In this document: piece after piece, positions 1 through 64,000 of the stretch | Numbering within the stretch: the stretch's first letter is position 1 | How the letters are laid out: every line of letters starts with the position of its first letter | Origin: Penicillus capitatus | Lineage: Eukaryota; Plantae; Chlorophyta | Assembly: GCA_965649825.1 (NCBI GenBank) | Contig: OZ287719.1 | Span: forward strand, 1 to 64,000 | Direction of reading: 5' to 3' | DNA length: 64,000 nucleotides | Notes under the pieces: model-generated | What the model saw: the letters and a program-made list of their open reading frames with translations, nothing else | The model's database searches: none | What the model was told of the DNA's origin: nothing | Program-made: the position numbers and the translations under genes

Positions 1-263
1 CACAGGTTGACGAAGACGGAGACGAGGTCATGGAAGCAGTGGTGGTTTCTGAACGCCGCGGTTCTAAACGCCTTGGCTACGCCGTGGCGTACGAAGATGA
101 GGTGAAGAGGGCAAAGAGGGCAAAGGAGGACCACGGCCTTCGCGACACAGCGGCGAGGAGGGAACGGCTAAGAAAGTTAAAGAAGGCAGACGACGCAAAG
201 CGAAAGGGAGACGGTGAGGCGGAGGGTTCATCCAAGGCCTCTCGGAAGAGGTCGAGGAAGTAG
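1..263 (+). CDS. C-terminal part of the repeat-encoded acidic/basic protein (same as 20915-22036)
   Basis: Translation MEAVVVSERRGSKRLGYAVAYEDEVKRAK...SRKRSRK* is near-identical to the end of ORF 20915..22069. Confidence 0.6.
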   Translation, partial: QVDEDGDEVMEAVVVSERRGSKRLGYAVAYEDEVKRAKRAKEDHGLRDTAARRERLRKLKKADDAKRKGDGEAEGSSKASRKRSRK

Positions 264-1209
264 GAGACCGTTGAAGCGGTGTGGCGTGAGGACTAGGCTT
301 CGTCGGGGGTTGTATCGGTCAGGCCTTTACCTACGGAAGGCGGAACCTTGTCGAGATGGGCGGGCGAGGAGAGAAGAAACGTCAAGGGTCGGCAGAAGAG
401 GATGAGGTGGCGATCTAGTGCGCAACTTGGTGACGTGTGATGAAGGGGAGAACATGGATGGCGAATACACGGTGAGGCCAAAGCACGACGACCATGGAGT
501 GCGAGGAGTGGAGAGCGTGGGGTGATGACGTCTTGGGAACGAGGATTGACGTGGGGCCACGTTCCTCGGTTGACTGCGGCGTGCTGACCGGAGGTTTTCG
601 TTCGCCATGGCTCGACGCGCGTTTTTTCTTTTCTTGAGTGTCTTCGTAGGAAACGTGGTTTTTTCTTTCCCGCGCCAGCGCCGTCTTTCCGTTATCGGTG
701 TGTGTCGTAGGCTTGTTGTTTTTTCTTCTTGTCTTTCCGTTGCCACTGCAAGCACGCTTCGGGTGTTCTGCGTGGATTCTTTTCTCAAGAGCCGCGGTCC
801 GTGAATCTCTTGCGTCGGTTTCGCAACGAAGCTCTGCTTCGTCGTCAGCTTGAGGAAGACGTTGGTGTCCGCGAGGGAGAGTGGTAGACTAGACGGTGTG
901 TTACTTCGCTCCGCGGGGTTTGAATCCGGCGGTAGGTCTAGTGCGGAGGCGCTGGGAATTGGTCTGGGAGATGCGGGAACGGAAGTGTGGTCGGACGGTT
1001 AGATCGCCACGGGACAGGTTTGTGTCGCTTGTCTTGGGATGCCGACGAGACTGGAAAGCGCCCATTCGAGACAAGGTTTCGAATGTTTTGTTTGCCGGGG
1101 GCAACGGAAGAGACGTTGTGTTCTTCGGTCGAATGGTTGAATGGGTTTGTGACGGGCATGAATTGGATAAAGGTATCGGAAGGTGTTCAGGCATCTTTGT
1201 CGCCGTGGA

Positions 1210-1645
1210 TGTTTCTCTGGCAAGACGGGTTCGGCGGCCATAAGCCGAACCGGCTCCATTCGGATTCAATTCACTCTGGCCGTTTCTCTGGCAAGACGGG
1301 TTCGGCGGCCATAAGCCGAACCGGCCCCATTCGGATTCAATTCACTCTGACTGTTTCTCTGGCAAGACGGGTTCGGCGGCCATAAGCCGAACCGGCCCCA
1401 TTCGGATTCATTTCACTCTCTGGCCGTTTCTCTGGCCGTTTCTCTGGCCGTTTCTCTGGCAATTGGGGTTCGGCGGCCATAAGCCGAACCGGCCCCATTC
1501 GGATTCACTGCTCTGGCTGTTTCTCTGCCAAGTCGAGTTCGATCCTTATGAATCGAACGGGATGTTTCCAATCAGATTCACTGCTTTGGCTGTTTCTCTG
1601 CCAAGTCGAGTTCGATCCTTATGAATCGAACGGGCTGTTTCCAAT
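1210..1645. repeat. ~71-bp tandem array: 4 type-A plus 2 type-B hairpin units
   Basis: Type A units contain GGTTCGGC-GGCCATAA-GCCGAACC (at about 1211, 1282, 1353, 1450). Type B units contain GTTCGAT-CCTTATGA-ATCGAAC (about 1519, 1591). Confidence 0.9.
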
Positions 1646-4600
1646 GGTATGTAATGAATGGCATTCCCTATATCTCACTAAGTTCTTGCTTCGCGCGCGT
1701 TTGACGATTGGTTCGTTTTTACGCACACACGATTGACTTTGACGATATAGGTTGGTTCTATGTACGTCCTCTTCGAGAAGGTCTGTCTGTCAGTCATCTT
1801 TGCTGTATCCAAGTTGATAGTCTTCCGGTCCACATTATTCGCACCGACTGGACATCTGCACATGCCATCTACTCACGAGAACACCGTTGCTCGCTGCACT
1901 CAACACGGCTTAAAAGTTCGCGCATAACTCAAACCAGACCTGTAAGAAAACGTAGCAGACAAACCGAAAAGGTATCGCAAAACAAACTAGAGGAACGGCG
2001 CCTCCTGAGTCAGGCGATTGATGTGGGCGTTGATCAAGGAAACTTGTGACACGTCCCGCGCTTCACGAATAGTCGAACGACTTCGACTTCGACTTCGACA
2101 CGGACGAAAAGCATTCGATAAAGTGAATACCTACAGCGAGTTGATCTTCACAAACTATCTAGGAATTTACCACTCCATGGATGGTGGAACAGTTGATGCT
2201 TTACGACGTCTGCGGCACTCTGCGTCTCATTGCTGTGCTACTCTTTCCTATCGGCCGTCGGCGGGCGAAGAGGTAAGAAGCGGTTATTGCTCACCGATAC
2301 ACCTTTTCTCAGCGGAACGGACTCCCCGTATGATGACCGACGTGACAGTGACCGCTCCTTCTTTGTCACATCCGCCACCAGTCCTGGCTTGTCGGCGAAC
2401 CTAAACGCAGCTAGTGTCGCTTCAACGATGATGCTTTCTCGACCTGGTGGCGCTTGGAATCGCGTTCGTCCGTTTTCTGCCGTCGCTTTGTTTGTTTGCG
2501 CCAACGCGAAGGCGTAATGTCCATAGCCTCTCAGTCAGGTCAGATGTCTGGTTCGACACCCGACGCTTCTACGAATCAGGCACTCGCCTGTCTCGACGTC
2601 GGCGGCAGAACATTCAAACTCGCGCGCCGCGCCGTCCGGAACTAGCCTAAGTGAAACTCGTCGCAAAGGCGTTGAGCGAGTGCCCAAGGTCCGGACGGAG
2701 GAACCAGCCCGTGCATATAGACCTCAACCCGAGCTGTTTGTGCGGATACTCGAAATCCACAGACGCGATTCTCCGTGCGAATGATCCAGGGCAAGGCAGC
2801 ACCGCAGACGTGGCGACGGTAAGGGCGGCTCGTCAAGCATGTCCGCCGAGGGTCTGCAACGGGATCTCGATTTCTATCGGATCGCTTCACTGGACGAACT
2901 CGAGCTGCCCGCTGTTTGTCACGTGCCGAGTTCGAGCATATCGGCGGACGCGGTGCCAAAGAAGTCGATAAAAGAAGGGTAGGTGAGATCATAGAGAGTT
3001 AGTGGCCTAGAAGACATGTTTTCCCTGGTGTGTTTACATCTACTACATCATCACCTGGGCATTCTCAGCTCGCAGTTGGAAAACAATCAATCGAAGGCGC
3101 TGTCTCCGTCGAAGCAGCACGTGTCGAGCCTTCGGCTGTCGAAGGTTTAACACGTCATCTGTATTCAAAAAAAGAGTACTCGCTCGCCTCTGAGTGCAGG
3201 TGCCTTCTGTTCTCTGGTTAGAAACTTGATACAGAGCTGTGTGTCATAGATTTGTTCATGTAAGAGAGACACTCATCGCTCCGAGTCTGTTTGGATTGGC
3301 CCAAAGCCTGGCTCACGTCTGTCGTAGATTGCCAGCTGTGCGGGCAGCGGATGACAGCTAAACTAATCTCACGTCTTGTAACTCCACTTGCCTCTCATGC
3401 CTGCGAGGAGCATCAACGCTTAGATTCCAAAAAAGAGTTCCCCTGTCGCGGTCTTCTATCGGCGGCATATGCCCTTTGCATTCACGATTCACACATACTT
3501 CTGAGGAAAGAGTTGTCTTTCAGGCACTCAGTACAGAGGAATCATTTTCCTCTATCTGTTCTCAAAACAGCGAACATCCAGAGTGTGCGGATTTCTCAAC
3601 GCTACTCGCCTTAACATGCTAGCTGGTAGCTGCTTTGGAACTACTTATAGGGGGTGCAGTGAGCGACAAAGACATCTGACCCTTAGGGAGGCACTCCAAC
3701 TCCCCTTAAGTACCGTTCAAACCAGTCCGTCTGTCCGAATGCCGTTGGCGCAACGCACCGAACATCTGCCTGTGTCTCGTTTAACAATCGCCGAAGTAGA
3801 TGGCTGATCCGTGTCTGACAGGGCAACAGCACATTCAGCGACGCCAAGTTCCTCTTTAGCTAACGGAAACGTGACCGAACTTAAACGAACGGCAAAATCG
3901 ACACATGACAGTTGTGCTTGGACAGCTGTTGTTCGCAGCTACTTGGCAGGAGTCGACAGTGAAAGAAGGCTGAAAGTGTCGCCGGTCGGGTCGAACGAAA
4001 ACGATACAACAGCGGAAGACTTTTGTTCACAGAGCAATGTGAAACAAGGTTCAGACGACCAATTATATGCGCGCCTAGGACGCGACTGTCTAGGTCGATG
4101 AGTCATCACGTATCCAGAGCCAGAAGAAAGGACCCCTTCACAGAACAGAGCCCTCCTGATGGGACAACAAGCGTCCTCTTCATCAGGTGACCCATCGCTG
4201 ACGAGACAGTCACATCGCCAATGGAAATCTTGGCGACAGAAAGCACCGCATCACGTAGCCGATCTCTAAGATCTCTGATGGATTCGGGCAGCTGTGATGG
4301 TCGTGTCATTTGCACGACTGCTTCCTAGGCATCCAGTCTGTTCGCACGGACCAGCGTTTCGCGTTCAAAACAGCATCTACGCAATCATCAAGGACGGTGC
4401 ATCCGAGCGGCCCGTCCAACTGTCCGCCTCAACACTCTGTTCAGCTTCCGTCGCCAAGACATGTGGACTCGTCGGAGGCTTCAGCTCATCTTCTTCGCAG
4501 CGCTCGCATGCGCTTTGGTCGACAGCGACGGTAAGCGCGAACACATGAAGTGCAGCGGGCCGGCTTGAAGAACAGCGTGCTTGCTGCCTATGCCTAGTTC

Positions 4601-6277
4601 ACGTCGATGCCTCGGATGGAAGCAGCGAGTCTCTGTGTAGCGGAATGGACGTCGTATCTGTGGCAACGGAGAGGGAACTGCGACGGGAACTCCGTCGCAC
4701 CGAGAGCGGCAGAAAGATCATCCTCGACGCGACCGAGTGGAAGCTCGAGGAGACTCTGGAAATTGCCTCGAGTGAGGTCTGCCTCGAAGGAGCGACGAAT
4801 GGCGTCGTCATACACTGTCCGCCGGACGAAAAGGGAAGTGCCGTCGTCGTCAGGTGCGCCGCGCTTCTTCAGGACGTTTAGCGCATCTTCTTTCCGAATG
4901 CAGGTCGACGCGTGCGGCGTTCTCCGATCTGACCTTTTCAGGTTGCCGTGGACACTCGGCAGTGGTGGTCGAGGCCAGACCAAGAAACGAGACGAAAGCG
5001 AGCGTCGTGTTTGACGGGGTCCGCTTCTCACAGAACGGCGACGTCGCGTCCGAAGTCTTCGGTGCCGGCGTCAGGGCGGATTCGTGTAGAGATGGGAACT
5101 GCAGGGCAAGTTCTCTGCACTTCACGAGCTGTCGCTTTTCAGGAAACCGCGCATTCTTTGGCGGAGCCATTTTCGCCAGCGACGCTGATGTTCTGTTCAC
5201 CGACTGCATCTTCGAGGAGAACGAAGCCGCTGTGTCGGGAGGGGCTGTTTACATCAGCGGCATGCAGCAGGAGGTTGGACTGAAGATGAAGCGAGTGATC
5301 TTCGCTAGAAACAGGGCCTACAACGAGACAAAAGCATTGAGAATGATGCTGAAAGCGTCGATACTATATGCTAACGAAACTTCGAGAACCGCAGGAGTGG
5401 GAGGCGCGGTTCATGCAAACAACATCGCCCAGATCAGAATCGAAGGTTCTGATTTCACTAAGAACGTGGCGTGCGGAGGTGGCGGTGCCATCGCTGTGTT
5501 TAACATGCAAAGGCTGCCGGCTTCGAATCTGAGCTATCCATTCAGTATTGATGATGGAACATTCTTCGAGAACGAAGCCTTCTGCGGGACGCAGCCCGAA
5601 GCATTGAGGTTGTATCTCTTAATTTTCTTCCAGTATCGTCTAGGAGGGGCATTGCGATTCGAAGCTTCAAATGATGAGTTCCTAGGATGGCGCATAAGAA
5701 ACAGTTCCTTCCTGGGAAATCGAGCACACTCAGGCGGCGCTGTTTCTCTTACGTCCGATATGCTCTCCGCCACAGAACACAAATTGGAGTCGTGTATGTT
5801 CGACAGCAGCATCGCTCTGTTAAGAGGAGGAGCGATCCTAATCAGCAGAGTTCGTCTGACAGTGAAGCATTCCAACATTACAAACGGCAGATCTGTGCTC
5901 GGTGGCGGAATCTACAGTCATAACACGGGTCGAGTGACGTTCACCGAGGATACTGAGGATCCATCAGTCGATAGCATTATCGAAGGCAACGTGGCCGGTG
6001 GTGGAGGTGGCATCAGTGCAGACGACAGTAAGTAACGTGCCATTCGCAGAATATGGTTACCATGCTGTCATTCAGGTGCGTTGGATCTCGCAGCTCTCAC
6101 TTTGCGGAACAACACTGCCCACTGGATGGGCGGAGGTATTCGTGCAGAGGATACAAGCGAGGATGTTAACCTCAGCGGCATCACCGTCGAGGACAATCGA
6201 TCGCCGGTCGGCGGAGGAGCTATCTTCCGTTCCCTGTCAAACGTCCTTGTCACATCACACAATGGAAGGCCGACCGT

Positions 6278-6581
6278 TGTCGCGTAGGGTTTTAGATGGA
6301 AACAATTTAAACGGTGGGCGCACGTAAACCTTTGAAACGTAAAGTCTTACAAACGAAAGACAAGATCTGTACATCTACAACGCTTTTATAGGGTACTTTA
6401 TTTTAAGTAACAAAAAGGAATATTCTGCGAAGATTCCGGAATCTGCTTGGAATCTGTGACGTAGAGCCGCGGGTCTATTTGTGGATGGAAGCTATAGAGA
6501 ACCTACGACCTGTCACTTGGAGATCGACACAAGTGTAAGTAGATGAGCGCATTATCGTGAGCGCTACGCCTTAACACGACA
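6278..6581 (-). repeat. 3' LTR (304 bp)
   Basis: Reads identical to 12802-13105; TG...CA termini; contains CTATAAAAG and AATAAA on the minus strand. Confidence 0.97.
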
Positions 6582-6602
6582 TGGGCCCACCTATCTTCTG
6601 TC
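6582..6602 (-). other. Putative polypurine tract
   Basis: Purine-rich GACAGAAGATAGGTGGGCCCA immediately before the 3' LTR on the minus strand; imperfect. Confidence 0.4.
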
Positions 6603-9596
6603 TAATCTCCGAAGGAAGTCACGATGGACATTGTGCAGCGTCGAACCGTTGGGCATACGGATATCCCAACGGTGGTCACTATGTTCCTTCACTACAACAC
6701 AAGGAGAGACCCATTTGGAGTATAGTTTGGAGTCGAGGCGGTCGGCCAACTTTGAGTTGTACCACGAGACCTCTGCTCCCACTTCCATGGGACGGTTCTT
6801 GACTTTCTTGTGGTGTCTTGTCTTATTTTGCTGGTGTGCCTTAATTATTCGTTGATAAGCTAGTCCTCGGTCGGTGTCCAGCTGTTGTGGACTAGTTATC
6901 GTGCCGTTCCGTTGTGTGCCAGTTAGAAGGTATTGTGGACAGAACAGAGTCGTACTATGAATCGTTCGGTTGATTTCATGCACGCTCGTGCTCACATGTG
7001 TCGTCCAATCACCCCCCTTTTCCGCCCATATCCTCCGAAGTCGATTTACGAGGTTTCGGTTGAACGCCTCGACAGTGCCTGCACTTTTGTGGGAATAGGT
7101 TGGGGTGTGTAGAATGTCTATTCCGTGCTGTGCGCAGGTACTCTCGAAGCTCCTGGCAATGAAGGCGCTTCCGTTGTCGCACAGGATCCTCTGTGGAGCC
7201 CCAAAGTTTCGTGCCCATTCGAGTACCAGCTTAATAGCCTGTGCTGCCGAGCACGTCTTACATGGGCGCCCCACGCCGAACTTAGTGAAAGCGTCGATCC
7301 CGGTAGCGATATACCGAAACCCATGGCTGCCACGGTTCAGCGGTCCTATGAAGTCTAGACACAGTGTGTGGTTCGGGGATGGACTGTCAATCATACCCAA
7401 GTCCACCTCAGATCGTGGGTTGCGAAACATTTGGCACGTCTCGCAGTTATTGACGTAATCTCGCACGTCATTGAAGTCGTTCGTCCAGCGGGTACCGTCG
7501 GACCGCAGGTTCAGGAATGTCTTCTTGACCCCGAAGTGGCCTGCATGCGCCTTCTTGATGAGCTCGGTCCGTTCTTCCGGAGTATAGGATACGGAGTTCA
7601 CTTGATATCCCTGTTGCTTCTTCTTGGTGTGAAATTCGACAGGTGCGTTGTCTCTCCATCGGCTGAGAAGATCCGCTATCACGTTGTCCTTCCCCTCTAC
7701 AAAACAGAAGTGGAGACGATCATGGGAAAAGTGGTGCCGGAGCCAGCAATGCTGTCTCTGGATCCGGAGGTCCTTGAACTTGTGCAGGAATGTCGGCTCC
7801 TTGAGCCAATTGACCGTAGCCATGTTGTCGGAGTAAACGAATACCTCCGTCTGCTTGATCACAAAGTAACATTCCTTCAAGGCCCGTACTATTCCCATCA
7901 ATTCTCCCAGAAAACTTCCGACCCTCTGTTTTGTCGTAAAAGATCCAAAGAGAACAGGTTGCAAGGTCGAGTTAAGCAAAACGTATCCGAACTGGTTGAG
8001 TGGGTTACCACACCAATCCGTATACAGATGGAATGGCCCCTTTCTTTCCAACGTCAGTCGGTACGTACTGATGCACAGAGATTGAACTGCGTCTTTGTAG
8101 ATCTCGTCGGCTTTGGTGTAGTCGTTGTGTTCGCGTTTCAGGAATGGCTTGAGCCGTGTAACGATCGCGTCGTATTTGTAACAGTACTGTGCCAGTTGCT
8201 GGCACAGACCCATGGCCTTCTGAACGTCGTGACGTGACGTGATTGTCGGCAACTTCTGGAGTATAGCCTGGGCCCTGTGGTAGGGGTTTAGCGTCCCGCC
8301 ACTGAGTTCGGTACCCAGAAAGCTCACCGATGTCTCAAACCAGTCACACTTTTGGCAGTTGATCGTCAGGCCGTATTCGTCAAAACGTTTTAATAAAAGC
8401 TTGGTCTTGTCTAGGAGTTCCTCCTCCGTTTCGCCGCCGATAAGTATGTCATCGAAGTATCGGACCACATCCAATCCTTGTAGGATGTGGGTCATGCGGT
8501 TATTGAAAAGCTCCGGACTGACGTTGACGCCTTGCGGCAGTCTCCGAAAGCCGTACGTCACGCCGTTCCAATGTAGTGCAAAGAAAAGCGAGATATTGTC
8601 GTCGATGGGGATGGAGCCGTAGCCGTGAACAATGTCCACGATGGTGTATACGGTCCACTTGGGATCCACCTTCTGGATGATGTTGGACACCGGAATGATG
8701 GTCCCCCCTTGCGTTCCTTCGAGGTACGTGTTGATGTCGCGGAAGTCAATGGTGGGCCGGATCTTGCCATTCGGTTTGCGTATAAAGTTTAAAGGTGCTA
8801 CGACAGCGTGTATTGCCTCTGCAACAGACAGCTGTCGTATAACACCCTCCTTGTGTAGCGAATCGATCTCTTTTGAGATCTCTTCGTTGGTGAGATCTGA
8901 GACGTAGTTCTCCCTCCAGCATGGCTTAGGCTCACCGTGCCAACAAAGATCCCTGTTGCGTACCCTGATGTCCCACAGCCTGCTGGTCGTCGGGCGAATG
9001 GTGTCCGAAAAGACCAGGGGAAATTCTTCTCTTAGCCGAGCCACTGTTGCATCCTTGTCTACTGGTGTAAGAACGCTAATGTTGTTAACACGCTTGGTCT
9101 TCACTTTCAGCGGGTACTCCGTTCCATCGACGTCGGTGATGGAATCAATGTTTCCTTTAGCACAGCACAGTCGCATCTTGCTGGTGACATGCTGTGGAAC
9201 ATCGGATTGGTTGAAGATTACCACGCTGATCTGACCATTGGCGTGTACCTTGACTTTGCAGAAGATGTTCTTGTTATGAGTACAGTCGAAAAACGCCCTC
9301 CATTCCGTTGTCTCGGTAAATTTGAAGGGTAAGATGATGCGGCGGCTCCGGAAGGGTCCCAGCACAAAACTTCTCCCCGCCATGAAGACGATCCAGTCGT
9401 TTTGTTTGAACGGGAATAATCCCCGATCGATGGATTCGGTGACTTGGAGTGGTGGTGAAGGTGATGGTTCTTCTTTCTGTCTCGCTCGAGGTGCTTCATC
9501 ATTCCAGTTGGCTCTTACTAGTACCAAACGTTTCGTCTGCGGTTCTTGCGTGTCGTCATGTGCCTGCTGAAAAACAGGCGTGTACCTTAGTTTTTT
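6591..9596 (-). CDS. pol: Pol (pseudo-dUTPase, RT, RNase H, integrase), in the -1 frame relative to ORF1
   Basis: RT: RPTIDFRDIN, LPQG, YFDD. RNase H: LYTD, ELMGIV, YSDN, NVIADLLSR. Integrase: HAGH...CETC, LCLDF, DNG, VEAFNR. Frame is open from the slippery site; the track start at 9527 is a TTG. Confidence 0.95.
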   Translation of the reverse strand, partial: KKLRYTPVFQQAHDDTQEPQTKRLVLVRANWNDEAPRARQKEEPSPSPPLQVTESIDRGLFPFKQNDWIVFMAGRSFVLGPFRSRRIILPFKFTETTEWRAFFDCTHNKNIFCKVKVHANGQISVVIFNQSDVPQHVTSKMRLCCAKGNIDSITDVDGTEYPLKVKTKRVNNISVLTPVDKDATVARLREEFPLVFSDTIRPTTSRLWDIRVRNRDLCWHGEPKPCWRENYVSDLTNEEISKEIDSLHKEGVIRQLSVAEAIHAVVAPLNFIRKPNGKIRPTIDFRDINTYLEGTQGGTIIPVSNIIQKVDPKWTVYTIVDIVHGYGSIPIDDNISLFFALHWNGVTYGFRRLPQGVNVSPELFNNRMTHILQGLDVVRYFDDILIGGETEEELLDKTKLLLKRFDEYGLTINCQKCDWFETSVSFLGTELSGGTLNPYHRAQAILQKLPTITSRHDVQKAMGLCQQLAQYCYKYDAIVTRLKPFLKREHNDYTKADEIYKDAVQSLCISTYRLTLERKGPFHLYTDWCGNPLNQFGYVLLNSTLQPVLFGSFTTKQRVGSFLGELMGIVRALKECYFVIKQTEVFVYSDNMATVNWLKEPTFLHKFKDLRIQRQHCWLRHHFSHDRLHFCFVEGKDNVIADLLSRWRDNAPVEFHTKKKQQGYQVNSVSYTPEERTELIKKAHAGHFGVKKTFLNLRSDGTRWTNDFNDVRDYVNNCETCQMFRNPRSEVDLGMIDSPSPNHTLCLDFIGPLNRGSHGFRYIATGIDAFTKFGVGRPCKTCSAAQAIKLVLEWARNFGAPQRILCDNGSAFIARSFESTCAQHGIDILHTPTYSHKSAGTVEAFNRNLVNRLRRIWAEKGGDWTTHVSTSVHEINRTIHSTTLFCPQYLLTGTQRNGTITSPQQLDTDRGLAYQRIIKAHQQNKTRHHKKVKNRPMEVGAEVSWYNSKLADRLDSKLYSKWVSPCVVVKEHSDHRWDIRMPNGSTLHNVHRDFLRRLDRR

Positions 9597-12500
9597 GAAA
9601 CGGTAACGTTGTGGATCAAGATTTTGTTGCCTTTGTCGTCATACACGCAGTCCTCATCGCAGTTGAGCTGCAATTTGAAGGCTTGGAGGGCCTGGAGTCC
9701 TAGAATAGGACGTTGGACACCCTCGCAGACGACAAAGGGTATCTTCGCGCCTTTGTTTCCTAGGGTACACAGCATGCAGACCTCGCCGCTTGTACCAGTC
9801 GTCTGGTTGTTGAAACTCGTCACGTTCTGGACCTTCGCAGACCTGAGCACTAGATTGTGCTTTCGCGCCAGCTTGGCCGGAAGTACATTCGTCTCGGCCC
9901 CGGTATCCAACAGACAAGATATTTTTCCAGCTATGTCCTCCATAGCAAGCATGACGTTGTAACGCGCCATCCTCGCAGAGTTCCGACCCTGAGCTGGAGT
10001 TGTCTGGGATACCTTTTTGGAATCCTGATGTCTAGGAGTTCTTGCGATTGATGGGCAGTCTCTTTTAGAATGGCCCTTACGTCCGCAGTTCTCGCAGGTG
10101 TGTCCAACTTCTTGACGTACATGATGCTTGCCATCGGCCCTGGCGTGCTCTCGACTGTCCCGTTCCTTCTGTAGACATTCGTCGATGATCAGTTGCACGC
10201 GTGGCCAGTTGTCTGCATCTCCCCATGGCAGACCACGCAGACGTGATTGGATTTGAGCGTTCGCAATATTAAAGATTCTCTCCGTCGCCGTAGCATACTT
10301 GACGGGGTCATCTATCAATGCGAGCAGCTTCGACATTCTGCGTGTGAACTGCGAGAGATTCTCTTTACGTTTTGGCAACATCCTGTGTACGTTCTTTACG
10401 GTGGGACCATCTTTCTCGACGCGTCTAGTGGGAGTCTGGCTTTTTGGAGTGTGCGGAGTTGCAGCTTTACTAGGGCGACGATTGTCTGAGTCCTGACGTA
10501 TTTGTTGACTCTGTTTCCGTTCGGTTGTTCCTTGGCTCTCGTGCGATGGCTCAGGCTCGGGGTGATGTAACTCACATCCGACTTGCTGAACTCGCATCCG
10601 ATCCTCAACCGCTTCTACTCGTTGCCCGATAGTAAGTATGCTGGCCTCCACAACCTCTTCCAATCTCCCTTGTCTATTGACAAGTCTGTCCTCGAGTTCT
10701 GCAGCGCGCCTCATAAGCCCATCTTGCATCGCTTGAACACTTTCCATCAAGGATTGTATCAAGTTACGTTGTTCAGTGTCTTGGCGGACTTCCGGCGACG
10801 GGTCTGGGTGGATTTCCGTCACTGGATTTTGTTGGTCTGCCCGTCGTGGTGCCGAATGTTGCGGTGGCGGAGGCGACTGAGATGGCGCGACAGGACGAGA
10901 AGGACTGGATGACGGCGTTGACTCCTGCGGCGGTGACTGGGATGGCGGCGGTGGCGACTGTTGTGTAGGCGTCGGTGGTGACTGCTCTTGTGACGACTGC
11001 TGAGTGGTCAGTTCTTGAGTCAGTTGCTGCGCCTGAGCCCTATGTCCCCGCATCAGATTCCACACGATTCTGAGTAACCAGCAAATCCCCTGGGTTATGG
11101 CTACGACTCGCATCACAACCTTGCGGATGTTCCTGAATACATTCAAGATCCATGCAGCGACCTTGTATAGAAGCATAGCAGCGCCTACCAACTGCCAGCC
11201 GTTCCCCGTCGCCAGGGCACTACGAATTGCTCTGAGTCCAAATTTATCCCAAAGCGTGCCTAACATCCACGTGACCGCGTTATCTCGGGCACCGGTTAGC
11301 CATTTTATAGAGCGGTCGATGAATGTATCATTCCCGTGATTGCTCTCCCAACCGTTAGCCTGGCTTTCGCAGATGCAATCGTCTAGAGCCGTCTTCATGT
11401 TGCTTGTGTGTTCGTTGATCTTGTTTATTGTCTCGCGGATATTATTGAGAGTGTCATTGAGGTGCTGCCAATCGACGTTAGAACTCTTAGCTTGTGACTC
11501 TTGTGACGTTTCAGGTCCTTGGCTGTCTGTCGACGAACCATTTACCGTGATGTTCAGGAACTGGGTGATGCCGTCCAAGGTCTCTGCGACGTGTCGCACT
11601 TCTCCTACGAGAGAGGACTTCCTAGATGGGAAGTTGTTGATGATCGAGACTGTCGCAGTCGTCAACAAGCTCGCTGGAGAGAATACGGACAACACACCTC
11701 TGTTTGTCGCCCAGTTGACGATCCCATGAGCAGTAAGACCTACGACAGCACTAGTGATCATTGCGTCAATATAGTCTGGCCAAGTGATGTCGACTCCCAT
11801 TCTGAAGTCGGGGATCATGGACCAAGATTGCCCATCTTCGACAGGTAGAGCATCTCCCATCTCGTGCAAATTGAAGACATTTTCTGGGGGGAGTTCTTGT
11901 TCTGTCCATTGGTCTTCGGACTCTTCGGACTCTTCGGGATCGGATCGCGGAGCCTCTTCGTCGAATAGATCTTCCGCCAATTCTACCGGAATCTCGTATT
12001 CGTCATACTCGAGTTCGTATGCTTCTGCGCTGGGTTCCGTGTCCAGCGGTAAGTCCGTATTATTCTGCACGTCTTCATGTTCTGCGACGGGGATAGCGAA
12101 CTCAAAACGCCTGCGGAGGGCTCTCGCCGATCCTGCTATGGTACGTCTGTCTTCTTCGGCATGTGTGTCTTCGCACACGAGGTCGTGTACCTTCTGTCTA
12201 GACGCGTCCAGCAGTGTCTTTTGTTCCCACGTCTGTGAATGAGTGCCAGGGATCAGTAGAAAGAAGGACATTCCTGTAGCTAGCAACGGTTTTCCTCCCC
12301 AATAGACCAGGGAACCTTCGCCGAGAAGCATGATCAGCATATTGGCTTCCTCGTACGTAATGCCTTCGCTTGCGTCATAGAAGATGATGCCGTTAGGGCA
12401 CTCTTTGACGAAGACCGCGATCTCCCTTTGAATTATTCTAGCCTCATCCACAGATTTGGATTGCGGTTTAATATACTTGAAACAACTACTCTTTTGCAGA

Positions 12501-12802
12501 CTAGGCTCAGTCTTGATTCCGTTAACCAGCGAGTCGCATGTACTTGTCGTACAGTAGAGAATTGTAGACGTCGCTTTATCGTAAAAATTGTTGCCTACCT
12601 TGTCGTTTATACTACGGGCAAGGTTATCGACATACTGATCTATCCAGTCTCCGCCACCGCGGACGTTTTCCTGGATGCTTGTTAGGGTTTTATTCCGTAA
12701 CCCTATTATTCCATCCTTCCAGCCAAACCATGAGCCGTGCGTGACGGCGGCAAAGTGTAGAAGAACCCACAACAGCATTGGGAGCACTCGCTCCGAAACC
12801 AT
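9587..12802 (-). CDS. gag: ORF1 polyprotein, 1071 aa: signal peptide, AAA-like lumenal domain, ectodomain, TM, Gag (CCHC), aspartic protease
   Basis: N-terminus MVSERVLPMLLWVLLHFAAVTHG; zinc knuckle CENCGRKGHSKRDC (10055-10096); protease CLLDTGAETNVL...PILG; hydrophobic span at about 11050-11200. Confidence 0.9.
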   Translation of the reverse strand: MVSERVLPMLLWVLLHFAAVTHGSWFGWKDGIIGLRNKTLTSIQENVRGGGDWIDQYVDNLARSINDKVGNNFYDKATSTILYCTTSTCDSLVNGIKTEPSLQKSSCFKYIKPQSKSVDEARIIQREIAVFVKECPNGIIFYDASEGITYEEANMLIMLLGEGSLVYWGGKPLLATGMSFFLLIPGTHSQTWEQKTLLDASRQKVHDLVCEDTHAEEDRRTIAGSARALRRRFEFAIPVAEHEDVQNNTDLPLDTEPSAEAYELEYDEYEIPVELAEDLFDEEAPRSDPEESEESEDQWTEQELPPENVFNLHEMGDALPVEDGQSWSMIPDFRMGVDITWPDYIDAMITSAVVGLTAHGIVNWATNRGVLSVFSPASLLTTATVSIINNFPSRKSSLVGEVRHVAETLDGITQFLNITVNGSSTDSQGPETSQESQAKSSNVDWQHLNDTLNNIRETINKINEHTSNMKTALDDCICESQANGWESNHGNDTFIDRSIKWLTGARDNAVTWMLGTLWDKFGLRAIRSALATGNGWQLVGAAMLLYKVAAWILNVFRNIRKVVMRVVAITQGICWLLRIVWNLMRGHRAQAQQLTQELTTQQSSQEQSPPTPTQQSPPPPSQSPPQESTPSSSPSRPVAPSQSPPPPQHSAPRRADQQNPVTEIHPDPSPEVRQDTEQRNLIQSLMESVQAMQDGLMRRAAELEDRLVNRQGRLEEVVEASILTIGQRVEAVEDRMRVQQVGCELHHPEPEPSHESQGTTERKQSQQIRQDSDNRRPSKAATPHTPKSQTPTRRVEKDGPTVKNVHRMLPKRKENLSQFTRRMSKLLALIDDPVKYATATERIFNIANAQIQSRLRGLPWGDADNWPRVQLIIDECLQKERDSREHARADGKHHVRQEVGHTCENCGRKGHSKRDCPSIARTPRHQDSKKVSQTTPAQGRNSARMARYNVMLAMEDIAGKISCLLDTGAETNVLPAKLARKHNLVLRSAKVQNVTSFNNQTTGTSGEVCMLCTLGNKGAKIPFVVCEGVQRPILGLQALQAFKLQLNCDEDCVYDDKGNKILIHNVTVSKN
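9590..9596 (-). promoter_or_regulatory. -1 ribosomal frameshift slippery heptamer A-AAA-AAC
   Basis: ORF1 ends TCA AAA AAC TAA. The -1 frame (AAA AAA CTA AGG TAC...) runs without a stop into pol. Confidence 0.85.
12787..12801 (-). other. Putative primer-binding site (TGGTTTCGGAGCGAG)
   Basis: Starts with TGG directly after the 5' LTR; primer tRNA not identified. Confidence 0.5.
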
Positions 12803-13105
12803 GTCGCGTAGGGTTTTAGATGGAAACAATTTAAACGGTGGGCGCACGTAAACCTTTGAAACGTAAAGTCTTACAAACGAAAGACAAGATCTGTACATCT
12901 ACAACGCTTTTATAGGGTACTTTATTTTAAGTAACAAAAAGGAATATTCTGCGAAGATTCCGGAATCTGCTTGGAATCTGTGACGTAGAGCCGCGGGTCT
13001 ATTTGTGGATGGAAGCTATAGAGAACCTACGACCTGTCACTTGGAGATCGACACAAGTGTAAGTAGATGAGCGCATTATCGTGAGCGCTACGCCTTAACA
13101 CGACA
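12802..13105 (-). repeat. 5' LTR (304 bp)
   Basis: Reads identical to 6278-6581; followed on the plus strand by TSD CCGT. Confidence 0.97.
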
Positions 13106-16100
13106 CCGTTTTCAGAAACAACACCAGTTTGGCCGGAGGGGGTTTGCTCTATGACTGCGGAGATACGATCATGTACACGATTAAGGTATGTTGTTCTGTC
13201 TTCTGTTTCTTTATCAAATCCAACAAAGGAGTTGTGTACACAGGTCGAAAATTCCAGTTTCGTGGGCAATCGTGTTTTGCCGAGGACGGATTCCGACTTT
13301 GTGGCGTTGGTAGAGGAAGGCAACACCTATGAAGTTTATCCACCAGCCTTGGTCAACATCTTGAACAGCGGTGGCCCGGTTGATAACTCCACGGACGACG
13401 TGAACATCGGGACCAATCATTTTGAGGGACACGGTGGCGGTGTTGCCTTCTCTCTTATCGAAGTCCGACCGACCGCCATCGTCCAGATCCTGTTCCAGAA
13501 CGTTGTCATCGAGGAAAACGAAGCCGTCGTCGGGGGTGTGTTCCCAATTGGATGCCATCCACTCACCACAAACCTCTTCTGCAGGTGGCATGTCTTCCGA
13601 CATGACAGGTCCTTTTTGGAATACAGATGACAGGCCTAACTGCGCTTCGATGATCATTGGTTTCGAAGTCTGCCAGAAGTTCGAGGTCCGCAACGTCACG
13701 ATCGTCAAGAATAAGGCAGAGTTCGCCGGTGGTGTGTTCGTCTCTCACCGCGACGGAATTGTCGCCTCCTGTGGTCCTGAAAAGGAAAGATTCACAGCTA
13801 GCGACCATGCCAGTGCAGTTACTGGAACAGACGTGGCATCTCGCTATTGTGTGAAGATCCAAGGCAACTCGCGCGTCGATGGCAAGCTTGACACGGCTGA
13901 GGCAGCAACACGAGCCGTGCAGCTGCACGTCGAAGGAGGGAGAGACCGGCTGAAGCGAGTGGCCAGTGGAGAGGCTCTCGCACTGCCATGCCAAGACAGG
14001 CTGAATTCAAGCTGCTCAGTGCCATTTCGCATCCATGTGAAGGACGCGTTCAATCAGACGATCGACGGCGGCATCGAAGACGCGAACCTGGATGTCAGCA
14101 TCACCTCCGACGACATCGTCGGAGACCAGAGGTACTCGGCGGAGAAGGGAATCGTGACGATCGACAACACGCAAGCATGGGGCATCAACCGGGACAGCAC
14201 AGTGACCATCGCGAGTCGAAGAGACAGCAGCATCAAGGTCGAGCTGCCCCTGTCCACGAGGGAATGCTATCCAGGAGAGATCGAGCACGACGACGTCTGC
14301 AACGCGTGTCCGACGGACCAGTACAGCTTCTTACCGTCTCTCAAAAAGTGCGAGAGCTGTGAAGAGAATGCAGAGTGCGGCGGCGGTGCTGTGTTGGTGC
14401 CGACGGAGGGTTACTGGCATTCCACGCCTTTCTCCCCGGTCTTCCACAAGTGCACCTACTTCACCGCCTGTCACTACGACAGAAGACGCGAGAAGTTGAT
14501 GCAGTTCTACGAAGATCCGGAGGAACTGAAGAGGCAGTTGGACAGACTCGGTCGCTATCTGGAGAACAGCGAAATGGAAGAACCTGACTTCGCAGACTAT
14601 CAGCAGTGCGACGAAGGTTACGGTGGCCCCCTCTGCGGCTCCTGTCAGCAGGGATACGGTCACTCCTACACGGGAGAGTGTGAGGCATGTCCAGAGCGAA
14701 GATCGGCAGCGCGACTCCGTTTCTTCTTCACCGTTGTCTTCCTGTTCTTTGTAGTCGGCAGCAACTGCATCATCACACTGGTGTCTTCAAGAGCACGAGT
14801 GACGCTGGCCAAGCACGAGATGAAGACTGCAGCGAGGACTGTGACAAAAACGCATTCGGCAATCACTTCTGCCAGAAATCCATCAGCGACAAGCTCGAGG
14901 CTCATCTCCCGTCGCTCAGGTATTCAGCAAAGATACCTGCCTTGAATTCCTTCCATCGACTGTCCCGTTTAGGCTTCAGCGACGTCGGTGGACATCCAGA
15001 CACATCGACGCGGCTCATCCTCGCGCAGCAGCTTGCGGCCACGATCATGCTGACGGAGACTCTGAAGGCAAGAATACTTCCCTACCGTTCTCATCGAACA
15101 CGTCAACTGTCGACAGATTCTGATCAACTATCTCCAAGTCACTGGCGCCGCCCTGCGTCTGCAGGCCGACTGGAGTCCACTGTTAAAATCCCTCCTTAAA
15201 ATTGAAGGTGAAGCGAGCAGACGCGTTCAGTATTTCTCACCTTTTGTGCTGTTCAGCTTCGCTGGTCGGGTCACTGACTGCTGTCATGTCCGCCCCCTAC
15301 GAGTGCTGTCATCAGAATGTCGACATGTCCGCCTCGGTCGCTGCAGCGTGGATGAGACTGGCGATACCATGGATCGTCCTGCCCGGCCTGCTCATCACTC
15401 TTGTCGCCATCTGGGCTGCCGTCTGTGCCTGGACGGCGTGCAAGCAGAAGTGGAAGGCAGACGCTGACAATACTTTCACTGCCGAACGCCTGATGACCTA
15501 CGCCATCATCATCTCCATCGTCTCGATGCACTTTAACTACATCAACGTGGTCAGAGAACTCCTCAAGGCCGTCAACTGTGTGGACATGGCCGATGCCTAT
15601 GAAGAAGTCGGCTTCGACCACCCATTTCGAGACTACGCGACGGAGACTGTCGATCGCACCGTCTGGGCCGAGGACACAGAACTGGCGTGCTTCCGAGGAT
15701 CCCATCTCCCGCTCGGCGTCATCGGCATCGTCGGTCTGGTCGCATCCTTGCTGGGCATCGTCGCCATCATTCTCTGGCTGCCGCTGAACAGGAAGCACAA
15801 GGGGAAGACCACCTTCATCGAGAGGTACTGGTTTCTGTACCAAGCCTACAGGCGCGACTGGTACACAGTCGCCTGGGAGTCTGTCATTCTGGTTAGGAAG
15901 TCAATGATCGCCGCGGCCGTCGTGTTCTCCGTCCACATGACGCCGAACCTCCAAGCCTCCATCTGCGCAGGAGTCCTGACATTCGCTCTGGCCGCGCACG
16001 CCATCTTCATGCCCTTCAAGATCCCAGAAGAGCATCCGAACGTCCCGGACTACGCCGGCGGTCTGTTCCGCATCGTCCGTCTGCCGTCACTTGCAAGGAG

Positions 16101-17176
16101 GTGGGTCTCCCTGAACAACGCCGTCGACCTCAATACACTCGAGATCGTGTCTCTGGCAGCCTCGGCCAGCGTCTTCTATTCGGCCGTAGTGCTGCACGAC
16201 GACAGCTCTTCCGCTCTGGGCCGCCTGTTCATGTCCCTCTTGGCCTTCTCTGTCAATGCCTCTTTCGCAATCTATCTGATCTACCTTCTGTATACTGGCC
16301 TGCACGTGCTTCTGGATCTCAAGCTGGAGCTGAAGAAAGTGTACATTTTGGATGGAGAGAACAGCATGGGACCGTTTGCCTTAGCAAGGAAGGCATATGC
16401 ATTGTTTCAGATCTGGAGAGACGAGAAGAAGAAAGACGTATCCGCCACAGACGTCTCGGACACCGATCCTGAAGCGCAGCCGGCTGAAGAGTAGTCATCG
16501 CATCATATACAGCGCATTCGAACCACTGCGAGGGTGGTTCTTTAGGTGGCGCAACAGAAGCCATCGGGTTCTGATATGATAAAGCATTTTTTGGGGGTGT
16601 ATGAGACAGGCACTCAGGCATCGTTGTTGGGTGCCTCATAACTCTTCAATAAGTCATTTTTTCTGAGATCATTCTCAGTTGATCCGTTTTTTCGATGCCT
16701 TATGCACGGCATTGTTCGAAGAGGACAGTTTTTGTGGTGTTTTGTTGCGGTTGCTTCTGTCTAAGGAGCGACACGTGCCTGTTTATCCATAAGATTACAT
16801 TTTTGTTGTCGAATCAGTCGTAAGTCACATTGAACTAGCAAAGCACGATTGTTTGGATCTAAAAGATCTGACTCTTTAAGCGATTTATGTTTTCGAGCGA
16901 TCTCTCCGACGCGGACATCTAACTTTGATTGAGCATTGAATCCGAGACATTGCAGAGACTCTTTGTGTTAATGTGATGTCGAGCAGCGCATGACAGAGTC
17001 CTTGTTCCGTACCTGTGACCATTGATTCTTTTCACTCGGATCGTCTTTCAAACGGATCGACACGCTCTGAGGACTTCTATGTCATCGACGGTGGCACTTT
17101 TTAACCAGCGGAGGGAGCTCAAGAAAGGACATTGCAATGCCTTTGACGCTGAAGGCAGCAACGCGGCAAAAACGAC

Positions 17177-17735
17177 GATCCTTCTGACTCCCAGTGAGTT
17201 CCACTTCGGCACGCATTATGTTTCGAATGCGTCTCCATTGGGCCTGTTCGGTCTCCGAGACCTCCTTCGTCTTCTCCACTTGCGCCTCCCGCTGCTGCAA
17301 GTCCTCTCCAAATCTGCACCGTCCAGAACAACCGGCTCAGCAGTCCGGTCTGCATGAAGGACATCGAAAGCACTTTTCGAGGCTATGCATTGCCGCCTCT
17401 CATGCGGACTGCATTCTGGCACCCCTGTAGACGCGCATACAATCCAAAACGCGTGCTTGACGGCATGCATTTCCCAGCGACTCTGGCCTTGTATTGCCGC
17501 ATCTCTTCCAGCGCGACAAGCCTCAGCTCCAACTCGTGTTTCTTCGTCCGGTGCCGATTTTCCGCCTCCTTCGAAACTGTCCCGTCTTCCTTAGTCTGTA
17601 CACGGGATCCAAGTCAGCGGCCTGGCCATCGAACTTCAAACATCAGATGGCAGCAGAGAGCGCCATAACTGTTGGTAAATTTCTCCATTTTCGCTTCGAA
17701 TCGCGGCATACGCTTATTGCGCTGGAGAAGCAAGT
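17177..17735 (-). pseudogene. Degenerate partial duplicate of the coiled-coil gene at 25182-26542
   Basis: Direct-orientation similarity to 25697-26265 (QQREAQVEK..EQAQWRRIRNIMRAEVE.TGSQKD in both), with frameshifts here. Confidence 0.7.
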
Positions 17736-19163
17736 CTCTTCGACTAACTCCAAGCTTTCTTTTCTTGCGCCGGTGTTCCAGTTTCCACGTTTCTATTGTG
17801 CAGCCGTCTTGTCGACTCCGTGAGTTCACTTGGGAGACTTGTTCTAACTGTTTCTTCGACTCCGTGATCTCGGGTTGCGATAACTGTACGGTTGTTACGA
17901 GCCCTTAGGCTCTAATGAAATTCCGTCTTGCCTTTGCGTCGGCTGACCGGCGCCGGGCACCGGTGCTTCTCCCGCTAACACGCCAGAATACCGAGAAACC
18001 CTCTTCGGCCACGCACCCAGACTCGACTACAATCCGACCCAAGACCCAACGAGCCCAGACGACGGAAGCCATTCCATTCGCGGCATTGGCCAGGATATAC
18101 AACACGGACTGGATGACGTCTCTGAAAGGCAAGACAATCGAGCACACCAGTCCTAGAACCTAAGCCGACATAAAGGTCCGACTTATCGAACGCCCAAGAC
18201 AAAAATGGCCAACACAACGAACCAAACACGACCAGAACAAAGAGAAAGAGCACCACCCTACGGGGCCACCTAAGAATGACATATACAACCGTGGACAGAT
18301 AAACTGGACGAGCTAGCTCCCCAACAGCTTGGGAAGATCCCGAGTACTCACTAGAAGAACACAACACAGACGTCATCCAAACAGCGAACCACCCCAAGTC
18401 ATGGAGTGGAAGCAACTCCGTCTGGCCACAGACGGCACTACCATCACCAGGAAAACGAAAAGGAAGCGAGCGGTATTCTGATAAAGAAAAAAGAACAGAT
18501 TGACTGATTGCGACTCGAGCCGCCAGATCGAGAAAGCGTCATCGTTAAAGCGACACTAGCTGCGTTTAGGTTCGCCGACAAGCCAGGACTGGTGGCGGAT
18601 GTGACGAAGAAGAAGCGGTCACTGTCACGTCGGTCATCATACGGGGAGTCCGTTTCGCTGAGAAAAGGTGTATCGGTGAGCAATAACCGCTTCTTACCTC
18701 TTCGCCCCCGAGGGCCGATAGGAAAGAGCAGCACAACAATGAGACGCAGAGTGCCGCAGACGTCGTAAAGCATCAACTGTTCCACCATGGAGTGGTAAAT
18801 TCCTAGCTAGTTTGTGAAGATCAACTCGCTGTAGGTATTCACTCTATCGAATGCTTTTCGTCCGTGTCGAAGTCGAAGTCGTTCGACTATTCGTGAAGCG
18901 CGGGACGTGTCACAAGTTTCCTTGATCAACGCCCACATCAATCGCCTGACTCAGGAGGCGCCGTTCCTCTAGTTTGTTTTGCGATACCTTTTCGGTTTGT
19001 CTGCTACGTTTTCTTACAGGTCTGGTTTGAGTTATGCGCGAACTTTTAAGCTGTGTTGAGTGCAGCGAGTAACGGTGTTCTCGTGAGTAGATGGCATGTG
19101 CAGATGTCCAGTCGGTGCGAATAATGTGGACCGGAAGATTATCAACTTGGATACAGCAAAGAT

Positions 19164-19206
<43 letters not shown>
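19164..19206. repeat. (GACA)n microsatellite
   Basis: About 10 perfect units; the left copy has only about 2 units at the equivalent site (near 1780). Confidence 0.95.
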
Positions 19207-19341
19207 CTTCTCGAAGAGGCGTACATAGAACCAACCTATATCGTCAAAGTCAATCGTGTATGCGTAAAAACGAACCAATCGTCAAACGCGCGCGAAGCAA
19301 GAACTTAGTGAGATATAGGGAATGCCATTCATTACATACCA

Positions 19342-19971
19342 TTGGAAACAGCCCGTTCGATTCATAAGGATCGAACTCGACTTGGCAGAGAAACAGCCAG
19401 AGCAGTGAATCTGATTGGAAACATCCCGTTCGATTCATAAGGATCGAACTCGACTTGGCAGAGAAACAGCCAGTGTGAATTGAATCCGAATGGGGCCGGT
19501 TCGACTTATGGCGCCGAACCCGTCTTGCCAGAGAAACAGCCAGTGTGAATTGAATCCGAATGGGGCCGGTTCGACTTATGGCGCCGAACCCGTCTTGCCA
19601 GAGAAACGGCCAGAGTGAATTGAATCCGAATGGAGCCGGTTCGACTTATGGCCGCCGAACCCGTCTTGCCGGAGAAACAGCCAGAGCAGTGAATTGAATC
19701 CGAATGGAGCCGGTTCGGCTTATGGCCGCCGAACCCGTCTTGCCAGAGAAACGGCCAGAGTGAATTGAATCCGAATGGAGCCGGTTCGACTTATGGCCGC
19801 CGAACCCGTCTTGCCGGAGAAACAGCCAGAGTGAATTGAATCCGAATGGGGCCGGTTCGGCTTATGGCCGCCGAACCCGTCTTGCCAGAGAAACGGCCAG
19901 AGAGTGAATTGAATCCGAATGGAGCCGGTTCGGCTTATGGCCGCCGAACCCGTCTTGCCAGAGAAACAGCC
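19342..19971. repeat. ~71-bp tandem array: 2 type-B plus 7 type-A hairpin units
   Basis: TGAATTGAATCCGAATGG recurs at 19476, 19546, 19616, 19690, 19761, 19832 and 19905. Confidence 0.92.
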
Positions 19972-20914
19972 ACGGCGTATGAGATGCCTGAACACCTTCC
20001 GATACCTTTATCCAATTCATGCCCGTCACAAACCCATGCAACCAGTCGATTCATGAACACAACGTCTCTTCCGTTGCCCCCGGCAAACAAAACAATCGAA
20101 ACCTTGTCTCGAATGGGCGCTTTCCAGTCTCGTCGGCATCCCAAAACAAACGGCACAAACCTGTCCCGTGGCGATCTAACCGTCCGACCAGGGTACTTAT
20201 CCCGCATCCCCTAGACCAATTCCCAGCGCCTCCGCACTAGACCTACCGCCGGATGCAAACCCCGTGGAGCGAAGTAACACACCGTCTAGTCTACCACTCT
20301 CCCTCGTGGACGCCAACGTCTTCCTCAAGCTGACGACGAAGCAGAGCTTCGTTGCGAAACCGACGCAAGAGATCCACGGACCACGGCTCTTGAGAAAAGA
20401 ATCCACGCAGAACACCCGAAGCGTGCTTGCAGTGGCAACGGAAAAACAAGAAGAAAAAACAACAAGCCTACGACACACACCGATAACGGAAAGACGGCGC
20501 TGGCGCGGGAAAGAAAAAACCACGTTTCCTACGAAGACACTCAAGAAAAGAAAAAACGCGCGTCGAGCCATGGCGAACGAAAACCTCCGGTCAGCACGCC
20601 GCAGTCAACCGAGGAACGTGGCCCCACGTCAATCCTCGTTCCCAATCCGTCATCACCCCACGCTCTCCACTCCTCGCACTCCATGGTCGTCGTGCTTTGG
20701 CCTCGCCGTGTATTCGCCATCCATGTTCTCCCCTTTATCACACGTCACCAAGTTACGCACTAGATCGCCACCTCATCCTCTTTTGCCGACCCTTGACGTT
20801 TCTTCTCTCCTCGCCCGCCCATCTCGACAAGGTTCCGCCTTCCAGAGGTAAAGGCCTGGCCGATACAACCCCCGACGAAGCCTAGTCCTCACGCCACACC
20901 GCTTCAACGGTCTC

Positions 20915-22036
20915 CTACTTCCTCGACCTCTTCCGAGAGGCCTTGGATGAACCCTCCGCCTCACCGTCTCCCTTTCGCTTTGCGTCGTCTGCCTTCTTCA
21001 ACTTTCTTAGCCGTTCCCTCCTCGCCGCTGTGTCGCGAAGGCCGTGGTCCTCCTTTGCCCTCTTTGCCCTCTTCACCTCATCTTCGTACGCCATGGCGTA
21101 GCCAAGGCGTTTAGAACCGCGGCGTTCAGAAACCACCACTGCTTCCATGACCACGTCTCCGTCTTCGTCAACCTGCGGCTGCTCGGCGACCGGCTGCGGC
21201 TGCTCGGCGACCGGCTCCTGCGGCTGCTCGGCGACCGGCTCCTGCGGCTGCTCGGCGACCGGCTCCTGCGCGTTCACTTCCACTTCTTCGACCGCCGGCA
21301 TGCCTTGTACGACGTGCACGGGCGTCCCTTCGGCGACCTCCACGACCTCCGCCGGCGTCCCGTCGGCGGTTGACAACACCGGTATGCCTTGTACGACGTG
21401 CACGGGCGTCCCGTCGGCGACCTCCACGACCTCCGCCGGCGTCCCGTGGGCGATTGACAACACCGGTATGCCTTGTACAACGTTCACAGGCGTCCCGTCG
21501 GCGACCTCCGCCGGCGTTCCGTCGCCGACCAGCGGTTCAAAGGTTACCAAGAAGTTTACGAAGTTATGTGCTAAGACTACAAACTCATGTGCTACTTGGC
21601 GTCCCTCGTGCATTGCGCTCATCAAGGCGTCAATTGTTGAACTCAAGTATTCCACGAAACGCAGAATTTTTAGGAATTCGTAGTCGTCGTTGGCGTAGGC
21701 GACTAAGTTGTTCGACACCACAGCTTGCCAAAAAAAGTTGGCATAGTCCGCCCAGGTGCGAAGATGCACATCAGCGGGGCCAGGTTCGTCGGCTCCTCCT
21801 GTTACACGATGCGGAGCCAGTTGGCGGCTGATGTTAAGGACTACCAGAAATTTATCTGGGTCTCTCCCTTCATACGGCGTTCCTATGCTTTCCCAACCGG
21901 GCACGTATGAAGTGAACGTGTCAAAAAGATTCGACTGGAGGGCGTTGAAGAACTTGCGGTACCCTGTACGTTCGACCGGTTTGTTGTCCAACACTTGCAG
22001 AACGCTAACAATTTGCGAGGACACGGACGAACTCAT
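20915..22036 (-). CDS. Hypothetical ~373-aa protein with internal 28-aa and 8-aa repeats and a basic NLS-like tail
   Basis: Uninterrupted ORF from ATG 22036 (MSSSVSSQ). Repeats GTPAEVVEVADGTPVHVVQGIPVLSTAD and QEPVAEQP. C-terminus conserved in the left copy. Confidence 0.65.
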   Translation of the reverse strand: MSSSVSSQIVSVLQVLDNKPVERTGYRKFFNALQSNLFDTFTSYVPGWESIGTPYEGRDPDKFLVVLNISRQLAPHRVTGGADEPGPADVHLRTWADYANFFWQAVVSNNLVAYANDDYEFLKILRFVEYLSSTIDALMSAMHEGRQVAHEFVVLAHNFVNFLVTFEPLVGDGTPAEVADGTPVNVVQGIPVLSIAHGTPAEVVEVADGTPVHVVQGIPVLSTADGTPAEVVEVAEGTPVHVVQGMPAVEEVEVNAQEPVAEQPQEPVAEQPQEPVAEQPQPVAEQPQVDEDGDVVMEAVVVSERRGSKRLGYAMAYEDEVKRAKRAKEDHGLRDTAARRERLRKLKKADDAKRKGDGEAEGSSKASRKRSRK

Positions 22037-22442
22037 CGTCGTTTTTTCGCCGAAAAATCCGAAAACCAAACACCAATAGCGTTGCGGGCAGTTTCGGCAG
22101 AAAACGATAAAGACGCGGAAAGAACAAACGGCAAATGCACGGGACAGCTAGCTGTACCGCACGCTTTTGTACTTCGCGAAATGCAATTACGGCAAACCTT
22201 CTCAATCTACGGTTATGTCACGGAACTCGCATCGCGATTGGCTGATTCGACGGCAGAACGATGTGACGTCCATTAATCAACGGCATCGCCATTAAGGCCA
22301 TTAAGGAGCCGGCCATCATAAATCAATAGCAAGCAAATGGACACGGGTTTGTCGCGTTGTCGGTGAACAAACACACGCATTAGCGGAAGACTTTAAACAG
22401 AATGGCGTAAACAACGTAATTGTCCCTCTTTTATAGTGCTAG

Positions 22443-22525
22443 GGTTCTGATGTGACATGTAGTAGGTTCTGATGTGACATGTAGTAGGTTCTGATGTGAC
22501 ATGTAGTAGGTTCTGATGATGTGAC
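22443..22525. repeat. 22-bp tandem repeat GGTTCTGATGTGACATGTAGTA, about 3.5 copies
   Basis: Directly visible perfect repeats. Confidence 0.95.
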
Positions 22526-22849
22526 TTCCCTTATACAGTCGGGATGCCATCATTGTGCTCATTTAGTCTGACACAAATTGTCACAGGAAAGCTTCACGCT
22601 TTACAGAGCAAAGGTCACAATCGGTTCACGTTCATGTATTTTATGTGCTACAGGTGACATGACAAGTCGTTAAAGTGCTTCTTTGAAGACGGAACACTTG
22701 GATTACGAGGCAGCCACGATGTGACAGCCTCAGTCATTCTGACAAAAATGGACGGCCATCTGTCGACGAGATGAAATAGCTGCAAGATGAAGTAGATGAA
22801 TAAGCATACGGGAAGGGACTTGATGATGGGACTGCCTTGCTGAAGACGG

Positions 22850-23230
22850 GCTCATGCGTTCAAGGGGCACTCGGGGTCTTGTCAGATGAGACCCTGGGCC
22901 ACGAAGGGTTCCTTTTCTCTGGTTCTGTGCGAGGGATGACTCATCTGGCTAGAAGGTCGCGTCGCCTAGACAGGATAAGAGGAGAGAAAACGTTGTTTTT
23001 TTGCTTCCTTTGTAAGGTTTTCGTTTCTGTTTGCGTTTGCGTCCGCGTCTTCACTCTGGCCGACGACGAGGCACGACATATCTCGCGCGCGACTGTCCCT
23101 TACCCGCTACTCTATCGGAACCCACCGTTCCTCGCTGCTCTCGAGGACTTCAGGGGAGCGGAGCGCAGGAGCGTCGACGCAACAGATTCTTTTCCAGCGG
23201 GGCGCTGACCGAGTGGTCTACAACGCCGGT
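22850..23230 (+). pseudogene. Degenerate coding relic, copy 1 (GALGVLS...FLFSGS..GMTHL; LADDEARHISRATVPY)
   Basis: Peptide and DNA similarity to 23560-24045 and 41335-41610. Confidence 0.5.
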
Positions 23231-23559
23231 CTCTTCAACTCCCGGCGCAGTTCAGTCTAGGACGATCGGCCCGAGGACATCGCCGAGGCAGGACCCTCAG
23301 ACATCGGAGTAAGCGCGGAGGAGCACCGCAGCGAAAGCCCTGGGAGCGACCGGCCACTTTGTCCCGAGCGACAAGGCCGACACAATCATCAATCATTAGC
23401 AAGCAAATGGACGGCAGTCGAGCTGTCAGTCTTTTCGAGATCGATAAACAGAATACTGAAACGCAAGGAGATAAGCAACGGGCATGTCAGAGTTGTCGCC
23501 TAGCGATAGGGCCACCCTGTCAGGAGGTGCGGGTTGAGTCACCTTTGTCTTGTTTACGG

Positions 23560-24045
23560 GGGTTTACCTTGCCGGGGGGTGCTGGTCGTGTCACTTGAGA
23601 CCTTTTTCTCTGGTTCTGATGCTGGGATGACTCACCTGCCTAGGAAAGTCACGTCGCTTAGATGGGATAAGAGGCTGAGGACGGATCAGGTTTTGCTTTT
23701 TGCCTGCTTCTTGTAAAGGTTCCGACTTGAACGCTCGTGGCCATTCTGGCAAACAACGACGCCGAGCGAAGTACCTCACGCGCTTACGTGCCTTACGCCC
23801 CACTATACCCCACGTATCAAGAGAGCCTCAATCATTTTCGAGAAGGAGAACGTTCAGAGCTTCTTCGCCGAGGTGCCGAGCGGATCGTCCATAACATGGG
23901 CCTCTACGACACCCGGAGGGGCTCTGAAGACCGTGGTTTCGACACCCCCATCATCCTTGAGGAAGTGGTGAACCCCGGTCCCTCCGAGGCACATCTAGAA
24001 GGAGAGGGTGAGCAAGGCGTCCCACCAAACAACGAAGAGGCATAG
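23560..24045 (+). pseudogene. Degenerate coding relic, copy 2 (FFSGSDAGMTHLPRKVT; LANNDAERSTSRAYVPY)
   Basis: Tandem diverged paralog of 22850-23230. Confidence 0.5.
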
Positions 24046-25181
24046 CCAGAAGCAAGAGAGGAACCCATTCCACCACACGGCGACAAGAGTATCCTGATAT
24101 TCGCCTTCTGTCGCTGTGATGAATCGTTCGTTCGAGAACAGTGCACCAGGCAGGATATCCACCACCTGTCTTATCGCGAGGCACCTGTATGTGCAGCATT
24201 GGAGACGGGTATCGGTGTACTACAGGTAGGTAATGTATCGAGCATAGAAAACTCGTCTGCTGATGCGACCCTTGACGACTTGTTCACTAGAATTGCAAAA
24301 CGCTATCCACTGAGTCGACCAAAATGCACCCGTTGATCGAAACGCCCAAGCTACGTCCATGGTCCTCAGTGTGACTTGAAGAATCTCCACGGAATCGAGC
24401 ATGCACGTCACATCAAAGCGAATAGATGCATGCGTTTCTAACGACATAGACGAAGGAACGGCGATGAGGGAACGTGTGACCGAACGACGACGCATCACGG
24501 TCGCTGTTACAGAGAAAACAAGAGAGAATGCAAAAAAAAAACAGCAAGGAAAAGAGGACAAGACAGATCAACTAGCTATTCGAGACGGTCCTCAGGAAAA
24601 AGAAATGGAGACAGCGGGAACGCCTTCTCATGAATTCCGCCCTAAAGCGACGTCAAACACGAATGCATCTCATTAGGGAGTCGCATCCGAAACGCCAGTC
24701 GTTAAGAACTCCGTGCGTAAAATCGAGATCGTTCAGATCATCGGTCCCACGCTCGAGAAGCGACAACGTGTCGCTTTTGATCTTCAGGGCAGCGACGCGG
24801 GGAAAATGAACGATCCTTCCGGATGCAGAAGGATATGTATGACGACCCTATGCAGATACCGCAAATCGGGATCACATCCGACAGCAACAAAGCTGTTACA
24901 TCGACAGCAAAGACAAACATCGAACAGTCTGACACAGAGAGAAAGACAGGTAGCTAGCTTCATGTGATAGACAAGGAAGCAAAACAGTTTCAAGAGAGAA
25001 ACGCTCGTACGACATGACAACAAGAAAATAGATGTGTGGTGTGCGATCTATCGCTGAACTTCCAGATCTGGTCCTTTCCAGAAAGATGACGTGTGTTTTG
25101 GATCTCTCTTGAACGGTGCATCTTCACAGATCTGAAGATTTCCAGTCACTTTCATCCAACTCCTCACGTACGGCTGTCTTT

Positions 25182-26542
25182 TCATCGACGGCAGAGGAAT
25201 GCCACCTCCCATTCCATACAGCGGCGCATTTCTTCGTCATCATATCCCCGTACAACGCTTCTAATGCAAGACACAAAACACGTGTTAGCATCTTTTGATG
25301 TGACAGTGAGATGACGACGTGCCTTTGGAGAATCGGAACCGGTCTTCGCATGGGGCTCCGCATCCTCTTCATCGAGACGTGTTCTCTTCTTCTTCGCGTC
25401 GACAGTCATGATCTCACGAGGTGCTCCTAGCATAAGATCTCCAGCGTCCTGCGGAACGACCTCCTCGACCTCGGCATCGGCTGGAGCATCGCGATCATCT
25501 CTCCTGTAGTCGCCATCGTCCTTCGCTAAATCGGAGGCTGAGATGGGGTCCTCTATGCGGACGCTGTCGGTGGTGTTGGCTTTCTCTCCTGGTGTCTCTT
25601 CTTCTTCTTCGCGTCGTGTTGTGGGTGGCATGGCCGATCCAGAAGGGCCAGATGTCAAAAAGTGGAGGCTCTGGACGTCTTCTGAGTTCAGGGTCTGATC
25701 CTTCTGACTCCCAGTGCGTTCCACTTCGGCACGCATTATGTTTCGAATGCGTCTCCATTGGGCCTGTTCCGTCTCTAAGGCCTCCTTCATCTTCTCCACT
25801 TGTGCCTCCCGCTGCTGCAAGTCCTCTTCGAATCTGTACCAGGTCCAAAACAATCGTCTCAGCAGACCTGTCTCCAGGAAGGACATCGAGAGTACTTTTT
25901 GAGGCTCTCCATTGCCGCCTCTCTTGCGGACTGCATTCTGGCCTCCCTAAAGATACGCATACCATCAGCAGCAGCGCATGCTTGACGGTATGCACTTTTC
26001 TGCGACTCTGGTATTGTATTGCTGCATCTCTTCCAACGCGACAAGCCTCAGCTCCAACTGTTGTTCTTTCGCCCGATGCCGATTTTCCACTTCCTTCAAA
26101 GTTGTCTCGTGTTCTTTGAAGGTCTGTTCACGAGCATCCATCGCAGCGACCCTGGCCATCGACCTTCAAACATCAGATGACGGAAGAGACCGCCATACCT
26201 TTTAGTAAATTTCTCCTTCTCCGCTTCGAAACACGACAGGCGTTCGTCCAGCTCCTTCTCGCCCTGAGCGATCTTCTCTTCTCTCCTGCCGCCACACAGA
26301 ATGCACCAAGCCGTATCGCATAACCGTCGCGACTCACGTTGCCAATGCCTCCTCTTGGCCTCGCAACCTGCACAAACAAACACCACTCCGGCGATGCGAT
26401 CCGCAAAGCCGCCACGTCCAACGCACTTCTGAATACACGCGTCGCGTTCCGCCTCAAACGCACGGCGCTCGGCATCGTGGCGCTGCATCGTCTCCATCAC
26501 CGTAGCCTGTTCACGTCGGAGTGTCGCCTCTCTCCTGAGCAC
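25182..26542 (-). CDS. Hypothetical coiled-coil protein (spliced or degenerate)
   Basis: E/K/R/Q-rich helical ORF segments 26096-26542, 25965-26159 and 25182-25886; exon structure not resolved. Confidence 0.45.
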
Positions 26543-26936
26543 ACCGTTTCATGAGGCGTCGGCATCCAGTACTGAGCACAGCGTTACCAGTCGAAGTAGT
26601 TTTTGGTCGCCTCTAGGTTCGCCACATAACCGTGGCTATCGCGGACAAACTGCGCAAACGCTTCCGGGTTGTAAACGTAAGGGGGTGGTACGCTCTGCCA
26701 TGAATCAAGGTTCAGTGACCGCCGCCCCACGAGCAAGACAAATCGTCACTTGTGCATCGGCTCGTTGTTCAGGCTCTGCCATTTCGTCGACACTTGATGA
26801 ACCGTTCGTTCGAATGGTGCACGAACGCACAGACAGGCACATAGATACGGCGGCATGCGGTTATGCTTCTCCATCGCATCACGTCACATCATCCACCGGC
26901 GTTGGTCTATCACCGATTGTTCTTTCCCGACAGACG

Positions 26937-28926
26937 ATGTCGACATTCCGACGCATCGAACGTGGATTCGCGATCATCGGTTTGGCAGCGACGGCGGCTG
27001 CGGGACTTGGATGTTATGCACTTTATTCCTACCACAAGGTCACATCATTTTCCCTCGGTCACCTCGACGTGTCCCTTTCACAGGACTCGGATAAAAGCCT
27101 CTCGGATCTTGGTCGTCCGACAGGACTCCGGGGTCGAAAACTGCCGAAAGAATTTATTCTACATTTAGACCTAGACCGAACGACCATCACAGATGCTCCC
27201 TCATCCATGACGTACCTGTCCCATCAACAGCCTCCACTAAAGGCCACACTTTTCTCCGTGTAGACCCTGGGAATCCTTTCTGAGTGGCGAGACACAGACG
27301 CTGTCGTTAAGAACCGTCGTCAAGAGCATCGAATCTGCCGCTGAGGATGAACGGGTGAAAGGGTTTCTGACCACAGGTCACATCATCTCACACATTTCCC
27401 ACGCAATGGTGTGATCAGGGACTCATGGAGTTCATGGCCTAGCCATGATTCAAGAACTGCGAAACGCCGTATGCAAATTTAATCAAGCCGGAAAGCGACT
27501 CTCCTCTGTTTTCCATACCGACACGTTCGGTGAAGCCGACAACAAGACACTGGTGTACTACTTGGCATCCGCCTACAAAAAAATCTTTATGCAGCCAACG
27601 GGGCGCATGTGTACCACCGGGTTCAGTCTCAGCACTCCCTTTTTCAAAGATCTATTGGAGAAATGGCGCATTAAGTTTCGCGTCTGGGCCAAAGAGGAAT
27701 TCAAGACGGCCTTTAATCTCTTTACTGAGAAAGAATTCACAGTTCCGCACAGGGAGCAGATGACCTGGATACTGGACGGCATTTTTAATCAGGTGACGGC
27801 AGGGATCTCTGAATCGAGAGGCATGTCACAGAACGAAGTTGAGGCGGCCATCTCTGCCGCACCGATGTCTGCTCAAGAAGCTCAAGCGAAGGGTCTGCTC
27901 GACAGGATCCTGTACAAAGATGATATCTGGACACACATGAGTGATGGTCAACAACTGCCGACGGTCTCAATCAGGGACTACGCTCGGATCAAGGCACAAG
28001 AAGAGAGAAAGCGCAAGAAGAAGCCAGAGGTGGCCGTGATGAATCTTTCGGGTCCTATCTTTGTGGGATGGCAGCCGCCTTCTTCTCAACATCCGTCGAT
28101 CTGTTCTGCCAGAGTCGCTGAGCAGTTCAATCAATTAGCCAAGAACGAAAACATCAAGGCTGTGGTGCTGAGATTGGACTCGGGAGGTGGATCCGCTGTG
28201 GCGTCCGACAGCATCCGACAGCACATTGCCAAGATCAAAGATGCAGGAAAGTATGTCGTTGTGAGCATGGGCAATATTGCTGCGTCAGGAGGATACTACA
28301 TCTCCCTCGGTGCCCATGCCATCGTCGCCAATCCTGGTGTGGCGGCGCCGCCACCTTGGATCGTGTGATGTGACAGGTCTTGCTGTTTAGGGACGCTGAC
28401 GGGGAGCATCGGCGTCATCGTGAGCAGTCCATTTCTCAAATCCGCTCTGGAAGAGCACGGCATTTCGGTGGAGGTTTTGAAGAAAGGCAACAATGCAGAT
28501 ATGCTGTCGCCGTTCACCGAGATCACTCCAGAACAGCAGACCATCCTCGATCATCTCCTCGATACAGTCTACAACGATTTCATCCGCAAAGTGTCAGAAG
28601 CGCGTAACAAGCCGATCAGTACGGTTGAGTCCAAAGCCAAGGGACGTATCTGGTTGGGTGCCGATGCCTATGAAGAAGGACTGGTGGATGAGTTGGGTGG
28701 ATTGAGTGAGGCCATCGAACGGGCCAAGAGCGGTGCCCATCTGGCCTCGGATGCCTGTGTCATGGAGTATCCCATTCCCAATCGATTTGTTCAAGTGCTG
28801 AGTTCTTTGGTGCACCAGTTCCATCTACAAGTCATCCTTCCCTTTCCTCTTCCCTCAATGGCATCATCATCCTCTTTCGAGTTGTACAGCTTTGAGGCTG
28901 AATACATTCTTGGCTCTCTCTCATGA
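26937..28926 (+). CDS. SPPA: Signal peptide peptidase A / protease IV (S49), multi-exon
   Basis: Motifs KAVVLRLDSGGGSAVASD, VVSMGNIAASGGYYIS, TLTGSIGV, KGRIWLGADAYEEGLVDELGG. Confidence 0.92.
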
Positions 28927-29308
28927 AGAGCACAAAACCTAACGAAGAGCGTTAAGTCGAAATCGGAACGAGCTTTCACACATTCATCGGAGACAGTTAG
29001 TTTATTCAGGTACATCTGCTGCCGTTGAAACGGAAAAAAAATCAAAAAACAATGGAGGCAGCATACAGGTAATATAAGCTGCTGCCACCGCCGCCGTGGT
29101 GAGACACCGACGCGGTATACACAGAGGAAAGCTCCGGCAACGCAGATGCTTTCCTTATACAAAATGAAACAATGACGACAAGGAACAACACATAAAGACA
29201 GGGAGAAATGGATACCCAATGATCTATCCGATTTCAGAGAACGTCCGTCATACACGTTGGACAGAAAGAAAGAAAAAGAGATCTGAACGTCGTCCATCAA
29301 AAATGGCT

Positions 29309-30530
29309 CTACTCCAAGAGGTCTCCAATGAAATGACGTAGTTCGGAGGCAGTCGATGCTTCGGTTTTCTCACCAAACGGCATTCCATAGTGGTCCGGTG
29401 TGGCAAACGGATAGAGATGGCGGTAGTCGTGCAGGAGGGAAGGTGGTGAGAAGGTGGGCGGGGAGAGTGGGCTGTTCATGGAAGACGGAGCAGACGTGTG
29501 GTATGTCGATGGGGTCGTGACGGTGGTGGTGGTGCAACTGAGATCCTGATTGGCCAGATCTGTGAAATCGGCATGGCCGCGTTTGTAGGCATCCAGGGCA
29601 TTGCCCAAGACACAGCCCAGCATCAGATCATCACTCAACGTCTCGAGACTCTTCTGCGGTGTCTCTTCCGTTGTGTGCGGCAGCGGCAGTCCATCGGCGG
29701 CGCTGCCGAGAAAGGGCGGCGATTCTGAGTGGACAATGCCCAGCGATAAGTCACAGTCTGGAAACGCGTGTTCGTTGGATCGGTAGCCTAATATACTGTG
29801 GATGGCTGATGTGACGTCGCCTTCGTTATCGATGACGGCCTTCTCCAGTTGCGTCTCGTCCAGTTGGCGATGGTGGCGGATGTGCATCAACGTCCTCAAT
29901 TCGAATTCGATGCAGATCTCTGCAGGAGGATGTTGCTGCATGATATCGGAAACGTGAGATTTGCTGATCTCACGATTTTCGACCAACCAATGAATTGCCT
30001 CTTCGATATTGCTTCCGAAAATGTGCACGGCAGAAATGGCTTTCCACATTTCAAATCCCATTCTAAAGAGCTGCTGAACCAGCATACCCGATTTCCAATT
30101 GATCAGGCATTTTTTGCACTGCGCCTGAAGGTCACTCTTTTCTTGCGTCTCCTGAATCGCACGACGCATCGAATCTTCTTGCAGTGATGGCAAACTCTGC
30201 GGTGGTGCGCCTTCGGGACTCTCGCCATCGTGCAGCGACGCCGAATCGGTCGATGGAGAATCTGCTTCGACATCTCCTCTCTTCATCGCCATCTCGCCTT
30301 GTATTCTCAAACTTTCGCCTGAGTCTCCCGATGCCGCTTCCGACAACACCTACCATCCGACAGAAACATTCTCCGGGCGACGGCCGAAGCGTCTGGCCAG
30401 ACTTCAGATTTCGACGATCTGAGGCGACTACTTTTCGGAACGGGCGCATGAAAAACGACGCTTCCCGTCGATCGATGACCTCGATTTCGATGATTGCTTT
30501 TCTTGCTCGATCGATCCATCGATTTCGATC
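29309..30530 (-). CDS. UBA-like domain protein (plant/algal double-UBA family); 5' end uncertain
   Basis: KKC..WK...LVQQLFRMGFE...NIEEAIHWL and LEKAVIDNEGDVTSA UBA-type motifs in ORF 29309-30349. Confidence 0.75.
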
Positions 30531-30648
30531 GCTGCAAAGCGCCGCCCCATTCTTCATCACACGCTTCGGATTTCGATCGTTTCGGCACGAGCTTTTCCAG
30601 ATTCAAATCATGCACATTCCTATCCAGGCATCTCACTTTTCCATCGCA

Positions 30649-31169
30649 TCACCATAGAGAAGAAATGGCACACAATGTGTGAGAACGTATTGGCGGGGTT
30701 TTGTTCTTCGAATGCTTCTCCGTTGGATGCTCCTGCTGCGTCGCGTTCTCTTTCTTTTCGATCTTTGTCTCGTGTCGCACGTGAATGGGATGGGACTTAT
30801 CGACCTACGAACAGAAACCCGTCTTGGCGTCGGTCTTGTCACTGGGCAGCGGGACCTTTCCGCGACAGCACTCTTTAAAGCGCGTTCCTTTGCCGCACCC
30901 TCGTGGACACTTGAATCCCGTTTTGCGGTTCCTGTCTTTCCACTCTTAGACGCATTGTTACGGGCCGTCCGTCGGTCGTCTCACTTTTCTAGTCGAATGC
31001 TTTTGAGATACTTCTCAAGACAGTCCTGATGATAGACCAGAGGAGGGCAGTCCTTATAAGTACAGTCGAGCGCGTTGAGCTCTTCTTTGTTGGGATTGCA
31101 CGCGACGCCACAGAGATCGCAGACACCCGTAACGTTATGAATTCCTTTTAGGCCGATAGCACCAGCCAT
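30649..31169 (-). CDS. Small Cys/His zinc-finger-like protein, spliced
   Basis: MAGAIGLKG...CDLCG...C...C...YHQDCLEKYL | NRKTGFKCPRGCGKG..C | VDKSHPIH, joined by GT-AG introns. Confidence 0.65.
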
Positions 31170-31472
31170 GTTTAAAACGCAGAAAATGTAAAGGCAATGT
31201 ATCGAACCGAAACGTGGAAAGGACATTGATGGGACACGCCAGACCGACGCGGCGGAGGAGCCCATGCATTCACGTCCATCGCTCAACCACAACTATGTCA
31301 CACACAAGCCGCCGCCAATTACACAAGTGTGAGATGATACGCGCCAGTGGCGGCGGATGAAGCGCATGGGATAGGGCGATCCGTTCTTGGATCGATTCTC
31401 TGAAGAGAGGGCCGTGCCGTTGGACGAGGACGGTGTCAAGTGTGACGCTGCCAGTCGTGGGGCTGTCTTGTG

Positions 31473-33299
31473 ATGATCGCGAGCAGGAGACGCGTGTCGC
31501 TGGACAGGGAGCAGGAGCTGAGGCGTCAGTATGGCAATCGGGAGATGGCCGTGGTCGATGCCTCGGCGTTGCCTTACCATGTATTCGTCACTGAGTTCAT
31601 GGCACAGAATCGACCGATCTGTATCAAGGTGCCGTACCGATGGCACTTATCTCTGTGATGTGTGTGACAGGGATGTATGGAAGGATGGAGGGCGTGCCGA
31701 GATTGGGTGGATCGCCAAGGGGATATCGCGATCGATGCCTTGCGACGTGAGTGTCCCAACGTCCCCGTCTCCATCGCACGCACCGACCGGTGAATGACCT
31801 GACCCATGGGTCGGTGTGAGCTGACCATGGTGATGGAGTCTTGTAGGATGCATGTGATGCAAGGAAAGTGTGAGACGATGTATCTCCACGCGTATTTTGA
31901 CTGGTGGGAGCGTCGCGACGCGGTCACTCCGGCGGATCGTTATCTGAAGGACTGGCACTGTGCCCAGCTGCTCAAAGATCGTCCAGTACATGCAACGTTC
32001 TCACTCTTCGGTCACACAATACATTGTGCTTCGAGTTCTATACCGTTCCGGAATATTTTCGAGAGGATTGGCTGAGTCCATACTACGAGCACCGCAGCGC
32101 AACACGCACGTCGACTGCCGATGATGGTCGGTCACACTTTTGCTAGACGATCGCACGCAATGCGTGAGAGAGTTGTGGGTGGAGGGGACGATGCTTTGCG
32201 GACGGGAGATTACCGATTTGTGTATCTGGGGCCGAAAGATTCGTGGACGCCCATGCATGCCGACGTGCTGCGTTCCTACAGCTGGTCCGCCAACATCTCC
32301 GGCCACAAAATGTCACTCTTTCGCTCTTTCGCTGATGGGACGCCGTCACGTATGGTAGGCGGGCGCTCTCAGATGGAAGCTGCTCCCGCCGGAGCTCACT
32401 TTCCTCCTCTATGATGTGACGGGCCGCCAACTGGCGCCAGATTTTGTCCTCGATGGCATCCAGGGAATCGATCAACAAGATTACGTCAATCTCCCTCTTG
32501 CAGCGGATCTCGCCATCGAAATCCATCAAGTACGTGATGTGACGTGCCTCTTGCGGCCGAATCGGCGTGATCGAGGGTCCCGGAGAGTGTCTGTTCGTTC
32601 CGAGTGGCTGGCATCATGTGGTGTACAATACCACCGATGTTCTATCGATTAACGAAAACTGGATCAACGCTTTCAACTGCCATTGGAGTTGGGAACTGAT
32701 CCACCAAACTTACTTCCACGCGCAGCATCAGCTCTCGGATTGCCGGTGCGATCTCTATGAGACGACGTCATACACATCGCCGTCCTGTTCAGCGACGGCT
32801 GCTGCCCGACAGAATTTGAGCATCTGGTTCAGCGACTCATCGAAGCGGACTGCAGCATGAGTTTCGCCGACTTCTTGGAGTTCCTCTGTTTTGCTCTTGA
32901 GCAAGAAACGGACCGTCTGCAGCAAGCCGCCGTCGACCACCGTATCCATCCCTATCCTTTCCCCTTCCCCAAACGCATCCGGCTTTTCTAGATGGCGGCG
33001 GCGATGCCTGGGAGGCGATACGATCCTGGTCGCAACTCATCTGGCATCGCACCGATCACGTTCTCACACATCTCACGCATTTCTTAAGTCAGCCCTTTCA
33101 CCCTCGATCCAACCATATACACCGATGTACACTGTGCAGATGTCAAACGCGAGATCGAGCATCGTGGTGAGCATAACGATGTCACGCAGTCGTGGTCATG
33201 GGTTCCGTCTTTGCACAAAACACAAGAACTCCACGAGTGGCTTCTCACTCTTCTCACTTTTTCTTCCTCGCCGTCAGGTTCGCATCACCGACCCGTATG
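31473..33299 (+). CDS. JMJD4: JmjC-domain 2OG-Fe(II) oxygenase, JMJD4-like; ends approximate
   Basis: YLKDWH, DYRFVYLGPKDSWTPMHADVLRSYSWSAN, GECLFVPSGWHHVVYN...SINENW. Confidence 0.88.
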
Positions 33300-33636
33300 A
33301 TGTGACGTCTCGCCGTGCTCTGGTTTCTCTTGCAGGCTCAGATGGTGCATGATATCTCTCAGCTGCTGCTTCCCCCGTTGCACCGTTCTGTGTCGCCTAT
33401 GCGGTCGCGTCCGCACTCCTCTGCGCAGTTTCGGACGCCGACGCATCTGCCCCTTTACCCCCAACGTCTCTTCCAGCGCCTTCCTCAACTCCGTCATTAT
33501 GAAAACGGACTTTTTATTTTTGCCCTTCTTTTGGATCTTCTTCTCCGTCGCGACGGTCTTGAGCCGGTCGCGTCTTTGGCGTTTCTTTTGTTTCTTGCCC
33601 ATTGTCCAGCGAAATGGAATTATCGAACGGACGATC

Positions 33637-36600
33637 ATGAACCCGTATGTCGATGAAGAAGACCTTTTGGGTTTTCACGTTTTCGTCGCCGAGTTGGAAC
33701 TGGTGACGGCGGCGCGACGCGATGGCGCCTTCGATGAGGTCGCTCTGCTAGAGCTTCTTCAAAAGCTGCTCCTCTCAGTCGACCATACCGACCTCAAAGT
33801 CGTCAAAGAATACCAGCGACGCTGCGAACAGTCCCTCATCGCCCTCCTCTTACGCGGGCCTTGCGCCGAAGTAGACACTCCTGTCACATCACAGCATCCA
33901 CAGGCCCTGCCCTTAGGTCCGGCACCTCATCGCCGTCACACTGTCCAAACTCTATGACGTGGCCGACCGTCTCCCACTGTTCTCGCAAATCAACACCCTC
34001 CAAGGCATTCTGCTCTCCAAAGATGCCTTCGGCAAGAAAATCTCAGAAGTGAGGGTGGGATGGGAATGTGGGGAGGTGATGGGTGTGTTGCGTAGAATGC
34101 GAAGTTGGGTATGTTGAATGCGGTGACCTTGCTCTGCAAAGATCACGGGACACATGTGGTCTCCTCACTTCCTGCCCTCATATCGACGGGCGTGAAGCAT
34201 GCTCAACGATCCCCTGGCACGCCAGCCATACGCATTGCGGCGTCAACACTCGTTTCTGTCGCCCTTTGTGCTCTGGCAAACGATCCACGGCACGCTGTCA
34301 CATCACAAGCGGGATCTTTGAAACTCGCTGAACGTCACATCAAAGTGATCGGTCTCACTCTTTTGCATCGGCCTGAAGTGGACGTGGATGTGGAAAACAG
34401 ACAGGAAAGAGTGAGGAGATACGGATAGCGGGACTACGTATGATTCGGGCGGTCGGTCGAGCGGGAGCGGCGGCGTTGTGGCTGCTCGGTGGTGCTCCCT
34501 ATGAAGAGATTTTCAAACTCGTTCTTCAGTCCTTAAGTGACCCCTCTGCCGTATCTATGCCTGCTCACTCTTTCCGCCCACGTCACATCACTCTTTGTGC
34601 TTAGTCTGTTCGGAATGCCTGCAGCGAAGCGCTCGGCGAATTGGTGGCTGTCTTGAAATCTCCTGTTCTGCAAGAAGCTGTCGAGAAGGAGGCAAAGGAA
34701 AACAAAAAACAGAGTCTACAACGCCTCGCTGCCCGATCCTTCTCTGACGCCCTATCTCACACTTTCTGCGAATCTGCACTTCTTAACAAACGGGTGGGCA
34801 TCTTTGAAGCACTCCATCGAGCAAAAGAGTGAGGCCCACGTGTCTGTCTCTAGTCCATATGTGTGGTCGTTGCCAAATCATGGGTCTCTTATCTCTCTGC
34901 TCTGGCCTCCCATGCCACACCAGACGAGAACGATCTCGTACGTTACGCCATCGAGCTCATCAGCATCATGTCCAAGCTCCCGACGCTGCAGCCCGATCTC
35001 AGAGGCAGAGAAGCAGCCGATCTGTCCATCGAAGTGGGTCATGGACTGGCCACAGGAGAGTTCCCAATGGCACAAGCTTGTATCCTCTACGCTCTGAGGA
35101 CAGGCGTCTTCCGTGCCACCTCCGAATCTGGTCAGCGCAAACTGGTGGATCAGTTGAGCATCTTGTTGGCAAGTGTCTTGGGGAACTGCGTCCCGGTCGC
35201 CGTCTGCAGTTTGGAAGGCATTCGTGTGCTGCTGAGTTTCTTGGGAGAGGTCTCGCCCGAGACGGCCTCGGATCTTGGGATCACCTTTATGGAGAAGCTC
35301 GTATCGAACAGCGCCGCCGTCCGTGCCCAGGCGGCGGCTGCACTGGGCAGTCTTGTTCGTGCCGATTCAGCCTGTGCCGCGACGTTGATCACGAGCTGCA
35401 TCGAATTTCTGAAAAACCAAGTGGAGCAACTGACATCCCTCTCGGCACGTTACGGCGCCATGCATCCACTGCCTGGCAACTTTGTCCCCCAGGTTCCCGA
35501 AGTCTACTCCCTGCCCGAAGATGCCGTCAAAAAATCACAAGACTCCAGAGTACGAGAGGCCATGCACGCAGTGTATGGCTATGCCACAGGATTGGCAGCT
35601 CTGTTGGTGTCCTCCTCGACGACCTTCCTCAACGTGCCTTCCAAACTGTTCACGGAGGCCTACGACTATGCCTCGCAACTCATCCGGGCGCCGCAATCTA
35701 CCGTGGCCAATTCCTGGGCCATCGAAATGAAGGCAGGGTATTGCATCTTGGGTGCGCTCTGCGTTGCCATGCCGCCTCCTCTGCTGACTTCCAAAGGCGA
35801 TCTGCTTGAGCTTTTTGAGCCGGCGCTGGGATCTTCTGCCCAGGCGCTTATCCTCAACAAAGGACTGCAGAAATCTGGCAAAGAGATCGATCTGTCGCTG
35901 CAGCTCTGGTGGAGGTCCGAAGGACTGTTGGCCCTCGAAGTCTACATCCGTTCCATTCTTGATCACTCCTCATCGCACACATCCAAACAACAGACCCAGC
36001 ACATTGTCACTCTACTGGCGCCTCTGCTGGATGGACTCGCATCGAGCGAAGATCTCAGAGATCCGCAACAGGTGAATGGAGGACCTGGTGGATGGACGGC
36101 TGGTACACTGGCCTACCTGCAACTGCGTTTGCTCGCCATTTTCTGTCTGCTGCCAGAATGCAGCGTCGACACACAGCCGCACACACATCTGGTGAAACTC
36201 TGTTCTCAGCCGTTCGCCCCGGCCACCTCACTCCTCAATGCATCGAACACAGCCAGCTCTGTCAGCAGTGTCCTTCTCAGAAGTGTCCTGGAAAACGGCG
36301 ACAGTCATTTAGGTCCGTGGTCGATGGAAGAGGAGCCGATTGAAGAGAAACTCCAGCAGATGACGGGAGAACGAGGCGCCCCACATTATGCTGGATGGGA
36401 ATGTGGTCTGTCCGTTTGGGGCACATCGATGACCCACGTGTCCGAATCTGTGAAGAAACTGGACATCGAGCCGGCACCGTTTCCGCAGTACACATCTCTG
36501 GCCGTCAGCCTCGTCCAACACCAAGTCACCGTCTTTGGAAAGCTCCTCAATGTTGCCACGCTCTCTGGCAGAATGCGGCTGCTGGAGCGACTCATCTCTT

Positions 36601-39600
36601 GTGCTCAAGATGCCAAGTTCATCAAGAATAGTGCGCTGCAGCAGGCGCTCCTCTCGGCCGTTTGCTTTGCTGTCTTGACAGGGTTTGATAAATCGCGTAG
36701 CTGCTCTGAAGCGAATGATGTTGCTAAGAAAGTGATGGAGCTCGCGATGGCGCTCGTCGATAGCGGCGTCCAATATCCAGCTGTGCTGCGTGGGGCAGCG
36801 GAAATTTCGACCGTTGCTGCGCATCTGGCAGACGATGCCTTTGTGCTGAGGTTGGCCAAACAGTTCTGTACCGATCTTCTCTCTGCCACCTCCAATCCAG
36901 ATCGCCAGCTCTTCTTGCTGCTGTCCGTGGGGTCCCTCTTTCGTTCCAAAGGCGGCATGTGTCTCCAAACGGTCCTCCCTGGTGCCGCAAAGCTCCTTTT
37001 CAACTGCATCCAGAAATCCACTGGCAATGTCCGACGCTGGGCATTGCACAGTCTCTATCTCGTTGCCGCTTCCGCCGGATTAACATTCATGCCGTTCGTG
37101 GGAACGACGCTCGAATTGTGTGAGCAGCTCCTGACGAGTCAGGGAGATGTCGCATCGATGAAGCCTTATCTCGGTCGCCTTGCCAATGCCATGGTGGCAC
37201 TCCTCGGTCCAGAACTCCTCCCCGGCAGCAGAAACTACGTCATCTGCAAATGCCTGATGCGCCAGATGAAGTCGACATCCACAGACGGCAGTTCCGAAGA
37301 CATTCTGGGCTCACTGGAGGTCGTGCTCTATGCCCAACAGCTCATTCTCTTCGCTCCACAATCCGTCCCTGCCAAAAAGCACGTCGCCGTTTTGCTGGAA
37401 TCTCTTTCTCTGCCCCACCCTTCGCTCCGATACACGTCTGCCGTGACATTGAGGCACCTGGCCGAGAGAGATCCACAGGCCGTGTGTCAAGAGTGTATCG
37501 AAAAATCGCTCTTTCTGGCACTGGATGCAGAGAGTGAGGCGCATATCTCCGATGCCTTGCATCGAACGCTCGAAGCGCTGCAGTACGCTCAGTGTCCCGT
37601 TCGTCCCTCTGTCTGGCTCGATGTGTGTTCTTCCATCGTCATGATGAGTCCTCGAGAAATGAAGCAACGCAGCAGAGTGCAGCATCAGGAAGGCAGTTTG
37701 ATGCGAGAGGAGGAATTGGAAGAAGGTGAAGAGCCAGAGAGCGACATCGCTGCCACGACGCCCTCAACGCCACAAGACATGGGTCGTACACCGAGGCTCA
37801 AGACACGCCTCTTTGCCTGCCAGTGTCTCCTGAAGATCTTCGAGGCCGTGGGGCCAGATCCGCTCCATTTTGATCTGATCCGGGCACGGCAGTCGTCAAC
37901 CGGCCACGAATACCTTGTCTGCCAGCTACAGGCATGCTCCGGGCGTTTCTGCGTTTTGGATGACGAGGTGTTGGACTGTTGTGTAGGAGATTGTGCGATT
38001 GGGTTTCAGTTTATCTACGGGACAGGTCGAGGCGTTGCAGCCTGAAGGGATCAAACTGCTCAATGCCGTGATTCTGCATTTTGGCGAGGCGGATGATCCA
38101 GACATGGAAGACATGAAACTGCTTTTCCAATTCCAAGCTCAGTTTGTCTCTCCCCTGCGTCAAGCTCTGGCCCCTGTCGCCCCTCCACTGCTCTTCATGT
38201 CGGGTTCCATGCTCGCCGTCTCCTTCCTACGCTCCGGCCTGGGCGGCAGCGACGCGGCAGTGCTGAAGCAGTTGGTGGGCCTCTTGGTCGAGCCCATTCA
38301 GAACTGGAACCAGTTACGTTATCGTAATTTTTCAGAATGGGTCTCAGCATGTGTCCGCGTTTCGTTACTGGAAGCACACGCACATTGCGCCGTCCTGGCA
38401 GAGAAGGGCCAAGATCCCCTCTGCTCGGAGATTGTGCAAAACGCACAGAAGCCAGTACTGAATCCGCTCAAGATCCTGTGGCTGGGACTGCTCACCGACT
38501 ACACGGTCCTCAATCGATGGAGAAACGAGCTATGGAGTGACTATCAGCCTCTCGTTCTCTGTATGGACAAACACGATGTCCACGCCGCCAAGAAAATCTC
38601 GCTCGATGCTGCATGGCCGATCGTTCTGAGAGCACTGGCGCTTCACGTGCCCTCGGCCGAAGAGATGTTATCAGACAGATCGTCTCCGGAGACGTCGGAA
38701 TCGCTGGCGAATCGCCAGAGCTTCTCCATCGACGCCGACATGGAATTGAAAGCGACAGATATCTACTGGAAACTGCTGGACATCACGACCATCCACCTTG
38801 GAACATCGTCCATGCATGTCATCGAGCAAGCCAAATCGGAAGACGGCTTGGAGCATACTTCACTGGACATCGAACCCATCTGCATCTGTCTGCGTGTGCT
38901 CAAGACATTGCTTGGCACAGAATACATGTCGATGGATCTCTGCCCTGCCAACATCTGCCTCGAAATCGTCGAAATGATCCTGTCCATTGTTCAACAGGTG
39001 GGCGGCTCACATCTTTTCTGGCCTCTTGGATGACGGTCGCTATTGGATTAGGTCATTCATCCCATCGTGTGTTCTCTGTCAAAGGAGGGCGCCACGCAGT
39101 ACAAGCTCTTCTCCGTGGTGCTCTCTGCCAGTGAAGTGCTCCTTGGCGTGGCAACTGGCCTGACAGAATCTTACATCGAACACCCCAACTTCATTGTCAC
39201 ACTCCTAGACTGCATTCTTTGCTGTTCCAGCATTCTATCGCCCTCTGATCTGACGCAGGCAGCAGGTCAAGCGATCCCTCTCGCACCGCGTCTGGGATCT
39301 ACGTGCTATGTAGAGATACAAGGTTTGGAGAGTGGAAGAGGAGATTGCTTGGTATGTGCGCACAGAGTGCTCTTCTCTGCTTCGTGGCTTCTGATCAAAG
39401 ACTGGATCGGAACGTTCGTGCAACATGCCATCCACAGCATTGGTCTGTCTCTTCAGATTCGTCGACATCTGATAGCGACTGTATGTGATGGACTGTAGAT
39501 CACGATATCGTCTCGGACAGCGTTCTGAAATCCGCATCCGAACTGCTGAAGCTGTGTGTGACGCTTTTGACGGAGAACGGAGGAGATGTGATGAACGGAC

Positions 39601-40447
39601 ACGAAACGCTTCGATCGTTCGATCTCGCTGCGTGGACAGTCTTCTCGTTGCTGGATCTCGTCAAAAAGACATCTCGTGCGTTGGAAGAGGCAACAACTGA
39701 AGCAGCGGTCGAATCTCTGCAACACCGGTACCGCCGCCAGAACCTCATCGTCAAGTTTCTGTGGGATTGCTGTGGTACAGGTTGTCATCTCTGTTGACGC
39801 TTGTCTTCGAGATGCTCTCCAGTTTGACGACAGAAGATGAGGATTTCGACGTCGGGGAGTTGCAGGCAGCGTCGATGGCGTTTCTGTCGGAGAGCCTCGA
39901 AGTTTCGAAGCGGACGGAGATACAACTCAGTGTACTGAAATCCCTAAAGACGTTTTTGCAGGAGGCGTCTGTCAAGCGGCCGCCATCGCGTCTCACCTTT
40001 CCTTGCATCGTCGATCTGGGCCCCGTCATCTCATCCCTTGCGCACGAAAAGATGGCCCTCTCTTCTTCACTCCCGCCGCCGCAACTCCTCGTCATCGCAG
40101 AGTGCCTCAAATATCTCATTCTGACGCTGGGATTGCCAGAAGTCGAGGGAAAGGAGGATATCATCTTCCAGATTCTCATCCCCCTGCTGATCGAATCGAT
40201 GGAATGCTCTGACGCTGCATCCCTGACGCAGATGTCTGTGAAACTGGTGACGCATTTGAATGGAGGCAAGCATGCGGCGAGTTTTAAATCGGCTGTCGGA
40301 GTGCTCTCCTCTGATCTGAAGCAGAGGTTTCAGAGAGGTATTCAGTCGGCCGTGGGGGTCGATCTGCAGAAAAGAGACACATCTGCTGCGCCGCATACCG
40401 CAGAACAGAAACCCAGTATCGTCCTTAAGAATTTTTCGACCCGATGA
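33637..40447 (+). CDS. HEATR5: HEAT repeat-containing protein 5 / SWEETIE homolog, multi-exon
   Basis: N-terminus FHVFVAELE...LLQKLL...QRRCEQSLIALL matches the SWEETIE pattern; LGRLANAMVALLGPEL, PRLKTRLFACQCL, FQFQAQFVSPLRQAL. Confidence 0.9.
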
Positions 40448-40704
40448 GACTCCCTTTCTGCTAAAGTGTGACTTTCTAGATCTTATTCCGAGTGGAAAGA
40501 TGTTTATTGTCTGTGAACTATTGTTTATCTACTGTGAGAATGTCGTTGGTGAACAGGTTTTATGCAATAGGCACTTCATATGTAATCGTTGCTCACCGAA
40601 ATTAGAAGATGCATCTACCTGCGCTCTTTTTGAAAACGAAACGTGACTGATGCAACGATAATATCTGTGCCCTGCTTGACAACATATGAACGAAAACAAT
40701 GGAA

Positions 40705-41327
40705 CTCGGTTGACTGCGGCGTGCTGACCTTGAGTTCTGCGATCGCCATGGCTCGACGCGCGTTTTTTCTTTTCTTGAGTGTTTTCGTAGGATATGTGGT
40801 TTTTTCTTTCCCGCGCCAGCGCCGTCTTTCCGCTATCGGTGTGTGTCGTAGCTTGTTGTTTTTTCTTATCTGTTTTCCGTTGCCACTGAAAGCACGCTTC
40901 GGGTGTTCTGCGTGGATTCTTTTCTCAAGAGCCGTGGTCCGTGAATCTCTTGCGTCGGTTACGCCACGAAGCTCTGCTTCGTCGTCAGCTTGTGGAGGAC
41001 GTCGGTGTCCACAAAGGAGAGTGGTAGACTAGACGGTGTGTTACTTCGCTCCACGGGGTTTGAATCCGGCGGTAGGTCTAGTGCGGAGGCGCTGGGAATT
41101 GGTCTAGGAGATGCGGGATAGGTACCGTTGTCGGACGGTTAGATCGCCAAGGAACAGGTTTGTGTCGCTTGTCTTGGGATGCCGACGAGACTGGAAAGCG
41201 CCCATTCGAGACAAGATTCCGATTGTTTTGTTTGCCGGAGGCAACGGAAGAGAGGTTGTGTTCATGAGTCGACTGGTTGCATGGTTCGTGACGGGCATAA
41301 AATGGATAAAGGTTTCGGAAGGTGTTC
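40705..41327 (+). mobile_element. Third, internal fragment of the unclassified repeat element
   Basis: Matches 565-1187 and ends just before the point where the hairpin array would begin. Confidence 0.85.
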
Positions 41328-41334
41328 TGGCTGT

Positions 41335-41610
41335 CGGCGATCGGGCCGGACGAAAGATTCACACAGCGGAAGACTTGTTACAGACTGTTCGGAGCAAGGT
41401 GAAAACAGGTGCGGATTGTCCATTCAAATACCCCTGTGGTGACGTGACATGCCTAGGCAGGTGACTCAGCACCGCTCCAGGACCATAGAACAAGGCCCCT
41501 TTCTGGCCCAAACCCCCCTCTGACAAGACCCCGAACGCCCCTTGGTAGCATGGCCCCCCGTCCAGCCAGACAGTCCCCTCAGTCCATTGCTGGCTCCCAC
41601 ATGACCCATG
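41335..41610 (-). pseudogene. Degenerate coding relic, copy 3 (GTVWLDGGPCYQGAFGVLS...ALFYGPGAVLSHLPRHVT)
   Basis: Reverse-complement similarity to 22850-22980 (shared GGGGTCTTGTCAGA and CACCTGCCTAGG-like blocks). Confidence 0.55.
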
Positions 41611-41654
41611 ATGTCGCCGTCCCATCATCTTGCCGACAGCGAGTATCGCTATAG

Positions 41655-42390
41655 ATTTTGATCGATAACGGCGCCGACGTGGAGGCGACAGACCGGCGCG
41701 ATCAGACGTCGCTTCATGTGGCGGCGCTCGATGATGACGTCGAAACTGCGGAGGTGCCTCCTTGTCTCCGGCAAAGAATGGCGGCGCAAGCACGTCGTTG
41801 CAGGTTTTGTACAAAGGCGGAGCGAATGTCAACGCCGGCGATACTGTCGGAAGGACGCCGCTCTACGATGCCGTGGCGAAGGGGAATCTGCGTGTGGTCC
41901 AAGTGCGTCACTGCATCAAGTGAAAACTTGCCTGTGGTGACGAGCGTTTGTAGTATTTCCTGACGGTCGATGCCGACGTCGAGGCGAGAACTTTGACAAA
42001 AAGGACAGCGCTTCATCAAGCGACACTCTATGGACACGCCGAAATCACACTGGCGAATGAGCGTACGCCCAAAACGATCGAAAACGCGCGTGTCCATCGT
42101 AGGAGCTTATCGACGCCGGAGCCGACGTTGATGCAAAGGACGAGGAATCGCGCACGCCGATCTACGCTGCAGCCAGTTATGGCAACCCGATCCTTGCCGA
42201 GGTGACATCATGCTCTCGCTGTCTGTACCCGATCACATACGGCTATTGCGTTTAGATTCTCACCAACGCCGGCGCAGACACGGATGTGAAGGACCGGGAT
42301 GGAAAGATGCCTTACGATGTCATCTGTATCGACGCCGATCCGCCCTGTTCTGAAACGACCAGGGCTGAACTCGAGTACCTCCTCTCCTGA
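41655..42390 (+). pseudogene. 5'-truncated ankyrin-repeat gene (5 exons visible)
   Basis: 33-codon exons ILIDNGADVEATD..., VLYKGGANVNAGD..., and others; ends GKMPYDVIC...C. No start or signal exon upstream, where repeat fragments lie instead. Confidence 0.75.
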
Positions 42391-43063
42391 ATGCAGCCGG
42401 CGCCTGAAATCGGACGCCTTGGCGGATGGGTTTTCTGTTTTTGTTTGTCTGTTGGATACACGCTTGTTCCATCATGAGAAGAGAACAAGGAGACGGACTG
42501 CGTGAAGTCCTGCCTTCGTCTAACGAACGACCGCCTATTCCTGGTTCAGATTGTCTAATGGTCCAGTTAGTGCGCGCGTATGCGACGAGCAGTCGACACG
42601 AACGGCATCTCGACGCGCGTTGGCGGTGCGTCTGTCAGTAACGCGATAAGAAAGATCCCTCACACAGCCACGTTGTAAACGGGCGTCGCCAAACATGTGC
42701 GAACTCGCGTGGCAGCACGCAGGACAAACATCGCAGCCGACACAAAGGACAAGGGCGAAGAAAAGTGAGGAGTCGTGGATGCGTCGTGTTGCGGGAGGCG
42801 ACTTAATGTGACGGCCACGTGGGACAGCTGCGCATCGAGAGCGTCGTCGATAGACAATCGCGGCGGCGAGGGTATTTCATGGCGCATGCAGCAGCCGATT
42901 GTGTCATTCGGTTTTCGCAGCTGCCTGTGCGTTTGGGCGACACTTTTCGGCAGTCTGTTCAAATCGTCGGGCGAAACATTCCAATCGCGGTGCTGTGATA
43001 GCGAACAGTGCCAGTCCATACATTATCGTCCTTCCTGCCGCTGGCAGCCTCAGCGTCGTCGAC

Positions 43064-43322
43064 ATGAACGCCCAAAGGACGTTTCACATCATCCTTGTCA
43101 TCACGGTGCTCCTGTGTGCATTGATGGACAACGAAGGATACTGTGCAGGCATCCTAGCAAAATGCAAGATGGTGTTGGTCACGACGGTGAGAGGTGTTCT
43201 GTGCCTTATGACGCGATGGTGACATTTTCCTGCAGGTGTGTTGGATTTGGCAGCGGTCGCTTTGCGGGCAAAGTCTGTCTAATGTGGAGAGATGTCGACG
43301 ATGGAAGACGACGTCTCGATAG
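43064..43322 (+). CDS. Putative small secreted Cys/Trp-rich cationic peptide (69 aa, 2 exons)
   Basis: Exon 43064-43186, GTGAG...TGCAG intron 43187-43235, exon 43236-43322; hydrophobic N-terminus FHIILVITVLLCAL. Confidence 0.55.
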
Positions 43323-44947
43323 GACAGTCAGCATTCGCTGAAAAGACTGCGTGGACAGGACGACTGACTAGATGTTAAAACGGTTAATGTAATACTAGAG
43401 CACTGCCACTGTTGCATCCCCGTCACATCTTCGATTCTCGAGTCCGTGAAATGACTTTCATCACACGTCTCCGTAGAGAGAGAGAAGAGAGAATCTGTCT
43501 CGTGTCATCAAGAAACAGCAGAGCATGTCTCTTCCGCCACCATTGACCTCAAGGATTTCTTGTCTGAGCAGAATGAGAGAATACGCACAGGGCGACGACT
43601 TCTTATACAGAAATCAGGACGTTTCCCTAGCATCCTTTGTTCGTCTATGAATTGTGCAGCGTTTTTTCAGTGACTGGTTCTCGGCATGTACAAGGTAGGC
43701 ATCAAATGCGGACGGATTGAGAGATCTGCCTTCCCTCTCGTCGTGTCTACCCGTTGAATGGCTTCCCTTCTGCGTGTTTCGAACAACTCCTTCGCCTCTG
43801 AGAAGAATTGCGAAACGATGCAGATGGATAGGTGGTCAGCGAAGGGCATTTCCACGATGGAATGCCCTATGCAAAGTCGACGCGCAAGGAACACGAAGAG
43901 GAGATTGGATTGATGGACACTTAATGAACTGATTCGTCGGACCGTTTAGCTTCCCGAAGACCGCCAACGCGGAACGGCATGATTTGACAGGTGCTGCAGG
44001 AAACGAGTCTGTTCTCGAGGCATTTGATGCACAAGAGATCGACAAAGAAGGTTTGTCTGTTTTTCTGCTACTGGTGCAGCATGTATTGGTAAAGCAGGCC
44101 GAGATACTCCTTGTCTCCATCGCATAACAGGGAACAGTCTGATGGCCGCGTTCGTTCCTAGATAGGAAAGATGATACTAGAGCACGCAGAGAACTTTGAA
44201 CAGCAACAATGATGCATTCATGACCCGTATCGTCTTCGCCTGTCAGACTTGGCTTTGTTAACGGACAGCAGTTGGAACTGTCGATAAAGGATGGATGCTT
44301 CATCGACACTGCATCTGTTGCTGCATAGAGTCATGGCACCTAACACATCGCAACTGCATCATTCTCCATGAAGCTGTCGGTCTTCAGAGCGACGCAGTGT
44401 TGTACACGAACTGTGTGACACGAGAAGCTGTCCTCAACGGACAGCAGATTCGCCATTCCAACTGTACATCTGCTGCCACACCCATCTGATGTGATGTATA
44501 TTCGAGTAACGAGGGTTTGTTAATCAGGGCGACCACGGAGGACGTCTCCTCTTGAGATAGTGGACAACAGCAATTTCGAAAACGTGTAGATCTTCGGCGT
44601 CCTGGAAAACGATGCCCATGTCGCAGGCGGAAATCGAAACACTACGTGCTCTGCGGAACAAGGACCGTGCAGCATCGGGCTGAGCGACTCGCCAGAGAAT
44701 CAACGTTCCCTATCCCTCATCCCGTGCTGTGGAGAAAGACGTTTGAGGTTATGTCATGCCGAGGCATGCTGCGCGAAAATGCGTGGAGGAGACGCACGGA
44801 TGATGTCCGGTACATTCGTAGGATCGTCAAGGCAGCCTACAAATTCGACCACGCGTCTTTGTCAGTGTCTTGTTTCAAACCTCGCATTCCAGTCCGCGCA
44901 AAACGCTTTGCCTTTACGCCGCATAGACGTTTCGAGGTCGCGTGAAC

Positions 44948-46291
44948 ATGAGGTGCAGTGTGCTGTACGTGTGGCTCTGCCTTCTGCTCGTTTCCCGTGT
45001 GGCATCCGGCAGCCGTGGTATCACCGGTTAGCATCACGCGACGTCGTCAAAACGCATCTGCTGTTGTCTGAAAGGGGCACAGTTGTTCGCGGGCGTGGAC
45101 GGCGGAAACATCCTCTCACGCGTCGCCGGTCAAGAGAAGGACGATCTTCATCAGGTGCAACCATGATCCCTAGGCTATGTGCGCCAGATGAGACTGACAA
45201 CGTAGTTGCCGCTCGAGCGCAGCGCAAAGCTCCACGCACATGACAATCAGGAAACGCCTCCTCTTCACCAGGCGGCGATGGATGGAGACGTGGAAGAAGT
45301 GGAGGTGCGTCTTTTCAGTGCGACAAGGTTTTCAGAGAAGGATCACTCGTAAACAGGCTTTGCTGGACGACGGAGCAGACATCGAGGTGATCGACCGCGA
45401 TGGAATGACTGCACTCGATTGGGCGCTGGTTGAGGAAAGAACAGAAGTTGCGAAAGTGTGCCACGAACTGTACGGACGTTTCATCGTCGCGGGATTCTTC
45501 TGTAGTATCTAATCGACAGAGGAGCAAACATCGAAGCAACCGATTTCTTTCATCATACTCCGCTTATGTATGCGTCTGGTACAAGAAATGCGGAAATGGT
45601 GAAAGTACGTCTCGAACCACATGCACGTTCTGTCGTCGTGAGACTCTTCTGTAGTATCTAATCAGTAAAGGCGCAGATGTCAAAGCAGTTGACACCAAAG
45701 GAAATAATGCACTTCTCGCAGCGGCGCTGACAGTAATTGATGAGCGGATAGGACCCTCCAAGCAGGGTGAATTTGCTGAAGTCATGAAAGTGCGTCTCGA
45801 GCCACATGAACGCTCTGTCGTAGGGGGACTCTTGTGTAGTATCTAATCAATAAAGGCGCAGATGTCGACGCAGTTAATGATGATAATGGAATGACAGCAC
45901 TCATTGCTACAATACGCACTGGGAACGTCGAAGCAATAGACGTACATCCATCTCGTGTGTCGGAGGTTCTCCCAGACAAGAATCTGTTTGTGCAGGCTCT
46001 GCTTGAAGCTGGCGCCGATGTCGAAAAAACAGAGATGCCTAGCGGAATGAGACCGCTTCATTTAGCCGCAGCAATCGGAATACCCGAGATCATTGAGGTG
46101 CGTCACTCTGTTTGTCCACTGTGCAGTACTCGCTCGATGCTCCACAGATGCTGCTTGACAAAGGAGCATCCACAACTGCAGAAGACGTCGACGGGAAGAT
46201 TGCATACGATCTTCTATGCACTGTTGGGCTGTTCTGCACTATTCCCGACGAGATCGTGTCTCGATTGAAGCCCGACGGACACTTCTTTTAA
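44948..46291 (+). CDS. Signal-peptide ankyrin-repeat protein (about 6-7 repeats)
   Basis: MRCSVLYVWLCLLLVSRVASG; in-frame splicing traced through repeat exons to GKIAYDLLCTVGLFC...HFF*. Confidence 0.82.
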
Positions 46292-46999
46292 TGTCGGGCA
46301 CCGTTCTCCTGTGCTAGCCGAGGCGTTTTTTGCGCTGTTTTTTCCTTTTTGGCAATCATGTCCTACCGAAAGACAATGCCGAGACTGTTTTGCATAAGGT
46401 CTCGATGGAACGCACGAATCCCGATTCTTTTGTCACTAGCTGGGTAAAGGGGGAAGATGAGATTCTACCGCTTTTAGCCGAAGAAACACAGATGTTTGAA
46501 GTTTGGAACAAACTGCGAGTCAGGGGTGACGGAATCGCGCCGCTTTCGCCCACGTTCTCCGTCGACGATGCGACGAATCGTGAACTTCCTCGCACAGAAT
46601 GTGACTGGAGTCTCGCACAGACAGGACCATCGTTTCTCCTTCGAAATTCGCCGAGATCCAGTAATCGTGGCTCGAAGAAATCGAGATGCATTTCAGTCTT
46701 CAGCGACTAAAGCGATGTGGTTCGGAAGACTGCACGATCAGACATCACATATTCCGCAGAGAATGGACGCGATCACTCCTTCCTTTCGGCGAAACAACGG
46801 AAAACGCTCGATGCGCAAATCACCTTTACAGAGATGGTGTCCGCAGAACCTTCTACGCCGCTCTGCTCATGTCGTTCTCTGTAGCAACCACAAGAGAACC
46901 GTCGTGTGACTTAGAGGGCAGCGCGTGTGCACGCATGTCGGTCGCTTTGGCATGTGACGCGGAGCGACTGAGGGCAAACGGTCTGCACGATACGGCACC

Positions 47000-47840
47000 A
47001 CACAGATGAGATAGCTTTCTTACGGAGACCCGACCTTGCGGGACCTTCTCTTCGGGCTCGGCTGGAAATCGTATCTTCGTCGTCTTTAACGCCGGAAGAT
47101 AAACACGCTGGTAGACTTGCCACGGATTGGACCCGACAGTGGTCAGATCTGGATCGCGACGGCTAATGACCATCACGGGATGTGACCATCTTCGTGACGT
47201 GATCGATGTCCTTGAACATGCAAGGACACACGTTCCAGAATTCTGCAAGTTGCGAAGGCCCCACAGAATCACGCAGGTGACGCAGCTCAAGCACGCGCAA
47301 ACGATGAGCGCGTCGAATGTTGACGCTCCTAACTTGGTTCCACCAGCATTTCAAGCTGCAGGTGTTCTTTCTCTGCCGGCAGAACAGACGGCGCAGTTTA
47401 TTGGTGTTCCAACGAATAGGTCGGCGTAGATCTCGGACGGCCCATAGAGGCCAACGACCTGCAGGAGTTTCTCTTTGTCCTTCGCACATACGCGTCGCGA
47501 CGTGTTCCTCGTCTTTGCTGACGCGCAGATACTCTTATCTTGCTTCCACCAGTGCGTTTGAAATATAGATCTGCAGTCCCTTAAGAAGAGTTCGGACAAT
47601 CTCGAGTTGTATCACGTTGCCGCCTCCACGTGCTCCTCATGTGGCGTCTAGGCCGACCCATCTCCCGTTTTCCATCCGTAAAGAATCGTGCCGTCTTCAA
47701 TGCTCCTCTCCGATTCGCAGAACATCGCTCCATTGTCGTCGGCACTGACAAATTTCCTCTTTGCTGCGCTGTAGAACGAGATTCTCTCTTCCGAGTCGTC
47801 AATGAAGACCATGAATATTACGTCGTCCGTCAGGTGGCTG
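47000..47840 (-). pseudogene. Possible fascin-like beta-trefoil gene relic
   Basis: Segments ISFYSAAKRKFVSADDNGAMFCES and YLRVSKDEEHVATR resemble fascin repeats; no complete model. Confidence 0.3.
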
Positions 47841-48002
47841 CCGAGACGAGTGCGTCACAACTGCCCTGACACACTATCGACGTCATGTCGAGACGGCGAA
47901 TCTAACGCGCAGCGACGGCGATTCCGCTTCCCCCGAATCTGACGGTGCGCTGCATCATTGTGAGTCTTCTCAAAGAACAGACACGACGAGCAAGAACAGC
48001 GC

Positions 48003-48026
48003 CAGACAGACAGACAGACAGACAGA
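48003..48026. repeat. (CAGA)n microsatellite
   Basis: Six units visible. Confidence 0.9.
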
Positions 48027-49038
48027 AGGCTGCCTCGGACACGCAGCAGACGAAATCGCATGGCGTCGCACAGTACCTCACGCCTCATACCTCGTCATCG
48101 ACAACCAGCAAGAGGATAGAGTGCGTACCACCGAGGAAACGGGAACCGTTGTCTGCGACAGAGCGTCAATGCGATCAGTTCTTCGAAGCAAACGAGGTGG
48201 AATCGTCACAGGCACACGGAGTTGCCCAATCTCTGCAAACTGGCTGTAGCCTTGTTCCCAGATATCAGGTCAGACCGTCTACCGCATCCTTCTGACAGTT
48301 CTTTTGACAGGTCACAAGATATCCACAGACACATCGACCGCTTCACAAATCGCCTTCCACTAGTGTCAGTTCCTAGGCGAATCGCTCCGCTAACAAGCGA
48401 CTCATGGTGGTGCATCATGACCTGTCGCATCCGACAGATGTGCAGGGTGCTAGACACGTCGTGTCTACGCAGTAGTTCTCCACGAAGTTTGCTGTACATC
48501 CATGCAAGGCTTCAAAGAAGAGTGCAATACAACAGACATGTCCGACTGCTATCAGATTCGACGGTCGCGACAGATCCGCTGTGTCATCCGGAGAGAATGC
48601 TGTCCGAGTGACGACGTTCTTTTCGTCAGGACATCGACGCAGAGAGTCTACGCCGACTGAAGTCGTCCTTAGCAACTCCGAAAAGCTGAAGATCTCTCGT
48701 TCGGGATGAACGCGCACATGTCAGCGTCGAATAGCGGGTGTCGCTCGCTCGCAGAGCAAAGCGACCGCGCGCAACAGTTCAGAGACTGACACGAGGAGAG
48801 TCGCAGGATAACCGACCTCTCTCTGCTCTGGTCGCATGAAAACCAGTATCTGAGATTTGCTGCATGCGAGATGAGCCGCAGTAAAACGACGACGAGAGGC
48901 GACGTTGATGTCCAGTACAGCATTTACATGGCAGCTCGGACGCGATACAAATTCGACCATGCATTCCATTCCTGAGGTCGCATTTGATTCAAACTTCACA
49001 TTTCAGTCCGAGTATAGAATATTTCCCTTTCGCGGCCG

Positions 49039-49045
49039 TATAAAA
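49039..49045 (+). promoter_or_regulatory. Candidate TATA box (TATAAAA) of the ankyrin gene
   Basis: Lies 20 bp upstream of ATG 49065. Confidence 0.45.
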
Positions 49046-49064
49046 CCTGTTTCTCCGCGCAAAC

Positions 49065-51101
49065 ATGAAGTGCGCCGTGCTGCACGCGTGGACGTGTCTT
49101 CTTCTGGTCTTCTACGCGACATCCGCCAGCCAGGGTGCCGCCGCCATTGAACCATCCCATCCATCTTTCGACGAGCGTGTTGCTGTGGAAGCAGTTCTGT
49201 CGTCCACGGAGCAACGACTCGATAACAAGCGACTGCGCGTCGACGTCAAAGTAATCGACCGGCAAACACCTCAGGTAATCGATGTCCCGCTACGGGTGAC
49301 GATGGATACGGAAATTGCCTTTGCAGTTTTCGGCCGGAAGCGGCGCAAGCGTGGATGCGGGCCGCAGCAACTCGGGGCCGACTCCCCTTCACCTGGCAGT
49401 GGCCAACGGAAAAACTGATGATGCAAAAGTGCGACATGCCTGTTGACGACACTCGTCGAAGCTTATCGCCCATGCAGGCACTTCTTCGCGGAGGAGCCGA
49501 CATCGAAGCAACGGACGAGACAGGGCTGACGCCGCTCTACTACGCCGTTCTGTCCGAGAAGGCGGACATGATAAAGGTGCGTCATTGAGGGTGCGAATTT
49601 CACTGACAGGAGTCTTGTCAGTTTATACTCGCCGAGGGCGCAGAGATCGAAGCGGCAACCGCTACACAATGGACTCCGCTTTTCTACGCCGTTTCAACCC
49701 GGAACGTGGAAATAGTCAAAGTAAGGCACGAGCTGTGTAAAGCTTTTTGGGGACAGAAGTTTTTTTAGGCTCTCCTCGTCGGTGGCGCTAAGACCGAGGC
49801 GACCGACACAAGACAAAACAGACCACTCCATTACGCTTCGCTCTACGGGACCGTCGAGATCGTCAAAGTGCGTCCTGCTCCCAGCGGCGATCTGTGAAGA
49901 ACCGTCGTGTCTGCAGGCTCTCATCGGTGGAGGAGCGAACGTAGAGGCGGTGGGCGAAGGAGGACAGAGGCCACTCCACCGTGCAGCACAGTCGAAGATC
50001 GTGGATCTAGTGAAGGTGCGTCGCTCTCTCTCTCTCTTTATAAAAATCGTGATTGCATCTTGTGCAGGTTCTGCTCGACAGTGGCGCATCGCTCGACGCC
50101 ACTGACGGCAGTCGACGGACGCCGCTTTCCTGGGCGGCATCTCGCGGAGATGCCGAAGTCGCAATGGTGCGATGCGGATGCACAAGCTCTCTCCAGCGAT
50201 ATCTGTCGGTGTAGGTTCTGCTGGGTCGTGGCGCAAAGTCTGCGACAACGGATAGCCACGGACGTACTCCAAGTCAGTTTGCGAAGGCGTCTGGATACGT
50301 CGAAATCGCAGAGGTGCGAGCGATACTGATCGGTTCAGGTCTTATAAGGATGTCTATCGTGGATACAGACACTCGACCAAGTCGCACGGTTCGAGGCGAC
50401 CGGCAGTGCTCCATCTGTCGGTCTGATTTCGGCAGCGGGGACTGGAAAGGTTGAACTCGTCAAGGTGCTTCGACGCGACTAATCGCCGTCTTTTGAGACA
50501 CATTCTCCGACGCAGGTCCTGCTCGACCGAGGTGCAAACATCGAGTCGAGAGATTCCATCGGAAGGACGACACTTAGTGTTGCACTGTCGCAGAAAAGAG
50601 TTGAAGTCGTAAAGGTGCGTTGACGAAACTGTGCACTGTCTTCCGATGCGGATGGCTGCCGATGCAGGTCCTGCTTGACCGAGGTGCAGACATGGAAGCG
50701 GGTGATAAAGACGGTTGGAAAGCGCTTCATTACGCAATAACATATGCACCTGTTGAAACCGTCAAGGTGCGTTGACGAAACTGTTCTACGTCTTTTGAGG
50801 TTAAGAGATGCCGTCGACGCAGATCCTGCTTAACAGAGGTGCAAGCATCAAAGCGACGAACAATTGGGGAACCACGCCACTTCATTCTGCGGCAGGAGCT
50901 GGGCGTGCTGAAATTGCAAGAGTGAGTTAAAACGGTTTTGCGTTCTGATACATTTAACCCGTTGGACAGATCTTGCTCGATCGTGGAGCGTCGAAGACGA
51001 TTAAGGACAAATACGGAAAGACTCCTTATAATGTCATATGCGCGACTTATGGCTGTTCTCCGCAGATTCGATCTGCCCTCGAGTCTCTGTTGCGTACCTA
51101 A
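49065..51101 (+). CDS. Signal-peptide ankyrin-repeat protein (about 11-12 repeat exons)
   Basis: MKCAVLHAWTCLLLVFYATSASQG; phase-0 33-codon exons; ends GKTPYNVICATYGC...LLRT*. Confidence 0.87.
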
Positions 51102-52014
51102 AGGTTACAACTGCGGATGTCTCCTGTTACACTCTTATCCTGTTTAGCCTGTCAGGCACGTTTGAATGAATCCATTGAACGGAGCTGCCGTATAAAGCTC
51201 CATCTCGACTGTTCAACTTCGAGTAAAGATGTCGATTGTTCTGAGTGTTGCTCTGCGCGTCAAGGAGTCTTGTTCACCTCGCGCCGAAAGCAAAAGCATT
51301 ATTAAATCGTTTCACACCACTCGGCTGGACATCTGTCGATCATTCCTTTCCCAGTACTTTAGACTCACCACTCAGCGTAGAGCATAAATCCTGCACCCGA
51401 GCAATTTACCTTTCAGATCTTCAAGGTCAACCTTGCTAACAGCTATGTATGCGGTATCTTGCGCGTCTGTCGTCGCGGTCGTCGCGATCTGTCTGACAAG
51501 TGCGTCTTCAAAAAAAAAGAAAGCTGTATAGAAGACGTTGCCTTTTTTACCTAACAATGAAGAGAAGGCTTCGACGATTCGACGCAATTCTTCGCTGTTC
51601 ATCGTAACGCGACGCGACACAAGATCAATCCAAAGCTAACGGATCACACTGAGTGAGCATTCTGTTCGATCGACAGAACGTCCGTGTACACATATGAATA
51701 TCTTGAGACCCACGACTCCACATTTCTCAATTTGTCAAATCACTAGATTGGCCTCACGCAGACCTAACGATTTATCATTTTATCCTTTGAACAGATAGAT
51801 GATAAGATAAGCAGCTAGCTAATATCAAGAAATACACCACATCTCCGACACGGATCGGACGGACGTTACGAATGTCTTCTTGTCCGTTTCTCTGATCGAT
51901 CGTGATTTCTGAACGGCCAACAAAAATCGAGTCCCCCACCGAATCCATACAATTGCTAGTGAATGCGTTCAATGATCTGCTGTCGCGCGTCGTGCAAGAT
52001 CGATCTGCTGCTTC

Positions 52015-55000
52015 CTAGGACGACGGTTCACCTTGTTCTTGCATTTCGATCGAGATCTGCGAATCGTATCTGCTCTTTGGGACAGCATCCTTCGATGGAC
52101 ATCCGGCTCGAATCATCGCCGCCATCTTAACGAAAAGACTGTAGATGCCCATGTTGTTCTCATGAGCCGCCATGAAACTGGCATCAGATGCTTCGAGTTT
52201 CAGATCAAGGAAGACATGAAGACCGGCATACAAACGATAGATCATATAGATCAAAAATGAAACATTCACCATCAAAGTGAAGGCCACCATCGACGATCGA
52301 CCTAACGACGTCGAATTGGTATCGTGCAGAATGATGGCAGAGAAGAACAAGATAATGGATGACGCCAGAGACGCCGATTCTAATGTATTGAGATGAATGC
52401 TATTGTTGAAAGCAAGCCAACGTTGAGCGAGCTTTGGCACGTGGAGCCTCTCAAAGATGTCTCCGGCGTACTCCGGAAGATTATTGTGGCGCTCGGGTGT
52501 CTTGAACGGAACCACAAAGGCTTGCAGGATATGTGCCAGGATTAAGATGCCGACACAGAGCGAGGCCTGCAGTGTTGGACCGATATGGACTGAGAACACA
52601 ATGACGGCGACGATGAGGGCTTTCCGGATGAGAATGGTCGATTCCCAGGCGTTGGTATACCAGTCCTTACGGTACGCTTGGTAGAGGAACCAATAACGCG
52701 AGATGAATTCCGTCTTGGTCACACTGTTTCTGTTCAGCGGCAGCCACACGACGATCCAAACGATACCGCCGAAAGCCGCCATCAGACCTACGGCTCCTAC
52801 GATGCTTGCTGGCAGATGATGGCCTTTGAAACACTCCAGTGCTGTGTCTTCTGCCCAGTAACGACGCTCGCCGGATTCGATGGCATAGCGTCGATAGGGA
52901 TGATCTGGCAGAATGTCTGCGTCGTCTTTCTCCACCTCGACACAGTTGATCGCACGAAGCAGCTCATAGACGATGTCAATGTATGAGAAATAGAGTGAGA
53001 CGATGCAGATGATGATGACGCAGGTGATATATCGTGTGCGGTTGTGCCGGACAGAAAACTGAACGCCGTTGTTGACGAATGCCTGGCAATGGACGCACCA
53101 CCAGATGAGTGAGAAGAACAGCAAGAGTGAGGCCAGAACGATCCATGGCATGGCCAGACGGATCCAGAGAGCACTGATCGATGCAGGCATCTTGTGATCT
53201 TTGAAGTGACACTCGAAGGGCACGTTGAGTACTTCGCTGGTCAGTCCCACAAGAGTGGCTGCAGAAAGAGTGACCCGTCAGTTATGGTCACACATTTTGG
53301 CGGCGCACCTTCGGCGTCGAGCAAAGCATCGATCAGCGTGTTCCATTGGGTCCTCAGATGCAAGGCACTGCTCGTCACTTGGAGGTAGTTGATCAGAATC
53401 TGCCGGATGTCACACATAAAAGGTTTGAAGATCAATAGCTGCGGTCACACTTTTAACGTCTCTGTCAGTTGGACGGTTGCGATCACTTGATCGGCGAGGA
53501 TCTCCTGCAGTTGGCTGTCGTAGACCTCCGATCCTACGGATGTCTCTACAACCACCATCATGTCAGGAAAAGAGTGAGAATGAGTGAGAAACCCGTTTCT
53601 AAGACGCGCATCACCCTCGATGTTCTGGCGCCGCAGATCGGTCGTGATCTCGGTAACGTACGGGGATGTTCCCTGGCGTCCGTACGGACTTCGTTCTTGA
53701 CCAGCTGAACTCGAGTGTTCATCGACAGCAGCGTGATGCTACAGTTGACGCCAAGAAGGACGAAGAGCCACAGGGCTGCCAGGAAGACCAATCCACCTTG
53801 GCGGGCTCCCCCTTTGGGACATTTCTCGCAGGTTCCGGTACGCGAATGACCGTACTCTTCCTGACAAGACCCACAGAGCACACCCTCGTACCCAACAGCG
53901 CACTGTATGTACTGCGCAAACGGCGGCTGCGGTCCACCGTCGTCCAGATACTCCTGCAATGCCGTCAGATCTTCTTGCACCCGTGTGGTGTTGTCATAGT
54001 ACGCCGTGAGATTCGTTTCTCTTCCGCTCTCGTCGCACGCTATTGGATGGATGCATGTGTGGAAGATGGGTGAGAATGGAGTGGAATGCCAGAAGCCGTT
54101 TGCCGGCACCAATGTCGTTCCGCCATGACACTGGGCATTGCTCTCGCATCCTTGACAGCTCCCACCAGACGGATGGAATCCGTACTGCTCCGGCGGACAT
54201 CGCCGACAGGTATCTGCCTGCGTGATCTCTCCAGGCAGACACGCTCTCGTCAAAATCTCCACCTCCAACATCACGTTTCGATGTCGCTCACTCACCACAC
54301 GTAATGTACTGGACGTGTTAACGCCCCACGCAAAGGTATTGTTAATCACTGCCACGCCTTCGAACGCCATGTAACGGAGATCGCCGATGATGGCGTCTGA
54401 GATAAGGGTGAGTTCCATACGGGCATCGTCGATGGCCCGGACAATCGTCTGACCAAAACTGTCCCGCACGGCGATGCGGAGATCACGGAAGCAGGTGTCG
54501 TTGAACGGATCTTCTTTGCAGGGAATGACGAGTCGATCTGTACTGGCCACTCTCTTGAGCGGTCCGTCCCATCCTTCAATCACCAATTGCTGTGCCTGCG
54601 TCCCTGCATCGGCCGCTTTGATGTCGGCGCCGTCGGAAATCTCATTGTTTCCGATGTAACTACAGTAGGCCTCTAATTGATTTGCGCCGGAGGGGTGGGC
54701 GATGAAGCTGGTACTGGTGATCCAGTGTTCACTCGTGGCATCGCAGGCCAGCGAAATGCCATCTGGTAGTGTCTGAAAGACGCCGCCGGCATAGAGCGCC
54801 CTGTTCCGTGTAACCGTCACATTATAGAAGACGAATCGCTGACAGGTGTCCAGTCCATAAGCCGCCGGAATACAATCGGATCGCTCCTGCCGATTCCAGT
54901 AGAGATCGGACATGTGCACGGACAGCGCCCCTACAGAAGAGAGTTCTGCCTCAAAGGATGTGTATGTGTGAGACTGGCACCTCCAACGGTGGCTTCATTT

Positions 55001-57185
55001 TCGGTAAGAGTGAGATTGCGGAAGGTGATTTCGGCGAGAGTGAACATACGGATGTTGATAAGGTACAGACAAAGACCGCCGCCGTGTCCCTCATCCACTG
55101 CCGTCAGGTAACGCAGCAGTGTAAAATTCCTGAGCTGCTCATGGAAATCTGGTATCTTGACGTTCGCTTCAGGGAGCGGCTCAAATCGAGCGCCCTCTTG
55201 GACAAATCTCTGCAGCTCAGGTGTCCCCCACGGCAACGCCCTGTTGCCAATAAAGTTGGTATATTCAATCTAGATCATAGACGTCACGTCAGAGGTCGAT
55301 GTGCGAAGACAGAGATGGTACTCGGATGATGAAGAGGATGGCGTGGCCAGGTTCGTAGTAGAGACCGCCGCCGATGGCGGCAGTGTTGTTTCGGAAGATG
55401 CTTCGTTGATCATCGTCATCTCGAACGATGAGGGATGTGAGGGCCAAGCAGGCGATTCCCCCTCCAGTCAAGGCTCTGTTATTTTCAATGACGACACCGC
55501 GGAGGATGACCACTGCTGAGATGGAGAAAAACCGGATGGCCCCGCCGTATCGGTAGGCAATGTTGTTGCGTATCACGACGCCTGCCAAATGCATTCCACC
55601 TAAATCCAGCACCATCTCACACTTTTGAATGCGAGCGAGCACAAAGAGTGACCGATTGTCTCGGCAAAGATGGCGCCGCCAAATGTGGCGGCGCCGTTTT
55701 CGATGTAGGTCAGGGCCGAAGGATCTTGTGGATTTCTTGCGATCACAAGCGATGCTGCACGTATCACGTTTATGCCTGCCCCATAGATCGCACGATTATT
55801 GGCAATTCTGCTGCTCATGACGACGACATTGGCTGACTGAATCAAGATCCCTCCACCCGATGCCAGTCCAACGTTTCCATCGAACACGCACGAGACAACG
55901 GTGTGATTTGCCGTTGCCAGCGGAACGGATTGGATCGCCAAGGCACCGCCCGATCGTGCACGGTTTCGCACAAAGCGGACATTGACAACGGTCCATTCCA
56001 CGTGGATGTCTGCCAACGATTCGTACACAATGGCGCCGCCATAGAATCCATTCCGTCCTCCCAGGACATACGCCAGTCCATCTGGCTGTTCTCCATAGAA
56101 ACCGCGGTTGTCCACAAAGAGAGAGCGCGAGATGTTGAAGGCAGAGGTGTGACCGACACCGAAGCGACGATCGTGAACGACAGCCATGCCGCCGCCGCCA
56201 CGATGTCCCGTATTGTTGGCAAACTGGCAGCGGTGCACGAGGAGATGTGCCGGATTGAGAGCGGCAATAGCGCCTCCCATACCATCCGTTGCCTGTTTCT
56301 GCGTCACGAGTCTGGCCCGAAGGACGTCGTCGATTTTCTGCACCGTTTCGTCGGCTCTGGCAACGTTCTCTTCAAAAATCGATTCTTCGATGCGCAACGA
56401 AACGTGTCGTGCGTTGCGGGAATAGATGGCGCCGCCGGCGATGTCGGCCGCATTGTGGCGAAAAGTGGACGACTGGATATCGAGATCAGCATCGGCGGCA
56501 AAGATGGCCCCTCCATACAATGCGAAATTCTCGTGCCAATGACACGCGACAAATCGCGCCAGCGTCGGATAGCATCGATCTGAAGCGCAGCCATTCACAC
56601 GAACAGCGCCGCCACGGAAGGTGCGACCCAGCTGACCATTCTGGCGAAACTCCATGTCTTCAAAGAGCACTTCCAGCGGTGCACGTGTGTTTTTCCCTGT
56701 CCCATCCACAACCACTCCATGCGTGGCGCATCCCACGACTGACATCGACCGCAATATCAATCCAGTTGCTCTATTCGAAAAGAGTGAGTGAGCGATGATC
56801 CGATTGAGCGATCTCTGTGGTCACACTTTATGCGAAAGGCATTTTGGACAATGCCGGGCGTGCAGCGAATCGTTGTCCGATGTTGCGGATGTCCTTCGAT
56901 CGTCACGTTCGGCACTTCGATGGCAATCTCCGGTCCGAACAGAATCGCATCGCTGCCAAGGCGAATGATCGCATTGGATGTGGCGGTCGATACCGCCTGT
57001 CTCAATTCCAAGTACGTCTCCGCCGTCATCTCTCTTCTCTCTTGCAGTATCTCGCGTCCCCTGTGCTCTCCTACACCACAGACATCCTATCCAGAGGCAC
57101 TGGCCGAGAGGAGATGCATCAGACCGCGGGCGATAGGACCGCATATCAGCAGGAAGCTACAGAGGAGAACGACAACGCGAGGCAT
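52015..57185 (-). CDS. Pmp-like beta-helix + Cys-rich + multi-TM receptor-like protein, paralog of 4461-16494; apparently intact
   Basis: MPRVVVLLCSFLLICGPIARG signal peptide; GGAI/FxxN repeats in 55600-56760; GFWHSTPFSP and C.VGYEGVLCGSC; TM domain 52015-53250 collinear with 15202-16494. Confidence 0.88.
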
Positions 57186-57407
57186 GTCGTCCATATCTAC
57201 CGATGCGCTCTCTTTTCGGCGCGTTACCCCTCACGCCCGTTATCAGGATAATAAATATCGCTATTCTGCTCAGCGCGTTGCGTCAGTGCAGCCGTTGAGA
57301 GGGTGAATGATGATGATGATTATCTTATGCGAGCTGAGTCAGCGTGTCTGCCCAGATGCCGTCGCCATCGCCGTCGCGTCGCTGTGTCCGACAGCGAGGT
57401 GTGTGCG

Positions 57408-58413
57408 ATGCGTGCCTCTGTATCTTCTTCGTCCTCTTCCACGACGCGTCGTCGTTTTGCCTCGGTCAGCGATGTGCACGGCCGTTCCACGTCGCCAAAA
57501 TCGTCGCCGCGTCGTCTATCGCGTCGTCGTTGCGCTCAGCGTCCAGTGCGTTGTCGCATGATGTTCGGTCAGCCGGACCAGCCAGAAACGACGCCTCCTG
57601 GTGTACCGGACAGTATCCCGAATACCTCTGTCGAATCAGACTGGCGCAGTTTTCGAGCAAAGCTCGTAGCGCGCTATCCGTCGGCTGAGGAGGAACCTTT
57701 GGAATGGGCCCATCCCCTGCCTGCTCCCGAGCTCGGTTGCGTTCTTGTGGCACATCCTCTCATGTTTGCCAGGCAACAGACATACTTCAATCTCGCTGTC
57801 ATCTTTGTTTTCGTCCATGATCATACTGGCAGCGCCGGTCTCATTCTGAACAAACCAACACGTTACTGCCTCGGCGAGATTGATGTGACCAAGAACGTGG
57901 CAACTGGCTTCGAGGAGAATCCACTCTATCTCGGCGGAGACGTCGGAGAAGACTCGCTCAATCTCCTCCATCGATTCGGTGATCTGGAAAATGCGATCGA
58001 AGTCGTGAAGGGTGTCTACCTTAACGGATTTGAAGCGGCGCAGAAAGCCGTACTGAGAGGCAGCCGAAATCCCGGCGATTTTAAATGGTATGCCCGTTAC
58101 TGTGGCTGGAATCCTGGACAAGTAAGAGATACGTCTCACTGTTTCTCACACAATCAATGCGATTTGTTTGCAGCTGGAGGAGGAATGCAAAAGCGGCGTG
58201 TGGTTTCCAGCTGCGTGCAGTTCGGGCCTCGTTGTCAAGGAACAGAGTGTTTTGCACGGTCCCGCAGATCTGTGGCATCAAGTGATGCAGCTCATGGGAG
58301 GAGAATACAAGGAGCTGTCCGATGTCATTATCGAAACCCACCACAAAAATGATATCGTCCAGATGCCGCCGCCACCGCCGCCACCCGCTGCAACAGACGA
58401 GAACTCGGCCTGA
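57408..58413 (+). CDS. YqgE/AlgH (DUF179) family protein with transit-peptide-like N-terminus
   Basis: DWRSFRAKL, GLILNKP, LYLGGDVG, YCGWNPGQ|LEEE...W; intron 58122-58173. Confidence 0.9.
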
Positions 58414-58731
58414 TATCAAGATGAGGGTAGAGGGTCTTGTTTTGAGACGGCTGCTGGATAGCTTCCCAGCTGTCTTTTCAATTCTTGTATTTCATCTCTG
58501 ACAAGCTCCAACTCTTCCATGGTCTGAGTCCTGGGACAACAGAAGACATGGAACTTGACTGGCAGCGATGTTATAGGATGATGACGCCGCCAACCTGGTT
58601 TTGTTCATCATTTCGAGTATCTGCGATAAACTCTGTTCGTCGGAGCGGGTGTGCCTTCGTTGAGATTCCGCGGGCACTTCAGGTTTTTTCTCCTCCTGAT
58701 TAAGAGCATGAATAGTGTGACATCCATTTAA

Positions 58732-61700
58732 TCATCGTCCATATTGTACGAAGGAGATTGATACCTTGGGGATGACACACCGTTGTGATTCATTGTCTGG
58801 AAACGGAGCGCTCGATGACGGATCGCTGTGCAGGACAGATTCGAAACCGTATGCTCCCGGCGGGATGTGTTCGCTTAGTAGATAGATATCATCCTCTGGC
58901 TAGAATAGCATCCACACACCGACGGAGTGACGTGTCAATAGAGTGACCTCAAGAATGAGACGCGATGGAGGATTGGTGTAGACATACGGTGCGGCATTGC
59001 CTCGATGATCCCTTCGTTTTCGGTAGATCCCAAGACAGATCGCTCCTTGTTTGAGCTGACGACGAAAGAGCCGGCCAAACGTCTCGTGTCGAAATTCGCA
59101 AGGCAATGGTACAGCCGTCAGATGAACGGATCGCTTGTTCGATGGCGGCGGGGCATTGGCCATCGAGACCGATTCTCGGTACTGAGAGGTATCGGCCATG
59201 TCATTGCCGACGAGGATCTTACGTATGATCCGTATGATATCTGAGTTGTAGAAGGCCTAATGTACAGCGACGCCTTGTGAGCGAGTCTGTGAGGACTGCT
59301 GAGATCACTTGGCAGAAAAGGGTGTCCATGAAGCCAGAGAGGAAGACCGTTCCGGCGGCAAAGAAGGGAGAGGTGATGAAATTCGCAGTCGAGCCTTTTC
59401 CCCGTTCGAGTCCTGGCATGAGAAAGGCGAGATTGGCGGCGGCGTGGATGTTCATGAAGATCTCGAGCTTAGGATTGATGGCTGTCAGTTGATTGTAGGT
59501 GAGCACCACATCAGCGTCGAGGCGTGCCTCTTGGTAGACGTCGACGGATGGCCCCTCTCTGTTAGGTAAGATGATCGCTTTGTATGCGGAAGCGACGTTG
59601 AGGCGTCTCAGATCACTCATGCTCTTTGCCGATCCCTACAAGGGCAAGCAGTCATTTAGACATGATGTGACAGGTGGCGGCGATGATGTGACGTGGAAGT
59701 AGTAGATGGCTTGGAACATGGAGATCTCATTCCATTTGCGCTCTTCCAGCGATCGGCAGTCGACTAAAACGACGGGAATGACGCGTTTGAGACTGCAGAT
59801 ACGTAGAGGGGCGATGAGATGAAAAAGACTCGGGACGCCGGAGATGCCGAAAATGACGATGTGATCTTTGAAGTCGACCTCCATGATCGACGCCGCCTAC
59901 AGTACACGATAGAATGGATGGCTGAAGAAGGAAGAGGTTCACGTCGAGACTTCGTGGCGATCGACAAACGTGGTAGCGTTGCCGAAGATAGGCGGCTTTC
60001 TGAATCGTGGCGCGCATCATCTGACGTGTTGGGTTCTGGCTCTTGATTCTTAGCAGTCCTGCTTCGTTTGCCGCTCTTAAGTTCTATCGATCACTCGTTA
60101 GATGGTATCGAAAGAGTGCGATCGATCGATCGACCTGCCAGCCACGTCGAGCGCGTGTTCTCGAGGAATCGGTCGAAACGTTCTCATCGTGGATCTGACG
60201 CTCGAAATGATCGAGATCGTTACGCCCGGGCGAGGAGAAAGGAAACTTCGAGGAATGGAATTCTGACGATCATAACGACGACATTTGTGTGGAAAGAGTG
60301 AGAAAGACCCGACGCACCTCCTGCTTGTCTCGAATACTGACCGTCAAGCGAGAGGCTCCTGCCACCTCGCTGGAAGTAATCAGAGAAACGCCCGGCACCT
60401 TTCCGCTGCCAAACCGTTCTCCGCCACGTCCCATTTGGCGCACGATCGAAATCGTCATCCCCCTCGAGTCCCTCTCCGATCGCCACGCCCATCGTTTCGT
60501 CATCGAATCGATCGCCGTCTGCATCTCCTCGCTGCTGCGTCAACGGCGGATCCTCCCATTCCTCTCGCGCCATTCGGAAAGACGATGGGGCTGTCTCTTT
60601 GAGTGCGGAACGAAAATGTGTGAGAGACTGTCGACCAGTGAGACTGCGGCGCAGAGTGATGGACGGCATGTCGTATGCCGCGATCTCGAGGCAGGTCTCG
60701 AGATTGGGCGCGATCACGAAGCCGACGGTCTCGTTGACATCTGTTACGACCTATCGGACAAGCCACTCACGAGAAGGAGCGATCGAGAGAGTGCATCCAT
60801 CCTACGTAGTCCATGGTGGCCATGAGCAGTTGACTGAATTCGACGGCATCCGCTTTGCCTGGTGACATCGTTTTGACAAAAGATCCCATTCGAAGAAGCT
60901 GCTCGGAAGTTGTGGACGTCTCCATCCCGACGAGAATGGCACCGAATCGATCGTAGATGATATTGGCCACTTCGTCGAATCGCTTGTGAAGGAACATGGG
61001 CGACAGCGGCGTACGGTAAATCTCCATCGATGCACCTCTGAGGTACTCCTTCTTCCACGATGCCCCCTTTTCCTATCCATCTCACGCAAACGTCACATCA
61101 TTATGTGTGATCCGTATGATCATCACTCTAGCCGCCAGATGGGTCGAGACGCTGCGACAGAGATTGCAGATGAGGGTGATGAGACCGGGACATCCAAGAC
61201 AGCTCTGAGCGATCATAGCGAGTTTGAGCTCGAGGAGACACAGCACAGAGAAGAAGGGCTTGTACGCCGTCGCGTTCTCCTGCAGTTGGCCCTCTCTTCC
61301 TATCCACGCCTTGTGAGGGCCATCGACAAACGAAGCCAAGTGCATTCTCGAATCGGGGGAGAGAATCTCGATCATGATCCTCGGTATATGTGTGGCATCG
61401 ACAAAGGATTCGCCCCTTAAGTACTGCGAGATCGACAGGGCGATGAGAAGATTTGTCTCGTCCTCGCGTTCCGGCTGAGCGCTGTGTTTATCGCAGAGGA
61501 TAAAAATGGCGGCGGCGCTTCGCACGACGGACCGCAAGAGATCCTACAACATCGCATCGTGTGGCCCTCTCTGCCGACATCCAGGCCACATTGCCTTGCG
61601 GTTCATGGGCGATCCCTGGACGTATGTCAGACGGTCGTCACTTCGAATGAGCGACTCCAGGTCGCGTTCGAGAGGGCAGGGTGAGAGAAGGACGATGTCG

Positions 61701-62786
61701 CTGTCTTCAAATCCGTGGTCTTGGTGATAGAATTCCTCGACGAAATCCATAAAGGCGTCGGTCGTGATGGATCCCGCCATCACGATGTGACGTCCGGCTT
61801 TGTGTGAGACATAGGCGGCGTGTTCGTAGTAGCTGCGCCTGGCCAAGAGCGAGATCAGTTCATTGGTTTGCTGCGGGACGATCGTCGCGACGAGGAGAAT
61901 GGTGAAGACGACGACGAATTTGCCCAGCGTGGTCTCGGGGTGGATATCGCCGTAGCCGACGGTCGCGACAGTGACGGCCGCCCAGTAGAGTCCATCATGA
62001 AACAACGTCAGCTTCAGGGCAGCTTCTTATTAGAAAGCAAAAGAGTGAGATTCGACGCTTGCCTGTTCGTGCTCCGTTTCGAGAAAGGCCCCGGCGGAGC
62101 AGACGATGAGGGTCAGCACCGAGAAACACAGCACGAGGACTTTGCGCTGAATGAGCGAGTCCGTTCGGGTCATCAGCCGATGGACCCTCAGAATTCGAAG
62201 CAGGCGAAGGAGTCGGGCACATCGAAGGAAACCAAAATCGACAAGGGCTGCTCGTCGCAGGGACAGTTCGAGAAAAGGCGGCAGGATGGTGAGCTGATCG
62301 ACGGCGCTCTCCCAGGTGAAGAAGTGCCGCCAGCGGTCTTCAGCAACGAACAGACGCAGCGCGAATTCAGCCGTAAAGAACCCACTGCACGCGAGCTCCA
62401 CGATCCGCGTCGCGATCCCGAGATCCTGCCGCCATACACCAGCCGCCTTTGCGTCGGGGTCGAGGAGGGAGGGATAGGTCAACGAGGTAGGTCTCGAGGA
62501 TGTAGAGGAGGACGGCGAGGATGGAAAGAAAGGCCGAGGCGAAATCGAGCACGCATCCCCAGACGCTGTTCAGCAGACATCTCTTGAGCTGTTTGCTCCA
62601 AGGCACCGTCAAGTAAATGCGTCTCAGCAGCTTCGCGTGTTGTCTAGAAGGGCGCCGCAGCGTGGGCGCGGTTTCCGTCTGGCGTCGTGCCTGAGATGCC
62701 GTCGTCTGAGTCGGATAGCGTCGTGTGGTGGCGAAGGGCCGAGATCTGGAGGAGGTTCCATGTGACGATCGATCTGGTTCGATCAT
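58732..62786 (-). CDS. BK/Slo-type potassium channel (6TM + RCK domains), multi-exon
   Basis: S4 RCARLLRLLRILR, filter TVGYGD, RCK motifs HIVMAG, YVQGSP, SCPGLITLICNL, FAAGTVF; 3' end approximate. Confidence 0.9.
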
Positions 62787-62816
62787 GGAAAAGACGAAAA
62801 AGCGCTTACCGACGTC

Positions 62817-62898
62817 GATGCGATGGCCGAGTGGTCTAAGGCGCTGGATTTAGGCTCCAGTCCTTTCGAGGGCGTGGGTTCAAATCCCACTCGCATCA
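62817..62898 (+). tRNA. trnL-UAG: tRNA-Leu (anticodon UAG)
   Basis: Acceptor GATGCGA/TCGCATC, anticodon arm CTGGA-TTTAGGC-TCCAG, long variable arm, T arm GTGGG-TTCAAAT-CCCAC. Confidence 0.97.
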
Positions 62899-63609
62899 TC
62901 ATCTTTTGTGTAAGAGAGGAGGAGACTTCGAGCTAGCAAGCAAGCGATCGAGTTGTGGTTATGGCTGTTGTTGTTGTTGACTTCAACAGATTTCATGTGT
63001 AACTTGAACACACAGCGCACCTTCAGAGGTGTCAACGAGTCATTCCCGGGACCCGCCCCGCTTTCCTTCCCCATGAGAGAGTCCAGAGAATCGAAAACTA
63101 TGAACAACAACAACAACACAGTGCATGACATGTTAAAGGATGTACGTCGTGTGCTTATCGTGATGTAAAGAGAGATTAAATCGCGCTATCTTTATTGTTG
63201 TGTTGCGCCGTGTGTTTGTGCATGCATCACAAAAAACAGAGTCAGATTTTCCACATGTTCACCACACAACGTCATGGCAGGAGGGGAGAGTGTTTTCGTG
63301 GGCAGTAAGTACAGAAGGCGAAGGAATTTCAGTGAAATGACGTCAGGGAAAGGAACCGCCTGACCTTCCATCTTTTCCTAACAAACGTAACGCAGCTGCT
63401 GCCTGATCGTTCCCCAATGAGGCTTGAAGGAGACCTTCCACTAAAATGAGCTTCGTCTATGCTCAAGCGCGTGCTCTATGTGCAATCCCGTGCCTAGCTG
63501 AAAGACTGGTACATTGGATGAATAGAAAACACCCAAGGATGGATATATAAAAGTCGTGCCGCGAAAAATTGTACAGATCTGTCACCAGTTCATGATGCTT
63601 CAAAGCAGC

Positions 63610-64000
63610 TTATTGCTTGAATGCTGCAAATTCGGCTGGCGTTGTCGGAGGATCTCGTTGGGATGTCGCTCCGTCCAGAGAACGTGTCGTTTGAAGGGAG
63701 GTTATTGCTTCATCTGTGTGCGAAGGCTCGTTGCCATCCAGGCTCAGATGCAACGATCGGTAGCTGTCCAAAAAGACAGGAGCATGAACCGTCGTTGTCG
63801 CCTGGGCAGGATTCACTCTCAAACTGCTGAACTTCTTTGGCACGAGACGAAGACTCTTCTTCTTTTCGGCTACTGGAACGGAGTCCTGATGACTGAAGAA
63901 CGAGGATCGCGTCTGGCTGTCGCCCAGGGGATGCGACGATGTTCTCGCTCCTCCTTGCAAGCCTTCTTCCTTCTCATACTTCTGCAGCATGAGCGACAGT
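63610..64000 (-). CDS. Probable 3' end of a gene extending beyond the window
   Basis: Open frame from the window edge to the stop at 63610; low complexity, no recognisable domain. Confidence 0.35.
   Translation of the reverse strand, partial: LSLMLQKYEKEEGLQGGARTSSHPLGDSQTRSSFFSHQDSVPVAEKKKSLRLVPKKFSSLRVNPAQATTTVHAPVFLDSYRSLHLSLDGNEPSHTDEAITSLQTTRSLDGATSQRDPPTTPAEFAAFKQ

What the first reader, a model, noticed from the sequence alone, without database searches (positions are those of the whole stretch)
9587..12802. Gypsy retrotransposon whose Gag-protease is fused behind a secretory-pathway glycoprotein
Seen: one uninterrupted 1071-aa ORF with a cleavable-looking signal peptide (LLWVLLHFAAVTHG|S). 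It continues with ~520 aa carrying six N-glycosylation sequons (NKT, NNT, NIT, NGS, NDT, NDT), a hydrophobic/amphipathic membrane span, a Pro/Ser/Gln linker, a coiled coil, a capsid-like helical region, a CCHC knuckle and a DTG protease. No separate env exists: pol stops 9 nt from the 3' LTR. Established: Ty3/Gypsy Gag is normally cytosolic, and env, where present, is a separate ORF after pol. Inference: an Env-like-Gag-PR polyprotein that tethers capsid assembly to ER or nuclear-envelope membranes at 1:1 stoichiometry. I do not recognise this architecture from described elements; it is the best candidate for a new system here.
Basis: partly seen in the sequence, partly recalled or inferred. 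Interest (0 to 1): 0.9.

Follow-up and report, generated by a model that had tools for sequence, protein, structure and literature searches.

The report
Retrotransposon Gag fused to luminal pseudo-ATPase
An apparently intact, recently inserted Ty3/Gypsy-type retrotransposon makes its Gag-protease as the tail of a membrane protein whose N-terminal, probably ER-luminal, domain is not a viral envelope protein but a nucleotide-free AAA+ fold like those of the Clp/torsin group, an arrangement I found described nowhere.

Summary
On the minus strand lies a 6,828-bp LTR element (6278-13105) with 100% identical 304-bp LTRs, a 4-bp target duplication, a 1071-aa ORF1 and a pol reached by a conserved -1 frameshift signal. 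ORF1 has a signal-peptide-like start, about 510 residues before a membrane span, a Pro/Ser/Gln linker, a long helix, a CCHC knuckle and a DTG protease.

Residues about 75-240 are a degenerate AAA+ domain of the Clp/Hsp100-D2/torsin type, not an Env. This rests on a profile against PDB (E 1.6e-6 to Skd3/CLPB) and on AF2 plus Foldseek (Skd3, ClpC, TorsinA). The domain has no Walker A and no Walker B Glu, but keeps an invariant Arg triplet.

Its only other relatives are cellular proteins, including Chlorella SAP-TM-domain proteins whose layout resembles the torsin activator LAP1. No viral glycoprotein matched. A capsid fold was not confirmed, and the sequon count is no more than chance.

The fusion is kept in four full sister copies and in a degraded copy at 32% identity. 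dN/dS is 0.2-0.3. I found no description of this module.

Best reading: a membrane-anchored Gag-PR whose luminal pseudo-ATPase oligomerises or engages a luminal AAA+ partner. It is a new variant of a known kind.

The parts
6278..13105 (-). Whole LTR retrotransposon (6,828 bp)
   Evidence: Identical LTR pair, TSD, PBS, PPT and two ORFs.
12802..13105 (-). 5' LTR (304 nt, TG...CA)
   Evidence: 100% identical to the 3' LTR. Boundaries read.
6278..6581 (-). 3' LTR
13106..13109 (.). Target-site duplication CCGT (the other copy is at 6274-6277)
12784..12801 (-). Primer-binding site TGGTTTCGGAGCGAGTGC. It doubles as codons 1-6 of ORF1: the ATG is the last LTR base plus TG of the PBS.
   Evidence: It is identical or nearly so in L001, L003 and L004. 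The tRNA was not identified; it is not the window's tRNA-Leu.
9587..12802 (-). ORF1, 1071 aa: membrane module plus Gag-PR polyprotein (stop included)
12734..12802 (-). Signal-peptide-like segment, aa 1-23
   Evidence: Hydrophobicity and the -3/-1 rule. Divergent relatives and the cellular homologues P0011 and P0019 also start with hydrophobic segments. Not run through a predictor.
12068..12625 (-). Nucleotide-free AAA+-like domain, aa ~60-245 (confident model 75-240). Cys84/Cys89 stand in place of the P-loop, 'IIFYDA' in place of Walker B, and the Arg triplet lies at 230-232.
   Evidence: Profile vs PDB: Skd3/CLPB E 1.6e-6, then ClpC, ClpB, ClpA and Hsp104. AF2 pLDDT 70-89. Foldseek: Skd3, ClpX, ClpC, TorsinA. 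Motifs in the alignment.
11783..12067 (-). Acidic, probably disordered linker, aa 246-340 (32% D+E)
11636..11773 (-). Pair of moderately hydrophobic Ser/Thr/Gly-rich helices, aa 344-389; role unknown
   Evidence: Conserved in P0006.
11210..11626 (-). Helical stalk, aa 393-531. It holds a clean heptad stretch (446-475), an invariant C-x-C (476, 478), three conserved sequons and a Trp-rich membrane-proximal part.
   Evidence: Low-confidence model; no homologue outside the element family.
11036..11200 (-). Membrane span (about aa 536-557) followed by a basic amphipathic helix (559-589)
   Evidence: AF2 gives one helix, pLDDT 68-84. Seven basic and no acidic residues follow the span.
10808..11035 (-). 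Pro/Ser/Gln/Thr-rich linker, aa 590-665
   Evidence: It is the most divergent segment between copies.
10577..10798 (-). Long helix / probable coiled coil, aa 669-742
10139..10408 (-). Conserved small helical region before the knuckle, aa 799-888. This is the candidate capsid-like part, unconfirmed.
   Evidence: Conservation. Three helices at pLDDT 55-64. No capsid hit.
10049..10099 (-). CCHC zinc knuckle (nucleocapsid), aa 902-918
   Evidence: Pfam PF00098 E 3.3e-4. PDB nucleocapsid and knuckle hits.
9653..9970 (-). Retropepsin-type aspartic protease, aa 945-1050 (D966-T-G)
   Evidence: Pfam PF13975, PF13650 and PF00077.
9590..9596 (-). Slippery heptamer A_AAA_AAC directly before the ORF1 stop
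   Evidence: Identical in all five copies.
9562..9579 (-). Conserved hairpin 10 nt after the slippery site
   Evidence: The fold as a whole is no more stable than shuffles, z = 0.08.
6591..9638 (-). pol frame (-1 relative to ORF1; open from 9638, stop 6593-6591): RT, RNase H, integrase
8307..8783 (-). Reverse transcriptase
   Evidence: PF00078 E 2.5e-22.
7659..8039 (-). RNase H
   Evidence: PF13456 and PF17917, both weak.
7092..7580 (-). Integrase (H2C2 zinc domain plus core)
   Evidence: PF17921 E 4e-11, PF00665 E 2e-14.
6586..6603 (-). Purine-rich tract overlapping the end of pol, next to the 3' LTR (candidate PPT)
   Evidence: Read.

Best explanation
ORF1 encodes a type I membrane polyprotein.

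Shown:
- A single conserved reading frame runs, in order: a signal-peptide-like segment; a nucleotide-free AAA+-like domain of the Clp/Hsp100-D2/torsin type; an acidic linker; a helical stalk; one membrane span; a basic juxtamembrane helix; a Pro/Ser/Gln linker; and Gag (helix, zinc knuckle) plus protease.
- Pol follows by -1 frameshifting.

Inferred:
- The N-terminal ~510 residues lie in the ER lumen or perinuclear space, and Gag-PR lies on the cytosolic face.
- The pseudo-ATPase keeps only what a catalytically dead AAA+ subunit needs to sit in a ring: the core fold and an invariant Arg cluster at the end of the last core helix.
- It therefore either self-assembles into rings or docks onto a luminal AAA+ partner, as LAP1/LULL1 do with torsin.
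- Either way it clusters Gag on the ER or nuclear-envelope membrane and seeds particle assembly there.
- The element's own protease could then cut within the linker and release Gag from its anchor.

The module was most probably captured from a cellular gene of the family still seen as SAP-TM-domain proteins in Chlorella.
For: Architecture and intactness.

AAA+ nature of residues 75-240:
- Profile vs PDB: E 1.6e-6 to Skd3/CLPB, followed only by ClpC, ClpB, ClpA and Hsp104.
- AF2 pLDDT 70-89, with five core strands plus a beta hairpin before strand 4.
- Foldseek top hits are Skd3, ClpX, ClpC and TorsinA 6oif/5j1s.
- Weak Pfam AAA_2 in two members.

Degenerate motifs and the invariant Arg triplet: alignments.

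Luminal side:
- The cellular homologues place the domain behind a signal peptide (P0011, P0019), or across a TM from a nuclear SAP domain (P0015, P0018, P0020).
- A Cys pair is invariant.
- P0015 is an intron-containing Chlorella ohadii gene.

Cytosolic Gag: seven basic and no acidic residues follow the span.

Selection and age:
- dN/dS is 0.2-0.3 on the luminal parts at dS about 1.
- There are four full sister elements.
- A degraded copy at 32% ORF1 identity is collinear over residues 1-1071.
- Sister LTR pairs are 99.7-100% identical.

LAP1 precedent: a nucleotide-free AAA+ luminal domain without the small domain, with an Arg finger that activates torsin (PMC4358337).

ER-linked Gag precedent: Ty1 (PMC3945221).
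Against: - No topology or signal-peptide predictor could be run.
- The hydrophobic segments are only marginal on a crude insertion scale (best +2.8). A second segment (559-584) could in principle span the membrane and put Gag in the lumen.
- No sequence similarity to torsin, LAP1 or LULL1 themselves was found at E<=10.
- Equivalence of the Arg triplet with an arginine finger was not shown residue by residue.
- Torsins are described from metazoans (PMC7175109). I could not search the unnamed host for a luminal AAA+ partner.
- A capsid fold was not confirmed.
- Residues 341-530 have no model or homologue, and their heptad plus C-x-C would also fit a fusion-protein stalk.
- There are no expression or protein data.
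Confidence: 0.5

Rival explanations
1. The N-terminal module is a true envelope equivalent. Residues 341-590 would be a class-I-like fusion stalk (hydrophobic segments, heptad repeat, Cys motif, Trp-rich membrane-proximal region, TM). The AAA+-like domain would serve as the surface or receptor-binding head. Gag as its cytoplasmic tail would give enveloped particles at 1:1 stoichiometry for cell-to-cell spread.
For: - The layout is signal-like start, ectodomain, TM, tail.
- The heptad at 446-475 scores 0.88 against a shuffle 95th percentile of 0.70, and is directly followed by an invariant C-x-C.
- A conserved hydrophobic pair lies at 344-389.
- Three of the conserved sequons lie in the stalk.
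- Env upstream of gag exists as an ORF order in mite elements (PMC13524379).
Against: - No hit to any viral glycoprotein by Pfam, PDB profile or BFVD fold search. In 1.84 billion representatives, only element copies match residues 270-590.
- No cleavage site lies next to the hydrophobic segments.
- The polybasic motif belongs to the AAA+-like domain and is shared with cellular proteins.
- dN/dS is 0.2-0.3, with no sign of diversifying selection.
- Sequon count is at chance.
- The model of this region has pLDDT below 50.
Confidence: 0.2
2. ER or nuclear-envelope retention signal only. The module merely targets Gag to internal membranes, as the N-terminal change does in murine IAP elements or the leader in MLV glyco-Gag. 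The AAA+-like fold would be an inert, captured scaffold.
For: - Membrane targeting needs only the signal and the span.
- Gag/ER links are known for Ty1 (PMC3945221). The IAP and glyco-Gag precedents are from my own knowledge and were not checked here.
Against: About 500 luminal residues are kept under purifying selection across lineages down to about 30% identity, including the Cys pair and the Arg triplet shared with cellular homologues. That is far more than targeting needs.
Confidence: 0.15
3. Passenger or annotation artefact. The N-terminal half would be a transduced host gene fragment without function for the element, or would not be part of the same protein because of splicing or internal initiation.
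For: - LTR elements do capture host fragments.
- No expression data exist.
- An internal-deletion derivative that joins the N-terminal domain to integrase occurs on several contigs.
Against: - The frame is open and collinear in every full copy, and collinear though broken in degraded copies at 32% and about 60% identity.
- dN/dS is 0.2-0.3.
- The start codon is built from the LTR end and the PBS, so no other leader or first exon is available.
Confidence: 0.05

Closest known systems
LAP1 / LULL1, the luminal activators of torsin ATPases (PMC4358337)
   Same: Both are membrane-anchored. Both carry a luminal AAA+-like domain of ClpB-D2 topology without Walker A, with a spoiled Walker B, without the C-terminal small domain, with conserved cysteines, and with a strictly conserved arginine close to the end of the domain. 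In both, the other side of the membrane carries the 'business' part: lamina/chromatin binding there, SAP in the Chlorella homologues, Gag here.
   Different: There is no detectable sequence similarity. The orientation is type I here against type II in LAP1. Equivalence of the arginine is not shown. Partner ATPase unknown. The host is apparently not a metazoan.
Clp/Hsp100 D2 AAA+ modules (Skd3/CLPB, ClpB, ClpC, ClpA) and torsinA
   Same: These are the best sequence-profile and fold matches. The core fold is shared, with a hairpin before strand 4.
   Different: No P-loop, no catalytic Glu, no small domain. It therefore cannot be an ATPase.
Ty3/Gypsy elements with env (errantiviruses), including the ENV-GAG-POL order reported in oribatid mites (PMC13524379)
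   Same: Same LTR element backbone, with a membrane protein encoded upstream of gag.
   Different: There env is a separate ORF and a recognisable F-type or gB-type fusogen. Here the module is fused in frame to Gag-PR and matches no known fusogen.
sORF2 / FAST-like small TM proteins upstream of gag in MDG1-group elements (PMC11952523)
   Same: An accessory membrane protein encoded 5' of gag in env-less Gypsy elements.
   Different: sORF2 is about 70 aa, a separate ORF, with a ~30-aa ectodomain. Here the module is about 590 aa, fused, with a folded luminal domain.
Gag forms that enter the secretory pathway: MLV glyco-Gag, the ER-targeted Gag of murine IAP elements (own knowledge, not checked here), and Ty1 Gag at the ER (PMC3945221)
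   Same: Gag is linked to the ER membrane or lumen.
   Different: Those use short leaders or signals. None carries a large folded luminal domain or a type I anchor N-terminal to Gag.
Gag-PR fusion ORFs in plant Tat/Ogre elements (PMC4408406)
   Same: The protease is encoded at the end of the gag ORF rather than in pol.
   Different: No membrane module. Those are plant elements with other extra ORFs.

Membership tests
Ty3/Gypsy (Metaviridae) LTR retrotransposon | Direct LTRs ending TG...CA, flanked by a short target duplication | tested here: met
   LTRs of 304 nt, 100% identical; 4-bp TSD.
Ty3/Gypsy (Metaviridae) LTR retrotransposon | PBS next to the 5' LTR and a purine tract next to the 3' LTR | tested here: met
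   TGG... starts at the first base after the LTR and is conserved in the sisters. A purine-rich tract lies before the 3' LTR. The primer tRNA was not identified.
Ty3/Gypsy (Metaviridae) LTR retrotransposon | Pol domain order PR, RT, RNase H, integrase (integrase last) | tested here: met
   Pfam positions.
Ty3/Gypsy (Metaviridae) LTR retrotransposon | Gag with capsid and nucleocapsid | tested here: inconclusive
   The zinc knuckle is found. No capsid match by Pfam, PDB profile or fold search of a low-confidence model.
Ty3/Gypsy (Metaviridae) LTR retrotransposon | RT groups with Ty3/Gypsy in a phylogeny | not tested
   No reference set was available in the tools. Pfam Integrase_H2C2 and RT_RNaseH are the types usual in this group.
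Retroviral / errantiviral envelope glycoprotein | Homology or fold match to a known viral fusion glycoprotein | tested here: not met
   None in Pfam, the PDB profile, BFVD or 1.84 billion representatives.
Retroviral / errantiviral envelope glycoprotein | Signal peptide, ectodomain and C-terminal membrane anchor | tested here: inconclusive
   The features are present by hydrophobicity. No dedicated predictor was run.
Retroviral / errantiviral envelope glycoprotein | Convertase site directly before a fusion peptide | tested here: not met
   The only polybasic motif (RALRRR, 227-232) is a motif of the AAA+-like domain shared with cellular proteins. It is followed by an acidic stretch.
Retroviral / errantiviral envelope glycoprotein | Own ORF or spliced mRNA | tested here: not met
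   It is in frame with Gag-PR in all full copies.
AAA+ ATPases, Clp/Hsp100-D2 / torsin group | Alpha-beta-alpha core with five parallel strands, and a beta hairpin before the sensor-1 strand | tested here: met
   AF2 strands at 78-84, 108-111, 139-143, 179-185 and 235-239, hairpin at 165-174. Foldseek and profile hits.
AAA+ ATPases, Clp/Hsp100-D2 / torsin group | Walker A P-loop and Walker B Asp-Glu | tested here: not met
   Between strand 1 and helix 1 all members have C-x(4-6)-C and no G-K-[ST]. No Asp-Glu is conserved after strand 3.
AAA+ ATPases, Clp/Hsp100-D2 / torsin group | C-terminal small helical (lid) domain | tested here: not met
   The domain is followed by an acidic, disordered stretch. 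The free-standing homologues end 12-20 residues after the Arg triplet.
LAP1/LULL1-type torsin activators | Luminal nucleotide-free AAA+-like domain without the small domain | tested here: met
   Criteria taken from PMC4358337.
LAP1/LULL1-type torsin activators | Strictly conserved arginine placed as a trans-acting finger | tested here: inconclusive
   R230-R232 are nearly invariant in 14 sequences, at the end of the last core helix. No residue-level superposition was possible.
LAP1/LULL1-type torsin activators | Sequence homology to LAP1/LULL1 | tested here: not met
   They are not among PDB hits at E<=10, nor in the 50 Foldseek matches listed.
LAP1/LULL1-type torsin activators | Binds and activates a luminal torsin ATPase | not testable with these tools

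The most novel reading that the evidence does not exclude
The element carries a viral-style mimic of a torsin activator. Its luminal pseudo-ATPase would recruit the host's luminal AAA+ membrane-remodelling machine to the exact spot where Gag, its own cytoplasmic tail, assembles. Capsids would then bud into or across the ER or nuclear envelope. This would be an envelope-free route through the nuclear envelope, or between cells, unknown for any retroelement. The hexameric AAA+ ring might template the Gag hexamer across the bilayer.
Probability: 0.12. Interest if true: 0.9.

Novelty: new variant of a known kind. Interest (0 to 1): 0.72.

Why it matters
LTR retrotransposons are thought to build their particles free in the cytosol. 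Membrane proteins, where present, are separate env or small ORFs. Here a family that looks recently active, and is conserved under selection, makes Gag-PR as the tail of a membrane protein. The luminal head of that protein belongs to the Clp/torsin branch of AAA+ proteins and has the hallmarks of a dead, ring-completing subunit.

If the head engages a luminal ATPase or self-assembles, it would link retroelement assembly to the poorly understood torsin-type machinery of the ER and nuclear envelope. It would also give a natural probe for that machinery outside animals.

The cellular relatives (SAP-TM-pseudo-ATPase proteins in Chlorella) suggest that LAP1-like nuclear-envelope proteins exist outside Metazoa, which is of interest in its own right.

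Tried and rejected
Searches that found nothing or little:
- Other copies in the window: none.
- The window's own ORF1 in the public gene index: not on record.
- Naming the host failed. Cluster look-ups of neighbouring host genes (RPB1 and others) gave only unnamed ENA entries. The sample accessions are in no paper. Rfam gave only one tRNA.
- JGI metagenome contigs scanned with the N-terminal profile and with pol: nothing. IMG/VR: nothing.
- Search with Gag-PR alone: only fragments of the same family, so no lineage lacking the module could be identified.

Ideas tested and dropped or left open:
- Capsid: PDB profile, Pfam at E<=10, and AF2 plus Foldseek all found nothing beyond the knuckle.
- 'RALRRR is a furin site': rejected, because the motif is shared with cellular homologues, and my R-x-[KR]-R scan found no canonical site.
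- 'Six sequons show a glycoprotein': the count is at chance.
- 'Fast-evolving, Env-like ectodomain': rejected. The high divergence of the N-terminal part in two sisters goes with high dS, so it reflects recombination between sublineages, and dN/dS stays at 0.2-0.3.
- The PBS does not match the window's tRNA-Leu.
- The frameshift hairpin is conserved, but the 100-nt fold is no more stable than shuffles.

Slip to report. They were not used as queries, in scripts or in this report. All comparisons rest on tool hits.

Full report
**1. What is there**

The finding's coordinates are right, but the gene is on the minus strand. The ORF listing and translation give an uninterrupted frame from the ATG at 12802 to the stop at 9589-9587, 1071 aa. 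A longer version from an ATG at 12898 lies inside the LTR.

The ORF sits in a complete LTR element, 6278-13105, 6,828 bp:
- Two 304-nt LTRs, 100% identical and ending TG...CA.
- A 4-bp target duplication, CCGT on the + strand.
- A TGG... primer-binding site starting at the first base after the 5' LTR.
- A purine-rich tract overlapping the end of pol. The pol stop lies 9 nt from the 3' LTR.

The ORF1 start codon is made of the last LTR base plus the first two PBS bases. The PBS therefore encodes residues 1-6 (MVSERV). This is conserved in the sisters and even in a 29%-identical relative (P0008).

Pol (RT E 2.5e-22, RNase H, integrase H2C2 plus core) is in the -1 frame, open from 9638. ORF1 ends ...TCA AAA AAC TAA. 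A_AAA_AAC is a classical -1 slippery heptamer. It is followed after 10 nt by a hairpin. Both are conserved in all five copies.

There is no third ORF. The window holds only this copy.

**2. ORF1 anatomy**

| Residues | Feature |
|---|---|
| 1-23 | Signal-peptide-like (R5, hydrophobic core, T-H-G) |
| ~60-245 | Folded alpha/beta domain |
| 246-340 | Acidic linker (32% D+E), disordered |
| 344-389 | Two moderately hydrophobic Ser/Thr/Gly-rich helices |
| 393-531 | Helices, with a clean heptad stretch at 446-475 (score 0.88; shuffle 95th percentile 0.70), an invariant C-x-C (476/478) and a Trp-rich end |
| ~536-557 | Best membrane-span candidate (one Lys inside) |
| 559-589 | Basic amphipathic helix (seven basic, no acidic residues) |
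| 590-665 | Linker, 71% P/S/Q/T |
| 669-742 | Long helix (pLDDT 70-83) |
| 743-810 | Disordered |
| 815-888 | Three helices, low confidence |
| 902-918 | CCHC knuckle (PF00098, E 3.3e-4) |
| 945-1050 | DTG protease (PF13975, E 6.6e-6, just under the curated cut-off; also PF13650, PF00077) |

Six is what shuffles give (mean 4.8, P 0.36). Four are conserved in the sisters. The 'capsid-like' part could not be confirmed by Pfam, PDB profile or fold search.

**3. What the N-terminal domain is**

Pfam sees nothing in residues 1-590. A profile of the N-terminal 590 residues was searched against 1.84 billion representatives. It found only 17 proteins.

- Most of the 17 are fragments of the same element family.
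- Six are different proteins that match only positions ~70-240 (P0011, P0015, P0016, P0018, P0019, P0020).

The alignment shows shared motifs:
- A strand followed by C-x(4-6)-C.
- A 'CPNGVIV' strand.
- 'LSE-G-S...G'.
- A hydrophobic strand.
- A nearly invariant 'ALRRR(I/F)(D/E)..P' close to the end of the domain.

Evidence for the fold:
- A profile of this alignment hits solved structures of Skd3/CLPB (E 1.6e-6), then only ClpC, ClpB, ClpA, ClpE and Hsp104 second AAA+ modules.
- The AF2 model is confident for exactly this domain (pLDDT 70-89). It shows five core strands plus a hairpin before strand 4.
- Foldseek against PDB returns Skd3, ClpX, ClpC, TorsinA (6oif, 5j1s) and ClpB-D2, at E about 1e-5.
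- BFVD returns only P-loop ATPases and no glycoprotein.
- Two members touch Pfam AAA_2 weakly.

No member has a P-loop or a Walker B Asp-Glu. No small domain follows. The domain is therefore a nucleotide-free AAA+ fold of the Clp/torsin branch.

**4. Which side of the membrane**

- The free-standing homologues begin with signal-like segments (P0011, P0019).
- The longer ones have an N-terminal SAP domain, then a TM, then one or two copies of the domain (P0015, P0018, P0020).
- Three are named Chlorella proteins (C. ohadii, C. sorokiniana, C. vulgaris).
- P0015 is an intron-containing gene next to ordinary host genes.
- SAP is a nuclear DNA-binding domain. The AAA+-like domain across the membrane from it would therefore lie in the perinuclear lumen.
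- The invariant Cys pair fits an oxidising compartment.

This layout is nucleoplasmic domain, TM, then a luminal nucleotide-free AAA+ domain without a lid and with a conserved arginine near its end. It is that of LAP1, which completes and activates torsin rings through an arginine finger (PMC4358337). The resemblance is one of architecture. LAP1, LULL1 and torsin are not sequence hits, and I could not superpose residues.

**5. Is the fusion real and functional**

Four sister elements in ENA assembly ERZ25074695 (L001-L004) are full-length, with LTR pairs 99.7-100% identical.

- Three of the four have an open ORF1 of the same architecture.
- In the fourth (L002), ORF1 is read in two frames.
- In L001, pol is read in two frames.

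Between copies, dN/dS is:
- 0.23-0.31 for the AAA+-like domain.
- 0.17-0.26 for the stalk at dS about 1.
- 0.07-0.10 for the protease.

Along one and the same pair of copies, dS runs from 0 to above 1. The copies are therefore recombinant mosaics. This explains why two sisters are only 56-57% identical in the N-terminal domain yet nearly identical in the TM segment and the linker, and one of them (L004) in Gag as well.

A second assembly (ERZ26696514) holds two degraded copies:
- One at about 60% identity, covering residues 276-1071.
- One at 32.5% ORF1 identity (pol 63%) that is collinear over residues 1-1071, but split over three frames in ORF1 and three in pol.

The module is therefore ancestral to a family that has diverged deeply. 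No relative was found in JGI metagenome contigs or IMG/VR. The host could not be named. Its genes are intron-poor and include Chlam_PMP/beta-helix proteins, HEATR5 and peptidase S49.

**6. Mechanism**

Shown: the reading frame, the domain identities above, conservation and selection.

Inferred:
- Type I topology, with the first ~510 residues luminal and Gag-PR cytosolic. The basic stretch after the span argues for this.
- The pseudo-ATPase self-assembles or docks on a luminal AAA+ partner, and so clusters Gag at the ER or nuclear-envelope membrane.
- The protease frees Gag by cutting in the linker.

Rivals:
- A real envelope with a class-I-like stalk. The heptad plus C-x-C keep it alive. The absence of any glycoprotein match, of a cleavage site next to a fusion peptide and of diversifying selection argue against it.
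- A mere targeting device. That is too little to explain ~500 conserved residues.
- A passenger or annotation artefact. Conservation, and the start codon built into the PBS, argue against it.

**7. Comparison with what is known**

- Env-carrying Gypsy elements normally have env after pol. GAG-ENV-POL orders, and in two mites ENV-GAG-POL, are reported (PMC13524379), but as separate ORFs with recognisable fusogens.
- MDG1-group elements have a ~70-aa TM protein, sORF2, upstream of gag (PMC11952523).
- Gag-PR fusion ORFs occur in plant Tat/Ogre elements (PMC4408406).
- Ty1 Gag passes through the ER (PMC3945221).
- MLV glyco-Gag and IAP Gag are further precedents from my own knowledge.
- None has a large folded luminal domain fused to Gag.
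- A literature search for torsin together with LTR retrotransposons found nothing relevant.

I file the element as a Ty3/Gypsy-type element, although its RT was not placed in a phylogeny. It carries a new accessory module, so it is a new variant of a known kind.

**8. Caveats**

- No signal-peptide or topology predictor was available.
- The alignments are shallow, and the stalk and Gag models are of low confidence.
- The host is unknown and there are no expression data.
- Slip: while reasoning I wrote from memory short motif fragments of cellular AAA+ proteins (ClpB, torsinA).

Noticed in passing
P0015, P0020, P0021, P0023 (Chlorella spp.); L008:6001-12125: Cellular proteins with an N-terminal SAP domain, a TM segment and one or two nucleotide-free AAA+-like domains. 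This is a LAP1-like nuclear-envelope architecture in green algae, whereas the torsin/LAP1 system is described from metazoans. P0015 is an intron-containing host gene.
   Followed up: partly
window 12784-12802 (minus strand); L001, L003, L004 equivalents: The ORF1 start codon is formed by the last LTR base plus the PBS, and the PBS encodes residues 1-6 (MVSERV). The same start is kept in a 29%-identical relative (P0008). There is therefore essentially no untranslated leader between U5 and the ORF.
   Followed up: partly
L001-L004 compared with window 9587-12802: The copies are recombinant mosaics. Between the same two copies, dS runs from 0 (TM segment, linker) to above 1 (AAA+-like domain, protease).
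   Followed up: yes
P0008 / P0048 (515 aa; ENA contigs of 1.2 and 1.8 Mb): An internal-deletion derivative. The first ~190 residues of the luminal module are joined in frame to the integrase part of pol. It is present on at least three contigs and is possibly a non-autonomous sub-family.
   Followed up: no
L007:7366-13533 and L005:5373-10167 (ENA ERZ26696514): Degraded copies of distant lineages of the same family in a second assembly. The L007 copy has 32% ORF1 identity and is collinear over the whole ORF1. The L005 copy has about 60% identity over residues 276-1071. L007 is flanked by an NB-ARC/TPR gene.
   Followed up: partly
window 9562-9596 (minus strand): A_AAA_AAC slippery heptamer abutting the ORF1 stop, plus a hairpin 10 nt downstream. 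Both are conserved in five copies, although the stop codon itself varies (TAA/TGA).
   Followed up: yes
window 4854-6035, 13151-14945 and 55600-56760: ORFs with Chlam_PMP repeats or beta-helix flank the element. Joining the two flanks (empty site) gives a 286-aa open stretch across the junction with PMP-like Gly motifs, so the element may have landed inside such a gene.
   Followed up: partly
window 34863-39033 and 27445-28368: Long intron-free host ORFs (HEATR5/Laa1 HEAT region, peptidase S49). Together with an intron-free RPB1 in L003, they point to an intron-poor eukaryotic host that could not be named.
   Followed up: partly
L002:20085-20813: A second, partial RT/integrase-bearing fragment lies about 4 kb downstream of the sister element. 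It may be a nested or neighbouring element remnant.
   Followed up: no

Follow-up and report, generated by a model that had tools for sequence, protein, structure and literature searches.

A predicted LAP1/LULL1-like pseudo-AAA+ domain ahead of Gag in a Ty3/gypsy retrotransposon from a green alga

The route by which retrotransposon cores reach chromatin through a closed nuclear envelope is an open question. Retroelements with an ER-routed or membrane accessory protein include those that carry the extra ORFs of the Tat/Ogre type. Published descriptions place the Gag of mouse IAP and of yeast Ty1 at the ER, a comparable routing of the structural protein, with a short host-derived signal in IAP and no recognisable one in Ty1; Drosophila MDG1 is described as encoding a separate membrane accessory protein, sORF2, of 63–107 aa that is not fused to Gag. 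As described, all three lack a folded lumenal domain of AAA+-like type within the Gag chain, whereas the element reported here is predicted to have one. The closest structural counterparts of this domain are the lumenal domains of LAP1 (TOR1AIP1, PDB 4TVS) and LULL1 (TOR1AIP2, PDB 5J1S chain B), the partners of torsin; torsins together with their cofactors have been described as metazoan. In these accounts LAP1 comprises a nucleoplasmic chromatin-binding region followed by a helix and the lumenal domain, and conservation in LAP1 and LULL1 is confined to the torsin-facing surface.

The window analysed is a 64,000-nucleotide stretch of Penicillus capitatus DNA (positions 1–64,000 of contig OZ287719.1). 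It contains an intact, recently inserted Ty3/gypsy LTR retrotransposon on the minus strand, as are all features given below. The 5′ LTR (12802..13105), with a TATA-like box at 12914-12908, and the 3′ LTR (6278..6581) are each 304 bp long and identical at 304/304 positions, and the element is flanked by a 4-bp target duplication, CCGT (6274-6277 and 13106-13109). A likely primer-binding site starting with TGG (12787..12801) adjoins the 5′ LTR, and the ORF1 ATG (12802-12800), the first ATG 3′ of the expected transcription start, spans the junction between the two. In the ORF list ORF1 extends over 1103 aa from stop to stop (9587-12898); residues are numbered here from the first Met of that frame, so that 32 is subtracted for the likely start at 12802.

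The C-terminal part of ORF1 contains a Gag-like conserved block (residues 836–915), to which its position suggests a capsid role, and a CCHC zinc knuckle (934–950; together 10049..10393). The zf-CCHC match lies above the Pfam cut-off (E 3.4e-4), and this region is 81–100% identical between variants. It is followed by an aspartic protease (9683..9922; PF13975, E 6.9e-6, slightly below cut-off) and by a slippery heptamer, A AAA AAC, with the ORF1 stop directly after it (9587..9596). The heptamer and the overlap of the frames make a −1 frameshift into ORF2 likely; a hairpin 3′ of the site is as stable as its shuffles (z −0.26). ORF2 (6591..9638) has Pfam matches to reverse transcriptase, RNase H and integrase, in the Ty3/gypsy order after protease, and none to a chromodomain. 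Its top match among PDB sequences is Ty3 Gag-Pol (E 6e-48), and relatives of the Pol occur in Caulerpa lentillifera. Two word-index searches with ORF1 each returned the same four close relatives and no others, and element-related loci were absent from the viral contigs searched and from the metagenome contigs searched with a Pol alignment.

The N-terminal part of ORF1 is the unusual portion of the element. It opens with a likely signal peptide or signal anchor (residues 33–55, 12734..12802; hydropathy peak 1.56) that is 90% identical across three variants; hydrophobic N-termini are likewise present in homologues P0050, P0053 and P0059. The LAP1/LULL1-like pseudo-AAA+ domain, recognised from profile searches and predicted structure, follows directly (56–273, 12080..12733). 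Behind an acidic linker come two moderately hydrophobic segments (376–397 and 402–420; 11639..11773) and a likely lumenal helical region with a heptad stretch (11264..11638), which has N-glycosylation sequons at residues 449, 453, 481 and 523 and no Pfam match over cut-off. The region closes with a likely membrane anchor (567–591), four basic residues and a further segment of hydrophobic or amphipathic character (594–616; 11051..11200 with the anchor). Hydropathy and sequons suggest a lumenal N-terminal part and a cytosolic Gag; if 594–616 were a second membrane crossing, Gag would instead be placed in the lumen. The original prediction had assigned the domain to the lumen, and the likely ER signal in front of it makes this position probable.

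The succession of a signal, a globular domain and an acidic linker, then the hydrophobic segments, the heptad region with its sequons and a membrane anchor, would also suit an envelope protein of some 620 residues fused to the N terminus of Gag. The pseudo-ATPase would then be a surface attachment domain and the hydrophobic segments and heptads a fusion part, and cores would bud into the ER to spread from one nucleus, cell or individual to another. Domain alleles of 54–55% identity sit on near-identical Gag backbones, and vice versa, as might be expected of a surface protein. However, residues 340–620 have no Pfam envelope or fusogen match at E≤10, and the arginine cluster of the domain is kept as in its cellular family, and we regard an envelope function as improbable.

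The stretch singled out by the original prediction (12087-12690, approximately ORF1 residues 70–271) was read as a degenerate, nucleotide-free AAA+ domain of torsin/LAP1 type. All of the motifs it quoted are present in ORF1, and their placement at the helix before strand 1, Walker A, Walker B, the hairpin with strand 4, and the arginine finger agrees with our 14-row alignment. Walker A is indeed lost, being replaced by Cys116-x4-Cys121 (12536..12553), with Cys in 11/12 and 12/13 of the rows covering those columns, and the degenerate Walker B site reads YDA, without the glutamate. The lid, or small C-terminal domain, is absent: beyond strand 5, whose last residue is 271, comes acidic low-complexity linker, and homologues P0056 and P0060 terminate at the end of this strand. 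The motif proposed to resemble an arginine finger, Arg262-Arg263-Arg264 (12107..12115), forms a conserved cluster at the finger position (R in 9/10, 9/10 and 10/10 rows). Arg263 would align with LAP1 R563 and LULL1 R449, provided that the last ten residues are gap-free. The reading frame of the domain remains open and the arginines are kept in variants of just 54–55% identity. RRR was also considered as a convertase site, a reading dropped because the motif, which the cellular family has as well, lies inside the fold ahead of strand 5.

These features recall LAP1 and LULL1, whose lumenal domains are described as lacking Walker A and a lid, with Walker B broken and an arginine retained as the finger. 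Differences are also evident. The LAP1/LULL1 domain is the end of a type II membrane protein, whereas that of the element lies N-terminal to Gag behind a signal. LAP1 is reported to have a disulfide linking the C terminus to helix 1; the invariant cysteines of the element domain are 116, 121, 139 and 167, with none beyond strand 5, and a Cys pair occupies the P-loop site instead. Torsins are described with a GxxxxGKN Walker A, and neither this motif, the Walker B DE, the C-terminal small helical domain with sensor 2, nor a match to PF06309 or torsin sequences was found in the element domain. Conversely, TorsinA is reported to lack an arginine finger, and the element domain has arginines there.

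Sequence comparison places the AAA+ assignment beyond chance, but only after homologues are added to the alignment. At E≤10 the lone domain sequence is without a match in Pfam and NCBIfam; it gives nothing in BLAST against Escherichia coli ClpB-D2 and, like a three-row alignment, retrieves no AAA chain among PDB sequences at E≤10. The three-row hhalign score to ClpB-D2 is not significant: 14/150 column shuffles matched it, and 2–3 of 194 decoys scored 20–22.8 or more. The 14-row alignment, which contains no Clp, torsin or LAP1 sequence, scores 32.3 with ClpB-D2 versus 23.7 for the next among 32 AAA groups, with 0/120 shuffles as high and colinearity over 176 columns. As a profile against PDB sequences it matches Skd3 (E 7.7e-6), and chains of torsin, LAP1 and LULL1 are all absent from its matches at E≤10. 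The torsin (PF06309) and LAP1 (PF05609) families proposed as checks did not appear for this domain in any Pfam search, those of its homologues included; PF06309 likewise had no match above cut-off in five bacterial genomes. Torsin clusters (0.79–0.86) were found among language-model look-alikes, which serve as leads only and include plant clusters at the top of the list. Since the sequence is nearest to Skd3 and ClpB-D2, and torsin and LAP1 are missed, we call the family LAP1-like rather than a LAP1 orthologue.

Structure prediction depends similarly on the homologues. A single-sequence model has a pLDDT of 44 and matched just generic P-loop and helicase folds, and AlphaFold2 with the 14 rows yields AAA+ topology (pLDDT 84, pTM 0.85). 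Against 48,161 chains, VIA-align ranks LULL1 first (Z 13.9, rmsd 3.9, 198/218 residues aligned); that listing gives one row per entry, and TorsinA is not among the rows listed. Compared individually, LAP1 reaches Z 13.9 (rmsd 3.7, 196/218) and Skd3, ClpB-D2 and TorsinA 12.3, 12.2 and 11.5. Identity to LAP1 and LULL1 is 8–9%, and their lead of 1.6 in Z may stem from a common loss of inserts. Foldseek, suggested earlier as a check, recovers the AAA+ fold with Skd3 first and TorsinA at ranks 2–4; LAP1 and LULL1 are absent from its best 50 matches listed. In a viral structure library the top match is a phage ClpA, and the best 50 rows include no named retroelement (15/50 are unnamed). The five-stranded core, the helix before strand 1, the pre-sensor-1 hairpin and the Clp-D2 homology place the domain in the HCLR (Clp-D2) clade with Skd3/CLPB, the D2 domains of ClpB, ClpC and ClpA, and TorsinA. 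These relatives are active ATPases with Walker A, Walker B and a small domain, which the element domain lacks.

Together the 14-row hhalign, the Skd3 match and the confident model bear out the degenerate AAA+ reading, and the modelled domain is almost certainly a dead ATPase with an AAA+ fold. The torsin/LAP1 label holds for the clade and for the nearest structures, LAP1 and LULL1; it does not extend to sequence, where the relatives are a chlorophyte family and then Skd3/ClpB-D2, nor to the LAP1 disulfide, which has no counterpart.

The chlorophyte family emerged from a profile search of 1.84 billion proteins, with 14 matches at E≤0.001; P0051 (a 3237-aa repeat protein) and P0049 (a fragment matching the window) were removed before alignment A4. 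Five matches (P0052, P0055, P0056, P0060 and P0061; E 1.8e-10 to 3e-4) have no retroelement domain, and a profile of these five alone recovers ORF1 101–273 at E 9.3e-13, the best among 520 bacterial ORFs being not below E 240. Two of the five are Chlorella proteins named for a SAP domain, the hypothetical KAI7844878.1 (Chlorella ohadii, E 6.6e-8) and KAI3432348.1 (C. vulgaris, E 3e-4). Both are uncharacterised and 22–24% identical to the element domain, with which they share the Cys pair, the E-G hairpin and RRR; unlike ORF1 they have an N-terminal SAP-like domain and no Gag. The SAP matches fall below the Pfam cut-off (19.8 and 17.9 bits versus 23.9). In P0055 (C. ohadii) the order is SAP, a basic region (26 K/R in 146 residues), a hydrophobic helix (2.26) and two domains, an arrangement that on sequence grounds resembles LAP1. 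There a helix precedes the domain; in ORF1 it is segment 33–55, which may be either a cleaved signal or a retained anchor, that lies in front of it. No 19-residue window in P0061, P0056 or P0060 reaches a hydropathy of at least 1.6.

A first tree left the branching order of element and cellular rows unsettled. In the trimmed tree, rooted on a distant outgroup, the element rows and P0052 form one branch (99/98) nested within the cellular rows. With the five cellular homologues, this tree upholds the earlier suggestion of capture, and the element very probably took the domain from a host (algal) gene family. The capture also reveals an unannotated chlorophyte family with a predicted LAP1 fold and, in one member, a LAP1 layout, in contrast to a torsin system described as metazoan. 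In Chlorella or Chlamydomonas it becomes possible to test if activators of the LAP1 type predate animals or evolved from Clp-D2 domains on two occasions.

Each Gag chain of the element appears to bear a membrane anchor together with a captured domain of nuclear-envelope type, which offers a mutable handle: RRR, the two cysteines and the signal. We tentatively favour, at somewhat less than even probability, a role for the lumenal LAP1/LULL1-type domain as a docking surface whose conserved arginines would be presented to a host AAA+ partner; that it acts by way of a host ATPase is held marginally more loosely. ORF1 would be inserted into the ER during its synthesis, with the pseudo-ATPase and glycosylated region oriented to the lumen, helix 567–591 spanning the membrane, and Gag, protease and frameshifted RT-integrase on the cytosolic side. 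With Gag-Pol cytosolic, particles would therefore assemble on the ER or nuclear-envelope membrane, and the element protease would release the core. The lumenal domain would mimic a host SAP-TM-domain protein and bind its partner ATPase, which would bring the particle to the nuclear envelope or recruit membrane remodelling there; the original prediction had likewise proposed engagement of host membrane-remodelling machinery for nuclear entry or egress. LAP1 and LULL1 have torsin as partner; none is known for the host of the element. It is unlikely, though conceivable, that green algae have their own LAP1/torsin-like system (a SAP-TM-pseudo-ATPase and a lumenal ATPase) that the element hijacks with a Gag-fused activator mimic, so that its particles would cross the nuclear envelope through membrane and not through the pore.

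All five cellular homologues lack Walker A and no active partner is found among them, and P0055 carries the domain twice in tandem, with the arginine motif weakened in the second copy. These observations would fit a domain of the same fold, origin and lumenal site that engages no ATPase and packs head-to-tail, either with further copies of itself or with members of the host pseudo-ATPase family. Such packing would cluster ORF1 chains in the membrane or tether them to the nuclear envelope, with the arginines serving the interface. Three near-invariant arginines at the finger position in element and cellular rows would, however, fit catalysis in trans, and the restriction of LAP1/LULL1 conservation to the side facing torsin, as described, also weighs against this arrangement, which we consider doubtful.

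The signal and anchor might suffice by themselves by directing Gag to the ER, as happens in mouse IAP; the AAA+-like domain would then be a passenger that came with them and is kept as a folded spacer. IAP is reported to have acquired retrotransposition through a host-derived ER signal alone, and in the P0050/P0063 derivative RRR is lost, with the signal and the greater part of the domain retained. A passenger role is nevertheless very improbable, as RRR, the Cys pair and the E-G hairpin motif survive in element lineages that are only ~32% identical (P0050, P0057).

The domain encoded at 12080-12733 (minus strand; ORF1 residues 56-273) has a predicted, degenerate AAA+ fold, which confirms the original observation. 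The AlphaFold2 model (pLDDT 84, pTM 0.85), built from 14 rows (12 of the 14 profile matches, the full-length relative P0006 and the query), arranges helices and five strands in AAA+ order, with a hairpin ahead of strand 4 and nothing past strand 5. Foldseek places this model near Skd3 (E 3.9e-6), TorsinA (E 5.6e-6 to 1.4e-5) and ClpB-D2 (E 1.7e-5). VIA-align ranks 5j1s_B, which is LULL1 judging from its length and numbering, first among 48,161 chains (Z 13.9); LAP1 scores 13.9, Skd3 12.3, ClpB-D2 12.2 and TorsinA 11.5. With family alignments as queries, sequence searches return Skd3 (E 1.3e-6 and 7.7e-6), plus ClpB/C/A with weak scores. hhalign against 80 Clp-D2 domains gives 32.3, a score reached in 0 of 120 shuffles, and the next of 32 groups gives 23.7. 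The proposed torsin/LAP1 likeness holds for the LAP1/LULL1-type fold and motif pattern, but the domain is not a torsin. Chains of torsin, LAP1 and LULL1 are all absent at E<=10 from the sequence searches with the family alignments. On modelled fold and motif pattern, we take the domain to act as a LAP1/LULL1-type pseudo-ATPase, with no claim of LAP1 orthology.

The catalytic sites follow the same pattern, and the motif losses first read by eye are borne out. Every intact row carries C-x4-7-C in place of Walker A, and the cysteine pair is likely to form a disulfide across the pocket. Element rows keep the Walker B aspartate and lack the glutamate; both acidic residues are absent in four of five cellular rows. 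No residue corresponds to ClpB's sensor-1 asparagine. The RRR motif (Arg262-264), predicted to be arginine-finger-like, is nearly invariant among aligned rows, and Arg264 aligns with the arginine of the ClpB NRID motif, which we take to be the arginine finger. If no gap lies within the final ten aligned residues, Arg263 falls on LAP1 R563 and LULL1 R449, whose roles are described in PMC4358337 and PMC4999309. Because Walker A and sensor 1 are lost, Walker B is broken and RRR is nearly invariant, the domain reads as a pseudo-ATPase with its finger side intact, as LAP1 and LULL1 are described. That it is a mere passenger seems very improbable.

ORF1 likely starts at the ATG at the LTR end (12802), because the upstream in-frame ATG (12898) lies only 16 bases downstream of a TATA-like box at 12914. 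This start opens a hydrophobic stretch patterned like a signal peptide (residues 33-55), which is followed by the domain and an acidic linker. Next come two segments of moderate hydrophobicity (376-420), a region of N-glycosylation sequons (those at 481 and 523 are kept in 5/5 variants examined), a probable anchor (567-591) and another hydrophobic segment (594-616). The rest of the chain consists of a Pro/Gln linker, coiled coil, Gag-like block, zinc knuckle and protease. Hydrophobic segments, heptads, a CxC pair, a Trp-rich stretch and an anchor are arranged in residues 340-620 (11039-11881, minus strand) in an order reminiscent of envelope proteins; a Pfam search finds no family match there. 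That ORF1 is a Gag fusion to a surface protein of envelope type is improbable. Full-length relatives (4 of 690 candidates) are mosaics: P0004 has the same domain (97% identical) but a different anchor (54%), whereas P0005 and P0006 carry another domain allele (54-55%) with a 98-100% identical anchor.

We tentatively favor a model, possible though short of probable, in which each Gag chain would be synthesized as a membrane protein of the ER, its pseudo-ATPase lying on the lumenal side and Gag-Pol on the cytosolic side. The domain would mimic a host protein and engage that protein's putative partner at the nuclear envelope. In many green seaweeds this envelope stays closed through mitosis. A purely structural role for the domain, as an oligomer or tether, is unlikely. 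Retroelement structural proteins that are routed to the ER or accompanied by a membrane accessory protein are described in PMC11952523, PMC3945221 and 10.1101/2022.06.22.497016. Torsins and their cofactors are described as metazoan in PMC7175109. The literature covered also included PMC3198171 and PMC7889174. Among listings and abstract openings from a full-text collection that lacks most subscription journals, no retrotransposon appeared whose domain resembles torsin or LAP1, nor did an algal LAP1-like family; supplements on torsin structure or nuclear-envelope evolution may list non-animal homologues.

The lone domain sequence has no significant match in Pfam, NCBIfam, PDB sequences or BLAST to E. 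coli ClpB-D2, and language-model look-ups (AAA_2, torsin, unnamed chlorophyte clusters; all <0.9) give leads only. A three-variant profile finds 14 matches at E<=0.001 among 1.84 billion proteins. Six of them (P0050, P0053, P0054, P0057, P0058 and P0059) resemble fragments of related elements; P0050 is joined to integrase and P0057 runs on into the acidic linker. A 515-aa derivative (P0050/P0063), in which the signal plus the bulk of the domain, lacking RRR, is fused in frame to integrase, occurs on more than one contig. Five matches lack any retroelement domain: P0055 and P0061, the named Chlorella genes KAI7844878.1 (C. ohadii) and KAI3432348.1 (C. vulgaris), and P0052, P0056 and P0060, labelled putatively cellular. 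A profile of these five retrieves ORF1 101-273 (E 9.3e-13). P0055 comprises a SAP-like domain, basic region, hydrophobic helix and two copies of the domain, paralleling the LAP1 layout of chromatin-binding region, helix and lumenal domain (PMC4358337 and PMC7773337); P0061 has a SAP-like start and a gene model without a clear helix. The two define an unannotated chlorophyte family, SAP-like start plus pseudo-AAA+ domain, that is a candidate algal LAP1 counterpart.

A trimmed tree groups the four element rows with P0052 in a single branch (99/98) that lies among cellular rows; an earlier, less trimmed tree left the order of element and cellular rows undecided, and both exclude rows under 120-140 residues. 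Host-to-element transfer of the domain, the capture originally proposed, is likely, albeit on a distant root and few rows. The algal family may share ancestry with LAP1, or may have lost its ATPase motifs independently, starting from a Clp-D2 domain; its sequences lean towards Skd3/ClpB-D2.

The LTR retrotransposon harbouring the domain spans 6,828 bp (6278-13105, minus strand), with LTRs identical at 304/304 bases and a CCGT duplication on its flanks. It is single-copy within the 64-kb window and breaks a host-gene open frame. In run X1, one contig connects the flanks directly, with the element missing, and the depth summed over contigs is higher for the element than for the flanks in both X1 and X2; together these fit a multi-copy family, one member of which inserted here recently. 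ORF2, likely reached by -1 frameshifting at A AAA AAC, shows the Ty3/gypsy arrangement of RT, RNase H and integrase (Pfam). Its best solved relative is Ty3 Gag-Pol, and among named Pol relatives the nearest comes from Caulerpa lentillifera (61% identity), so that a green alga, perhaps of siphonous type, is the likely host.

The interrupted host gene (4776-6277 and 13106-16494, plus strand), open across the empty site, encodes repeats of the GG(A/G) type, a portion rich in cysteine and a C-terminal portion that is hydrophobic. Gene and retrotransposon lie between long inverted repeats (3-2451 and 18519-21175; longest arm 1275 nt, 97%; part again at 40732-41284) with 70-74-nt tandem subrepeats, a layout reminiscent of a large DNA transposon that has taken up the host gene. 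Elsewhere, a 1063-aa HEAT-repeat frame (34854-38045, plus strand; weak HEAT_2 match) resembles HEATR5-type adaptors, and the frame at 27415-28368 (plus strand) has a motif that suggests a signal peptide peptidase SppA. A tRNA-Leu (TAG) lies at 62817-62898 (plus strand).
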